Origin: Sminthopsis crassicaudata
Lineage: Eukaryota
Assembly: GCF_048593235.1 (NCBI RefSeq)
Contig: NC_133622.1
Location: 204,135,198-204,199,197 of the forward strand
Length of the DNA: 64,000 nt
Direction: 5' to 3'
Of the stretch, positions 1 to 64,000 are shown in pieces. Every line of letters starts with the position of its first letter. Positions within the stretch are counted from its first letter, which is position 1. The notes beneath the pieces were generated by a model that was not told where the DNA came from, ran no database searches, and saw only the letters and a program-made list of their open reading frames with translations. The position numbers were made by a program, and so were the translations under genes.

Positions 1-1164
1 TATTTTTAAAACTGGAAATGATATTAGAAATTATCTAATTTTATGGATGAAAAAAAATGGAGAAACAAATAGAAGAGATTAGTCTAAGCATACAGTAGTG
101 GCTAAATGGGGATTGGACTCCAGGTCTTCTGACTCATTCTATGCTTTTCCTGTGACATCAGAGTATTAGCAGTCACTAATGGGTCCTACTGACTGGGAGG
201 CAGTGCTCTTAGCAAAGAACTCCCAATCACAGCTGATCACTGGGGTTCTGTGGATAAATGGTGCTGGTAGAGAACAGGCATATAAAGGAAGAGATGACCC
301 CAGCCAGGGTGGACAGAAGAAATACTCACTAAGGTCTGCAGAGCTGTGAGCATTTGGAAAGCAATAGGATCATACGGCTGGATGCACTTGGAGCAGTCAG
401 AAAGATGGAAGGGAGGGAAGAGAGGAGCTTCCTTTGAGCAAGGCTGATGCGAAGCAATGGGGTGAAGAGTTACACAAGTCCTGGAGTAGAGTCACAGACA
501 GCCCTAGGTAGGCTCACAGATGCTTCTGGGCAGCCTGGTCACAAGGACAGTCTGTCCTTGGACAGATGGAAAGGAGTGGGGGTCAAATTAATCCTTTCAG
601 GTACACTGCATATAAGTCCATGGACTAGCACTGCTTGTTAGGGAGGTCCTTTTAGGGATTAGAGGTCTGAGGCATTGACAGGACTTGACATGAGAGTTAA
701 AGGATGTAGAAATTTAGGTGTGAAAAGGAATAGGACTTTCAGACCCTGCAGAAAAGAAATCCAGATCGGGTCAGCTTCAAGTCCTGTATACATGTCTATA
801 TGTGTGCAGGCACATACAGAAACACACATGCATACACACTCCCATATACACACACACTCCTATATACACCCACATACACCCACACTCCTATAAGTACTTG
901 ATTGAATTATGGTTAAGAGGTTCCTTTCTAACTCTAAAATCTTATTATTCTGAGAATGAAATTACTCAACCAACTCCTGGGAAAAATCTCATTTCCTGCC
1001 CTCTCTTCTTAAAGGAGATCTCTTCTTTGATCCCAGCCTTCTCACAGAATCTCAGAATCTCAAAACTGAAGGGGACCTAAAAAAGTCACCTAGTCTCAGA
1101 GCACTTAAAATCTTCATTTCTCGCACTACATTGTCTTGTTAGGTTTTGTTTGTTTTTAAATAAG

Positions 1165-1400
1165 GAAGCTAGGAAGCACGATAGAGCACTGGAGCTCTTC
1201 CAGACAGAAGCTCAAATGTGTCTTACATTTACTAGCTATGTAACCCTAGATGAGCTAATTAAGCTCTGCTTGCCTCAATCACCTCATCTGTAAAATGGGG
1301 ATGATAGCACTAACCTACTTCCCAGGATTGTCCAGAGGATCAAATGAGATGATATTTGTAAAAAGTGCTTAGCACAGTATTATATAAATATTAGTTGTTG
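1165..1400 (+). mobile_element. MIR-type SINE
   Basis: CORE motif cctcatctgtaaaatggggatgat. Confidence 0.75.
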
Positions 1401-2102
1401 TTGTTGTTGTTGTTGTTATATGTCTTATCTCCTTAACCCTAAATTGTAAACTCTCTAAGGGCTAAGGCTGTATCTTAAATATATCCTTATATTCCTTAAC
1501 AGGGTAAAAATTGTGTCTTAAATACATCTTTGTATTTTTAGCACCTAGGACAGCACCCCCTGCATAGTAAACACTAAATAAACTTTTGTAGATAATAATA
1601 CAGCTTCTTTTATTTATTTAGCAGGAATACATGCTATCTGTCCTAAAGTTTGATACAGTATGGCAGTCCACTCTATTTCCTGATGGAAAGTATCAATATA
1701 GATCAGCATCAATTCTTCACCATTGATGGCAAACCAAGTCAACAAACATTTAAGTAAATGCTACTGATCAAAGACAGCTGTGCTATGCAGGAGATTCAAA
1801 GACCAAAGTCTGGATCAAGAAGCTTACGTCCCACCACCAAAAGCCTATGATAAGTTGAGCTGTGAGTCAGAAAGCTGGATTCTTCATCTGGCTTCTTTAT
1901 ATTTGTTCAGTTTAACTAACCTTTCTGTTTTCATCAAAGGAAAAAAGGGAATTAAACAATAGATATTCTCCAAGTCTCTTTGAGGCCTAAAATGATTGTT
2001 TTTATGAAGAATCAGAAAGGTCAATTTCATGTACAAAGGCATTATATTATTAAATAGATGAAAACTCTTTTTAAATAAAAAGGGCCATTGGCACAATTTT
2101 AT

Positions 2103-2106
2103 ATGT

Positions 2107-2141
<35 letters not shown>
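2103..2141. repeat. (TG)n microsatellite
   Basis: Seen directly. Confidence 0.9.
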
Positions 2142-2144
<3 letters not shown>

Positions 2145-3599
2145 CCCAATCTCATATAAGTATATGTGTATGTATGTATATGTTTCTATGTACCCAATTT
2201 CTAAAAGAAACAAGAACCAAGTAAAATCCAAGAAAAGGGGACTTTTGGGTTTGTTTATTTTGGATTTTTGTTGTTGTTGTCATGGTGGTGATACAGCTTC
2301 ATTCTCTCACTTATGGAATGAAAATATTACATAATTATAGTATTAATTTAGTTTAATTTTAGTCTTACTAGGTACTTCTTATTAGGTAGACAAACCAAAA
2401 AATAAATGAAGCAAGCTCTGGATAGAAGAAATCTGAACATGAGAAACAAACTTGGGAAACAAAATGAATAACAGTTTTTATAAAAATCTTAATGAGTCAT
2501 GGAGAAATTGGAAGTGAATATGGATGCAAATCAGAAAAGCAAGAAGATCTTAAGCTGGAGAGGGGGGAAAGAGTAGAAGACGGAAGGGGAGAGAAGGGAA
2601 GGAGAAGGAGAGAGAGAGAAATGGAGCCTTTAGGTAGTGTCTGGTGAAACCTATGGATCCCTTTTCAGAATAATATTCTTAAAATGAACAAAATAAAATA
2701 CACAGAATTTTTAAAGGAACTAATTAGATTACAATATAATTATCAAAATATAATTAGCTCTTGGTAAGGGACCTCTATGTTAAAGTTCAAATATATATTT
2801 ATTTTTCTTATGACAAACTAATTTATGATTATACATAGAATTTTAATTTTTGTTCTATGTGATCTTTTTTTTTTTACTGATACTTTATTATAAAACATTT
2901 ACAATAAATAAAAATAATAACAAAAAAGATCCTAAAAAGTGGGACACCCAAATTCACTGAAGTGGAACAAAGGCTATAGAAGACTGCTGTTTGTCCACAG
3001 GTACAGTTAGAGTAATGACTGTGGCCTGTGGATACAAGAGAGCCCCAAGATCCTTTTAGGATATCTGTGAAGTCAAAACTTTTCATAATAATATTAAGAT
3101 GTTATCTGAATGCTAAAATATTCTCTCCTTTCCAACTATACATATGTATAAGGCTTGATTTTGTTCATATACTTCAATCAAAATAATATATTTATGGAAG
3201 AAACAGAGATAAGAATCCTCTGTTAAGCCAGACTTTAAAGAGATTTGCAAAATTATATAAGTTAATACCACTACTTCATTAAGTTTTTAAGAAGAAAGTT
3301 ATATAAATATTTAAAATTTAAAAATAAATTAATACATATTTTAGATGCATCAGATTTCTAATATAGTAAATATTGATAGATCTAACCCCATATAAACAAA
3401 AATTCTTTGCCTTAGAGAGATCACTGTGAGTGAAGGACATGGAATAGCCTCAAGCAGGACATCTTGGCAGAAGCAATATGGTTCAAGACTTGACATCTAA
3501 AACAACCTATTCTGGCAATTCCAATTACTGTTATGGACATGTTAAAAAATACATCCCAATAAAGACTCACTTACTTTAAATTACTTTGTTCTTTCTTAG

Positions 3600-3991
3600 T
3601 CTTCACTATTCTTTTTTCCTCTTTCTTTCTCCCTTCCTCCCTCCTTCCCTCCTTCCTTTCTCTTTCCTTCCATCCTTCCTCCCTCCCTCCCTTTCTCTCT
3701 CCCTTCCTCCCTGCCTCCCTTCTTCCTTCTCTTCCTTTCCTCCATCCCTCCTTNNNNNNNNNNNNNNNNNNNNNNNNNNNNNNNNNNNNNNNNNNNNNNN
3801 NNNNNNNNNNNNNNNNNNNNNNNNNNNNNNNNNNNNNNNNNNNNNNNNNNNNNNNNNNNNNNNNNNNNNNNNNNNNNNNNNNNNNNNNNNNNNNNNNNNN
3901 NNNNNNNNNNNNNNNNNNNNNNNNNNNNNNNNNNNNNNNNNNNNNNNNNNNNNNNNNNNNNNNNNNNNNNNNNNNNNNNNNNNNNNNNNNN
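3600..3991. repeat. (CCTT)n-like pyrimidine tract ending in an N-gap (3754-3991)
   Basis: Seen directly. Confidence 0.9.
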
Positions 3992-4559
3992 NTCTTTCAG
4001 AGAAGAATGGACTATCTTATTCATTACCACAACTGGCTTCTGGCAAAAACTGTTTAACTTCTGCATTTTCCAAGTCTTAATGTTAGCCTGAGGGATTGTA
4101 GTCTACATCATTTTCCAGATCCATTGTGACAGATGATGTAAGGTAAAATTCATCTCTTTATATTGGAGTACATTTACAAGGTCATTTCCAAGGTATGTGG
4201 GAAGCACTAGTAAAGAGACAGCACTGCCCTGTTTCCAAGCTCCCCCTGCCTGAATTTATACAGATTCCAAATCCACTTATATTCTTCTTCCTAGCTATGA
4301 CCCAAGCAAATAAAATCAAATGTATAATTGAGCTCATTGGGACTATTGGAGGAATGAGAAAAGGGAATCCCTGCCATAAAGGAGCAAAGGTGAGATGTGA
4401 ACTGGTCTTGCCTTCCTTTTCCCCTGCTGAGTACAACATCTGGTTGCTGCTGTTTGATATTACATTGCTTTTTATGGATGCTCCCTACCTTTCCTCTTGC
4501 TTTCTGAGACCTCAAAGAAGTGGAGTTAAGTTGGGGGGGGGAGATGAGAAAGAGGGGGT

Positions 4560-4608
4560 AGAAGGGAGGGAGGGAGAGAGTAAGAAAGAGAGAGGGAGGA
4601 AGAGAGAA

Positions 4609-4639
<31 letters not shown>

Positions 4640-4682
4640 AAGACAGAGAGAGACACACAGAGACAGAGACAGAGAGAGAAGA
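4560..4682. repeat. (GA)n/(GACA)n purine tract
   Basis: Seen directly. Confidence 0.85.
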
Positions 4683-6550
4683 ACCTTTAATGACAGCAGC
4701 CAGCCAAGCAGAGAGAAAGCAGAAGTACTTTTCTCCATATAGGGCACGTATCTTGGAAGAGAAATGAAAGAATTGATAATCCATGAAAAGAAAGTTGCCC
4801 TTACAACCAAAGCTCTGTGTGGGGAGAAAAGAAAGGGCCTTCTCCTTGAGGTCTCCAAAGTTTATGTTATTTAAGCTGAAGTCTGATTGGAACAAAAACA
4901 AACAAAATAACTTTGATGTTTAAGAAAAGAAGAGGATTTTCTTGTCTCTTCTCAGAATGAATTTGAGCTGGTTTTCGAGCTATCATTTTAAGATCCCAAT
5001 ATTTAGCTCAAAAAGCTCTGACGCTCACCACTAACTTTACACGTAAGGAAACTGAGGACAAAAGTGGTTTGCTGAGTCTAGATACGCTCCCAGAGTCACA
5101 TGTCTCTGAATCCAGCATTCTTGAATTATTATGGCCCAGCTGCCTCCTAACTGTGAAGATCATGAAAAACATGAGCCAATTTGGGCTGAGGACAGGGAGT
5201 TCCCTCCCTCCCCCATCTGCAGCAGCTGAAAGGATCCGACAGAATCCCAAATACTCTCTTCTGACCTGGCAGGCTGACAACTTCAGCCCATCACAGTGGG
5301 TTTAGCATGAGTTTAACTATCTTCTGTTGCCAGAACAGGGAATTTTCTCAAGATGGGCACCATGAACATTAAGAATATCTGATTTTCTGGAGCTGGGATT
5401 GTTTAAGGAGTCCCCTCTGATCCTGGGAAAAAAGAGCAAATGCCCAGGGCAGATGCCTTCTGTATGTTACCTAATTGAAAAATGAGCTCCATGTAAATCT
5501 CTCTGTCACAAGGGCCTTGGGAGGGGCAAGCCACTGGTGGTGCTGGCATCTGGAAAGAGCTAGGGTGTTAACAATGAGACTTGAATCTCTAATCACCTGT
5601 TCAATGCTTGTACCTAGAGGCTTAGAGGATGAGTCAATTTCAATAAATCAGGTCTGATAAAAGTCTCAAAATTAAACATTCAGAAAATCCAAAGCCTAGG
5701 AAAAGGAAGAAGATTAACAGAGATAACTAAATGATATTTAGTGAGTCAGACATAGAATCAAGCATATCTGATTTCAAATCCTCACTCACATCTGACTGTG
5801 ATCCTGGGCAGATTGCTTAATTTCTCTATTCCTCAGTTTCTCCATCTATAAAATAAGAGGATTGAACTCCATGGTCTCCGGTGTCCTTTCTAAAATCTAA
5901 GATGAACACATCGCTCTCTTAATAGTATGCCTGCTATCAGCACTTAATAAATTCTGGTTAAATGAATGAATGATGAAATCTTCAGCCTCAAAGAGATTCA
6001 GGAAAAGGGATCAGAGTTAATGATAACAACAAGAAAAAGAAAAAAACCAAAACAAACAAAAACCTTACAAGGGTAGCAGCCCCTAAGTTTAGAAAACCTG
6101 GTCCAAGGTCAGTGTAAGCTAAGAGTGGGTTTTCGTCCTGGAAGTCAAGGCTCCATCTTCAGAGGCTCTGGAATGTTTCTGGTCCAAGACTATTTCCAGT
6201 TCATTCACATCTTCGTGACAGGCAGCATCTTTGGAAGCTATTTAGTCTATCTCCTTTCATATAACTTAGATTTCCATATTCTATTCTTTCATCAGGGGTA
6301 GATGGGTCACAAGAGCCAAGGTCACAGGGTCAATCCTTGAAAATCATGGCCTGGATCTGGTTAAAGAACCCTCTCTCCTCTGGCAAAAGAGATCCCCTAG
6401 AATGGTACTTTGGCTCCATTTATTGATGACAGCTGCTTTCCCTTCCTTACTTTTACTAGGGAGACCAAATTGAACCCTGAAGTCAAATCTGAAGCAGCGA
6501 TCCCTAGCTCCCCTTTACTCCTCATTATAATGGATTTAAAGAATACTAAA

Positions 6551-6703
6551 GGAGGCAGCCAGATGGAGCAGTGGGTAGAGCACCAGCCCTCTAGTGAGGA
6601 GGACCTGAATTCAAATCTAGTCCCAGACACTTAACACATACTAGATGTGTGATACTGGGCAAGTCACTTAACCCAATTGCCTCACAAAAATAAAAAAAAT
6701 AAA
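6551..6703 (+). mobile_element. WSINE1-type SINE
   Basis: ggcagc..gcagtgggtagag..ggacctgaattcaaat..gggcaagtcacttaacccaattgcc plus A tail. Confidence 0.85.
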
Positions 6704-7479
6704 GCAGATGGAAAGGTCATGGGCTCTCTTCAGTCACAGGTGGATATGACCAATGTAAAACGAGGAACAAGGGCTGTTGGGAAAAAAACACCATCCCTAA
6801 GAGTTCTTGTTTAAAACATATAATGTAGGAGAAGGGATAATTAGAAGCCATTTGGAGGTGTGTGTTCCCTTAAGTCTTTGTTTTTCCCATCTTCCTCCCT
6901 TCCCACCAGAGCAGCTCACACCTATGAAAAAAAGTCCCTATGACCTGAGTCATCAGGCCAGCCTAGTCTTAGCCCAGCTGGGCCAGCAGATGAGAGCGCC
7001 AAGCTTTCCTCCATTGTTATGTTAATCTGCCGGATTCTGATTAGAAATTATTAAAAGAATAAAGTGGGAGGGGGGAAAAGGGCATATGGCCGCAGGAGCG
7101 GGGTGGTGGTGAAGAGGGAAGGGAGGTGAGGAGGCTCTGGGAGGTCAGATTTGTTTTTCTCTGAGGAAAAAAAAAATAGAGATTCAAAGAGAGGAGGTTT
7201 CAGAGGAAAGCGAAGAGAGAAAGAATTGGAAAAGCAGCGGCACATCAAGGATCCTGGGGGAGGGGGCAGAGGGACAGGAGCAGGAGGACCAGGCAGAAGC
7301 CACTGGTGACAAGGTGACATCGGCAGACAGTGCTAAAAAGAGGGAAAGACAGAGGAAGCAAACAGTGGCAGAGGTGGCAACAGCCCTGGCAGCCTGAGAG
7401 GGAGTGAAAAGACAGACAAGAGTGAGGGAGAAGAGTGAAGGACGTGATGACAAAAAAGGATCTGTGGGCACAGAAACAG

Positions 7480-8060
7480 GGCGACAGTGACACGCAGAGA
7501 CCCCGACGGGTCCCGGCTGGCAAGGATGCTCTCCGGCGTTACTGGGGACAGTGACAAGTGATGAACGAGTCAATGTGGGTCAGGGAGCTCCCCCTGAGGG
7601 CCAAGGTGACAGAGACCGGCAAGAGCCGCCACGAGAGATGTGACAGAGAGAATGTGCTCTGGGACAGCAGGGACGGGGCAGGGACAGCCGGTGTGGCCGG
7701 CGGGGCGGCCCCGGGTCCGAGCGTGGCCCCGGGGCTGGGCACTCACCGTGTCCTTGGAGGAGCCGAGCTTCTTGAGGCCGTCCAGGGGCAGCAGGTCGGC
7801 CGAATCCTTGTGGATGAACTGCACAGCCTGCTTCATCCGGCGCTGCTGCCGCAGGGACGCCGCCTCCCGCATGTCGGCCTCCTTGCGGCCCCCCTCGGTC
7901 AGAAGCCCTGAGTAAAACATCCCGCTCAGCCCCGGCTCGGCCCCGGCCCGGCCCACCTCGGGATGCCTGCGCTCCGATCCGGCCTCGGCGCCCGCCTCTC
8001 GCGGGCTCCGGCTCCGGCTCCGCGCTTTATAGCCGCGGCTGCGTGACGTAAGTGGGGAGG
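7480..8060 (-). promoter_or_regulatory. NRIP3: NRIP3 CpG island promoter with TATA box and CRE/ATF-like site
   Basis: CpG-dense. TATAAA on the minus strand at 8026-8031, TGACGTAA at 8044-8051, ATG at 7920. Confidence 0.75.
7747..7920 (-). CDS. NRIP3: NRIP3 coding exon 1 (58 codons, phase-0 donor); downstream exons not found in the window
   Basis: Translates MFYSGLLTEGGRKEADMREAASLRQQRRMKQAVQFIHKDSADLLPLDGLKKLGSSKDT, matching the mammalian NRIP3 N-terminus as recalled. Followed by donor ACG|GTGAGT and lies in a CpG island. Confidence 0.95.
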
Positions 8061-11000
8061 GGGGGCAGCTCGACTTGGTCCTTAAGCCACCTCCCTCTCA
8101 CACTCCTTTGGGGGGCTGGCAATGAAGGGACAGAAAGAGAGAGGGGGAAAGGAAGACAGAGGAGGGGCCAGGGCAAGGGAAGGAAGAGTGAAGGAGAGGA
8201 GGGGAGAGGGAGGGGTAGGAAAGCAGAGAAAATGGAAAGGGAGGGAAGAGGGAGAGATGGAGAGGGAAGGAACACAGGAGGGGAGGGGAAGGCGGGCGGG
8301 GGAGACGGCTGCAAAGGAAGGGAGGAGGCAGGGAGCAGAGGGGAGAAGATGATGGAAAGGAGATCGGGAGAGTTGGTGGGTGGAGGGAGAAGGTCCCAGC
8401 CCCTCCCCCCTCCGGCCTTTGGGGTTCTGCCTCAGGATCCTGGAGAGTACCTGGATCTGCAACCGAAGACAGTGAGTGTGGGGGAGCCTCCAATCAGACG
8501 GAGAATGAGGGTGTTTTGTCCCCTCCCTCCCAGACACGAGCCCCATCTTACCTTTCCATGCAGTCGCAGACCCCGGGATCACAGCCACTCTGTCTGCTCC
8601 TTGGAACTCAGAACCCACACAGCCTCCAGCCTCCACACACATCCATGGCATGGCACCACGGCCCCCGCCCCCTCCCAGAGCCCTCCCAGTTCGGGATGCT
8701 GACACCCACTGAAGTTTGGAGACAAAATTTTCTCCAATTTGAGGTCTGTCCCCACCCACTCCACCATGTGACTGAATGAGGATGGGAGAAGGGGGGGGGG
8801 GGGGAGAAAAATGTCCCGAAGGGTCGTTCTGCTGAGCGGCCTCCTTGGTTCCCCAAACCTTGAGGCCAGTGCAGTCCGTGTAGCAGTCAGGCACACAATG
8901 GGATCCTACTTAGTTTCTCTGGAGACTTGGAGCGGGTGTCCCGGGCTCTGAGGAGGAAGAGAGGCAGGCAGAGACAAAAGCCCGGTACAGTGGGGGGGGG
9001 GGGGGGGGGAAGGGGGGAGGAGTCCGCAAAGCCAGACACTGCTAGCCATAGAAGAGATTCACAGGTATTGGCTCATTCATCAGAAAGGGATCCTCAAGGT
9101 AACAAGTGGGAAGCAAGGGAGCTGTCCCGCCTCGTTGCCTCCCTAGATCTAGAGATCTAGACCTAGATCTAGACACCCAGAGATCCGGAGATCTGCAAGA
9201 ATTAACCTTATCATCAAAGGCAAAATCAACCTCCCCTGAAATAAGACTGGCTAGTATTTCTATAGCATTGCATGACACTTTAAGGTTCACTTTGCATTTG
9301 TTAGGGCATTTGGCATATATCACCAGGGCAGAATATGTGGCATGTGCCAGACACGAGGGATGTATGAAATATGTGGGAACTTATACATGCAGGAAGAAGT
9401 CAGAGACACACACACACACTCACACTCACATTCACACTCAAAGATCACAAGATATACTCTTCCAAATCTCCAGGGAAAGAAAATCTCAATTCCCTCTCTG
9501 ATCACTCCTACCCAAGATCACTTCCTCCACTTTAGGCCTTATTTCCTCACCTCAACAGTGTGGAAAGTATTACAGCTCTACAGCCTTACACACCTTTCCA
9601 AACATTATCACCTATAGTTTCCCTAGGGCACCCATAACACTGTACCTGAACTACTTTGTCCTGTCTCCTTTGCCCCTCTTCCAACAAGTTCTGTCTTCTC
9701 TTGTTCCAAACTTTTGTTCCCATCTTGTTTCTTAGAATATCCTTAGGTACACTCTTTCTAACCACATTGTAATGCTCAACTCAGGCGTTACTTCTTGATT
9801 GGAGGCTTTCTCCCTCTCTCTTTTTTTAACTATTTATTTATTATTGGATGTTATCTTGATATCTAGAAGCATTATACTTTGTGTTTTTTGTGTTTTTTTT
9901 GACTTTCTAATGCACTTGCTATATTGGTATGTGTTCTGGCTATGTATTTCTAATGTACTTGTCATGTATTACTATATATTCTAGCTATCCTTTTCTGCTG
10001 TGTATTAGTGTATTTATGTTTTATTCAGGGTTGTGTACACAACAGACAAGTAAGATATATTTGATTCTCATGTTCAGAGGTACTCCTAGCTCCTAATATC
10101 CAGAACAAACCCAAATGTGAGGAACAGCTTCAGAGTCTCATTGTTATTCATCAAAAGCTCACTCACCTGGCTCTTGAGAAAGCTCCTGGACTGAATTTAG
10201 AATTTCAGCAAGTCCGGGAGATGATGTTTTCTTCAATTTTGAACATGAAAAAAGTGATCCCAGAAAATCCTAAACACAAGAGGCCATAGGTCAGGTGAGA
10301 GAGAAGCCAAATTGTTCACCCCCCCCTTGGGGTCCTCTTGGCAATTATCTTGGCCCTGTGAACAATGGTGGCTCCCAGAAACCGGGCTATCAGAAACCAT
10401 CCCTTCCGACTGGTCACCTGGACCTCTGCCTGGTAGCTCCCTCCTACTCCATCACCAAGGGAACCAGGTAAGAGACAGCCCTTTCTTTGTCACATATAGG
10501 ACCTGTTCTTTTGTATTCAGCAAACCCGCTGGGCCAGCCCAACAGTGAGGGCTCTGTGATTTAACTTTTGGGGGGCACCCTTCCCCCATGTCCCAATTGA
10601 AGCAATAGTCTTGAGCAGCGAGGTAAAATATAAATATCTCCCAAATCAACTCCCTTTCATAGATTTAATTAATGCAAATACTACTGATAAATATCCTTGA
10701 AGAATAAAGGCACCTCTTTAACGACTCAGAACCCTTAAAATTACAACAAGTTTTACTCTGGCAAGACTGAATTTGGTTAAATTGAAAGCTGCTTAAAATG
10801 AGTGGCTTCTCAGTTAGAATTTGGAAATCTTTTATTTTAGACTTTGCTGAAATGTTTTGTAATCTGATCGATAGGAAGGAATGGTACCATAGAAAGAGTA
10901 TGACCTCTGGAGTAACTCTAAACAAATTCCTTAGTTTCTTCTTCTGTAAAAATGGGTGGGCCAGTCTGGATGGCTTCCGGAGTCTCTCAAAAGCAAATTG

Positions 11001-11104
11001 GACCTTCTGCCCTGATATTTTTGATTTGCAAATTGTAAATCTTACACATTTATGACAGTAAGGGAATAAATTTGGTTTATAGGTTCTCAGTATTAACAGT
11101 CAAC

Positions 11105-11345
11105 ACGGCAGCTAGTAGTGTAGTACATAGAATGTTGGACTGGGAATCAGGAAGAAGTTCAAATGCAGACTTAGATATTTACTAGCTGTGATTCTAAGCA
11201 AGTCACTTAACTTCTAAGTTAATTTTCTCAACTGTAAAATAGGTTGTAATAATAGCATCTTCTTGGTTTGTGTGTGGGGATCAAATGAGATAATATATGT
11301 TAAGTACTTAGCACAGTGCCTTACACATAGTCTGCATTTATTAAA
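11105..11345 (+). mobile_element. MIR-type SINE
   Basis: aagtcacttaac..ctgtaaaat..atcaaatgagataat. Confidence 0.7.
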
Positions 11346-11596
11346 TATTTCCTTTCCCCTTTCATTCCCCTTCCTAAGAAAGGAAGGGAAGAATTAACCA
11401 TTAGATGACCTGAAACAAGTGTCCAGAAATAGTAGCTGGCATTTTACATTGTGTCAGTGATTTTAGCTCCTTTAATTACTTCCCAAATCCAGAATGGATA
11501 GATTAATTTTTTGGAGGAAATACTCTAACACAATTAGCCATTGCATTATTCATTTCCATTACTCCATATTGTTCCACAACCTTACTTAGGATAGGG

Positions 11597-11830
11597 AGCA
11601 GCTGAGTGGTATAGTGGATAGAACACTGGGCTTGGAATCAGGAATCATCTTCATGAATTCAAATCTAGTTTCAATTATAATTGTGTGATCCTGAACAAGT
11701 CACGTAACCCTGTTTGCATCAGTTCCTCATCTTTTAAATGATCTAGAAAAGGAAATGGCAAACTACTCCAATATTTTTGCTAAGAAAACTCCAAAAAGAG
11801 TCACAAAGGATCAACATGACTAAAACTATT
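11597..11830 (+). mobile_element. MAR1-like CORE SINE
   Basis: tRNA head, CORE and RTE-like tail gaaaaggaaatggcaaactactcc. Confidence 0.75.
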
Positions 11831-12779
11831 GGTCAATAACAGCTATAAATCTTAAAGTCAAGATGGAGAATGAAAAGTTGCAGTTGAACCTAGCTCCTGA
11901 AGAACCTCCCCTTTTAAAAGCTAGAGGAAGCAAAAATCCATGAAACGAAACCAAAGTAAACCCTCCCATCTAGTCCATGACTATACAAGGAAAATGTCTG
12001 AAGCTGATGGAAACTCTGGTGAGGGGAATCAAAAACATTTCAAGCCACCATGATTTCTGTTTTTTTTAAAAAAAAGACCTGAATTCAGGAAGACCCCAGC
12101 CCTGGATTGTCAGAGAAGTAGCAGAGGACTGGGCCAACTGATGGTAAGTCCTTGCATAAGAAGACTGAAATTGGCAGAGGCAACTGAAAAATATGTTTTG
12201 GGGTATCCCAGGAGCCTTCAAATTAACTGTGAGTCTGATATCCTTCCTAGACAAAGAGGAGGGCAATAGGCAATTCCTAATAGGTGACTACCCAAGGAGA
12301 CTGGGATGAGAGGTGTCTGGGTTTCCAATATCATAGATCCCACTAGAATGCAGATTAATGATACCACTTTCCACACTAGGAATTCTAAGAGAGAACAATT
12401 AAATAGAGGACCCAGAGACCCTCTAAAAGGCTTCAAACAAGGTGACTTCTAATATCTCATCAGGGTCTCTCCAGGACCAAGGCAGAGTGAAAGCTAACTC
12501 GAAAAAGGTAATTGAAAGACAGAGACAAGACAGAGATGGACTTTGCTTAAGTCACCAGAGGAAATGGAACCAGAAACTAGGTGTTCTATCCAAAATTGAA
12601 GCAAGGCACTGGCAATGGAATCCAGAATGCAAAGGCACAGTATCTCAACCAATCCACCTCATCTTAAAAAGCAAAAGGTGGCAGAAGTGGTTCTTGGCAC
12701 AAAGTCCCAATTTAGGAATTGTCTATAGGCAAGAGGAAACAAGAAAAAAAAACCTTCTAATACAATAAATACTCTTAGT

Positions 12780-13950
12780 TAAGGAAAACCCAATTGATGC
12801 TGAGTGAAACAAGCAGAACTAATAATACATTGTACACAGTAACAGAAAGATTAGGTGATGATTAACTATGAAAGAATTATTTCTTCTCAGTGGTTCAGTG
12901 AATTAAGGCAGTCCCAATAAACTTTGAATAGAAAACATCATTTGCATCCAGAAAAAGAACCATAGAGACTGAATGTAAATCAGCACATGCTATGTTCACT
13001 TCCTTTTTCTGTTGCTTTTTTTCTCTCCCATGGTTTTTCTCTTTTGTTCTGATTTTCTTTCCCAACATGATTCACAAAGAAATGTGCATTTAAAAAGTTA
13101 ATATACGTGTATAAGCAGAAGAAAATAGAACAATTAATAAACAACAAAAAAAGAAAAACCCAAGATGTTAACCCAGAACACTGAAGCAAGTTCCCAGGAA
13201 GAACAGGGAGTTAGAAAAAAAAAGAATGTTTTGGTTGCAAGTAGTCCAAGAATAATAGAAGAGATAAAACTAAAATTGGATCTCCTAAGGAACACATTGG
13301 AAAGACAAAAATGAACTTATAAGAGAAAACAAACAAAACACATGTAGTAGACTCTCTGAGAGAAAAGAATTGAATAAACAGAACACAGTGATTCAATAAA
13401 ACAACCAAGAATATTACAACAAAGCTAAAAGAAGGGAAAATTAAGATGTATTGCCTAATATCAAAAACAAGCGAACTAAAAACAGGTTAATTAACACATC
13501 ATCACACAACCTAAAAACTATGATCAAACAAAAATTCAAGATATATTTCAAAATATCATAAAGTAAAACTAATCAGATGTATNNNNNNNNNNNNNNNNNN
13601 NNNNNNNNNNNNNNNNNNNNNNNNNNNNNNNNNNNNNNNNNNNNNNNNNNNNNNNNNNNNNNNNNNNNNNNNNNNNNNNNNNNNNNNNNNNNNNNNNNNN
13701 NNNNNNNNNNNNNNNNNNNNNNNNNCCTAAAACAAGCATCTGAGAGATTCTAGTCAAAGAAAAAATCCTGCAAGCAAACAAACAATGAAATAGCTCAAAT
13801 CCCAAGATACTTCACTCAGGATGATCACTCAGATGGGAGACTTCACATAAGACTAATTGGCAACTACAGAAAAAAAAAATATTATGAAATACAATATAGA
13901 CAATTCTCACTTTACATAAATTTACTATTATGCAAATTTACTAGAGGTGT
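12780..13950 (+). mobile_element. Old L1 fragments (3'UTR and ORF1-like), spanning an N-gap
   Basis: gatgctgagtgaaacaagcagaac ORF2-end motif, 3'UTR, and gaaaaaatcctgcaagca ORF1 motif. Confidence 0.6.
13583..13725. other. Assembly gap (N)
   Basis: Run of 143 N. Confidence 0.99.
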
Positions 13951-14013
13951 TAGAAGGGCAAATATTGGATACCACAAACTGAGCATAAGGCTGTAGTGAA
14001 AGTAGCTAGCCAG

Positions 14014-15970
14014 ATTTTTATATATCACTAACAAAATGCAACAGCAAGAGATACAAAGAGAAATTCCATTCCAAACAAATGTTGAGAGTATAAAATATTT
14101 GGGAATCCATCTACCAAAGAAAAGTCAGGAATTATATGAGAAAAATTACAAAACACTTGCCACAAAAATAAAATCAGATTTAAATAATTGGAAAGACATT
14201 CAGTGCTCTTGGATAGGCCGAGCGAATATAATAAAGATGACAATACTCCCCAAACTAATCTATTTATTTAGTGCTATACCAATCAGACTCCCAAGAAACT
14301 ATTTTAATGACCTAGAAAAAATAACAACAAAATTCATATGGAAGAATAAAAGGTCAAGAATTGCAAGGGAACTAATGAAAAAAAACTCAGAGGAAGGTGG
14401 TCTAAGTGTACCTGATCTAAAGCTATATTATATAGCAGCAGTCACCAAAACCATTTGGTATTGGCTACGAAATAGACCGGTAGATCAGTGGAACAGATTA
14501 GATACAAAGGACAAAAAAGGGTACATCTATAGCAATCTAATCTTTGACAAACCCAAAGATTCCAACATTAGGGATAAAAATTCATTATTCGGAAAAAACT
14601 GTTGGGAAAACTGGAAATTAGTATGGCAGAAATTAGATATGGATCCACACTTAACACCATATACCAAGATAAGATCAAAATGGGTCCATGATTTAGGCAT
14701 AAAGAGGGAGATAATAAATAGATTAGAGGAACAGAGGATAATCTACCTCTCAGACTTGTGGAGGAGGAAGGAATTTATGACCAGAGGAGAACTAGAGATC
14801 ATTATTGATCACAAAATAGAAGATTTTGATTACATCAAACTAAAAAGTTTCTGTACAAATAATACTAATGCAAACAAGATTAGAAGGGAAGTAACAAATT
14901 GGGAAAATATTTTTAAAAACAAAGGTTCTGACAAAGGTCTCATTTCCAAAATATATAGAGAACTGACCCAAATATATAAGAAACCGAACCATTCTCCAAT
15001 TGATAAATGGTCAAAGGATATGAACAGACAATTCTCAGAGGAAGAAATTGAAACTATATCCACTCACATGAAAGAGTGTTCCAAATCACTACTGATCAGA
15101 GAAATGCAAATTAAGACCACTCTGAGATACCACTACACACCTGTCAGATTGGCTAAGATGACAGGAACAAATAATGACAAATGTTGGAGGGGATGTGGGG
15201 AAACTGGGACACTAATACATTGCTGGTGGAGTTGTGAAAGAATCCAGCCATTCTGGAGAGCAATCTGGAATTATGCCCAAAAAGTTATCAAACTGTGCAT
15301 ACCCTTTGACCCAGCAGCGCTACTACTGGGATTATATCCCAAAGAAATACTAAAGAGCGGAAAGAGACATATATGTGCCAAAATGTTTGTGGCAGCTCTT
15401 TTTGTTGTAGCTAGAAACTGGAGGATGAATGGATGTCCATCAGTTGGAGAATGGTTGGGTAAATTGTGGTATATGAAGGTTATGGAATATTATTGCTCGG
15501 TAAGAAATGACCAGCAGGAGGAATATAGAGAGGCCTGGAGAGACTTAAATCAACTGATGCTGAGTGAAATGAGCAGAACCAGAAGATCACTGTACACTTC
15601 AACAACAATGCTGTATGAGGATGTATTCTGATGGAAGTGGAAATCATCAACATAAAGAAGATCCAACTCACTTCCAGTTGATCAATGATGGACAGAGGTA
15701 GCTGCACCCAGAGAAGAAACACTGGGAGGGGAATGAAAATTGTTAGCACTAATATCTGTCTGCCCAGGTTGCATGTACCTTCGGATTCTAATGTTTATTG
15801 TGCAACAAGAAAGTGATATTCGCACACATGTATTGTACCTAGACTATATTGTAACACATGTAAAATATATGGTATTGCCTGTCGTCGGGGGGAGGGAATA
15901 GAGGGAGGGGGGGTAAATTGGAAAAATGAATACAAGGGATAATATTATAAAATATATATATATATATATA

Positions 15971-16009
<39 letters not shown>

Positions 16010-17094
16010 AAAACAGCATTTGTGAAATGGAAAGAATCCAATGAACAAAACAACTCCTTTTAAAAGTTCAGTTAGCCAAATGCAAAAGGACATTTGAAAA
16101 AAAGCTAACTGAAGGAAAATAGCTCACTAAAAATTAAAATTGGACAAATGGAAATAAATTATTCAATTCAATTCAATTTCAAGAATCAATTAAACAAACA
16201 AACAAAAATTAAAAAAAAAATAATTAAATAAAATATCTCTTTGGAAAAACAACTGACCTGGAAAATAGATCCGAGAGACATTCTAAAAATTATTGAACTT
16301 CCTGAAAACCATGAAGATCAAAAACAAACAAACAAAAATATTCTGGATAACATCTTTCAAGAAATCATGAAGGAAAACTGCCCTCATAGCCTAGAACAAA
16401 AGAGTAAAATAGCCATTGAAAGAATCTACCAAACACCCCCTAAAAAAGACCCCAAAATAAAAATTCCTAGGAATATTGTAATTAAATTCCAGAATTATTA
16501 GATCAAAGTGAAAATACTGCAAGCAGCCACAAAAAAAATAATTCAAATACCATGGAGCCATAATCAAGATTACCTGGGAGCTATCAGCTTAGACTTTGAA
16601 GGATCAAAGGCCTGGATATGATATTTTGGAAGCAATGTAGCTTGAATTGCAGCCAAGACTCAATTACTATGCAAAACTAAGCATTATCTTTCAGGGGAAA
16701 AGATGGACATTTAATGAAATAGGGGATTTTCAATTATTTTTGTTGAAAATACCAGAGCTGAATAGAAAATATGATCTTCAAATTCAGAACTCAAGAGAAG
16801 CATCATAAATAAAAAGGAAGGGGAGAAAACTCTTTTTAAAGGTTAAGAATGTTAACATCCCTTAATGGGAAGATAATATGTGTAGCTTTTGAGAACTGTA
16901 TATTTGTCAGGGGTATACTTAGAGGGTATAGGTATAAGTGGACTTTAATGTGACAGTATTAAAAAAAATATATGGGTGAAAAAGGGATCTTATTGGAAAA
17001 AGAGGAAGGGGACATAAATGGAATAAATTATATTATGTGAATAGGAATAAAAGATTTATTACATTTGAAAAAAAAAAAAAAAAAAAAAAAAAAA
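14014..17094 (+). mobile_element. 5'-truncated young L1 (ORF2 3' part 14036-15631, 3'UTR, polyA) plus about 1.06 kb of 3' transduced DNA and a second polyA
   Basis: 531-aa ORF2 C-terminal ORF; polyA at 15973-16007 and 17068-17094; 16-bp TSD GAAAGTAGCTAGCCAG at 13998-14013 and 17095-17110. Confidence 0.92.
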
Positions 17095-17110
17095 GAAAGT
17101 AGCTAGCCAG

Positions 17111-17370
17111 TAGCTAAGTGGGTAAGAATTGAAACTAGAGTCAGGAAGACTAGAGTTCAAATGTGACCTTAGAATCACTAGCTATGTAACTCTTAGCAAG
17201 CAAGTCACTTAACCTCTGTCTGCCTGAATTTCCTCATCTGTAAAATAGGGATAATAATAATAACACTTACTTTGCAGGGATATGAGGATAAAATTTAATA
17301 GTTTCTAAAGTGCCTTGCAAAAACCTTAAATCATCATATAAATTCTAGTTGTTATTATTGTTGTTGTTGT
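17111..17370 (+). mobile_element. MIR-type SINE adjoining the L1 insertion target site
   Basis: gtcaggaagactagagttcaaat..tttcctcatctgtaaaatagggataat. Confidence 0.75.
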
Positions 17371-18205
17371 TCTAAGTATTAAGATAAATAGGCCATCACT
17401 ATTTTGTCAACACTTTAAAAAAATGATAATGGTACAAATACTGAGGGACAAACCCAAAGACACTAAACACTGGAGAATGGATAATCAGAGGTAGATTCCA
17501 GTGGTTCTTTATACAAATAAAAGCCCCGAAAGGAGCAAAGAGAAATAATACTGAGGGTAATAGTCAATAATCAATAAAGCTAGACACTAGCATTGGCCAT
17601 TGGAGAAGGGAAGGTAGATATTGGGAATAGCTGAGTATGAGAAATATAGAATCCAAGCAATCAGTAGCAAAGAAGAACAGGTTATTGGGGGGGGTTATGG
17701 AATTATTACATAGAAGAAAATTGCTAAGTGGAATAGCAATGGAGTGTTAACTGGAAGTCTAGTCTGGGACCATATTTTTTCCCAAATTTATTTTTATTTT
17801 TATTATCTTATTTTATATTTATATTATATTTATGTTATTTTATTATTTGAGGTTTCCTTGGATAAGTACTCTTAAGTGACTAGGACAGCAACAAAAATCA
17901 GGAACAGAGTGACTCAAAGACCAGGTTCAGACTTGACTAGGAAATATACAAAGTCACTAATACCAACTCTATGATGCCCATCTGGGATTTGACAGGAGCT
18001 AGAATCAGGATCAAAGTATCATAGATAACAGACTAGGGCCTGTTACCCTGGGTATAAAGAGAGTCAGGCAGGCTCATTTTGGGTTAGAAATTCTGTTTAT
18101 TGAATGTCTCCATGGCAGCAGCTACAACTGTGTGCACCCCAGAGGCTCTTGACTACAAATGTATCTCACAAAAATATGAGGAAGAAGCAAGAAGGAGAAG
18201 GCAGC

Positions 18206-18347
18206 TCAATATTTGGGATCCAGGCCTGCTGGTCTGAAGTGATTGGGATCTTTGCCACTTCGGCCCCATCTGTTGGCTTCCTGGTCTTTCATGGAATCTT
18301 CAACATTTCGGCCAAAGCTGCCTCCCTGTAAGAACTCTCGGCCATCA
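18206..18347 (-). CDS. SAA: SAA-A last coding exon; joined CDS complement(21548-21650, 20801-20939, 18206-18347), 127 aa
   Basis: Acceptor ctttcag|T, then [52 protein letters not shown] on the minus strand at 18096-18101. Confidence 0.95.
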
Positions 18348-18839
18348 CTGAAAGATAAGGAGTTTAAAGAAATAAGTGCCTCTGGATCTGTCTATTTGGT
18401 CTCCATCTCCCTCATGTCTGATGAGAAAGAGGATAACACAATAAGAGAAGATAGAAACCTGGGTGGTGGTACTGCCATGCAAGCATGCATCCCAAAGCTG
18501 GGGCTCAGGAATTAATTCTGTACTGTGCACAACTCAGCTCCTGCCAGGGAGCCTTTGCCTTCTAGAATCAGCCTAATGGGAATAAGTGGCTTAGAATCCT
18601 CCTCACATGGCTAAGGAGGGAATTGGTTTTGATTGCTTATACAAACTTGTAGTAGGTTTTTCTTGCTTTCCGAGGGGGTGAAGGAAGACAAGGTGAGTGG
18701 GAAAGAATTCAAAAATTAAAATAAAATTAAACTACTTTAAAAAAAAAAAGAAATAATTTTTACTTAGTCTGTGTTAATGGATGATAATGCTATCTAAATG
18801 AAATGATTTACTCAGTACCATAGCAAACTACAAAAAAGA

Positions 18840-20270
18840 GTTACTTTACAGAATTAGGAAAAAAATTAACAAAATTCATTTGGAGGAATGGATGATGACA
18901 AATCTCAAGGGAAGTAACAAAAAACAGTGAGAAAGATGGAGGCCTACAAGTACTAGCTCTGAAACTCTGGTACAAAAGAACAATCATCATAACTCTTTCA
19001 TACTGTTTTTTCTTAAAGAAAAGTTGATCAATAAAACAGATTAAGGACACAAAATATGAATAAGTATAGCAGCTTAGTGTTTGGGAAAGTCAAAGACCCT
19101 GATAAGTAGAGTTGGATTTCACTGTTTAACAAAAACTATTGGAAAAACTAGAAAGTAGCTAGGCAGAAATTAGATCTAGATGAACATATACACAGTGAGT
19201 TCTGAATGGATATAAAACCCAGATATAAAAGTTCAAATTATATACAAATTGAAAGAAGGGCATATGTTTCATAATCACGAAAATTATGAAAACATAATTT
19301 GTGCAAGAACAAATCAGTAGAAAAAATAATGAGTGATAAAAATAGGCTATTTCAATTATAGAGAATTGAACCATTTTTGCACAAATAAAAGGGATGAAGC
19401 TAAATTAAAAGAAAAATAGTTAACTCAGGAAAAAAGTCTGTGATAAAAGTTTGATGTCCAAGATAACTGCAATACTCACTGAGTCACATAAGAACAAGTG
19501 CCCTTGCTCAAGACTATGAATGGAAAGTTCTCAAAAGAAAAAAAGATAACAGTAGTCACATAAAAATTCCAAATCATTAATAGTAAAAGAAATATACATT
19601 AAAACAATTTTAAGACTCCATCTCATTGACATCACACTGGAAAAGATAACCAGAAAGGAAAATGATGATTCTGGGCTGGGTCATAGAAGATGGGAAGGCT
19701 AATTCTCTGTACATAGTGCTGTGAATCGGTACAGCCATTTTGGAAAACTACTTGGGTCTATATTCAATGAATGGGTATAGACAGAAAATGAATAAACCAG
19801 GAAAATCATTTATTCAATGGATACCACATTGTAAAGAGAAAGAAATTTGAATAATGAGGGCCTCATCTCCACTCAATGAACATAGAAAACTCCAGACGAT
19901 CAGTGAGGAAATGTGCTTCTCACCTGACAGAAAGCTAATGGGAAGAATAAGATATAAACTCTCAACAAAGCAAATGTTTCTATTAATTTAGCTTGACATT
20001 ATTAATTGGTTATGAAGGAAACTTTTCATAAAAATATTGTCAGAGAAGAGAGTTTGAAAGAAGACCAGCTGACTTTTATTGCACGTGAAAATGTGGAAAT
20101 ATATTTCAAAGGATTGTAGATGTATAACCTATATCAGATTGCCTGCTGTCTTGGGAAAGGGGAAATAAGACAGGGAGGAAGAAAAAATTGGAACACAAAG
20201 TCTTACAAAAATGAACATTGAAAATTATCTTTACACGTACTTTGAAAAATTAAAATACTGTTGAGAAAAA
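18840..20270 (+). mobile_element. Old degraded L1 ORF2 and 3' fragments in the last SAA-A intron
   Basis: Decayed ORF2-like A-rich sequence, e.g. ttggaaaaactagaaagtag, and an L1 3'UTR-like tail. Confidence 0.6.
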
Positions 20271-20800
20271 AGAAAGAAGAGCAGTGAGAATGAAAAGAGA
20301 AAATAGCATCAGTGAAGCATCTAAGAAAGCACAGAAGAAACAGAAGGAAGTTTGTGGGTAGACACTGACAACCAGGACAGTTTGGGGACTAACATATTGA
20401 ATAGATAATATGCTTGTGAAATTGGCAATAGCAGAGATTCACAGTGACAGATAAAGACTTCCATTTTGTTATTCTTTCTATATGGAAATGTTCTTGTGAT
20501 GGTGTCAGACAAGTTCAGAATAACTACAAATAAAAAATGCTTAAAAAGAAAAAACTAAATCTTCTCCCCAACCTGCCTCTCATTTGATGCAAGGTCAATA
20601 CTGACAGCACATGAAGCCCTGCTTTTTTCTCTGCTGCTCAGACAAGACTGATAGCTACTGCTCAGGACCCTGCTCTGGCCCCTGGGATACAGAGAAGGAG
20701 GAGCAGCCTCAGGAAGTTCATTCATGGACTTTTGGAGGCCTCTGGGAGCCCCAGACAGGCCAAATATGCTTCATTTTCAGAACCATTCAAAAATTCATAC

Positions 20801-20939
20801 CTGATCACTTCAGCTACCCAAGCCCCACCAGGTCCTCTCTGGGCAGAATCATAGTTCCCCCGAGCATGGAAGTATTTGTCTGAATTTTTATAGTTGGCTT
20901 CCCGCATGTCCTGGTAGGCTCTCCACATGTCCCCAGCAC
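20801..20939 (-). CDS. SAA: SAA-A middle coding exon (139 nt)
   Basis: [47 protein letters not shown]; acceptor ttctag|GT and donor CAG|GTATGA; canonical SAA exon length. Confidence 0.97.
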
Positions 20940-21547
20940 CTAGAAGGGCAGAGCAATGGCAGAGGCAGCCTGAATCAGAAGTAGGACTCTGACAACATGG
21001 ACCTGGCTCTAGTGGGGAGTGAGACTTCTCTTAGATGCGAGATTTTTGGAAATGGATGGCATGGGAAAGCATCTCCTCCCACCACTGGTCCCCAGTGGAA
21101 ATGACAAATCAAGATAAATCTTATAACATTTTGTTGTGCTAATAATACCTAAAATATGGAACAAAGGACTCTGAAAACATGATTTCTCCTGAAAGTGTAG
21201 TATTTTAACTCCTCTTTTATTATTGCTCCATTTCTTTCAGAGAAGATCCAGAACATCAAAATCCATCTTGAAGCATTCTTAAGCAGAAGATTCTTTCCTG
21301 TTTCATGGGCTCGCCAATGCAGCTTAAAAATCTTTCTTCCCATCAAGTGGGGGATGGGGAGACAAGTGGGGAAGGACCATTCCTACAACCCTGCCTTTGC
21401 CATTGCTCAGGTACCAGAGTCTATTTCTGGTTGCATTTGCTCCCACCTCCTCCTCTTTTTCTTTGCAGACAATTTCCCTTTTCTCATCATTCCCTGCTCA
21501 TGCAAAGCAACTCTATCAAAGGTGACACGTTCTTTAAGAGCCCTTAC

Positions 21548-21650
21548 CTAGGCGAGCCTGATCCAGGAAATCCACAGTCCTTTGAAACCAATTCTGGCTG
21601 TTGACACCCAGGACCAGGGAGAAGAGAAAGAGACTTGGGACAAGTTTCAT
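21548..21650 (-). CDS. SAA: SAA-A first coding exon (signal peptide and helix 1)
   Basis: MKLVPSLFLFSLVLGVNSQNWFQRTVDFLDQARL-G; 103 nt; donor G|GTAAGG; phase matches the next exon. Confidence 0.95.
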
Positions 21651-21914
21651 TGCTCCTGTCAGGAGCCTGTCAGGCTGGAAGTAGGAAGCAGATGGATGCT
21701 CAGGGAGACCTGCCAATGCTCATAAATCCCTTTTATTTTTGGTGGTTTTTTCATATTCCTTTCTCCACATTTGTGAAGTCCTTCCTTTTTTGAAGGAAGT
21801 GTTTACCATCTCTAAAATTATTTGGACTGACAGCAACCCCTCCATTGTAACTGGGTTCAATCAGCTTTAAGGAAAACTCCAAAGCCATGTGGAGAGGGAA
21901 CCACTCAGCTTTTG

Positions 21915-21924
21915 GGGACTTTCC
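21915..21924 (+). promoter_or_regulatory. Consensus NF-kB site in SAA-A intron 1
   Basis: Exact GGGACTTTCC, also present in the paralogous copy at 33707-33716. Confidence 0.55.
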
Positions 21925-22258
21925 TCCCAATTTTGCCATTCTCCTGCAGAGGCCAGGCAGTCAGCAGGCAGCTCTCAGGAGATGATCTGTCAATAGATTC
22001 AATTCAATTCAAAAACTATTTGACAGTGTGCTTGTTAGACGCCAGGTTCATCCTATTCCTTGGAGATTAAAAAATACACAAAAAGGAAGCAATCCCTGCT
22101 CTCAAGGTGATCAATAACCTTCTACAGGTACATGAACAGTTTTGTTTAGTCCTAAAGCCACAGAAAAGAAATAAAAGACAAAGAATCTGCCCACAAGGAC
22201 CTAGATGTGAGAAAGGCAGGAGCAAGGAGGGCAGAGCCTCAAAGAAGCATAAGCTCAC

Positions 22259-22410
22259 CTGAGATTACTTCTCCTTTCTCAGGTTGGTGGGGAGACTTAG
22301 CTCTGAGGCCTGCTGGGCATTGAACAGAGACTGATAGTTATAGAAATCTTTCACCATAGGGAGTGACTCCGTTGGCCAATTGCAACCAAGGTAAGTTGGG
22401 GAATTCCCCC
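22259..22410 (-). promoter_or_regulatory. SAA: SAA-A non-coding exon 1 and promoter
   Basis: Donor AG|GTGAGC at 22259/22258, TATA-like CTATAA at 22338-22343, palindromic kappaB site GGGGAATTCCCC at 22398-22409. Confidence 0.75.
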
Positions 22411-22781
22411 TTGAAATTTTTTCCTGGTTGGTTATAGAAATAAGTACCCAAACCAAAAATCTATCTTTTTCCCATATTGCAAAATCTTTAATTTGGATAC
22501 TTGGAGTGATTTTCCTATTTGCACAATTTCTTCCATGTTCAGTGCCATGAAAAGAAAAACACAGCAAATGAATGACACAGCACATCAAACCAGAAAATCA
22601 CAGACACGGAATGTCATGGATGCATTGCAGTCCCTATGATTTATTATATCCAACCTAGAGGATATATATTTATGTATATATATATATATATATATACATA
22701 TATATACATGCATATTTAGATAGATATATAGATAGTTAGCTATGAGTAATTTTTTTTTTTGAAATTGCTACTTTTACGGGG

Positions 22782-22940
22782 TTTTTTGTTTTGTTTTGTT
22801 GTTGTTGAAGCAATTTGGGGTTAAATGACTTGCCCAGGGTCACACAGTTAGGACGTGTTAAGTGTATGAGACCAGATTTGAACTCAGGTCTTCCTGACTT
22901 CAGGGCTGGTGCTCTATCCACTGCACCACCTAGCTGCCCC
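22782..22940 (-). mobile_element. WSINE1-type SINE, cassette 1 only
   Basis: Reverse complement of ggggcagctaggtggtgcagtggatagagc; absent at the paralogous site near 34520. Confidence 0.88.
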
Positions 22941-25900
22941 TACAGTTTTTTTTAAAGCACTTAATACAGATCTTCTTATTTGGGCTTCACAAAAACTTCA
23001 TGAGATACATTTTATTTCTATTTTCTAGATAAAGGAACTCAGGTCTGAAGTAGTGAAACCCAGAGAAAATTATAAGATTTAAATAAAGCTTAACTGCATT
23101 ACACTTTATTCATTTTCTAATTTTCATTTATGTCTGAGCCTTGGTTTCTGCTATTTCTTTTGCATGCAAAGCTTCCTCCTCTCTACCTGTCCTTCAAGAT
23201 GCAGCAGATCTGCCACTTCCTCCATGAGACCTTCTCTTATTATTCCATTCTAGGGCAGCCTCCCCATACCTAAATCTTCCTAAGTTCCTGAGGCAAACAA
23301 GAGGATTGAGTCTGTGTGTGAGGAGTCTCTCCATATGTAGTTGAAGAAAGAAATATACATTTCTGCCTTTTTTGCATTTAAACCACCTCATCCTGGTTAA
23401 CCAATTCTATGTGAGAGAAAGGAAAGAAAGATCCGCAGAAATCCAAGAAAATCTTCTAGGGTCAGCTAAGTATAGGGGTCACAAAATTATAATGTATTAT
23501 CAGTAAACATTTGCCCAAGGTTGTGTAAAAATTTCTTGGCTGAAAAGTGGTCACACGTGGAAAAAGTTTAAGAAGTCTACAGAAGTCTACTATCTTTCCT
23601 TTGATGAACATCTGCACAGCATTTACCCCACCCCAATTTTCTTCTATCTTATTTGAACTTTCAAAACCATCCCAACTCTCAGTTCTTTCAGTATTCCAGG
23701 ATGTAGTTCAACAAAGTCATGTAATTTAAATGCATCAAGAAGCCATATACTCTTTTAGTATCCCCTTATATATTAATTGGGCGCCATTTCCATAGTAACT
23801 ATGTATTTTATGGTCTTTCTGGAACAAAAACCATCATTCTCAACATAAAACACAATGAAAAATGTTTGAAATATCTTTTTTCCTCTCTGCTCTCAGTTGT
23901 CATTTCTGTTTTTCATATCTACCTCAATCCATTGTCACATTCTTTCTTTGATGTTGTTTTTCTCAGATTTTTCTCAAAAGACAGGCTTTTTTCTGGATAG
24001 ATTGGATAACATCATGGAAACACCATAGTAAAGTGAGCCCTTGTGCTACTTTAGAATCCTGCAAGATCTCCACTTGTCCTGTGTGATGAATAAATCCCTT
24101 AGATTGTCATTCCAGGTTGACCAACAACTTTTTCTAATAGTACTCATTATCTAATCTGGGACACATCTTATATTTATTGTAATATAAGATGTGAATCAGA
24201 ATAGGTAACAATCCTTGTCCCTTACATAACATTTTAAATTTAACTCATGGAGTTGGAAGTTTATTTTATTTCTTTTTTAAATTCAAGTTCAAGGTGAATA
24301 TGTAAATTTTTTAGTTAAAAAAAAAGCTCTTGGAAAGCAACAGAATTTGCTAAATAATGAATTTGCATATCTGAAAAGGCTTGTCAAAGACTCTTGGCTA
24401 ACCTTTGGCCCTGGTAGCAAAAGGTAAATAAAAGGTAATAAAAGTAAATAATTACTTCCAGTAAGACATGAAACTAAAGGTTTATTGTGGCACTATTCCA
24501 GCTCTTGCCAAGGCTGGAGTTAGAGTATATGGACCCTGGTGGTGATTAGAGAAAGCTCTGACAATTCCATTTCATTAGAAGGTAAAAGTCCAAGAAGAGT
24601 CAGCAGATCTCAATAATGGGAACCAAAGAAAGAGAACATGGTGAATAAAAGACTGAAATCTGGGGACTTCATCCCTTGATATATCATTGTCAGAGGGAAA
24701 ATGCAAATTACAGACCAATATTATTGATAATAATAACAATGTTGATGCACTGTCAGAACAAATAACCTATTCAAAAATTACCCATTAAGGTTAATAATGC
24801 TTATACTCATAGAATAATATCAGTTTAATATTTAGTGAGAAAGTAATACAAATTGTACCAATCAGAAATATCAATCATGAGTTTTTTTTTTTCTGTTTGC
24901 TTCCCTTGACCTGCAATAAACCTATTACTTTCCTGAGCCTGGTGAATCAGACCTTTGAAATAGATACTGGCAACAGAAATCTAGCTGTCTCAAATAATGA
25001 AGTTTACAGCTTATGTCCATCGAGGCAATAAACCAGAGAAGTGAAAATGTGTCCTCCCTGAATGTAGCCGGTACTGGCAAAAACAAAAACAAAAGCCTTT
25101 TCTTTAAAACATAGCATTTGGTTGTGGGTTTTAGAAAATAAAATGATGTAGACATGTAAAGAGAGTTAGCCAATATGATCAAACCGATCTTTTTGAAACT
25201 GATGGTTAATTTTCTAAATATGAAGTTAGAGTGGAAGAGCGCTTGTCACCATTGAAATGCAAGTTTCAGGGGAACAATCCTGTGAGTTGTGTGTAAGTCA
25301 GGCAGAAAGAAGGGAGAGTGATCTAGATGGACCCCAAAGTGCCAGGATTGGAGTGAGATTAAAGGCAGTGGCCAGATCATAGACTGGAAAGTGATAAAGG
25401 AATCCAGAGAGCATGGGAAGCTTTTTGAAGCTTTTCCACAAGTGGGAGAAATAAGAGGCAGCATTAGGGAATAAGGCCTTTGTTAAGAGGTATGGCCAAG
25501 CTCAGGAGCCAGAGATGGCCTTCCTTCCTTCCAGCGCTGTCTGAACTGACTGCACCATTTTCCAATACATGCTCCAAATTAGAGCTGACACATACCTCTT
25601 CCTTTCCCAGTCCCACTACACCAGAGTTTCTATTGGCCACATCCCCTTTGGGAACTCAATGGGGCTACTGGGCCCTGGAGCCCATTATGAATTTGGTGCT
25701 GTTGATAACCACAACCACTCTCATGACCAGGAGGAATCACAGAAAGCCATATGGAAGGCAGGGCATTCTATCTGGGTCTCCAAGGATGTTCTAGACAGGG
25801 AGGAAGGAATAGTCAGAGATAGAAAAGGGAAGGTCCAGGGACTGGAATATGCTCATTGCATTTAGAGGGATGGTGGACACATGCTGTGGATTGGGGAGCC

Positions 25901-26299
25901 CATCCAGATGGCCTAAAGAATGGGAAATCAAGTTGTGGATGTGCATGTTTACTTGTGATAAAAGACTATGGAGGCTGAATCCTTATCAAAAATGATCCAC
26001 AACCAGAGATTTAGTAGCTACTGGAATTCTTCTTCCTCAGGAAGATGAAGAACTAGACAAAGCCTCCCTCCCTCCCCCCAAGAGATTAAAAAGTGTACTG
26101 CAATCACTGCAATTAAGTATCAGAAATGGAAGGTGGAATAGTACAATCTAATATTTCATTAATATTAATATATGAAAAATATTGATATTTTCATATTTTT
26201 ATTTGGTATTGATAAAATGCAAGTTTCAATAAAATTGGGAAACCTGAAATTTGAAGAAAATATGCACTTTTTTTAAGAGTCAGGAAATCAAAGATTTTG

Positions 26300-26489
26300 G
26301 TTGTGCAATCTGGAAAGATGCCAGTGTGGGAATCTCCAAAATTACAGTGCTCTGTTTTTGAAGCTTGCTTCCTATTGGTTCCTTTGAATAATAGACTGAG
26401 ATAAATAACAGCCCTCTCTTGCACTAAAAAGCTGCAGTCTCCCCTCAGTTTTCCCACAGATCAGGAAGGAACAGAGAGAGAATACACAG
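26300..26489 (+). promoter_or_regulatory. SAA: SAA-B acute-phase-type promoter and non-coding exon 1
   Basis: C/EBP TTGTGCAAT 26301-26309, CTGGAA 26310-26315, kappaB GGGAATCTCC 26328-26337, GATAAATAACAGCC at about 26400 (similar to the human SAA TATA region as recalled), donor CAG|GTGAGT at 26489. Confidence 0.8.
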
Positions 26490-26969
26490 GTGAGTTCAAA
26501 TCTCAATGAGGAGTTTTCCTCTTCTATTCTAAATAGGTCCTTTTTTTTTTTTTTTTTTTTTTTGCAACTCAATTTAAAGATTCTCATGAGCAGGAGCCAT
26601 GTTTCATGATTCCTTAGCATTAGCAACAAAAAAGGCTCTCAATAAATGGCTCAGTGAGCCTCTGTTGGAGAGCACGAAATGGGGAACAAAGTCTAGTATC
26701 TTTAGCAATGACCCCAATAAACTAAGGGAAATTCGTCTCTCTCAGAGTTGGCTCATGGTGAGTGGTAAAAATGGGTGATGAGTGAGAAAAAAATTTTCCA
26801 TAAGGTGCTTTTAGATTTTTCAAATGCCAAATAATTGTAATTTAAATGAAAACAAAAGAAAATGAGAAAGTAGGCTCCTTGATCTTAAAATATTTGTCAC
26901 AGAGGAAGCAATGGGGTTTGCTGTCTCTCCCTGATCATCTCCTTCCTAAACTACAGCCCATCTGACCAG

Positions 26970-27072
26970 ATGAAGCTCATCACAGTCATCCTCCTCTTCT
27001 CTGTGGTCCTCTGTGTTCAGAGCCAAAATTGGCTTGTAGATTCTGCAAGATTTATGAAGGAGGCTGGTCAAG
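26970..27072 (+). CDS. SAA: SAA-B first coding exon; joined CDS 26970-27072, 28092-28230, 28379-28511, 124 aa, SAA3-like
   Basis: MKLITVILLFSVVLCVQSQNWLVDSARFMKEAGQ-G; donor G|GTAAGC. Confidence 0.95.
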
Positions 27073-27876
27073 GTAAGCACTGTCTGTAAAAAGATGAACG
27101 AGCCTTAATATTTATCAAGGTGCAAGGGAAATCCAGAGGAGTCGAGTTCATATTTTGCTTCTGAAACCACTGGCTCTGTGATCCTGGGCAAAGCACCTCA
27201 CCTTTGAGTGCCCAGACACCTCTCCAAGATGAAGGTCTAGAGCAGGTGCCAGTCCTTGTGAAGGAGAATTTCCCACCACAAGTTCCCCACTGGGAACAAA
27301 GCTGGACAATCCAAGCCAGAACTTTAGAGCTTCAGGGCTTGGTAGTATCAATATCTGAGTTTATCAGGTGGGCTCTGCTGCCCAGCTTAAGAAAGAGGAC
27401 CACCAGGATGGGCTAGTGTCCTACACAAAAGCAGGCCTCTTCTCTGAAAAAGACAAAGGTCAGGAAGGGAGAGAAGATGCCATGAAATACAGAACCTTGT
27501 ACCAGGGCAATGGTAGGGTTTGGGCAAATGGGGCCGAATGTAAATGCAAAGAGTCTAGTTCCGAACATCATCAGCCATACAGGTTATGATGAAGAGACCG
27601 ATCAAGCTACAGATGGATCCTAGTCAATATTTTTTGTTGTTTTTAATTAAGCTTTTAATTTTTAAGCTATACACATGGATAATTTTCAACCGGATCAATA
27701 TTTAAACTGGGGCAAAAATGACAAATTTTGAATTATATTTTCAGATTCAGTGTTAGAAATGGTAAGTTTTATTTTTTTAATAATGTAGGTAATCTGCTAT
27801 TTCAACATATTATTTCCATGAATACCATCAAACTAGGGAGAGGCAGCCAGGAACTAAGGAGAGCCCAGGAAGATCA

Positions 27877-28018
27877 ATTTTTTTCCGAGGCAATTGGGGT
27901 TAAGTGACTTGCCCAAGATCACACAACCAGGAATGTTAAGTGTCTGAGGCCAGATTTAAAGTGAGGTTCTCCTGACTTCAGGGCTGATGCTCTGTCCACT
28001 ATTCCAACTAGCTTCCCC
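27877..28018 (-). mobile_element. WSINE1-type SINE in SAA-B intron 2, absent from SAA-D
   Basis: TSD AAGATCA at 27870-27876 and 28019-28025; single copy at the empty site near 42862. Confidence 0.85.
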
Positions 28019-28091
28019 AAGATCAGTCTTTAAATCTGAATTTATATTATTGGTCCACCTTCCCTTTTGACTCAAAGAAGTCTTTTTCTAG

Positions 28092-28230
28092 GTGCTGGGG
28101 ACATGTGGAGAGCCTACCGGGACATGCGGGAAGCCAACTATAAAAATTCAGACAAATACTTCCATGCTCGTGGGAACTTTGATGCTGCCCGGAGAGGACC
28201 TGGTGGGGCTTGGGCAGCCAAAGTGATCAG
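28092..28230 (+). CDS. SAA: SAA-B middle coding exon (139 nt)
   Basis: [47 protein letters not shown]; canonical AG/GT. Confidence 0.97.
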
Positions 28231-28378
28231 GTAATCACTCCCCATGTCAGCTTGCCTAGAATTTGCAGATGAAATCCCAGAAAAACTCACTATGGGACGA
28301 TATTTCCTTCTCCTTTTCCATGTGTCCCCAAGTACAAAACCGCTTTCTTCATCTATTTTCTACCTTTCTGTTTTCCAG

Positions 28379-28511
28379 TGATGGCCGAGAATTCTTGCAG
28401 TTTGGCAGCAGTGGTGCAGACTCTGATGCAGACCAATTTGCAAATGAATGGGGCAGGAGTGGCAAAGACCCCAATTATTTCAGGCCCCCTGGTCTGGACC
28501 CCAAATACTGA
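28379..28511 (+). CDS. SAA: SAA-B last coding exon
   Basis: [43 protein letters not shown]; AATAAA at 28603-28608. Confidence 0.96.
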
Positions 28512-28634
28512 GATGATTTGTCCCCTCTTCTTTTTCCCTCCCGCCCTCCCTTCTGTGCCATCTGGCCTGTGCTCTCTCTGTGGAGACTTATGCTTTGTGC
28601 TCAATAAACATCCAAGCAAAGAATGAAGTGTTTC

Positions 28635-29095
28635 CTTCTACACCTAAAAGCCATATCAAATGACCTAACTCTACCATTGAACTCATTATCTTTCCCCTAA
28701 AGCCTCCATCACTTTCCACATTTCCAGTGACCGTCGGGGGCGCCGCCCCCTCGCACTCCCGCGTGCTCCCAGCTGAGGTGTTTCCCTTGGCATTTCGCCG
28801 TCCCTCACCCCCATACCCGATCTGACTGTTACCTCGGCGGCATCTCTCAGGAAGCCCCTCCTCCCCTCTGACACCGCCACCTTTAATACTCACAGCCCGG
28901 GGCCAGTCCTCCCGCTTTCCCGCCCGGACCGCGGCAGCCGCCCAGGGTCAGTGCGGCCGCCACGGCTCTGTCCTCGCTCTCATCCCTTCTCCATCCGCCG
29001 CCGAGGGGATTTTCTACAGCAAAGCTCCGAGCGTGTGGCGCTTTCTCCGTCCGCCCAGAGCTTGCTCCAAGAACAAGGAAATTCTCTGTTAGGGA
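28635..29095 (+). mobile_element. GC-enriched L2 relic paralogous to 44995-45480
   Basis: Colinear with the L2 downstream of SAA-D but with many A/T to G/C changes. Confidence 0.75.
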
Positions 29096-30110
29096 CGGAA
29101 GGGATGCGGAGAGTGACGGGCAGCAGGTAAGGGATGCGGAGAGTGACGGGCAGCAGGGAAGGGATGCGGAGAGTGACGGGCAGCAGGGAAGGGATGCGGA
29201 GAGTGACGGGCAGCAGGGAAGGGATGCGGAGAGTGACGGGCAGCAGGGAAGGGATGCGGAGAGTGACGGGCAGCAGGGAAGGGATGCGGAGAGTGACGGG
29301 CAGCAGGGAAGGGATGCAGAGAGTGACGGGCAGCAGGGAAGGGGCGCGCGGGGGTTCCCGGCGGTCCCCCATGGCCGGGTGACAGACTGGAGCCGGAGGG
29401 GCCTCAGGTCACTTCGCCCAATCCCCTTTTTCGCAGCAGTCCCGCGGTTAAAGGGCCTGAAACGGCGGCTGCGGTCCCTCGGACTCTCCGGGCGCCGGCG
29501 CCGTGTCCGGGGTCTCCTCGGCGCAGACCCCGGGCCGGGTCAGTGCTGTCCCCCAGCGGGGATCCGAGGTCCCATCGGGCCCGGCCTCCTCGGCTCCGGG
29601 CCGCCGCATGCAGAGGGAGCAGCAAATTCCTGCTCCTTCCGCCCCCTGACGCCCGGCTCCCACAGCGCCCCAAAGCCCGGGGCCCGCTGCTCCTTCCCGG
29701 GGCTGGAGACACGAGCTCTGCCGCGCTAAAGGGAGAGGCGAATCCGCTCCCTGCCCCCCCCCCCCCCGTTCCCGCCGTGTCCCCCCCACGCGGGCTCCCC
29801 TGAGACAGCGCTCGGAGCCCAGCCCGACGCCCAGCCACGGCTCTGCCCCCTCTCCGTCCGTGCCCAGGGCTCTCCTCTCCTGAGAAAAACTCCGTAACCG
29901 GAGGCATGGGGGGGAGGGGGTGTGTGTCTGCAGAGACTTCTCCGAGGGAAAGAGGCGTGTCCCGGGTTAGCCCCGCCCCTTTCCCGAATCTCCTCCCAGG
30001 TGGCTCGGTTCTAGGCAGTAAAGTAGCCGGAGCCTGAGTGTGGAGCCCGAGTAACCTGAGAGCATTAGAGGCGGCCCGGAGGTGTTCCGCTTAGAGAAAA
30101 CCCTTCCGAA
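28730..30110. promoter_or_regulatory. CpG island, gene not assigned
   Basis: Very GC- and CpG-rich. GC box CCCCGCCCC near 29971 and ETS-like CCGGA/TTCCG motifs near 30025-30110. No recognisable protein in any frame. Confidence 0.7.
29101..29340 (+). repeat. 30-bp minisatellite, 8 copies
   Basis: Unit GGGATGCGGAGAGTGACGGGCAGCAGGGAA; only copies 1 and 8 carry a single mismatch. Confidence 0.97.
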
Positions 30111-30972
30111 GTACACACTTTTTTTTTTTCTTTTTAAAATTTCATTACTGCCATTTGCTAACTGGCTTCATTGCCTTGGTTTCCATTTCTGATTTAAAAA
30201 GAAAATTAATAATAATTTATTTTTCCAAATACATGCAAAGATAGTTTTCAGCATTCCCCTTTGTAAAAACCTTGTTTTCCAAATTATTCTCCCTCTCCTT
30301 CCCAAGACAGTAAGCAATCCAATATAGGTTACACATGGAGAACACAGCTTTAAAGAATCATTTGAAAGGCTGTTAAATGAAAATCCCCACACACCAAATA
30401 TTTTCACAGTAGTAAAGAAGTGGAAAGAAAGTAGATGCCCATCAGTTAGTGAATGGCTGAAAGCACTGTGTGTGTGAATGTGACACTGTAAGAAATGACA
30501 CATATGATGAATATAGAGAAGCAGCAAAATAGTGCAACGAACAAAATAAGCAGAGCCAGAAAAACAATATGCAAAATGACAACAATGTAAATGGAAAGAA
30601 CTGCTACAAAATAATCAGTACTGAATACTGCAAAACCACCAAGAACGAGCTTGGTCTCAAAGAAGAAATACCAGAAGACAATTCCTTTTACTCCCTAGAA
30701 GAGATGGGAGGTTCACAGGTATGATATATAGCATGTAGTCAAATTTTTAAAATATATCGATCAATTCTGCAGAATTATTTTTTTCAAAAATTCTTTATTG
30801 TCAGGCATCCTATATAAAGTAGGATTCAGACAGGTGATTGAACTACATGACCTCTAAGATTGTTTCTGATGATAGGATCCTAACAACAAAAGTATAAAGC
30901 TCAGTAAGAGATATGGTATGATTCTGTAAACACTGTACCCTTAGGAAATGATTTCTTGAGACTTGGCCCTAT

Positions 30973-31508
30973 TTACACAATTTTAAAAATGGGGTCCATC
31001 TGGTGACTGGTAGTTGCCACAATAGCCTGACCTTTCCCAGCCTTCTTCTTGCCTTCCACTTCATCTCTGTAAAGAAGAGACTGCAGGTAGTTAATGTACT
31101 TGATGGCCGCTCGGAGGGTTTCAACTTTACTGAGGCGCTTCTCCAGATATTCCTCGGGCAGGTGATGACGGAGCTGGGCATAGCCTTCATTGACACACTT
31201 GACTCTCTGTCTCTCCCTTTCATTTCTTTTCCTGATGAATGCTGGACCATAGGAGTATTCACATCTTCCATAAGAGGCATCTGAAAAGGGAACGAACAAG
31301 AATCTCCAAAGTTTTCCACAATCAGCTGCTCTGTTGCAAAAGGGAGCACTAGCAGGTCTTCAGAGTAAGGAGATGGGGCAGGGGCCTCTGGACAGAGGTG
31401 GAAAGTGACAACAGGGTCCAGGTGGAAAGACCGAGTGAGCTGCATGTGGGGAGAGTCACTAAAGCTGGGCAATTTGTCAGTCAGATTACAGTAGTTTTTG
31501 TTATCCAT
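30973..31508 (-). pseudogene. ASCL3: ASCL3 coding exon with a 7-bp deletion frameshift at about 31273
   Basis: N-terminal MDNKNYCNLTDKLPSFSDS...FQMP and C-terminal YGRCEYSYGPAFIRKRNERERQRVKCVNEGY...DPIFKIV* are each colinear with human ASCL3 but in different frames. Span is 536 nt versus 543 expected. Confidence 0.9.
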
Positions 31509-32597
31509 TATTTTCTGGATAACTGGAAGTATAAACAAATGTATTAATCCATCCAACAACATTTCAAATAAATAACATAATAACAATAAGCCAAATTACA
31601 GTTACAGATCTTCTAGCTCTAGACCTGGGTTCTTTCCACTACACTATGTTCCATCTTCTGTCACCCAAAAGAGTTATCTTCTTAAGGTGCTTCTGTTATG
31701 TGGGATGTTCAGTATTGCTTCTTATCACTTTGAAAACTAGATGGTGTATGTCATTGTCAGAGAAATAAAGCAGTTAAAAACCATTCAAAATCCAGAAGCA
31801 TAGTGGGTTTTGATGCAATTCTGATAGGTGAAAAATTAGATTCAAACTGATAAATTAGAAGGTATTTACAAAAAATGCCACAGGAGTTTTCAAATATTGA
31901 TTTACAAAAATGCTTCTTATACACAACTTGACATCCAAGCTGTTGGATAAGCTGAAGTACTTCTATCTATATTTAGTTCTCTTCTCATTGATAACAAAGG
32001 GACAAATATCCTGTCTCAGAGTGTGGTTTGACATGTCATTTCTTTCTGCATGAGTATGTCATCACCAGATTACTCTATTTTGCCATGACTTTCTGCCAGC
32101 ATATAAAATTTTGGAGTTGGAAGCAGCTTTCAAGGCCCAACCCATTAGTGAATGTGAACTAAATATGTTCTCTACATTCCCTTAGGTTTGGCCTCCAGAA
32201 CCCACCACCTCCTGAAGCTGTCTATTCCACTCATAGTTTTAATTAGAGGGAAATTTCTTCTGATATCAAGTCTAAATTTGTCCAAAGGTTGGAAAACACT
32301 GAGAATTTATTGGATCTTGACTGGTGATTTCATCAGTGTCAGTTTTCATCTGTAACTTAAATCCATACTTGTCAAAGACCAAGTTGGGCCCAGGTCTTCT
32401 TGACTCCAAAGCAGGTGCTTTATCCACCACACCAAGTTATATCCTTGTTCTATATTGCTCTAACAAGCCCAGACATTTTTTTCATACAGACTACTATCTA
32501 GTTTTATCTTCCTTTGTAACCTTTCTTATACAACTCAACTGATGCTTCACCAGAAGCACTTGTCTGCCAAGAGTGTTCCATAGGAAAATGTTTTCTC

Positions 32598-33330
32598 TAT
32601 ATCCCAAAGAGCTTATAGTAAAGAAGGGAAATGCACCCGTATGCACCAAAATGTTTGTGGCAGCCCTTTTTGTATGGCTGGAAACTGAAAAATGAATGGA
32701 TGCCCATTGATTGGAGAATGGTTGGGTAAATTGTGGTATATGAATGTTATGAAATATTATTGTTCTATAAGAAATGACCAGCAGGATGATTTCAGAAAGG
32801 CCTGGAGAGACTTACGTGAACTGATGCTGAGTGAAATGATCAGAACTAGGAGATCATTACACACAGCAACAACAATACTATATGAGGATCAATTCTGATG
32901 GATGTGGCCATCTTCAACACTGAGAAGATCCAAATGAATTCCAATTGATCTGTAATGAACAGAACCAGCTACATCCAGAGAAAGAACATTGGAAAATGAG
33001 TATGGACCAACATAACATTTCCACTCTTTACTGTTGGCTTGCATTTTTGTTTTTTTTCTTCTCAGGCTACTTTTACCTTCTTTCTAAATCTGATCTTTCT
33101 TGTGCAACAAGATAACTGTATGAACAGGTATACAAATATTGTATTTAACATATACTTTAACGTATTTAACATGTATGGGACTACCTGCCATCTGGGGGTT
33201 GGAGGGAAGGAAGGGAAAAATTGGAACAAAAAGTTTTGCAATTGTCAGTGCTAAAAAATTACCCATATATATATCTTGTAAATAAAGGTATAATAAAAAA
33301 TAATAAAATAATTTTTAAAAATAAAAAAAA
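32598..33330 (+). mobile_element. L1 3' fragment abutting the SAA-C breakpoint
   Basis: MNGCPLIGEWLGKLWYMN...YEDQF ORF2 C-terminus, 3'UTR and A-rich tail; no clear TSD. Confidence 0.85.
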
Positions 33331-33351
33331 ATATTTTTCAAGAGCCCTTAC

Positions 33352-34200
33352 CTAGGTGACACTGATCGAGGAAATCTAGTCCATTGAAACCAATTCTGGC
33401 TATTGACACTCAGGATCAGGGAGAAGAGAAAGAGGTTTGGGACAAACTTCATTGCTCCTGTCAGGCTGGAAGTAGGAAGCAGATGGATGCTCAGGGAGAC
33501 CTGCCAATGCTCATAAATCCCTTTTATTTTTGGTGGTTTTTTTCATATTCCTTTCTCCATATTTGTGAAGTCCTTTATTTTTTGAAGGAAGTGTTTACCA
33601 TCTCCAAAGTTATTTGGACTGACAGCAACCCCCCCATTGTAACTGGGTTCAATCAGCTTTAAGGAAAACCTTAAAGCCATGTGGAGAGGGAACCACTCAG
33701 CTTTTGGGGACTTTCCTCCCAATTTTGCCATTGTCCTGCAGAGGCCAGGCAGTCAGCAGGCAACTCTCAGGAGGTGATCTGTCAATCGATTCAATTCAAT
33801 TCAAAAAATATTTGACAGTGTGCTTGTTAGATGCCAGGTTCATCCCTATTCCTTAGAGATTAAAAAATACACAAAAAAGGAAGCAATCCCTGCTCTCAAG
33901 GTGATCAATAACCTTCTACAGATACATGAACAGTTTTGTTTAGTCCTAAAGCCACAGAAAAGAAATAAAAGACAAAGAACCTGGCCTATATGTGAGAAAG
34001 ACAGGAGCAAGAAGGGCAGAGCCTCAAAGAAACATAAGCTCACCTTAGGCTCCTTCTCCTTTCTCAGGTTGGTGGGGAGACTTAGCCCTGAGGCTTGCTG
34101 GGCATTGAACAGAGACTGATAGTTATAGAAATCTTTCACCATAGGGAGTGAATCTGTTGGCCAATTGCAGCCAAGGTAAGTTGGGGAATTCCCCCTTGAA
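33352..34200 (-). pseudogene. SAA: SAA-C: truncated paralog of SAA-A (promoter, exon 1, frameshifted first coding exon 33352-33452; later exons absent)
   Basis: MKFVPNLFLFSLILSVNSQNWFQWT, then a 2-nt deletion (ACTGTGGAT to ACTAGAT; exon 101 vs 103 nt). Exon 1 donor at 34044 and kappaB palindrome at 34183-34194. Homology to SAA-A stops at about 33340, next to an L1 tail. Confidence 0.88.
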
Positions 34201-35684
34201 ATTTTTTCCTGGTTGGTTATAGAAATAAGTACCCAAACCAAAAATCTATCATCTTCCTAGATTGCAAAATATTTAATTTGGGTACCTTAGGAGATTTTCC
34301 TGTTTGCACAGTTTCTTCAATGTTCAGTGCCATGAAAAGAAAAACATAGCAAATGAATGACACAGCACATCAAGCCAAAAAATCACAGACACAAAATGTC
34401 ATGGATGTACTGCAGTCTCTATCATTTATTATATCCAACCTAGAGGAGACATATATATATGCATATTTAGATAGATATAGATAGATAACTGTGAGTAATT
34501 TTGGGTTTTCTTAATTGACATTTTTATGTTTTTTTTTTTTTAAAGCACTTAATACAGGTCTTATTTGAGCTTCACAAAAATTTCCTGAGATACATTTTAT
34601 TTCCATTTTCTAGATAAAGGAACTCTGGCCTGGAGTGGTCAAACCCAGAGAAAGTTAAAAAGTTTACACAGAGCTTAACTGAATTAAACTTTATTTATTT
34701 TCTAATTTTCATTTATGCCTGACACTTGGCTCCTTCTATTCCTTTTGCATGCAAAATTCTTCCTTTCCACCTGTCTTCAAGAGGCAGCAGATCTGCCATT
34801 TCCTTCAATGAGGCCTTCTCTAATTATTCCATTCTAGAGGAGCCCTCCCAGTTCCCAAATCTTCCTAACTTGTCCTGAGGCAAACAACATGGTTGAGTCT
34901 GTGTGTGAGGTGAATATCAAGAACTCTCTCCATATGTAACTGAAGAAAGAAACATACATTTCTGCCTTTTTTTGCATTTAGACCACCTCAGTCCCGGTTA
35001 ACCAATTCTGTGTGGGAGAAGGGAAAGAAAGGTCCACAGAGATCCATGAAAATCATCGGGGGTCCTCTAGACTTGTCCCTCTCATGTTTCTTAGGTTGTG
35101 TAGGACTCATGTGGTACATTCCTTTCCTTCCATATCTCTCATGGTTCAGGTTCAGCTCCTGGACTGCAGCAGAGCTGGACAGAGAGTATGTGTCAGAGAT
35201 GATGTGTCAGAAAGCATCCCAAGCCCCACTCTGCCACAGAGAGAACCTCCCATCCATCATCAGGGTACACAATCTAGCAGTGAACATTCATGGCAACCGT
35301 TTATTGTTTCACAATGATGCAACTCTTCTGCCAATGAGATTGTCAATTCTGTGAATGTAGGAGATGTGTCTTATTCTTGTACTGTATCCCATAGAACTTA
35401 CCTCAGTGTTTTGTTTTGTTTTTTTTTTTTGGGGGGGGGAGGCTTCTACTAATATTATTCTTTTAAAAATAATACTAGCTTTTTCTTTTTCAAAATGCAT
35501 GCAAAATAGTTTTCAACTTTCACCCCTGCAAAACCCTGTGTTTCTAATTTTTCTCCCTCCCTTCAAAGGGGTTGGACTAATTCCCATCTAGTGCATAAGT
35601 AAGGATGTTTTCTCTCACTTCTTCCTCCCTCCTTCTTATCTATCTTTAGGGATTTTTTCCCTTAGAATTCTATTCCCTTTATAG

Positions 35685-36399
35685 GATATATATAGCTGGA
35701 AAAATAGTAGGTTTTTTTTTTCATATTCCTTTCTCCACATTTGTGAAGTCCATCCTTTTTTGAAAGAAGTGTTTAATATCTCCAAAGTTATCTGGACTGA
35801 GAGCAACCTTTGCATTTTAACCAGGTTCAATTTGCTCTAAGGAAAACCCCAAAGCAATGTGGAGATGGCATATTACTGTATTATTGTGCTAAATTTTATT
35901 TTGCTGTCCTATTAATTGTTATTACTGTGCTAAAAGAAATGATGAGCTCAAGGATCTTAGAAAAATGTGGAAGATATATAAAATAATAATTGTTTTCAAA
36001 ACAACTTTGAGTGAATAAGTTATTTTATCTATTATAAATACCCAAATTAACTATAAGAGACATATGAAGAAAGATGCCATCTGCTTCTAGTGAAAGAACT
36101 GACAAAACTTTTTTACATCCATACATTTATAGGTGTGTGTATATGTATATACATACATACAGGTATACATATTTATTGCCTAATGGTAGTCATTTCTAGG
36201 GTGAGTTAAGGAGGGTAGTCAAAAAAGAAGAAAAAAAGTAATTTCCATGATAATTTTGTTTTATATTTGAAGGAATAGCAAGTTATGCTTAATAGATTTG
36301 CAGATTTATATGCGATCACCTTTTTATGATATTATATTATGAGAAGCCTTGTTCTATTCCATAAATAAGTATTAATGTAAAAAATAAAACAAATTTAAA
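35685..36399 (+). mobile_element. TSD-bounded L1-type insertion whose 5' part resembles SAA-A/C intron 1
   Basis: 21-bp direct repeat AGAATTCTATTCCCTTTATAG at 35664-35684 and 36400-36420; A-rich tail; 35716-35870 aligns to 21750-21900 and 33535-33690. Confidence 0.65.
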
Positions 36400-38212
36400 A
36401 GAATTCTATTCCCTTTATAGCATCTTTTTCTGTGCAGATTTTCAAAATTCAATATACTTAAATGAAATGTTTTTCCCTTCAGTTTTGTTAAGTGTGATTA
36501 TAAATGCTATCCCAGTGTGAGGATGAGGTGAGGGGGAATCATTGAGATAAACTCCAAGGAGATTTTTCTTTATGCTTCATAGATTATATTCCACTTCCTC
36601 GCTTAGGAGTACATTTTAAAAACTATTCTCTCTCTGTGTATAGATATATACCTATCTATGTGTAGATCTATATCCATATTTACATACATACCTACATATG
36701 AGCTTCTAGTCCACCGAAATCAACCTCCAGAACGTCAGATCTTTTCCACACACTTTACAACCTATGTCTCCCTTAACTTGCACTCCTGAAGTTGCTTGTT
36801 TCAATCAGTTTTAGATATCACTTTTGCTTTACCTCTCTTAAATTATTAAATTTAACTGTCAAGGAACTGCCAAAATCTTCTTAAATCTATCTCTGTCAAT
36901 TAATGATTCACAGCTTATGTTCATTTACCAATGCACAAAGGATGCAGTGATCTGAACAGTTGGTAAAAATGTGATATAGCAGATAGAAAAGCCCAGATGC
37001 CAAAGGTGTTCCACTAGAAGCCATTCTCCAAGATACTCAATCAATAATAATTACTGCTGGGATCTGCTTACACAACTAGTTATGAATTCAACTAAATGTA
37101 CTATTGGCAAGTTCACATCCTTCCAGTTTATCCACAAGAAATGCATCAAAGATTTTGTCAAAGACTTTGCTAAAAAACTATATTTCCCTTATTTGCCAGC
37201 TGAAAAAAGAAAAGGAAATTAATCCAGCACATGACCTGTGCTTGATGAAGCCATGGTGAATGTTTCTACCTACTGCTTCTTCTGTTTGATGATCACGTGA
37301 TATACTTTCAATAATATTCTTTTATTAATTTAAGCTATCCTTTTGATAATGCATCCTGAAATTTTATCAGAAATTAAAGGGGTAATAAGTGCAAAAAGTT
37401 TAAGAAGCTCTGTCTACAGAATTCACTATCTTTTTTTGATGAACATGTGTACAAAATTTATCCCCCTTCAATACTCCTCTCTGTTACTTAAACTTTCAAA
37501 CCACCCCAACTCTCAGGTATTTCAGTATTCTAGGATATAGTACAAAAAGGCCATGTGATTTAAAGGCATTCTTTCAGTATCCCCTTATATATTAATTGGG
37601 CACCATTTCCACAGTAACCGTGTATTTTACGTCCTTTCTAGTCCAAAAATCATCATTCTCAACAGAAAACACAATGAAAACTTATCGAAATATCTTGTTT
37701 CCTCTCTGCTGTCAGTTGTCATTTCTGTTTTTCATATCCACCCCAAACTATTTCTGCATCTTTTCTTTGATTTTGTTTTTCTCAGAAGACTTTTTCTCAA
37801 AAGTAAAAAAGATTTCTTTCTGGATTGATCTTCTATTGTTCTGGAAACACCATAGTAAAATGGGCACTTGTGCTGTTTTAGAATGCTACAAGACCCCTAG
37901 TTGTCTTGAGAGATGAATAAATCCCTTAGCTATCATTTCAGATTGACTCCACAACTTTTTCTGGTAATTCTCATTACGTAATCTAAGACACATGTTATAT
38001 TTATCATAACATAAGATGTGCACCAGAATAGGTAACAACTCTGGCCTCTTACTTAACATTTTTAACTTAACTCATGGGGTTGGAAGTTTATTTTATTTCT
38101 TTTTTTAGTTCAGTTCAAAATGAACATGTAAAGTTTTCAGTTGAAAAAAATGTCCTCTGAGAGCAACTGATTTGCTTAGGTCACTCACTCCTTTCTAAAA
38201 AGGCCTGTAGAA

Positions 38213-38364
38213 GGGGCAGCTAGGTGGCGCAGTGGATAGAGCACCGGCCTCGAATTCAGGAGGACCTGAGTTCTAAATTGGCCTCAGACACTTAACACTT
38301 CCTAGCTGTGTGACCCTGGCAAGTCACTTAACCCCAGCCTCAGGGAAAATAAATAAATATAAAC
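38213..38364 (+). mobile_element. WSINE1-type SINE, cassette 2 only
   Basis: ggggcagctaggtggcgcagtggatagagc; imperfect TSD aaaaag(g/t)cctgt(a/t)gaa; empty site near 24375. Confidence 0.9.
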
Positions 38365-39763
38365 AAAAAGTCCTGTTGAAGACTCTTGGCTAACCTTTGG
38401 CCCTGCTAGAAAATGTAAATAAATAAATATTTAATTCCTTTCACTAAGACAGAAGACTAAAGGTTTATTGTGGCACTATTCCAGCTCTTGTCAAGGCTGG
38501 AGTTAGGGCATATGGGCCCAGGTGGTGATGAGAGAAAGCCCTGACAATTCCATTTCAGGAGAAGGTAAAGTCCAAGAAGGGTCAGCAGATCTCAATAATG
38601 GGAACCAAAGAAAGAGAAGATGGTGAATAAAAGACTGAAATCTGGGGACTTCATCCCTTGATATATCATTGTCAGAGGGAAAAATGCAAATGACAGACCA
38701 ATATTATTGATAATAACAATGCTGATTCACTCTCAGAATGAATAACCTATTCAAAAGTTACCCATTAAGATCAAATAGGGTTTAAACTCATAAAACAATG
38801 ACAGTTTAATATTGTCTGAGAAGATAATACAAATTATACAGAAATATCAATCATGAGTTGTTGTTTTTTTCTGTTTGCTTCCCTTGACCTGCAATAAATC
38901 TATTACTTTCCTGAGCCTGGTGAATCAGACCTTTGAAACAGATACTGGCAACAGAAATCTAGCTGTCTCAAATAATGAAGTTTACAGCTTATGTCCATCG
39001 AGGCAATAAACCAGAGAAGTGAAAATGTGTCCTCCCTGAATGTAGCCGGTACTGGCAAAAACAAAAACAAAAGCCTTTTCTTTAAAACATAGCATTTGGT
39101 TGTGGTTTTTACAAAATAAAATGATGTAGACATGTAAAGAGAGTTAGCCAATATGATCAAACCGATCTTTTTGAAACTGATGGTTAATTTTCTAAATATG
39201 AGGGAAGAGTGGAAGAGCGCTCGTCACCATTGAAATGCAAGTTTCAGGGGAACAATCCTGTGAGTTGTGTGTAAGTCAGGCAGAAAGAAGGGAGAGTGAT
39301 CTAGATGGACCCCAAAGTGCCAGGATTGGAGTGAGATTAAAGGCAGTGGCCAGATCATAGACTGGAAAGTGATAAGGGAATCCAGAGAGCATGGGAAGCT
39401 TTTTGAAGCTTTTCCACAAGTGGGAGAAATAAGAGGCAGCATTAGGGAATAAGGCCTTTGTTAAGAGGTATGGCCAAGCTCAGGAGCCAGGGATGGCCTT
39501 CCTTCCTTCCAGCGCTGTCTGAACTGGCTGCACCATTTTCCAATACATGCTCCAAATTAGAGCTGACACATACCTCTTCCCTTCCCAGTCCCACTACACC
39601 AGAGTTTCTATTGGCCACATCCCCTTTGGGAACTCAATGGGGCTACTGGGCCCTGGAGCCCATTATGAATTTGGTGCTGTTGATAACCACAACCACTCTC
39701 ATGACCAGGAGGAATCACAGAAAGCCATATGGAAGGCAGGGCATTCTATCTGGGTCTCCAAGG

Positions 39764-41600
39764 ATGTTCTAGACAGGGAGGAGGGAATTGTCAGAGATAG
39801 AAAAGGGAAGGTCCAGGGACTGGAATATGCCCATTGCATTTAGAGGGATGATGGACACATGCTGTGGATTGGGGAGCCCATCCAGATGGCCTAAAGAATG
39901 GGAAATCAAGTTGTGAGTGTGCACATTTACTTGAGATAGCAGACTATGGAGGCTGAATCCTTATCAAAAATGATCCACAACCAGAGATTTTTAAATAGTG
40001 ACTTCTAGCTCCTGGAACTCTTCTTCCTCAGGAAGATGAACTAGACAAAGCCTCCCTCCCTCCCCCCAAGAGATTAAACAGTGTACTGCAATCACTGCAA
40101 TTAAATATCAGAAATGGAAGGTGGAATAGTACAATCTAATATTTTATTAATATTAATATATGAAAAATGTTGATATTTTGATTCTGATGTGGTATTGATA
40201 AAAAGGAAGTTTCAATAAAATTGGGAAAACTGAAATTTGAAGAAGATATGCACATTTTTAAAAAAAGAGTCAAGAAATCCAAGATTTTGGTTGTGCAATC
40301 TGGAAAAGGTAAGAACATAGTGCAGCGTATAAAATTATTTCAATCATCATTTTGGGGAAAATGCCAGTGCATGAATCTCCAACTTACAATGCTTTGTTTT
40401 TGAACCTGGCTTCCTATTGGTTCCTTTGAATAATGGACTGGGATAAATAACAGCCTTCTCCTCCACTAAAAAGCTGCGTTCTTCCCTCAGCTTCCCTACA
40501 GATCAAGAAGGAACAGAGAGAGAACACACAGGTGCGTTCAAATCTCAATGAGGCATTTTCCTCTCCTATTGTCAATAGATCCTTTTTTTGCTTTTTTTGC
40601 AAATCGATTTCAAGATTCTCTTGAGTAGGAACTATGTTTCATGATTCCTTAGCATTAGCAACAGAAAAGGCTCTCAATAAATGGCATGTTCTAGACAGGG
40701 AGGAGGGAATTGTCAGAGATAGAAAAGGGAAGGTCCAGGGACTGGAATATGCCCATTGCATTTAGAGGGATGGTGGACACATGCTGTGGATTGTTGAGCC
40801 CATCCATATGGCCTAAAGAATGGGAAATCAAGTTGTGGGTGTGCATGTTTACTTGTGATAGCAGACTATGGAGGCTGAATCCTTGTCAAAAATGATCCAC
40901 AACCAGAGATTTTTAAATAGTGACTTCTAGCTCCTAGAACTCTTCTTCCTCAGGAAGATGAACTAGGCAAAGCCTCCCTCCCTCCCCCCAAGAGATTAAA
41001 AAGTGTACTACAATCACTGCAATTAAATATCATAAATGGAAGGTGGAATAGTACAATCTAATATTTTATTAATATTATTATATGAAAAATATTGATATTT
41101 TGATTTTGATTTGGTATTGATAAAAAGCAAGTTTCAATAAAATTTGGAAAACTGAAATTTGAAGAAGATATGCAAATTTTAAAACAGCCAAGAAATCCAA
41201 GATTTGGGTTGTGCAATCTGGAAAAGGTAAGAACATAGTGCAGCGTATAAAATTATTTCAATCATCATTTTGGGGAAAATGCCAGTGCATGAATCTCCAA
41301 CTTACAATGCTTTGTTTTTGAACCTGGCTTCCTATTGGTTCCTTTGAATAATGGACTGGGATAAATAACAGCCTTCTCCTCCACTAAAAAGCTGCAGTCT
41401 CCCCTCAGCTTCCCTACCGATCAAGAAGGAACAGAGAGAGAACACACAGGTGCGTTCAAATCTCACTGAGGAGTTTTCCTCTCCTATTGTCAATAGATTT
41501 TTTTTTTTTTTTTGCAATTCGATTTAATGATTCTCATGAGCAGGAACCATGTTTCATGATTCCTTAGCATTAGCAACAAAAAAAGACTTAACAAATGGCA
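39764..41600 (+). repeat. Tandem duplication (about 922-bp unit) of the SAA-D promoter and exon 1
   Basis: ATGTTCTAGACAGGGAG starts at 39764 and at 40686. Each unit has GATAAATAACAGCC (40442, 41360) and donor CAG|GTGCGT (40531, 41449). Confidence 0.9.
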
Positions 41601-41933
41601 TGCCAAATGATTCAGTGAGCTCTGTTGGTGAGCACAAAATGGGGAACAAAGTCTTGTGTGTTTAGCAATGACCCCAATAAATTAAGGGAAATGGGTCTTT
41701 TCTGTCTCAGAGTTGGCTCATGGTGAGTGGTAAAAATAGGTTTTGAGTGATAAAGAATTTTCTATAAAGTGTGTCTAGATCTTTCAAATGCCAAATAATT
41801 GTAATTTAAATGAAAACAAAAGAAAATGACAAAGTAAGCTCCTTGGTCTTAAAATATTTGTCACAGGGGCAGCGATGGGCTTTGCTGTCTCTCCCTGATC
41901 ATCTCCTTCCTAAACTACAGCCCATCTGACCAG

Positions 41934-42039
41934 ATGAAGCTCATCACAGTCATCCTCTTCTTCTCTGTGGTCCTCTTCGTTCAGAGCCACAATTGGTTTG
42001 ATGATAGTGCAAGTGTCATAAAGAAGCCTACAAGTGAAG
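41934..42039 (+). CDS. SAA-D (highly diverged SAA-B paralog) first coding exon; joined CDS 41934-42039, 42946-43075, 43749-43797, 94 aa
   Basis: MKLITVILFFSVVLFVQSHNWFDDSASVIKKPTSE-E; same acceptor as SAA-B; donor G|GTAAGG; +3 nt in frame. Confidence 0.85.
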
Positions 42040-42945
42040 GTAAGGTCTGTCCAGGATAAGATGGATTTCCTACAATTGGCCGTCCATAGATATAGTATGA
42101 ACGGAAGGCAGATTTCCATTTGAAATCAGTACTCCCTAAGAAATGTAAAAAGATAAATGAGCCTTAAGATTTATCAGGAAGGTACAAGGGAAATCCAGAG
42201 GAGTCGAGTTCATATTTTGCTTCTGAAACCACTGGCTCTGTGATCCTGGGCAAAGCACCTAACCTTTGAGTGCCCAAACACCTCTCCAAGATGAAGGTCT
42301 AGAGCAGCTCCCAGTCCTTGTGAAGGAGAATTTCCCACCACAAGTTCCCCACTGGGAACAAAGCTGGACAATCCAAGCCAGAACTTTAGAGCTTCAGGGC
42401 TTGGTAGTATCAATATCTGAGTTTATCAGGTGGGCTCTGCTGCCCAGCTTAAGAAAGAGGACCAACAGGATGGGCTAGTGTCCTACACAAAAGCAGGCCT
42501 CTTCTCTGAAAAAGACAAAGGTCAGGAAGGGAGAGAAGATGCCATGAAATACAGAACCTTGTACCAGGGCAATGGTAGGGTTTGGGCAAATGGGGCCGAA
42601 TGTAAATGCAAAGAGTCTAGTTCCGAACATCATCAGCCATACAGGTTATGATGAAGAGACAGATCAAGCTACAGATGGATCCTAGTCAATATTTTTTGTT
42701 GTTTTTAATTAATGTTTTTATTTTCAAAATTATCCATGTGTATAATTTTCAACCAGATCAATATTTAAACAATGGTAAGGTTTATTTTTTAAGTAATGTA
42801 GGCAACTTGCTCTTTCAACATACTATTTCTATCCGTACCATGGGACTAGAGAGAGCCCAGGAAGATCAGTCTTTAAATCTCGATTTACCTCACTGTTCCA
42901 CCTCCACTTTTGACTAACGGTAGTCTTTTTTTTTTTTTTTCCCAG

Positions 42946-43075
42946 AAATTAGGAAGGAGTTGAAAAGCAAGAATGAAGATGCTTTGGATATGTCAGAGGA
43001 ATATTTTGATGCTCCTTTTTACTATATTTCTAACCAGAAAAGACCTGGCGATTCTCAGGCATCCCAAATCCTCAG
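42946..43075 (+). CDS. SAA-D middle coding exon (130 nt, open)
   Basis: (E)IRKELKSKNEDALDMSEEYFDAPFYYISNQKRPGDSQASQIL(R); strong poly-T CCCAG acceptor; donor CAG|GTAATC as in SAA-B; phases 1 and 2 preserved. Confidence 0.8.
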
Positions 43076-43748
43076 GTAATCCATCCCTGTCTCAGTTCTC
43101 CTTAAATATACAGAAGATGAAACCCCAGGAAAACTCACCATGGGATATTTCCTCCTCCTTTTCTACGTATCCCCCAGTACAAAGTCCTACTAAACAACCC
43201 AACAAACTCCCCGATTGACACAGACAGCAGCAGGGGATGGGACATTGCTGTCAACTGAGCTGGAATCAGCAGTTCTGTCACTGACACCACAGGCAAAGTA
43301 AGGACGTAAGTCTTTGAGCTCCAGGTCTGAGAGTATGATGGAAGAGCATCTGCCACATGCTGCTCTCCACTCATTAATTATTACTCATGTTTCAATGGGC
43401 TGCAAGGTTGAGAAAGAACTTAGGGCTCATAATGTCTGCTGGAGGAAGGTAATGCAATCTTTTTATGTCCATTTTCCAGAAGAGCTCACTGAGACCCACA
43501 GGGCTTAAATGACTTGATAAGTAGCAAACATGACTCTCAGGTGCTAAAATCAAAATCTCAACCTTAGTCCAGTCCTTTCTCTTCAGGACCACAGAGATTG
43601 TATGGCAAGAAATGCTTTTGTCATGGTTGTCCATACCCCAACAGCCTGAAAGGCAGGGGAGAAGAGTCCTAAGACGGTTGGTTGCCCAGGTTAGGAATTT
43701 GCAATTTAACTTGTTGCTTCCTCTATTTTCTACTTTCCTATTTTTCAG

Positions 43749-43797
43749 GGATGGAAAATCCAGCCACAAGAGAGGGAAAGGCTCTAAAGCAAACTAA
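43749..43797 (+). CDS. SAA-D last coding exon with early stop
   Basis: Acceptor ttttcag|G, then DGKSSHKRGKGSKAN*. TAA replaces the CAA of DQFANEW, and the decayed SAA tail follows. AATAAA at 43971-43976. Confidence 0.75.
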
Positions 43798-44292
43798 TTT
43801 GCAAATGAATGGGGCAGGAGGGCAAGGACCCCAATCATTTCTGGCCCGACGCTCTGGACCCCAAATCCTGAGATGACTTGTTCCCTCCTCTTTTCCCCTC
43901 CCTGCCCTCCCTTCTGTGCCACCTGCATGGAGCATCTGCTCTCTCTGTTTTAGCCTCATGCTTTGTGCTCAATAAATATCCAAGCAAAGAATGAAGCTGT
44001 TTCTTCTTCGTGTGACAAACTTGACAATTGTCGGGAAGCAAAGAGAGCAACGGGGGAGGACTGGAACAATTGTGAGAATTCTAGAAACCAAGTTTGCTTC
44101 AAGAATGAGTCTGTGGTGTGACTCTTGTGGGATTGGCTGAAACAGAATATTGATGGAAATCATAAAAAGTGAGGAATTGAATCTTCCTTAGAGATAGGAA
44201 GGTGAAAGAGCATAATGGAATTGGGTTCTTCAGAATCACAATGAAAAATCTGGATTCGAGATTTTATAGGAAAATACTAGAAATACACAGAA

Positions 44293-44440
44293 TGGGACAG
44301 CAAGATGCCACAGTGGATAGAGCACAGACCCTGGAGTCAGGAGGCCCTGAGTTCAGATGTGTCCTCAGACACTTAACACTTACTAAGTGTGTGAGCCTGG
44401 GCAAGTCTCTTATCCCCAATTGCTTTGCCAAAAAAACCCA
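44293..44440 (+). mobile_element. WSINE1-type SINE
   Basis: cagtggatagagcacagaccctggagtcaggagg... plus A tail. Confidence 0.8.
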
Positions 44441-44599
44441 AAACCCAAACAGAACAGAACCCTATAATATTTCTAACTTCCCCTTAACCCCAGAAAGAGA
44501 AGAAATTTCATAGTGATCTATTTTTTGATTATTCTATTTCCTGTACTATTACTCTGGGCACTTTCTATTTTATAACTATTCTTTCATATGTCAATTGCC

Positions 44600-45740
44600 A
44601 GTTTTATTTACTGGAAAGGGAGGAAGAAATAGTTCCTGATAATTGCTGTTATCTCTTCATCATTGGTCAGGAATTCACTTTTTTCTCACTTTTGACATTA
44701 TTGATCACACTTGATATTCTCCTCTGTCTAGGTTTCTCAGGACACCATTCCCTCTCAGTTCTCTTTCTATCTCTCAGTCCTTCTCTCCTCAGTCTGTTTT
44801 GCTGGATCCTCTTCCCATGGGTGTCCCGCAGGCCCCACATCTGTTCTGTGCTCTCTTTTCTTCTCCCTTGAGACTACTTCATTTGATGATCTTATAGGGT
44901 CCTTTAAATTTAATGATCATTCCTATGCTGATGATTCTCAAATCTACCTTTCCTGCCCCAATCTCTCTCCAATCTCCCATCTCTGGCTACCCTTTAACAC
45001 CTAAAAGTGATATCCTAAATGACCTAATTTTAAAACTGAACTCACTATCTGTCCCATCAAACCCTGCATCCTTTCAACATTTCCTGTGACCATCAGGGGC
45101 CCTGTCCCCCCCCTCTGCCTGCACTCCCCTGTGCTCCCAGCTGAGGTGTTTACCTTGGCATTTCACCGTCCCTCATCCCCCATATCCGATCTGTTACAAA
45201 AGCCTATTGATTGTTATCTGCAACATCTCTCAGGTACGCCCCTTCTCTCCTCTGACACTGCCATCTTTAAATACTTTATAGACTGGCGCCAGTCTTTATC
45301 ATTTCACGTCTGGACCACTGCAATCGCCGATGGTCAGTCTGTCCGCCTCAACTCTACCTTTACTTCAATCCATTCTCCATTTGGCCACCGAAGTGATTTT
45401 CTAAAGTAAAGGTCCGAATATGTGGCCACTTTCTCCGTCAGCCCCAGAGTTTGCCTCCAAGAACAGAGGAAATTCTCTGGTATTCAAAGCCCCACCTTAC
45501 CTAGCCCAGTCATACCTTTGCCAGTTTTGTTACACTTTACTTTGTCACATATTCTTCCATTCAGTGTCACTTTCTGCTCTTCTTCAAAAAAAGCTATTCT
45601 ATCTCCTGACTCTGGTCATTTTCTTTGTCCCCTATGCCTGGAATGAGTTCCCTCCTCATCTCTTCCTAGTTTCCTTCAAATCACAATTAAAATCCCACTT
45701 TCCATATGAACTCATTCCCAATCCCTCTTAATTCTAATTA
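44600..45740 (+). mobile_element. L2 relic
   Basis: L2-like motifs (tatgctgatgattctcaaatctacc, aaaactgaactcactatc, ctggaccactgcaat). Confidence 0.75.
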
Positions 45741-45746
45741 CCTTTT

Positions 45747-46741
45747 GATATGAACAGACAATTCTCAGATAATGAAATTGAAACTATATCCACTCATATG
45801 AAAGTGTTCCAAATCACTACTGATCAGAGAAATGCAAATTAAGACAACTCTGAGATATCATTACACACCTGTCAGATTGGCTAAAATGAGATGAACAAAT
45901 AATGATGAATGTTGGAGGGGATGTGGGAAAACTGGGACACTGATACATTGTTGGTGGAGTTGTGAAAGAATCTATCCATTCTGAAGAGCAATCTGGAATT
46001 ATGCCCAAAGAGTTATCAAAATGTGCATACCCTTTGATCCATCATTGCTGCTATTGGGCTTATATCCCAAAGAAATACTAAAGGGACCTGTATGTGCCAA
46101 AATGTTTGTGGCAGCTCTTTTCCTAGTGGCTAGAAACGGGAAGATGAATGGATGTCCATCAATTGGAGAATAGTGGGGTAAATTATAGTATATGAAGGTT
46201 ATGGAATATTATTGTTCTGTAAGAAATGACCAACAGGATGATTTCAGAAAGGCTTGGAGAGACTTACATGAACTGATGCTGAGTGAAACGAGCAGAACCA
46301 GAAGATTGCTGTACACTTCAATGCTGTATGAAGATATATTCTGATGGAAGTGGATATCTTCAACATAAAGAAGATCCAACTCACTTCCAGTTGATCAATG
46401 ATGGACAGAAACAACTACACCCAGAGAAGGAACACTGGGAAGTGAATGTAAAATATTAGCACTACTGTCTATCTACCCAGGTTACTTATACTTTCGGAAT
46501 CCAATACTTAACGTGCAACAAGAAAATGGTATTTACACACATATATCTAGGTTATACTGTAGCACGTGTAAAATGTATGAGATTGCCTGTCATCTAAGGG
46601 AGGGAGTAGAGGGAGAGAGAGGAAAATCTGGAAAAATGAATACAAGGGATAATGTTATAAAAAAAATTACTCATGCATATATACTGTCAAAAAATGTATA
46701 ATTATAAACTTAATAAAAGAAAAAAAAGAAAAAAGAAAAAA
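45747..46741 (+). mobile_element. 5'-truncated L1 3' end inserted in an L2
   Basis: ORF2 C-terminal homology, 3'UTR and A-rich tail; imperfect TSD AATTCTA(A/G)TTACCTTT at about 45730 and 46742. Confidence 0.85.
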
Positions 46742-47864
46742 AATTCTAGTTACCTTTTTCTCTTGATGATTTACTATTTATTCTGTCTGCAGTTTGTTTG
46801 TATAAATGTCCTTGCTTCTTCTTTACTCTATTAGATTATGGTCTCCTCCATTTTTTTCTCTTCTTTTTCCTTAATGCCTGACGTTTCTATTTGTCACAAT
46901 GTAAGACATGTTTCTGGCCCTAGCTATGTATTTATATAACAGATGGCACAGATATATGCTCTCCCCCAAAATCATTTTGTATCCATTTTGTATTTTTAAG
47001 TTTAGAGCCACGGAATGGTCAGGTAGAAGTGAGATTAATATTCAAGTATTGTTCAATCTTCTCCACTGTTCCTTTCTTATTGTATAAAGTCTTCTTTGTG
47101 CATTCCATTTAAGATAATTCTCTCCATTTTTTTTTTCCCAAAGCACAACTCATCCAACAGTCCATTTTTCTTTTGAAATCAAACATTCTCATGTCCTCTA
47201 ATTAAACTCCCTCTTTGAGTGCTGGTCACAATCAACTTCTAAGGGACTATATCATCTACTAATATGAGAATATAAATTTTTAGGTACTTATAATATCTCT
47301 TATGTTTCCTTTTTATTCTTCATTTGACTTCTATGTTTTTATTTCAAATTTTCTACTCAAAATTGCTCTTTTCATCAAGAATGCTTGGAAGTCCTCTAAT
47401 TCAACTATAATTCATTTTCTCCCTCTAGGATTTTATTCAGTTTTGATATAGGTTATTTTTTATTGCAATCTTAGATCCTTTCCTTTCTGGAATACTTTAT
47501 TCCAAACTCTCTGCTTCTTGATAATTATGATTGTTAAAATGTATGTGATTCCAATTGTGGCCCCTCAGTACTTGAATTTTTTTTTTTCTGTTTGAAGTTT
47601 TTTTTTTCCCTTGAACTGTAAGTTCTGAATTTTTGTTATAATATGGTTTTCGGGCTCCTTTTTTTATTTCATGGTTTTCATGTAGGCCAAAATGATTCTT
47701 AAATCTTCTCTCTTCGATTTGTTTTCCAGATCACTTGTTTTTCTAAGACATATTTCATACTTTGTTTTATTTTCCCCAGTCTGATTTTCTTGATTAAAAT
47801 TCAGTCTAGTGCATTTTCTTTTCTTTTTTTTCTGGTTATATATGTACATTAATTTTTCAAACAC

Positions 47865-48520
47865 ATATTTCTTTTTTATTAAAGCTTTTTATTTTCAAAA
47901 CATATACAAGGATACTTTTTCAATATTAACCCTTGCAAAACCTTGCGTTTCAATTTTTCTCCCCCTTTCTCCCATCCCCTTCCCTAGATGGCAAGTAATT
48001 CAATATATGTTAAACATGTTAAAATATATGTTAAATCCAATATAAACATACATATTTATACAATTATCTTGCCACACAAGAAAAATCAGATCAAAAAGGG
48101 AAAAAATGAAAAAGAAAATAAAATGCAAACAAACAATAAAAAGAATGAAAATGTTATGTTGTGATCTACATTCAGTTCCAACTCTGGATGTAGATAGCTC
48201 TCTTCATCACTAGATCATTGGAACTGGCTTGGACCGTCTCATTGTTGAAAAGAGTCATATCCATCAGAATTGATCATGGTATAATCTTGTTGTTGCCATG
48301 TGCAATGATCTCCTAGTTCTGCTTACTTCACTCAGCATCAGTTCATGTAAGTCTCTCCAGGCCTTTCTGAAATCATCCTGCTGATAGTTTCTTATAGAAC
48401 AATAATATTCCATAACATTCATATACAATAACTTATTCAGCCATTCCCCAACTGATAGGTATCCACTCAATTTCCAGTTTCTTGCCACTAAAAAAAGGGC
48501 TGCCACAAACATTTTTGTAC
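47865..48520 (-). mobile_element. L1 3' fragment, antisense
   Basis: ORF 48264-48512 MFVAALFLVARNWK...YHDQF plus 3'UTR. Confidence 0.85.
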
Positions 48521-49329
48521 ATATAAATACACATTTCTTTATGAATCATATTGGGAGAGAAAAATTAAAACAAAAGGGAAAAATCACAAGAGAAAAAAAG
48601 GAAAAATTTTTAAAAGTGAACATAGAATGTGTTGATTTACATTCAATCTCCATAGTTCTCTCTCTGGATACAAAAAGAGTTTTATATTCAAAGTTTATTC
48701 TGGTGCTTTTTTAGCTCTTTTTTTTTAGGAGCTACATTAGACTAGCTAGAATCTAATGCTTTTACTCATTCTGCCATTTTGACTTTATCACCTAAAAATC
48801 TAATTGGGGAAAAAAATGAAACAAAAGGAAAAGCTCCAGAAATGTTTGTAATAATGAGGAAAAAACCTAAGCAATTCCAAAGATATGCCAATTGATAGAT
48901 CCTTTCAAAAGTAACTCAGAATTATGTATGGAGAACACTGAAGAAAAAAAATTTCAGCTAGAATTTAAGAATTACCAAAATGTGAGCACTTTAACAACAG
49001 AAAGTTTACATGGAATCTCAGTAAAGAATAACTTCAAATTCTAATCTGCAAGTCATATATAAAAAGGCAATAGAGACTAGATGTGATTTTAATAATGTAG
49101 GAAAACCCTAGTTGGGCAAACTCTTTAACAATTCAGGTTGTCACCTTCTGGGCAACTTGCTATTTTAAAGGAGTACTAGAACACTGACAGATTAATTAAC
49201 AATGATCAGACTAGAACCTTCATTTTCTGGGCTTTAGTACTATATGTTAGTATACTGGGCCATGGTGGCTCTAAACTTATAAATACAAAATGGATACAAA
49301 ATGATAGAATAAGGGGTTTGTTGTGTCTA

Positions 49330-49545
49330 ATTTTCTGGGACCTCATTTGGGGTTTTCTTGGCAAAGACACTGGAGTAGTTTGCCACTTACTTCTTCAGCT
49401 CATTTTACAGATGAGGAAACTGAGGCAGACAGGGTTAAGTGACTAACCCAGGGTCACACAACTCTTAAGCGGCTCAGCCCAGATTTAAACTCAGGAAGAG
49501 TTTTTTTGTTGTCAAGCCAGGGTCAAGCTATTCATCATACCACCT
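49330..49545 (-). mobile_element. MAR1-like CORE SINE
   Basis: ttttcttggcaaagacactggagtagtttgccac..agatgaggaaactgaggca. Confidence 0.75.
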
Positions 49546-51454
49546 AGCTACTCCAGAATAAGGGTTACATAAGATATAAAGAAAGGGGGGGGGGAAGTAG
49601 AATATAGATAAAGGAAAGATGTAACCCACCTGGTTCCCAGTGAGGGATTGGGGAAATTCAGGAGTCCAAAGATTCTGAATGGAGCCAGGGCCAACACAGT
49701 GGACAGGGGAATATAGATTTGATTATCAACTTCTGAAAAAGAGAGTTGGAAAGCAAATAGATATGCATGGCAGCAGTTCAGATATCCAATTCTGGTATTA
49801 TTTTTTGGCAAAGGCAGGGTTTGGTAGAGTTCAGGGGCCAGGCTGATTTTAGAAGGGCAAGGCTCTTTGGAGGTGCTCCCCTGGAGGTCAGCACAGCCCT
49901 TCACCAGGACTCATTTCAGTTTGTTTGAGTAATATCCATAAAGTGCTTTGCCAACCTTAAATCCTTGCATAATTGCTATCTATTAGTATTCTTAAATAAC
50001 TTTTTTTTTTTTTTTTTAGAGAGTGAGCAGGGGGGAGAAGGAAAGGACCAGGAACATCTTTGACCAGTGAATAGTCTGAAGAGGGAGGAATATTAGAATA
50101 GATACCCAGGGCATTTGGTGTTGGAAGGTTTATTCAGATGACAATTGAAGACCCTAAGAATGATGGACAGAAATTATGTAGAGAAAAAAAAATTAGTCTT
50201 TCAGGGAACAATGTTATTTTTTAAACTTTTTTTCTGAATAGTATTTTATTTTTCCAATTACATGTAAAGATAGTTTTCAACATTCATTTTTGTAAAACTT
50301 TGTGATCTACAACAAGAATAGGTGATGAATAACTATGAAATAATTTGTTCTTTTCAATGGTTCAGTGATCCAAAGCAATCCCAATAGACTTTGGATAGGA
50401 AATGCCATCTGCATCCAGACAAAGAACTATGGAGATTGAACAACAATCTATATTTACACAATATATGCAATACAAGCTATATTTACTTCTTTTTTCTGTT
50501 TTTTTTTTCTCTCCCATGGTTTTTTCCCTTTTGCTCTGATTTTTCTCTCCAATATAATTCATAAAGCAATGTATATTTTTTATTGATTTTATAATTATAA
50601 ATTTTTGACAGTACATGTGCATGATTAATTTTTTTATAACATTATCCCTGGTATTCATTTTTCCAAATTTTCCCCTCCCTCCCTCTACTCCCTCCCCTAG
50701 ATGACAGGCAATCCCATACATATTAAATGTGTTACAGTATAACCTAAATACAATATATGTGTGTAAATCCAATTTTCTTGTTGCACGTTAAGAATTGGAT
50801 TCCATAAAGCAATTATATTAAGTATAAATATAAAGTATATTAAGAAGAAATAAATTTAGAAAAGACTTTTGTGTTCAAAATTTTTCTCCCTCCCTTCTTC
50901 TCCCTTCTTTACCTTCCTAAGACACTAAAGAAAAAAAGCAATCTGATACAGATTGTACATGTACAATCATTTTAAACATATTTCCATATTTGTCATGTTG
51001 TGAAAGAGAAAAACCAAAGGAAAGAAAAAAGAAAACAAAAAGGTAAAAATTGCATGCATTGATTTGCATTCAATCTCCATATCTCTGAATGTAGATGGCA
51101 TTTTCCAACCAAGTCTATTGGAACTGTCTGGGATCACTGTATTGCTGAGAAGAGCTATTAATGATATAACTGATCATCACATAATCTTGAAGTAGCAATG
51201 TTATTGAAAAAATGCAGAGAGTAACCAGATTGTGGGCAGATATCTAACAGCAATGATGGAGAGATTATAATATGGAGGCATTTCATGAAACCCAGAGTGT
51301 AGAGGCCATCAAGGAATGGTAGAGAAATGTTCAAGAAGTGTCTGTGTGGAACAAGGAATATGCACATCATGTTGCAAGGGAAGTGTCATCCTCAGAGAGG
51401 AGTAGGGCTTTATTCAGGTAATGTTGATTGAAATTGCTGTTCAATTTGCTCAAG

Positions 51455-51990
51455 TTGTTTATTCTTTTTGCTCAAAGAGGAACAAAATCATAATCTGAAG
51501 AGGTCAATGTACAGTGTGTCCAGCTGTGGCTGATAAGAGCAATATAAGCTTGGAAGACAGGTCAGGCACAGATAGTCTATTTGACCATTTGGGAGGGAGA
51601 TGTCTCTAAATTTGTGCATCTCATGTTTTTTGAGCTACCACAGTTTTGCTTTGCTCGTAGAGCGGGTGCCTTCTTAGTTGCAGCATGCCAGGCTGGACAA
51701 TCTTGTGCCAGTGTCTCTCACGTATCACAATTAGCACCTAAATTCTTCAGAGAGCCCTTGAAAGTGTCCTTGTCTCACTTCTTCTGACCTCCATGTAAGC
51801 AGTTGCCATGTGCAAGTTCTTTGCAAAGTAGGTTTTTTTTTAGGCATTTGAACAACGTGGCCAGCCTGTCAGACTTGTGCTCTCTTGAGTAGAGTATGGA
51901 TGTGATCAACATTACTTCAGCAAATCTGTTCTCAGCAAATTTACTGAAGATCAAAAATGTAGGAATTTCTTGAGAAGCAAACAAGGAAGA
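51455..51990 (-). mobile_element. RTE-type LINE 3' fragment
   Basis: Minus strand reads ELAHGNCLHGGQKK..DTFKGSLKNLG..WETLAQDCPAW, like the RTE ORF C-terminus. Confidence 0.8.
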
Positions 51991-52239
51991 CAAAGCATAT
52001 AGGGAAACAACATTGGAGATGGGCAAGTTAGTGTCAAATGCACCTGAGGAGGATTAGAGTTAAGAGTGACAATATGTAGATATCATGCAAGGTGTTAGAA
52101 TGTAATGATCATAAATGGAAAGTGAATATGGTGGAAAGCACATTGCAGTGATGATGGGATTTAGAAGTCTGGTGCTTTAGGTCATATGCATAAAATCTCA
52201 ATTCAGGGTTTCTGGTAATGATTTTAGGAGAAGAGTGTG

Positions 52240-53900
52240 ATAACTACAGAAGGAGAATTATAAACCAATATCATTAAAGAATATTAATTCAAATGCTTTA
52301 TATAAAATCCTGTCAGACAGATAATTCATCCAAAAATCATTCATTATAACCAAGTTAGATTTATAAATCTAACTTACATTGCTGTAAGGCTCAGTATCTG
52401 AAAAATAAACAACATAATTATATTAAAAACAAAAACATGTAAGAGCAAATGATTATCTCAACAGATGTAAGAAAAAGTCTTGACAAAATACAGTACTCAT
52501 TTGGCATGAGACAATCTACACAGTATAGGAATAGGGCATATCTTTTAAAAAGTTATCTAAAATAAAAGGCAAACATCAAATGCAATAGGGACATACTAGA
52601 AGCTTTCCCACTAAATACAGGAAGTTAGCAAGGATGTGAACTCTCCTTGCTTTTAATCAATGTAGTTCTAGAAATACCAGCAATAACAATGAGAAAGAAA
52701 AAGAAATTAAAAGCATAAAGATGGGGGAAAAGGAAATAGAATTTTATCTATTTACTGATTACATGATGGTTTATTAAAAATTTCCAGAGAATCAAAAAAC
52801 ATACTGAGAAAATTAATAGCTTTATCCATGTTGCAGCTTTCAAAATAAACCCACAAAATCAATGGCATTTCTAATAAAATCCAACAGACAATAATGGAAA
52901 GGGAAATCTCATTGCAAAAAATTTCAGAATCTGTAACATAATTGAGTCTCAACCTACCAAAGCACACATAATATTTTCAAAGTGTTCCTTATAAAGATAT
53001 AAGATTTAATGTTTACGTATATTGGATTTAACATATATTTTAACATGTATAACATATATTGGATTACTTGCCGTCTAGGGGAGGGGGTGGAGGGAAAAAG
53101 AGGAAAATCTGAAACAAAAGGCTATGCAAGAGTCAATGTTGAAAAATTATCAATGCATATGTTTTGAAAATAAAAAGGTGTAATAAAAAAAGAAAATAAG
53201 ATTTGAATAACCATAAAGATAGTGCTCATGACTGAGTTGTGTCAATATAATAAAAATGTAATACTACCAAAGTTAATTTATAATTTTAATGCCATAAAAC
53301 CACTTAAATTATCAAAAGCATTCTTCACAAAACTGAATAACAACACAATTCATTTAAGAAGTAAAAGATATGGAATATCAAAGGAAATCATGAAAAAAGA
53401 AATAGCACTTTTAGAACTTAAACTATATTATGAAGCAATAATCATCAAAATCATTGCTATTAGTTAAAAAATAAAATAGGTCAATGGAACAGAAGAGACA
53501 AAGAGGAATCAGAAATAAGAGAGTTCAATAACTAAGCATTCAGTTGACTGGAAACCTTACATTACTTAGGAAAGAACTCCCTGTTTGATGAAAATTGCCT
53601 TAAAAACTGGAAATCAGTTGGAAGAAATCAAGTTTAGACCAGCATTTATACTCTATTGATCAAGAGGGGAGGCCCATAATTTGGAGAATGGATGAACAAC
53701 TTACAGTGATATAAATGTGATGGAATACTACTGTAAATTCATATCAGTGTAATGACCAAACAAGATTCCAGGAAATTAATGATGAAATATACTATCTATC
53801 TTCTACTATAGAAGTGAGGGACTCACAGAGTAGAAAGAGATGAATATTTGTTTGGACATAGTCATTGTGAAATTGTTTTGACTGACTTTGTTTGTAATGG
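52240..53900 (+). mobile_element. Old degraded L1 ORF2
   Basis: Decayed RT motifs (aaaccaatatcattaaagaatatt, tatttactgattacatgatggtt) and ILPKLIYNFNAI. Confidence 0.7.
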
Positions 53901-54035
53901 GTTGTATTTTTCCTTGTGTTCTCATTGGGGAATGAAGTAGAAGGGAAGAAGCTGGATCTTGGCTAATTAAACAATAAATTTTTTTTGTTCATTTGTTTGT
54001 TTGTTTGTTTGTTTTTTTCAAAAAGTCAAGGTATG

Positions 54036-57000
54036 GGACTTCTAGCCACGATGGCGGAGAGGACACACACATCTATCTAAGCTCTTTCTTGCCCTCAGAA
54101 TACTTTTTTTCATGACAAGGCCTCGGAATTAGTGCTTGACTGAAAAAACCCACAAACACATTACCAAGAGAAGATATCCTCGAAATTTGCCAGAAAAGGT
54201 GGGCGGGAAAGCTTAGATCAGGTTCAGACTGAAGGCAGACGGTGAGAATACAGCAGGCAGTTCACACTGAGCAGATCTGAGGGGAAAGGGGTGTGATCTC
54301 AGCCGTTTCTGCAGGGAGAGCTTTACCACAGTGTGGCTACTTTGCCTTGGCAGCAAACCAGTAGATCAGCAGAGAAGCTATAAATACAGGGGGTGAAGAC
54401 TATAATCCTGAAAAGCTAGTGTCTCTCAGGACCTGGCCACACCCAAAGTAACTCAACACGCTCTCAGAGTCTCTGAATGCAGACGCAGTGCAGCCATTGC
54501 TGTCCTGCTAGTGCCTTGCTGCTGCCCCCCTCCCCCCCGGCAGTCTGTAGAGGAAGCTTGGTAACACCATCCAGTAGACCGCATTTGCTTTTTTTGTTTG
54601 TTTGTTTTCTTTGATATTTCTTTGACAAAATGAGCAAAAAATTAAAATGTGCTCTATTGATAGCTTCTATATGGATAGAGAACCCTGAGGAGACTAAAAA
54701 CAGACTGTCTCCAGATGAATCCCCAAAGGGGGATATGATCTGGTCCCCAACACACAAGACTCTCATAGAAGAAATTAAAAAGGGTCTCACAAGAGAGCTA
54801 GAAGAAAAATGGGAAAAGGAAAGGGAAGCTTGGCAAGAGAATCTGGATAAGTCATCCCACTCATTTAAAGATAGAGCGGATAAAGAAATCAAATCCTTGA
54901 AAAACAAAATTAATGAATTGGAAAAAGAAAATAGCTCTCTAAAAAATAAAATTGGTAAAATGGAAAGAAATTCCATAGAATAAAACAACTCACTTAAAAA
55001 CTCAATTGGACAATTTGAAAAAGATATAAAAAAGTGAGTGAAGAAAATAATTCATTAAAAATCCGAATTGAACAAATGGAAATGAATGACTCAAGGAGAC
55101 ACCAAGAATCAGTCAAGCAAAACCAAAAAAAATGAAACAATGGGAAAAACTGTCAAGTAGCTTCTTGGGAAAACAACAGACCTGGAAAACAGATATCTAG
55201 GAGAGATAATCTGATAATTATTGGACTTCCTGAAAATCATGATGAAAAAAAGAGGCTGGACACTATTTTCCAGGAAATCATCGAAGAGAACTGCCCAGAC
55301 ATTATAGAAACAGAAGGTAAAATAGACATTAAAAGAATTCATCCATCACCTACTGAAAGAGATCCCAAAATAAAAACTCCAAGAAATACAATGGCTAAAT
55401 TCCAGAACTATCAGACCAAGGAAAAAATACTGCAAGCTGCTAGGAAAAAAAAACACAATTCAAATATAGAGGAACCACAATAAGGATAAGAATCTAGCAG
55501 TGCCCACAGTAAAGGATCGAAGGGTCTGGAATCTGATATTATAAAAAGCTAAGGAACTTGGATACAGCCAAGAATAACTTACGTCAGCTAAAATGACCAT
55601 TTTTTTCAGGGAAGAAGATGTACATTCAATGAAATAGGTGAATTTCATCTATTTCTGATGAAAAAACCAGAACTAAACAAAAAATTTGATCTCCAAATGT
55701 AGGACTCAAGAGAAACATAAAAAGGTAAGAAGAAATCTTGGGAACTATACTTTTGTTATAAATATACACAAAGAATACATGTATAATTTAGTTTTACAGG
55801 TATAATATAAAAAAGAAACTAGAGGTGGAAAGGAAATTGTACCAGAAAAAGGATAAAGTGTGGGTACTATATCTCACTACATCATCTGAGGGAAAGAAGA
55901 GAGGGGGATAAACATGGTATGTATCTTACTCACATCAGAATTGACTTAAAGAGAAAAATATTAGACATGTTCGATTTATAGAGCAACTTCTCCCACCTCA
56001 TTGAAAAGTGGGAGGGGAAAAGTGAAAAGGGAGGGAGTAAGCTAAAAAGAAGGGAATACAGAAATTGTGAGGAAAAAGGGTAAAAAAAAGGGGAGAAACT
56101 CTAAGGTGGGGTGTTAGTTTCTGGAGACATCAGGACATTACAGTGGAGGGAGGGATCCTAAAAAGGGAGGGCTGTGAGAGGCAAATGGTGCTAACAAGTT
56201 TAATACTGGGGAGGGTGGTAAGAGGGAAGGAAAGGAAAAAAGCATAAGCAGGGGTTAACAAGATGTCAAGTAATACAGAATTAGTAATTTTAACCACAAA
56301 TGTGAATGGGATAAACTCCCCCACAAAGTAGAAGTGGATAGCAGACTGGATTAAAAGCCAAAACCCTACAATATGTTGTTTACAGGAAATACACTTGAAG
56401 CAGGGCAATACAAACAGAGTAAAGGTAAAAGGCTGGGGCAGAAACTACTATGCTTCAGGTGAAGTAAAAAAAGAAAAAAAAAAAAAAAGCAGAGGTAGCC
56501 ATCCTGATCTCAGATCAAGCAAAAGCAAAAATTGATCTAATTAAAAGAGATAAGGAAGGGCACTATATCTTGTTAAAGGGTAGCATAGATAATGAAGCAA
56601 TAACAATATTAAACATCTACGCACCAAGTGGTGTAGCATCTAAATTCTTAAAAGAGAAATTAAGAGAGCTGCAAGAAGAAATAGACAGCAAAACTATAAC
56701 AGTGGGAGATTTCAACCTTGCATTCTCAGAATTAGATAAATCAAACCACAAATAAATAAGAAAGAAGTCAGAGGTAAATGGAATACTAAAAAAGTTAGGT
56801 ATGATAGATCTTTGGAGAAAACTAAATGGAGACAGAAAGGAGTACACTTTCTTCTCAACAGTTCATGGACCTATACAAAAATTGACCATATATTAGGACA
56901 TAAAAACCTCAAGGCAGAAATAGTGAATGTATCCTTTTCAGACCACAATGCAATAAAAATTACATTCAATAAAAAGCCAGGGGAAAATAGACCAAAAAAA

Positions 57001-57189
57001 TTGGAAACTAAATAATCTCATCCTAAAGAACGATTGGGTGAAACAGCAAATCATAGACATAATTAATAACTTCATCCAAAAAATGACAATAATGAGACAT
57101 CATACCAGAATATGTGATATGCAGCCAAAATGGTAATAAGGGGAAATTTTATATTTCTAGAGGACTACTTGCATAAAATAGAGAAAGAG
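54036..57189 (+). mobile_element. 3'-truncated L1: 5'UTR, degraded ORF1 (from 54630) and ORF2 endonuclease start
   Basis: Starts GGACTTCTAGCCACGATGGCGG; ORF1-like coiled coil; endonuclease-like MSSNTELVILTTNVNG and YTKIDHILG; 16-bp TSD AAAAAGTCAAGGTATG at 54020-54035 and 57190-57205. Confidence 0.88.
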
Positions 57190-57499
57190 AAAAAGTCAAG
57201 GTATGCCAAACTAATCTAAGTTTCTTTTTTTTTGATACTGGTAGTTATTTAAAAATACATGTTACACCTACTATATGTGCCAGGCATTATGCTAACTAAA
57301 TTCTGGGAATATAAAGAAAGGCAAAAAGTAATCCCTGAACTCGGGAAGCTCATAGATAACATGCAAACAACTACATACATGCAAATTATAAATAAAATGA
57401 ACTGGAGATAATCAACAGAGGGAAGACACTGGAATTAAGGGAGACTAGGAAAGTCTGCCTGTAGAAAGTGGGATTTTATTTTTCCCCTTATTTATTTAG

Positions 57500-59640
57500 A
57501 ACAAAGTAGAAAAAGAAAAAAATTGCAATGTGCACAGTAGAACATAGGAAAGGATTCAAAATATGAAACAATAAATTTTGCTTCAAGAAAATTTTTATGA
57601 CAAATACTGAATATTGTGTTCAGAATTGTCCATCTTTTCTTTGCTTCACTGTAGGTTTTCTTTTGTTCTCTGCCATGTACTTATTTAATGCCCCCCTTTC
57701 TTCTCTCCCTCTTAGTTAAGCATGAATATTGTTACATGAACATATAATATATATACATACATATCTCTCTTTATATCTTTATACATAGATATCTATAACA
57801 TGCACATATACACATGTACATTCCTATTTTCTGAACTTAGATAACACCTTCCCTCATAAATTCAAGTTTTTCCATATTTTTCTAATTCCATCAAATCACC
57901 ATTTCCTATACTAAAGCAATACTCCTTTATACTATCTAGTTACTTTAAATAGTCAAAAACAATACTAATTAACATGGCTGACAAATAGTTTCCCTGTTTT
58001 TTTCTCTTTTGACTAAATCTATTTTAGCTTTCTGATCTTTATTATGTTTGTATCTCTTATTTCCTACCCCTTCTTACCCCACTGATTTACTTCTAATTGC
58101 TACCTTGCCTTCCTGATACTTAAATTACCCCCTTTCCAAGAGACCTTCCCTTATCCTCTCCCCCCCAACCTTTTCCTTCCTTCTTCATCTCATTCCCATG
58201 AATCTTACACACATTATCCAATTCCTGTTAATCATCACATTTTTCTATGCTATCTCTCTTTATCCTATCCTTTACCCCCTTATTTCTTAGTAAATAAAAA
58301 AAATTACTCCCTTTTAAATATATATATATATTTTGCTCTCTTTAACCCAGATCTGACGTGAATAGTTCCCTTTTAAAATCTTCCCTTATTCTCTCCCCTC
58401 TTCCTAGCCCCTTACCCTCTTATTACTTTCTGAATTTAGAAGACTTTTATAAACTTCTAAATATATATGTATTGTTTCTTCTTTAACCCATTCCTGATGA
58501 GAGTAGGATTCCAGAATTTCCTTCCCCATCTAGTTCCTGTGTCAGTTCTTCCTCTTGCACCTCATTCATATAATTACTCTTCTCCTTTTCCTACATGATT
58601 TTACTTTTTAGAATCACATTATACTTGGCTCTACCCTAATCTTTCTTTCAAAAAACCCAATTACTAATGTCAATCTTAGACATGTGATTTACATTTCTAT
58701 TTATAAAACATAAATAATTTGTCCTTATTGAGTTTCTTGTAATTGGTCTTTGATATATATCTTATATTTCTCTTGGATGTCAGATGTCAAATTTTTTATT
58801 AAGCTCAAGTCTTTTTGCAACAAAATTTTCAAAGTCTAGCAATTCACTGTCTTTTTCCCCCATTCAAAATTATGCCGAACTTTGTGGAGTGTATTTTCGG
58901 CTACAACATCAGTTCTTTTGCTCTTTGCTCAGTTCCAAGACTTGGAATCATCTTTTAATGTAGTCATTGTTAGGCCTTGTATAATTCTAATTGTGATTCT
59001 GTCATATTTGAATTGTTTTTTCCCTTATTGTTTGAGCTATTTTCTCCTTGACCTGTGGGTTTTGGAATTTGGCCATGATGTTCCTATAAGTTTTCCTTAT
59101 AGAATCTCTTTCAGGTGGCGAATGGTGAATTTTTTCCATTTCTACTTTCCCTTCTTGTTCTAATACTTCAGGACAATTTTTTAAAATTTCTTGTATTATT
59201 GTGTCAAGATTCTTTTTTTAACCAAAACTTTTAGGTAATTCAGTTTTTTATATTGTTTTCTCTTCTTGATCTGTCCTTCAGATCAGTTGTTTTTCTTATG
59301 AGATATCTCATGTTCTCTTCTATTTTGTCATTCCTCATATTGTCTTATTATTTCTTGAGAACCAATTCTAATTCTCAAGTCATTTTCTTCCTTTAGATTC
59401 TGGTTGGTTGACTTTCTTTTCATAATCTTGTTTTTCCTGGATTGGTTTTTAAATTTTTTTCCTCCATCTCTCTTCATTTGATTTTTAAAGTCATTTTGGA
59501 GCTCTTCTTTGAATTCTTTTTGGGCAGGTGGCCATTCAGCATACTCCTTGGAGTAGGAAAGGCTTTTTTTTGGCTTCAGTATCCTCCTTTAAAGATGAAC
59601 CCCAGCCTTCTCTATTTCCATATTAGCTTTCTATGGTTTA
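57500..59640 (-). mobile_element. Old L1-like sequence, antisense (ORF1 region)
   Basis: T-rich strand with reverse-complement ORF1-like stretches (e.g. ttttctcttcttgatctgtccttcagatcagttg). Confidence 0.55.
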
Positions 59641-59644
59641 TTGA

Positions 59645-59645
<1 letters not shown>

Positions 59646-59680
<35 letters not shown>
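59646..59680. repeat. (TG)n microsatellite
   Basis: Seen directly. Confidence 0.9.
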
Positions 59681-59681
<1 letters not shown>

Positions 59682-59934
59682 GGGTCAGACCTGTGCTTTA
59701 GGAAGATCACTTTGGCAGTTTAATAGGGGATTGACTGGAGTAGGAAGAGGTGTAGTGGTGAGACTAATTAGAAGGCTGTTAAATAGTCTAAGACCAGAGG
59801 ATGAGTAGTTATAGTGTCAGAGGAGAGAAGGTAAAATTGATAGGTCTTGGCCACAGATTATATAGAGGCAAAGGATAACATGAAAGTTGTGAGCCCGGAT
59901 GATTGCAAGGATGCTGGACCCTTGGTAGATCAGA

Positions 59935-60830
59935 AGACTTTCTAAAGATAGTTTATCTAGTTTTTGAAAATCATTTAAGAAAATTGTTCAAGTTACCTTG
60001 TTGGAGATATGGAGAGATGTTGAGGAAGATGGAGAGATATGGACTAGATGACAATATAGTTAGGAGGATTCGATGTTGGCTGAATGGTCAGACCCCAAAA
60101 TTAGCTATTAATGGGTTGATGGTAAGGAGGAGAGATGTCTCTAGTGAGAGTGCTGCATGGATCCACTCTTGGTTCTACCATTGTTCAAGATTTTTATAAA
60201 TGACTTGGATAAAGGAAAATAACTTATAGATATTAAGCTGGGTGGGATGATAACCAAGACCACCCCCAAAAAAAGTTTTGGGCTGAATCTCATAACATGA
60301 ATTTTTAAATTATTATAGCTTTTTATTGACAAAACATATGGATGAGTAATTTTTCAACACTGACCCTTGTAAAAATTTCTGTTCCAACTTTTCCCCCTCC
60401 TCCCCACCCCCACCCCTAGATGGCAGGTAGACCCATACATGTTAAATATGTTAAAGTATATGTTAAATCCAATATATATAACATGAAATTTAATAGGCCA
60501 AAATGTTATCTTACATTTGGGCTCAAAAAATCATCTTCATATGTATAGGATGGAAGGAAGTGAAACTTGGCAGTAACTAGTAGACTAATCGATGAGTTGT
60601 CAGTGTGACATGACAGTCAAAAAAAGCTAATGCAATCTTGCAGTACAGCTTCTGGAAAGGTGATGATCCCCTTGTGCCCTACCTTCATCAGCCTATATCT
60701 AGAGAATGGTGTGGGATTCTAGGTGCTGAATATTCAGGATATTGGAATAAGATTGGAAGGTTTCCAGAGAAGAGCAATCATTCCTTCAGTGGTGAAGGAC
60801 TCCCAAGTTCATGTTCTATGAGGATTGCCT
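59935..60830 (+). mobile_element. CR1/L3 RT fragment, interrupted by an antisense L1 3'UTR piece (about 60300-60480) and ending at the young L1
   Basis: MERYGLDDNIVRRIRCWLNGQT...FKIFINDLD resembles CR1 RT. Confidence 0.75.
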
Positions 60831-60833
60831 GAC

Positions 60834-63800
60834 CCCCAACCAAATACTAAACTTGAAATACAAAAATTAAAAGGAGAAATCAATAATATTGAAAGTAAAA
60901 AAACTATTGAATTAATAAATAAAACCAAGAGTTGGTTTTATGAAAAAGCCAATAAAATAGATAAACCTTTGGTAAATCTGATCAGAAAAAAGAAAGAGGA
61001 AAATCAAATTGTTAGTCTTACAAATGAAAAGGGGGATCTTTCCACCAAGGAAGAGGAAATTAGAGAAATAATAAGGAGTTACTTTGCCCAACTTTATGCC
61101 AACAAATTTGATAACTTAAGTGAAATGGATGACTTCCTCCAAAAATATAGGCTCCCGAGATTAACAGAGGAGGAAATAAATTGCTTAAATAGTCCCATTT
61201 CAGAAAAAGAAATAGAACAAGCTATTAATCAACTCCCCAGGAAAAAATCCCCAGGACCAGATGGATTCACATGTGAATTCTACCAAACATTTAAAGAACA
61301 ATTAGCCCCAATGTTATATAAATTATTTGAAAAAATAGGGGATGAAGGATTCCTACCAAACTCCTTTTATGACACAGACATGGTACTGATACCTAAACCA
61401 GGTAGAGCGAAAACTGAGAAAGAAAATTATAGACCAATTTCCTTAATGAATATTGATGCTAAAATCTTAAATAAGATATTAGCAAAAAGACTTCAGAAAA
61501 TCATCTCCAGGATAATACACTATGATCAAGTAGGATTTATTCCAGGAATGCAGGGCTGGTTTAATATTAGGAAAACTATTAATATAATTGACCATATTAA
61601 TAATCAAATTGATAAGAACCATATGATCATCTCAATAGATGCAGAAAAAGCATTTGACAAAATCCAACATCCATTCCTACTAAAAACTCTTGAGAGTATA
61701 GGAATAAATGGACTATTCCTTAGAATAATCAGGAGCATATATTTAAGACCGTCAGTAAGCATAATATGCAATAGAAATAAACTACAACCTTTCCCAGTAA
61801 GATCAGGAGTGAAACAAGGTTGCCCACTATCACCATTACTATTCAATATAGTACTAGAAACGCTAGCCTCGGCAATAAGAGCCGAGAAAGAGATTCAAGG
61901 AATTAGAGTAGGAAATGAGGAAATCAAACTATCACTTTTTGCAGATGACATGATGGTATACTTAGAGAACCCCAAAGACTCTGCTAAAAAGCTACTAGAA
62001 ATAATTCAAAATTTCAGCAAAGTGGCAGGATACAAAATAAATCCACATAAATCCTCAGCATTTTTATATATCACTAACAAAATGCAACAGCAAGAGATAC
62101 AAAGAGAAATTCCATTCCAAACAAATGTTGAGAGTATAAAGTATTTGGGAATCCATCTACCAAAGAAAAGTCAGGAATTATATGAGAAAAATTACAAAAC
62201 ACTTGCCACAAAAATAAAGTCAGATTTAAATAATTGGAAAGACATTCAGTGCTCTTGGATAGGCGGAGCGAATATAATAAAGATGACAATACTCCCCAAA
62301 CTAATCTATTTATTTAGTGCTATACCAATCAGACTCCCAAGAAACTATTTCAATGACCTAGAAAAAATAACAACAAAATTCATATGGAAGAATAAAAGGT
62401 CGAGAATTGCAAGGGATCTAATGAAAAAAAAAAAAACTCAGAGGAAGGTGGTCTAAGTGTACCTGATCTAAAGCCATATTATATAGCAGCAGTCACCAAA
62501 ACCATTTGGTATTGGCTAAGAAATAGACCGGTAGATCAGTGGAACAGATTAGATACAAAGGACAAAAAAGGGTACATCTATAGCAACCTAATCTTTGACA
62601 AACCCAAAGATACCAACATTAGGGATAAAAATTCATTATTCGGAAAAAACTGTTGGGAAAACTGGAAATTAGTATGGCAGAAATTAGCTATGGATCCACA
62701 CTTAACACCATATACCAAGATAAGATCAAAATGGGTCCATGATTTAGGCATAAAGAATAAGATCATAAATAAATTAGAGGAACAGAGGATAGTCTACCTC
62801 TCAGACCTGTGGAGGAGGAAGGAATTTATGACCAGAGGAGAACTAGAGATCATTATTGATCACAAAATAGAAGATATTGATTACATCAAACTAAAAAGTT
62901 TCTATACAAATAATATTAATGCAAACAAGATTAGAAGGGAAGTAACAAATTGGGAAAATATTTTTAAAAGCAAAGGTTCTGACAAAGGTCTCATTTCCAA
63001 AATATATAGAGAACTGACCCTAATTTATAAGAAACCGAACCATTCTCCAATTGATAAATGGTCAAAGGATATGAACAGACAATTCTCAGAGGAAGAAATT
63101 GAAACTATTTCCACTCACATGAAAGAGTGTTCCAAATCACTACTGATCAGAGAAATGCAAATTAAGACCACTCTGAGATACCACTACACACCTGTCAGAT
63201 TGGCTAAGATGACAGGAACAAATAATGATAAATGTTGGAGGGGATGTGGGGAAATTGGGACACTAATACATTGCTGGTGGAGTTGTGAAAGAATCCAGCC
63301 ATTCTGGAGAGCAATCTGGAATTATGCCCAAAAAATTATCAAACTGTGCATACTCTTTGACCCAGCAGTGCTACTACTGGGCTTATATCCCAAAGAAATA
63401 CTAAAGAGCGGAAAGAGACATATATGTGCCAAAATGTTTGTGGCAGCTCTTTTTGTTGTAGCTAGAAACTGGAAGATGAATGGATGTCCATCAGTTGGAG
63501 AATGGTTGGGTAAATTATGGTATATGAAGGTTATGGAATATTATTGCTCTGTAAGAAATGACCAACAGGAGGAATACAGAGAGGCCTGGAGAGACTTAAA
63601 TCAACTGATGCTGAGTGAAATGAGCAGAACCAGAAGATCACTGTACACTTCAACAACAATACTGTATGAGGATGTATTCTGATGGAAGTGGAAATCTTCA
63701 ACATAAAGAAGAGCCAACTCACTTCCAGTTGATCAATGATGGACAGAGGTAGCTACACCCAGAGAAGAAACACTGGGAAGTGAATGTAAATTGTTAGCAC

Positions 63801-64000
63801 TAATATCTGTCTACCCAGGTTACATGTACCTTCGGAATCTAATGCTTATTGTGCAACAAGAAAATGGTATTTACACACATGTATTGTATCTAGGTTATAT
63901 TGTAACACAAGTAAAATGTATGGGATTGCCTGTCATCGGGGGGAGGGAGTAGAGGGATGGGGGGATAATTTGGAAAAAGGAATACAAGGGATAATATTAT
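60834..64000 (+). mobile_element. Young L1 ORF2 (RT and C-terminal domains) and 3'UTR, 5'-truncated, running off the window; frameshift in an A13 run at 62424-62436
   Basis: ORFs 60825-62456 ([28 protein letters not shown]) and 62690-63682; near-identical to the 14-kb copy. Confidence 0.97.

Follow-up and report, generated by a model that had tools for sequence, protein, structure and literature searches.

The ASCL3-like sequence in the analysed stretch of Sminthopsis crassicaudata DNA (64,000 nucleotides, hereafter the window) is very probably an unprocessed ASCL3 pseudogene that arose by DNA duplication and represents the positional orthologue of the ASCL3-like gene of Antechinus flavipes. 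The original prediction was that ASCL3 itself had been inactivated or recently lost in this species. This part of the prediction fell, as an intact ASCL3 of 180 aa is located 85.3 kb away, in the interval between TMEM9B and C11orf16. A dying duplicate had been named as a further possible reading, and it is this one that is borne out by about 3.3 kb of homology to the canonical locus, by flanks that are colinear with those of Antechinus ASCL3-like and by a dead counterpart in the Tasmanian devil.

The lesion itself was described correctly. On the minus strand of the window, which represents one assembly, positions 31280-31261 read ATG CCT CT TAT GGA AGA TGT, and a DNA alignment with four other dasyurid ASCL3 copies gave the same reading. 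All four carry the 7 nt CCGTATC after the ATG at 31280-31278 (CAGATG[CCGTATC]CCTCTTATGG), which are absent from the window copy (CAGATG-------CCTCTTATGG). As had been claimed, the loss lies outside a homopolymer: none is visible in the alignment, and CC on both sides of the gap forms a 2-nt microhomology. ASCL3 codons 1-77 are consequently found in one frame of the minus strand, the bHLH and the C-terminus in another. The frame starting with the ATG at 31508 reads MDNKNYCNLTDKLP...FPFQMP and then passes into a continuation that lacks the bHLH, while the second frame comprises the bHLH and the C-terminus (YGRCEYSYGPAFIRKRNERERQRVKC...IFKIV), followed by the TAA at 30975-30973. When marsupial ASCL3 proteins were compared with the window by tblastn, two HSPs in the frames -3 and -2 were obtained, which abut at 31275-31278; the same search revealed no additional ASCL3 copy elsewhere within the window. 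The copy is 96-97% identical to marsupial ASCL3 and possesses a bHLH of the achaete-scute type, its nearest protein matches being marsupial ASCL3 sequences with that of Sminthopsis crassicaudata closest. The downstream piece matches the Pfam HLH family, and for the N-terminal piece no Pfam family was matched.

Translated from its ATG, the window copy would thus yield a product in which 77 native residues give way to 101 unrelated residues, without a DNA-binding domain. In the bHLH frame, no ATG is found from the last upstream stop to the bHLH. Both the loss of the bHLH from the frameshifted product and the lack of an alternative start codon in the bHLH frame, as originally predicted, are therefore confirmed in the assembled sequence. 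Counted from the ATG, the shifted frame contains no stop over 179 codons and ends 4 nt beyond the normal stop. However, each of the other four dasyurid copies likewise has 102 open codons in this alternative frame, so its openness reflects the sequence as such and does not speak for a new protein. The corresponding ORF (30969-31586, minus strand) matches the real protein in length, and ORF length alone would conceal the lesion. A public gene call exists at exactly 30973-31508 (536 nt, with a product of 178 residues and no Pfam match) and gives the impression of a low-quality model with a corrected frame. A word search of a protein collection with the N-terminus and its frameshifted continuation (query to 31110) returned the normal ASCL3 cluster only and was uninformative. 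The coordinates of all features are given in Table 1; segment identities, private-change counts, dN/dS and the word-content comparison refer to positions outside 31069-31107.

Table 1. Features of the ASCL3-like copy and its neighbourhood (window positions; identity refers to the canonical dunnart ASCL3 locus).
Feature	Positions	Strand	Identity
Codons 1-77 of the ASCL3-like copy, from ATG 31508 to the ATG of Met77	31278-31508	-	
Deletion junction, CCGTATC absent; placement ambiguous by 2 nt (flanking CC)	31275-31278	-	
Remaining coding sequence in the shifted frame: bHLH, C-terminus, TAA 30975-30973	30973-31277	-	
Pfam HLH (PF00010, E 2.6e-18), out of frame with the start codon	31081-31230	-	
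Splice acceptor and 5'UTR stretch ahead of the ATG; AG retained	31509-31530	-	
Duplicated segment: coding exon and non-coding flanks, homologous to the canonical ASCL3 locus	29247-32597	-	
Upstream segment	31684-32597		90.0%
Gene tract	30802-31683		98.5%
Junction at which the ASCL3-like copies lack 2.65-3.2 kb of canonical sequence	30799-30802	.	
Segment downstream of the junction	30266-30799		96.0%
GC-rich tract (64-76% GC), counterpart of canonical flank	29377-30265	-	99.1%
Serum amyloid A-like neighbour gene (P0135, 124 aa)	26970-28511	+	

The genome search for a second, intact ASCL3 that had been proposed as a check was successful. The canonical dunnart gene (XP_074132130, P0122) is located at CM109186.1:204,080,342-204,080,884, encodes an intact protein of 180 aa with an HLH domain and is flanked by the Tmemb_9 (TMEM9B) gene and the DUF4537 (C11orf16) gene. 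The window copy corresponds to CM109186.1:204,166,170-204,166,705 on the same strand, and the window agrees with the CM109186.1 locus of P0135 in each of the 21,542 positions compared (16970-38511). Its first letter hence falls at about 204,135,198 of this chromosome, which belongs to assembly GCA_048593235.1, assigned to the fat-tailed dunnart in a preprint. With an intact ASCL3 in canonical synteny on the same chromosome record, ASCL3 is not lost in the dunnart; presumably, it is this canonical copy that carries the function. Both copies are much alike. Outside the gap their coding DNA is 98.8% identical, the bHLH is identical, and splice-acceptor context, chromosome and strand are shared. 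However, the window copy differs in the missing 7 nt at codons 78-80, in three amino acids, in its location within the serum amyloid A (SAA) cluster instead of the TMEM9B-C11orf16 interval, and in the lack of 2.65 kb of the parent's 3' flank. The canonical gene (L002:10001-10543) has private changes of its own, C7Y and P20A, and the pseudogene retains the ancestral residue at both positions.

The conserved position between TMEM9B and C11orf16 is not occupied by the window copy, whose neighbours are SAA genes. As the adjacent gene P0135 is an SAA gene, identified from a search with one exon-bearing ORF, the locus belongs to the SAA cluster and lies outside the TMEM9B-ASCL3-C11orf16 interval. 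When the canonical loci of devil, dunnart and antechinus were compared with the window, their 10-kb flanks matched it only at about 29247-32597, apart from dispersed repeats. The duplicated segment comprises approximately 3.3 kb; its homology continues through the splice acceptor for about 1.1 kb on the upstream side and reaches about 1.7 kb on the downstream side. Such homology in the flanks is in line with a duplicate that has neither a poly-A tail nor a retrocopy structure, and an intact parent gene exists in the genome; the retained non-coding flank homology and the acceptor site rule out a processed, i.e. retrotransposed, pseudogene. Each of the three canonical loci contains a block of 2.65-3.2 kb, homologous between them, which the ASCL3-like copies of both dunnart and Antechinus lack. 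The 3' breakpoint of this missing block is identical in both copies and the 5' breakpoints lie within 10 nt of each other. In addition, the Antechinus ASCL3-like locus matches the outer flanks of the window copy over most of 20 kb, with a few blocks reordered. These common flanks and the common missing block rule out a separate duplication in each lineage and, together with the location of the devil duplicate beside an SAA gene, point to one duplication before the split of Sminthopsis, Antechinus and Sarcophilus. A literature search yielded no publication on a duplicated ASCL3 in marsupials.

Some aspects of the neighbourhood deserve mention in their own right. A block of about 5 kb (window 17084-21527, L003:3294-8435) is located immediately upstream of ASCL3-like in Antechinus, whereas in the dunnart it is found about 10 kb away and on the opposite side of the gene. 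The SAA cassette region has been rearranged between the two genera. Stretches resembling SAA exon 3 (…DKYFHARGN[YF]D…) occur at 20857-20880 (minus) and 28151-28222 (plus), hence on opposite strands and flanking the pseudogene's side. The window furthermore contains two runs of N, at 3754-3992 (239 letters) and 13583-13725 (143 letters).

The counterparts in two other dasyurids differ in their state of preservation. Antechinus flavipes ASCL3-like (XP_051822050, P0133; L003:10001-10543) is located 114 kb from its parent. Like the window copy, of which it is the positional orthologue, it has colinear flanks, lacks the same 3'-flank block and has been homogenised with the parent gene of its own species. 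In contrast to the window copy, its frame is open over 180 codons (180 aa). Its private changes comprise 8 non-synonymous and 4 synonymous ones, compared to 0 and 2 in its parent, and two of the amino-acid changes, A92T and N109S, fall in or beside the basic/helix-1 region. The C-terminal motif IFAIV is common to both Antechinus copies. The duplicate of the Tasmanian devil (Sarcophilus harrisii; L006:14944-15490 and L007:14943-15489) is found beside an SAA gene, with its parent about 91 kb away, and is plainly dead. Two TGA stops interrupt it, one at codon 7 and one near codon 31, the latter accompanied by an insertion of 6 nt; in addition, helix 2 contains 4 inserted nt, and 3 nt have been deleted. 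All these lesions are identical in two assemblies. No gene is called there. The middle third of the devil duplicate is nearly identical to devil ASCL3, which suggests that gene conversion may have acted in this part of the devil copy, too.

The dunnart copy shows signs of decay besides the deletion. Private to it are the non-synonymous changes Y29H (31424-31422), P53L (31352-31350) and P159A (31041-31039) and a synonymous change at P32 (31415-31413). These three plus one changes are too few for a test of relaxed constraint, and likewise the dN/dS of 1.4 for the dunnart pair is based on only six changes. The private changes hit residues that are conserved across all marsupial orthologues seen. 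Just before the ATG, the copy differs from the canonical ones by the loss of 1 nt (at about 31523) and by clustered substitutions. The bHLH had been described as clean, and indeed the part downstream of the deletion equals the dunnart's own ASCL3 except for P159A.

This cleanliness had been read as a sign of a recent event. To understand it, the relations between the paralogues, as obtained from site-pattern counts and distance matrices, have to be considered. The similarity of the window copy to its parent is a mosaic of sharply bounded tracts (Table 1). In the tract 29377-30265, the dunnart pair is 99.1% and the Antechinus pair 97.4% identical, whereas identities between the species are only 80-87%. 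The sites shared exclusively within this tract number 73 for the dunnart pair, 22 for the Antechinus pair and 0 for the two ASCL3-like copies, and the identity contrast to the upstream segment (99.1 vs. 90.0%) is highly significant (Fisher p 2e-19). Paralogues within a species are hence more similar than orthologues between species, as is characteristic of concerted evolution. Based on these patterns, patchy gene conversion with the parent keeps the duplicate at 96-99% identity, and 29377-30265 is the most recent conversion tract. Its canonical counterpart sits just before the coding start of C11orf16. Close to this tract, at 29097-29343, a minisatellite is found (30 bp, 8.2 copies, 98% matching) inside a tract of 64-76% GC. 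In the gene tract, the paralogues diverge by 1.5%, compared with 10.4% for orthologous non-coding sequence of dunnart and antechinus, a ratio of about one to seven. Given gene conversion, a clean bHLH alone cannot date the death of the copy, and it is explained better by gene conversion than by recency alone. Thus only one part of the proposed recency can be retained: the 7-nt deletion postdates the last conversion over its site and is recent in that relative sense only, while the duplicate itself predates the split of the three genera.

Could the deletion be an artefact? In that case the dunnart ASCL3-like copy would really be intact and the 7-nt gap would stem from assembly or polishing, perhaps with a contribution of its 98.5% identical paralogue. 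The deletion is indeed seen in one assembly, the remaining ORF is clean, the open Antechinus orthologue makes an intact copy in the dunnart conceivable, and the public 536-nt gene call with its 178 residues resembles a frame-corrected model. Still, we consider this explanation unlikely. The gap comprises 7 nt outside any homopolymer, and the two dunnart paralogues are separated by further indels that are multi-base and evolutionary in look, unlike homopolymer noise. Mixed reads of the paralogues would not produce a deletion that is absent from both copies. The private non-synonymous changes and the altered acceptor region of the window copy also speak against an artefact, as does the multiply disabled duplicate of the devil. 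Furthermore, sequencing runs from three studies contain 0.72-0.92 of the 31-mers sampled from the stretch, of which the canonical copy can supply at most 0.64; copy-specific sequence, though not specifically the junction, is thus seen in more than one data set. Runs at 0.57-0.67 may contain the parent only. From these sequence data we infer that the deletion is probably real in the animal and that the copy is probably non-functional.

If real, the deletion might in principle be read in two other ways. It might have hit the species' sole ASCL3, as a recent loss or a null allele, and a bHLH that cannot be read in frame from the only ATG is what one would expect then. However, given the intact 180-aa ASCL3 in canonical synteny on the same chromosome record and the lack of such synteny in the window copy, the probability of this scenario is practically nil. 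Alternatively, the frameshifted copy might work, either as an ASCL3 N-terminus with a new tail of 101 residues instead of the bHLH or through rescue by recoding. The shifted frame, open over 179 codons, would permit such a product, but the same frame is open in the other four dasyurid copies irrespective of any selection, the N-terminal part has no Pfam match, no evidence of a slippery site was found and the devil counterpart is dead. A working frameshifted copy is therefore highly improbable, and the window copy is best regarded as an unprocessed pseudogene with an intact parent nearby.

The following history would account for these observations. In a dasyurid ancestor, about 3.3 kb containing the ASCL3 coding exon and its flanks would have been copied into the serum amyloid A cluster, landing 85-114 kb from the parent in the same orientation. 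The copy would since have drifted, while gene conversion repeatedly replaced patches of it with sequence of the functional parent. The loss of 7 nt at codons 78-80, probably through slippage or microhomology at CC..CC, would have occurred in the dunnart lineage and shifted the bHLH out of the frame of the start codon.

The main value of this analysis is a correction: as ASCL3 is not lost in the dunnart, no inference on salivary-duct or ionocyte lineages can be drawn from the window copy, which is very probably an ordinary unprocessed pseudogene. Besides, the dunnart is an emerging laboratory marsupial, and some caution in annotation and read mapping is advisable. With a 98.5% identical pseudogene 85 kb off and a full-length open shifted frame, ORF callers as well as short-read expression and variant analyses may confuse both copies. 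The locus also provides a small example of one old duplicate that decays independently in three dasyurid lineages and is patched by gene conversion.

In humans, sequence exchange between an unprocessed pseudogene and its nearby parent is known from CYP21A1P and CYP21A2, with an 8-bp deletion, and from the NCF1 pseudogenes, with a GT deletion. The dunnart pair resembles these systems in several ways: parent and duplicate lie tens of kb apart in tandem orientation, the hallmark lesion consists of a small deletion that shifts the frame, and gene-conversion tracts form a mosaic. In contrast to the human cases, neither a transfer of the lesion into the parent nor a phenotype is known for the dunnart pair. 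That the pseudogene and the functional ASCL3 are still exchanging sequence is quite improbable in our view, as is, separately, a role of the open Antechinus copy as a second working ASCL3. One might nevertheless speculate that, if the exchange continues, the 7-nt deletion could enter the parent and give rise to ASCL3 null alleles in dunnart colonies or in the wild, comparable to what is known from CYP21A1P.

What the first reader, a model, noticed from the sequence alone, without database searches (positions are those of the whole stretch)
41934..43976. SAA-D: a serum amyloid A duplicate rewritten into a new secreted 94-aa protein
Seen: splicing at the SAA-homologous sites gives MKLITVILFFSVVLFVQS|HNWFDDSASVIKKPTSEEIRKELKSKNEDALDMSEEYFDAPFYYISNQKRPGDSQASQILRDGKSSHKRGKGSKAN*. 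The signal peptide is nearly identical to SAA-B, all GT/AG sites and AATAAA are intact, and every indel before the stop is in frame (+3, -9, -9 nt). The only frameshift lies after the TAA. In the alignable 28 codons of the middle exon only 7 residues match SAA-B, and many changes are single-base replacements with the third position unchanged (CAT>GAT, AAC>TAC, AGA>AAA, GCT>TCT). The conserved [10 protein letters not shown] motif is destroyed. Established: a stop in the last exon escapes NMD. Inference: positive selection and neofunctionalisation rather than decay. The mature 76-aa chain has an acidic middle with two S-x-E (FAM20C-type) sites and an EEYFD tyrosine-sulfation-like context, plus a basic tail. 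No ORF in the supplied track shows this protein, because it only appears after splicing.
Basis: partly seen in the sequence, partly recalled or inferred. Interest (0 to 1): 0.92.

Follow-up and report, generated by a model that had tools for sequence, protein, structure and literature searches.

The report
Dunnart SAA copy rewritten, still open
In the fat-tailed dunnart, one copy of the normally very conserved inflammation gene serum amyloid A has had its mature protein sequence rewritten several times faster than neutral drift allows while its secretion signal, splice sites and reading frame stayed intact, which points to a new secreted peptide rather than a dead gene, although no spliced transcript or protein has yet been shown.

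Summary

The genome is Sminthopsis crassicaudata. SAA-D lies in a duplicated cassette. Its positional orthologue in the Tasmanian devil is an intact canonical 124-aa SAA, so the rewriting is on the dunnart lineage.

Against devil D, the mature-coding part differs at 29-42% of sites. The signal peptide, post-stop relic, 3'UTR and flanks differ at 6-13%. The fast zone starts at the signal-peptide cleavage site and ends at the stop codon.

- dN 0.60, dS 0.27, omega about 2.1-2.2.
- dN exceeds non-coding divergence (p=2e-18).
- The codon-model test of omega>1 is only borderline (p 0.09-0.13).
- That many random substitutions would leave no stop in 1.4% of trials.
- Three to four in-frame indels have p of about 0.001-0.006.
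- Pfam no longer recognises the protein as SAA, and it has no homologue.
- The NF-kB site of the promoter is lost and the promoter is tandemly duplicated.

Splicing and translation are unproven: the one read-laying run was lost to a filter. Neofunctionalisation is partly supported, at about 0.55. The scan did not find this before on other DNA.

The parts
40291..40451 (+). Distal copy of the SAA-D promoter: C/EBP site TTGTGCAAT at 40291-40299, a 53-nt insertion, a mutated NF-kB site ATGAATCTCC at 40371-40380, and TATA-like GATAAATAAC at 40442-40451.
   Evidence: It belongs to the tandem duplication 39764-40688 / 40686-41602 (94.4% identity).
40477..40531 (+). Distal copy of the non-coding first exon. 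The start is inferred as about 25-30 nt after the TATA. The donor is ACACAG|GTGCGT, after 40531.
   Evidence: The transcription start is an inference.
41209..41369 (+). Proximal copy of the SAA-D promoter: C/EBP at 41209-41217, the 53-nt insertion, mutated NF-kB at 41289-41298, and TATA-like at 41360-41369.
   Evidence: SAA-B, devil B and devil D keep GGGAATCTCC and lack the insertion.
41395..41449 (+). Proximal non-coding first exon. The start is inferred. The donor ACACAG|GTGCGT lies after 41449.
41921..42039 (+). Exon 2: 13 nt of 5'UTR, the ATG at 41934, the signal peptide (41934-41987) and the first 17 mature codons plus one base.
   Evidence: Against SAA-B the signal part is 5.6% diverged and the mature part 28.6%.
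42144..42770 (+). Tract inside the intron that is 96.6% identical to the same intron of SAA-B, read as recent gene conversion.
42946..43075 (+). Its acceptor is preceded by a run of 16 T.
   Evidence: It is 41.5% diverged from devil D and 44.6% from SAA-B. Pfam SAA gives no hit at E<=10.
43191..43713 (+). About 520 nt in the last intron that are absent from SAA-B, devil B, devil D and the Antechinus gene. Origin unknown.
43749..43797 (+). Start of the last exon: the last 16 codons and the stop TAA at 43795-43797 (CAA in all canonical copies).
   Evidence: It is 30.6% diverged from devil D.
43798..43873 (+). Relic of the ancestral C-terminal coding sequence, now untranslated, with a 1-nt deletion between 43820 and 43821.
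   Evidence: It is 9.6% diverged from devil D.
43874..43995 (+). 3'UTR with AATAAA at 43971-43976. The poly(A) site is inferred.
   Evidence: It is 6.1% diverged from devil D.
26301..28622 (+). Parent-type paralogue SAA-B: C/EBP at 26301-26309, NF-kB at 26328-26337, TATA at 26400-26409, and coding exons 26970-27072, 28092-28230 and 28379-28511.
   Evidence: It is 100% identical to XP_074132135 of Sminthopsis crassicaudata.

Best explanation
SAA-D is a lineage-specific descendant of a canonical serum amyloid A gene.

Its history, as I read it, runs as follows. A cassette holding the 5' part of SAA-A, the intergenic region and SAA-B was duplicated before dunnart and devil split. In the dunnart lineage the second B-type copy then acquired:
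- a CAA>TAA stop that removed the last quarter of the protein;
- loss of the NF-kB site, plus a 53-nt insertion between the C/EBP and NF-kB sites;
- a tandem duplication of the promoter and first exon.

Afterwards the part of the gene that is still translated and secreted (codons 19-94) changed amino acids several-fold faster than neutral sequence. Selection kept the secretion signal, the reading frame, all splice sites and the poly(A) signal.

The most likely product is a secreted 76-residue chain, highly charged and probably largely disordered. It enters the secretory pathway through the unchanged SAA signal peptide, and it is no longer driven as a classical NF-kB-dependent acute-phase gene.

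Shown: the gene anatomy, the positional orthology to an intact devil SAA, and the rate and frame statistics. Inferred: transcription from the predicted promoter, splicing, translation, secretion and any function.
For: 1. Positional orthology. The devil locus L003 is collinear with dunnart 32598-35824 and 46742-50000. It carries P0121, a 124-aa SAA scoring 158 bits on Pfam PF00277.

2. The acceleration is confined to the translated mature part. Against devil D, the exon-1 mature part is 28.6% diverged, exon 2 41.5% and the exon-3 pre-stop part 30.6%. The upstream region is 9.8%, the signal 13%, the post-stop relic 9.6%, the 3'UTR 6.1% and 1.4 kb downstream 13.0%. Pre-stop versus post-stop gives p=0.004. 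Signal versus the mature part of the same exon gives p=0.003 against SAA-B.

3. dN is 0.60 and dS 0.27, so omega is 2.1-2.2. SAA-B over the same span has dS 0.26 and dN 0.056. Nonsynonymous changes against non-coding divergence give p=2e-18. Polarised with SAA-A, 74 changes fall on the D lineage and 11 on the B lineage.

4. With 91 random substitutions drawn from the observed spectrum, 1.4% of trials leave no stop in the 75 codons, and the mean is 4 stops.

5. Only 18% of non-coding indels in the cassette are multiples of three. Three to four in-frame events therefore have p of 0.006-0.001.

6. All GT/AG sites, the TATA, the C/EBP site and AATAAA are kept. The model mRNA has no upstream AUG, and the 94-aa ORF is both first and longest.

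7. The Ts/Tv ratio is 0.70 in the mature-coding part and 1.59 in the non-coding cassette.

8. Locus-specific 31-mers are held at 0.25-0.54 by four runs of one study. Exons alone would give about 0.30.

9. A second dasyurid, Antechinus flavipes, has a fast-evolving but intact SAA duplicate. It shows omega 1.2-1.9, most of its changes at second codon positions, and a weakened NF-kB site.
Against: - No splice junction, cDNA or peptide was seen. The one read-laying run failed.
- The runs that hold the locus also hold intron words. They come from one study only, and their RNA label is a guess. Fifteen other runs hold nothing.
- The codon-model test of omega>1 is not significant (p 0.09-0.13). There are only about 44 synonymous sites.
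- Differences are nearly even over codon positions: 32/27/32.
- The 77 nt upstream of exon 2 are also elevated, at 27%. Part of the signal could therefore be regional.
- Loss of the NF-kB site is equally what a dying gene would show.
- The 94-aa protein is not among the proteins annotated from this genome, and it has no homologue.
- AlphaFold gives no confident fold beyond the signal helix.
- Only one species carries the rewritten sequence so far.
Confidence: 0.55

Rival explanations
1. A once-selected gene that is now dead or dying. SAA-D went through a phase as a fast-evolving translated gene, which explains the open frame and the rate. It has since lost meaningful expression, through the loss of the NF-kB site and the remodelled promoter, and is now a young pseudogene or a bystander transcript.
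For: - The NF-kB core GGG is changed to ATG in both promoter copies, and 53 nt are inserted between C/EBP and NF-kB.
- Locus-specific words are absent from 15 of 19 runs.
- The gene's product is not among this genome's annotated proteins.
- Sequence statistics report past selection, not present function.
Against: - No disabling change lies inside the 94 codons.
- The splice sites, TATA, C/EBP site and poly(A) signal are intact.
- The two promoter copies differ by 5.6%. The promoter changes are therefore old, and the frame has stayed open since.
- The locus is held by at least four runs.
Confidence: 0.2
2. An ordinary unprocessed pseudogene whose exons were scrambled by a non-selective process. 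Candidates are a mutational burst, error-prone repair around the nearby deletion and insertion, escape from the gene conversion that homogenised the rest of the cassette, or conversion from an unknown diverged donor. On this reading the open frame is luck.
For: - There is a premature TAA relative to the parent and a frameshift after it.
- Codon positions are hit almost equally.
- The likelihood-ratio test for omega>1 is not significant.
- Exon 2 lies between a 170-nt deletion and a 520-nt insertion, and its 5' flank is 27% diverged.
- Gene conversion is clearly active in the cassette: the intron tract is 96.6% identical, and devil B and D are 98% identical.
Against: - Three separate islands of divergence end at the signal-cleavage codon and at the stop codon, not at structural breakpoints.
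- The chance of no stop (0.014) times the chance of in-frame indels (0.001-0.006) is about 1e-4 to 1e-5.
- dS of SAA-D equals dS of SAA-B, so there is no sign of a higher mutation rate at silent sites.
- A neutral 0.5-0.6 substitutions per site would need several times the dunnart-devil divergence of about 0.13.
- No other stretch of the window, and no annotated protein, resembles the exon-2 peptide.
Confidence: 0.15
3. The locus gives a transcript whose role, if any, lies in the RNA or in the act of transcription. One example is regulation of the neighbouring SAA genes. The ORF is not translated.
For: Intron words are held by the runs. In run X3 the 3' half of the locus is covered much better than the 5' half. 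That could mean a transcript that does not start at the predicted promoter.
Against: An RNA role does not explain why the fast-changing zone coincides with the translated mature peptide. It also does not explain why the frame and the signal peptide are kept.
Confidence: 0.1

Closest known systems
Canonical acute-phase serum amyloid A genes: SAA-B of this window (XP_074132135) and devil XP_031797477 (P0121), the positional orthologue
   Same: SAA-D shares their position in the cluster and their four-exon structure with the same intron phases. The signal peptide is nearly identical. It has the same TATA and C/EBP elements, 3'UTR and poly(A) signal.
   Different: The mature protein is about 25% identical in the alignable part. 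The FHARGN(Y/F)DAA and GPGGAWAA motifs are gone. The protein is truncated by 30 parental codons. Pfam PF00277 gives no hit at E<=10, against 154-158 bits for the canonical copies. The NF-kB site is lost.
Human SAA3P
   Same: Both are SAA family members with a premature stop. According to PMC5832974 (citing Larson et al. 2003), SAA3P is still transcribed and correctly spliced in mammary epithelial cells, with an ORF for a 60-aa precursor that includes the 18-aa signal peptide.
   Different: SAA3P is described there as disabled by a single nucleotide change, and its predicted peptide has never been detected. It is not reported to be hyperdiverged. SAA-D shows several-fold acceleration confined to the translated part, with the frame kept over 94 codons.
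Antechinus flavipes 'serum amyloid A protein-like' XP_051822052 (P0117, L005:10001-11596)
   Same: It is a dasyurid B-type SAA duplicate with the same signal peptide, fast amino-acid change (omega 1.2-1.9), in-frame deletions only, and a damaged NF-kB site (GGG>GAG). It shares 8-9 derived bases with SAA-D, against about 4 expected.
   Different: It sits at the B position, not the D position. It keeps the full length of 121 aa and is still recognised by Pfam SAA at 90.8 bits. It is far less diverged: 54 of 309 sites.
Secreted-peptide gene families with a conserved signal sequence and a fast-evolving mature part, such as conotoxins, amphibian skin peptides and mammalian defensins (from general knowledge, not tested here)
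   Same: The signal, UTRs and introns are conserved around a mature-peptide region that changes faster than silent and non-coding sites.
   Different: Those are multi-member families with documented expression and activity. Here there is one gene in one species with no expression or activity data. The parent is a folded apolipoprotein rather than a peptide precursor.

Membership tests
Serum amyloid A family (Pfam PF00277) | Significant match to the SAA profile | tested here: not met
   The 94-aa product and its exon-2 peptide give no SAA hit at E<=10. SAA-B scores 154 bits, devil D 158 bits and Antechinus P0117 90.8 bits.
Serum amyloid A family (Pfam PF00277) | Descent from an SAA gene: position in the cluster, exon structure and intron phases | tested here: met
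   The cassette alignment to SAA-B, and collinearity of the flanks with the devil locus that carries a canonical SAA.
Serum amyloid A family (Pfam PF00277) | Conserved core motifs ([18 protein letters not shown]) | tested here: not met
   The motifs read FDAPFYYISN and RPGDSQAS in SAA-D.
Serum amyloid A family (Pfam PF00277) | Four-helix bundle fold | tested here: inconclusive
   Single-sequence AlphaFold2 gives mean pLDDT 63.5 and pTM 0.25. Only the signal helix is confident.
Acute-phase SAA promoter | Adjacent C/EBP and NF-kB sites upstream of a TATA box | tested here: not met
   The C/EBP site and TATA are kept. The NF-kB site GGGAATCTCC is changed to ATGAATCTCC, and 53 nt are inserted between the two sites, in both promoter copies.
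Unprocessed pseudogene | Disabling change relative to the parental frame | tested here: met
   CAA>TAA at parental codon 100, and a 1-nt deletion downstream.
Unprocessed pseudogene | Substitution at the neutral rate, with stops and frameshifts scattered through the former coding sequence | tested here: not met
   The mature-coding part is 36% diverged from devil D, against 10-13% for non-coding sequence. There is no stop (p=0.014), and all indels before the TAA are in frame (p 0.001-0.006).
Unprocessed pseudogene | No productive spliced transcript | tested here: inconclusive
   Only 31-mer shares are available. Locus-specific words are held at 0.25-0.54 in four runs of one study, and intron words are present. 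Read laying failed.
Positively selected secreted-peptide gene | dN/dS above 1 on the lineage | tested here: inconclusive
   The point estimate is 2.1-2.2. Fisher's test gives p=0.024, and the branch-model likelihood-ratio test gives p 0.09-0.13. dN against non-coding divergence gives p=2e-18.
Positively selected secreted-peptide gene | Intact signal peptide and cleavage site | tested here: met
   MKLITVILFFSVVLFVQS|HN matches SAA-B at 16 of 18 residues. The signal helix has pLDDT 86-89. Cleavage itself was not tested.
Positively selected secreted-peptide gene | Open frame kept in related species | not testable with these tools
   No other Sminthopsinae genome is reachable. The devil has a canonical copy at this position, and the Antechinus D position lies outside L005.

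The most novel reading that the evidence does not exclude
Dasyurid marsupials repeatedly release one of their duplicated B-type SAA genes from NF-kB acute-phase control and let its mature chain evolve adaptively. In Sminthopsis this has gone far enough to create what is in effect an orphan secreted peptide: 76 residues, no detectable homologue, and SAA ancestry visible only in the signal peptide, the introns and the UTRs. That would be a caught-in-the-act case of a new peptide gene born from one of the most conserved vertebrate proteins. The moderately diverged Antechinus gene would be an intermediate stage.
Probability: 0.35. Interest if true: 0.75.

Novelty: new variant of a known kind. Interest (0 to 1): 0.6.

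Why it matters
SAA proteins are described as remarkably conserved across vertebrates (PMC5832974). A family member whose mature chain has been rewritten until the family profile no longer sees it is therefore unexpected, all the more because its secretion and splicing signals are preserved.

If it is expressed and translated, it shows how a folded acute-phase apolipoprotein can turn within one marsupial subfamily into an orphan secreted peptide. It would come with a clear parent (SAA-B), an unaltered orthologue (devil D) and a possible intermediate (Antechinus P0117). The order of events (truncation, loss of the NF-kB site, acceleration) can then be tested directly.

It is also a caution for annotation. 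Such genes are likely to be called pseudogenes because of the premature stop.

Tried and rejected
No splice evidence could therefore be obtained.

2. The word search with the 94-aa product found no candidate. This shows the product is not among the annotated or assembled proteins. The search also failed to pick up SAA-B through the shared signal-peptide words, so it is a weak negative for distant relatives.

3. phmmer of the exon-2 peptide against 1.84 billion representatives gave 0 hits. The ESM Atlas feature search gave a best score of 0.62, which is meaningless.

4. Global MAFFT of the two genes, and of five genes, misaligned exon 2. SAA-D lacks the SINE that all other copies carry in that intron. 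I redid this piecewise.

5. The idea that exon 2 is merely an old stratum that escaped conversion is rejected as the whole explanation. No non-coding 130-nt window of the cassette exceeds 33%, dS of SAA-D equals dS of SAA-B, and the boundaries follow the translated region.

6. GC-to-AT decay and CpG loss as the cause is also rejected. G and C sites changed at about 50% and A and T sites at about 30%, and the parental exon 2 has only 4 CpGs. That is too little for a 3-5-fold excess.

The cluster-member route gave the devil D locus instead.

8. Literature searches for SAA in marsupials and dasyurids found nothing on such duplicates. The dunnart transcriptome paper does not mention SAA.

9. AlphaFold2 without an alignment gave no usable fold, so I ran no fold search.
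Full report
**What is there**

All GT/AG sites are canonical, the TAA is at 43795-43797 and AATAAA at 43971-43976. The ATG exon is itself preceded by an acceptor, so the exon starts at 41921.

Upstream lie a TATA-like box, a C/EBP site and a short non-coding first exon. These match the same elements of SAA-B (26301-26489). In SAA-D this promoter-plus-exon unit is present twice, through a tandem duplication of 39764-40688 and 40686-41602 at 94.4% identity. In the model mRNA there is no upstream AUG, and the 94-codon ORF is both the first and the longest.

**Context**

A cassette running from inside SAA-A (minus strand) through the intergenic region and SAA-B (21530-29091) is repeated at 33334-45482. 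'SAA-C' is only the ATG exon of an A-type gene.

Non-coding divergence between the two cassettes is 8.7%, with Ts/Tv of 1.59, and it is patchy: one intron tract (42144-42770) is 96.6% identical. In a scan of 130-nt windows over about 6.9 kb of alignment, every top window sits on SAA-D exon 2 (45-49%). The highest non-coding window is 33% and the median is 10%.

**Orthology**

The devil has the same two cassettes. Locus L001 holds the A-B pair with P0003. Locus L003, 19 kb further on, is collinear with dunnart 32598-35824 and 46742-50000. At the D position it carries P0121, an intact 124-aa SAA scoring 158 bits on Pfam.

The duplication therefore predates the dunnart-devil split. The rewritten sequence is known only from the dunnart. 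Devil B and devil D are 98% identical over 2.1 kb, so they have been homogenised. The state of D at the split is consequently not directly known.

**Rates**

Divergence of dunnart D from devil D:

| Region | Divergence |
|---|---|
| Upstream 300 nt | 9.8% |
| Signal peptide | 13% |
| Mature part of the ATG exon | 28.6% |
| Exon 2 | 41.5% |
| Pre-stop part of the last exon | 30.6% |
| Post-stop relic | 9.6% |
| 3'UTR | 6.1% |
| 1.4 kb downstream | 13.0% |

The SAA-B to devil B control gives 7-12% in the same exons. The change points are significant: pre-stop versus post-stop gives p=0.004, and signal versus the mature part of the same exon gives p=0.003 against SAA-B.

From a devil-like ancestor, SAA-D has dS 0.27 and dN 0.60, so omega is 2.1-2.2. 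SAA-B over the same span has dS 0.26 and dN 0.056. Silent sites thus show no extra mutation, while replacement sites changed about ten times more than in SAA-B and far more than non-coding DNA (p=2e-18). Polarised with SAA-A, 74 changes fall on the D lineage and 11 on the B lineage.

A branch codon model that I wrote gives omega_D 2.1-2.2 and background 0.34. The likelihood-ratio test against omega_D=1 gives only p 0.09-0.13, and Fisher's test on N versus S counts gives p=0.024. Differences are spread 32/27/32 over codon positions. Ts/Tv is 0.70.

**Frame**

With 91 random substitutions drawn from the observed spectrum, the 75 aligned codons stay free of stops in 1.4% of trials, and the mean is four stops. 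In the non-coding cassette 18% of indels are multiples of three. The three to four in-frame events before the stop therefore have p 0.006-0.001. The single frameshift lies after the TAA.

**Product**

The 94-aa protein and its exon-2 peptide get no Pfam SAA hit at E<=10. There is no hit among 1.84 billion representatives, no word-sharing candidate and no look-alike in the Atlas.

The mature chain has 76 residues, 13 acidic and 14 basic, with an acidic front and a basic tail (+5). Its GRAVY is -1.33. It carries S-x-E at residues 16 and 34 and four dibasic pairs. AlphaFold2 without an alignment is confident only for the signal helix. I read it as a secreted, largely disordered peptide. That reading is an inference.

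**Regulation**

SAA-B, devil B and devil D keep GGGAATCTCC next to the C/EBP site. Both SAA-D promoter copies read ATGAATCTCC and have 53 nt inserted between the two sites. The Antechinus gene reads GAGAATCTCC. Adjacent C/EBP and NF-kB sites are the established basis of acute-phase induction of SAA genes (general knowledge). Loss of the NF-kB site predicts that SAA-D is not induced in that way.

**Expression**

Of the 31-mers in 41900-44000, 18.5% are shared with SAA-B, all of them in the first intron. A search restricted to 42946-43976, which shares no 31-mer with SAA-B, is held at 0.54, 0.52, 0.27 and 0.25 by four runs of one study, and at 0.00 by 15 runs of five other studies. Exons alone would give about 0.30.

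The locus is thus probably transcribed in some samples, with intron words present in two of the runs. However, the RNA label of these runs is a guess, and no junction could be inspected because the single read-laying run was lost to a filter.

**A parallel case**

Antechinus flavipes P0117 sits at the B position. It is intact at 121 aa and differs from devil B at 54 of 309 mature-coding sites, distributed 16/23/15 over codon positions. It has omega 1.2-1.9 and in-frame deletions only. It shares 8-9 derived bases with SAA-D, where about 4 are expected. I could not tell whether this reflects common ancestry moved between positions by conversion, or parallel change.

**Verdict**

Plain decay is rejected on three grounds: the acceleration follows the translated mature peptide, silent sites are not accelerated, and the frame is kept against odds of about 1e-4 to 1e-5.

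Selection on a translated product, past or present, is the best explanation. I put 0.55 on a currently functional, fast-evolving secreted peptide and 0.2 on a gene that was so but is now dying. The remainder goes to non-selective scrambling or an RNA-only role.

Comparison with known cases: it descends from SAA but fails the family's profile and motif tests. It resembles human SAA3P in being a truncated, possibly still spliced SAA copy (PMC5832974). It resembles fast-evolving secreted-peptide genes in its pattern of conservation. No paper on such marsupial SAA duplicates was found.

Noticed in passing
L005:10001-11596 (Antechinus flavipes, P0117): The B-position SAA of Antechinus is itself fast-evolving but intact. 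It differs from devil B at 54 of 309 sites, with second codon positions hit most, and has omega 1.2-1.9. Its NF-kB site is changed GGG>GAG, and its Pfam SAA score falls to 90.8 bits. It shares 8-9 derived bases with dunnart SAA-D, against about 4 expected by chance.
   Followed up: partly
L001:9640-11800 versus L003:9640-11800 (devil): The devil B and D genes are 98% identical over 2.1 kb including introns, although the duplication predates the dunnart-devil split. This points to concerted evolution in the devil, in contrast to the dunnart.
   Followed up: partly
window 33334-33452 (minus strand); L002:17961-20845: Dunnart 'SAA-C' is only the ATG exon of an A-type gene. The devil keeps the complete gene at that position, annotated with an 89-aa product. 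The rest was lost in the dunnart, next to L1-like sequence at 32598-33229.
   Followed up: partly
window 39764-41602: A tandem duplication of about 920 bp (94.4% identity) doubles the SAA-D promoter and non-coding first exon. Both copies carry the 53-nt insertion and the lost NF-kB site, so those changes are older than the duplication.
   Followed up: yes
window 42857/42858 and 43191-43713: SAA-D lacks the roughly 170-nt SINE-like element that SAA-B (27846-28018), devil B, devil D and the Antechinus gene all have upstream of exon 2. It has about 520 nt of unique sequence in the next intron that none of them has. The origin of the insert is unknown.
   Followed up: no
window 28640-30100: The region downstream of dunnart SAA-B is GC-rich (about 60%). 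It holds a 60-bp-offset direct repeat (29097-29283 / 29157-29343, 98.9%) and aligns to the devil at only 69-71%. The region downstream of SAA-D aligns to both devil cassettes at 84%. The B flank, not the D flank, is the altered one.
   Followed up: no
window 20801-20939 versus 28092-28230: Exon 2 of the head-to-head genes SAA-A and SAA-B is about 93% identical, while their ATG exons differ much more: dS is 0.90 in the signal part against 0.34 in the mature part. This suggests exon-limited gene conversion between the two functional genes.
   Followed up: partly
window 41484-41521: read laying refuses this stretch (a filter that can trip by chance). Any later read laying on SAA-D has to start downstream of it.
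   Followed up: no
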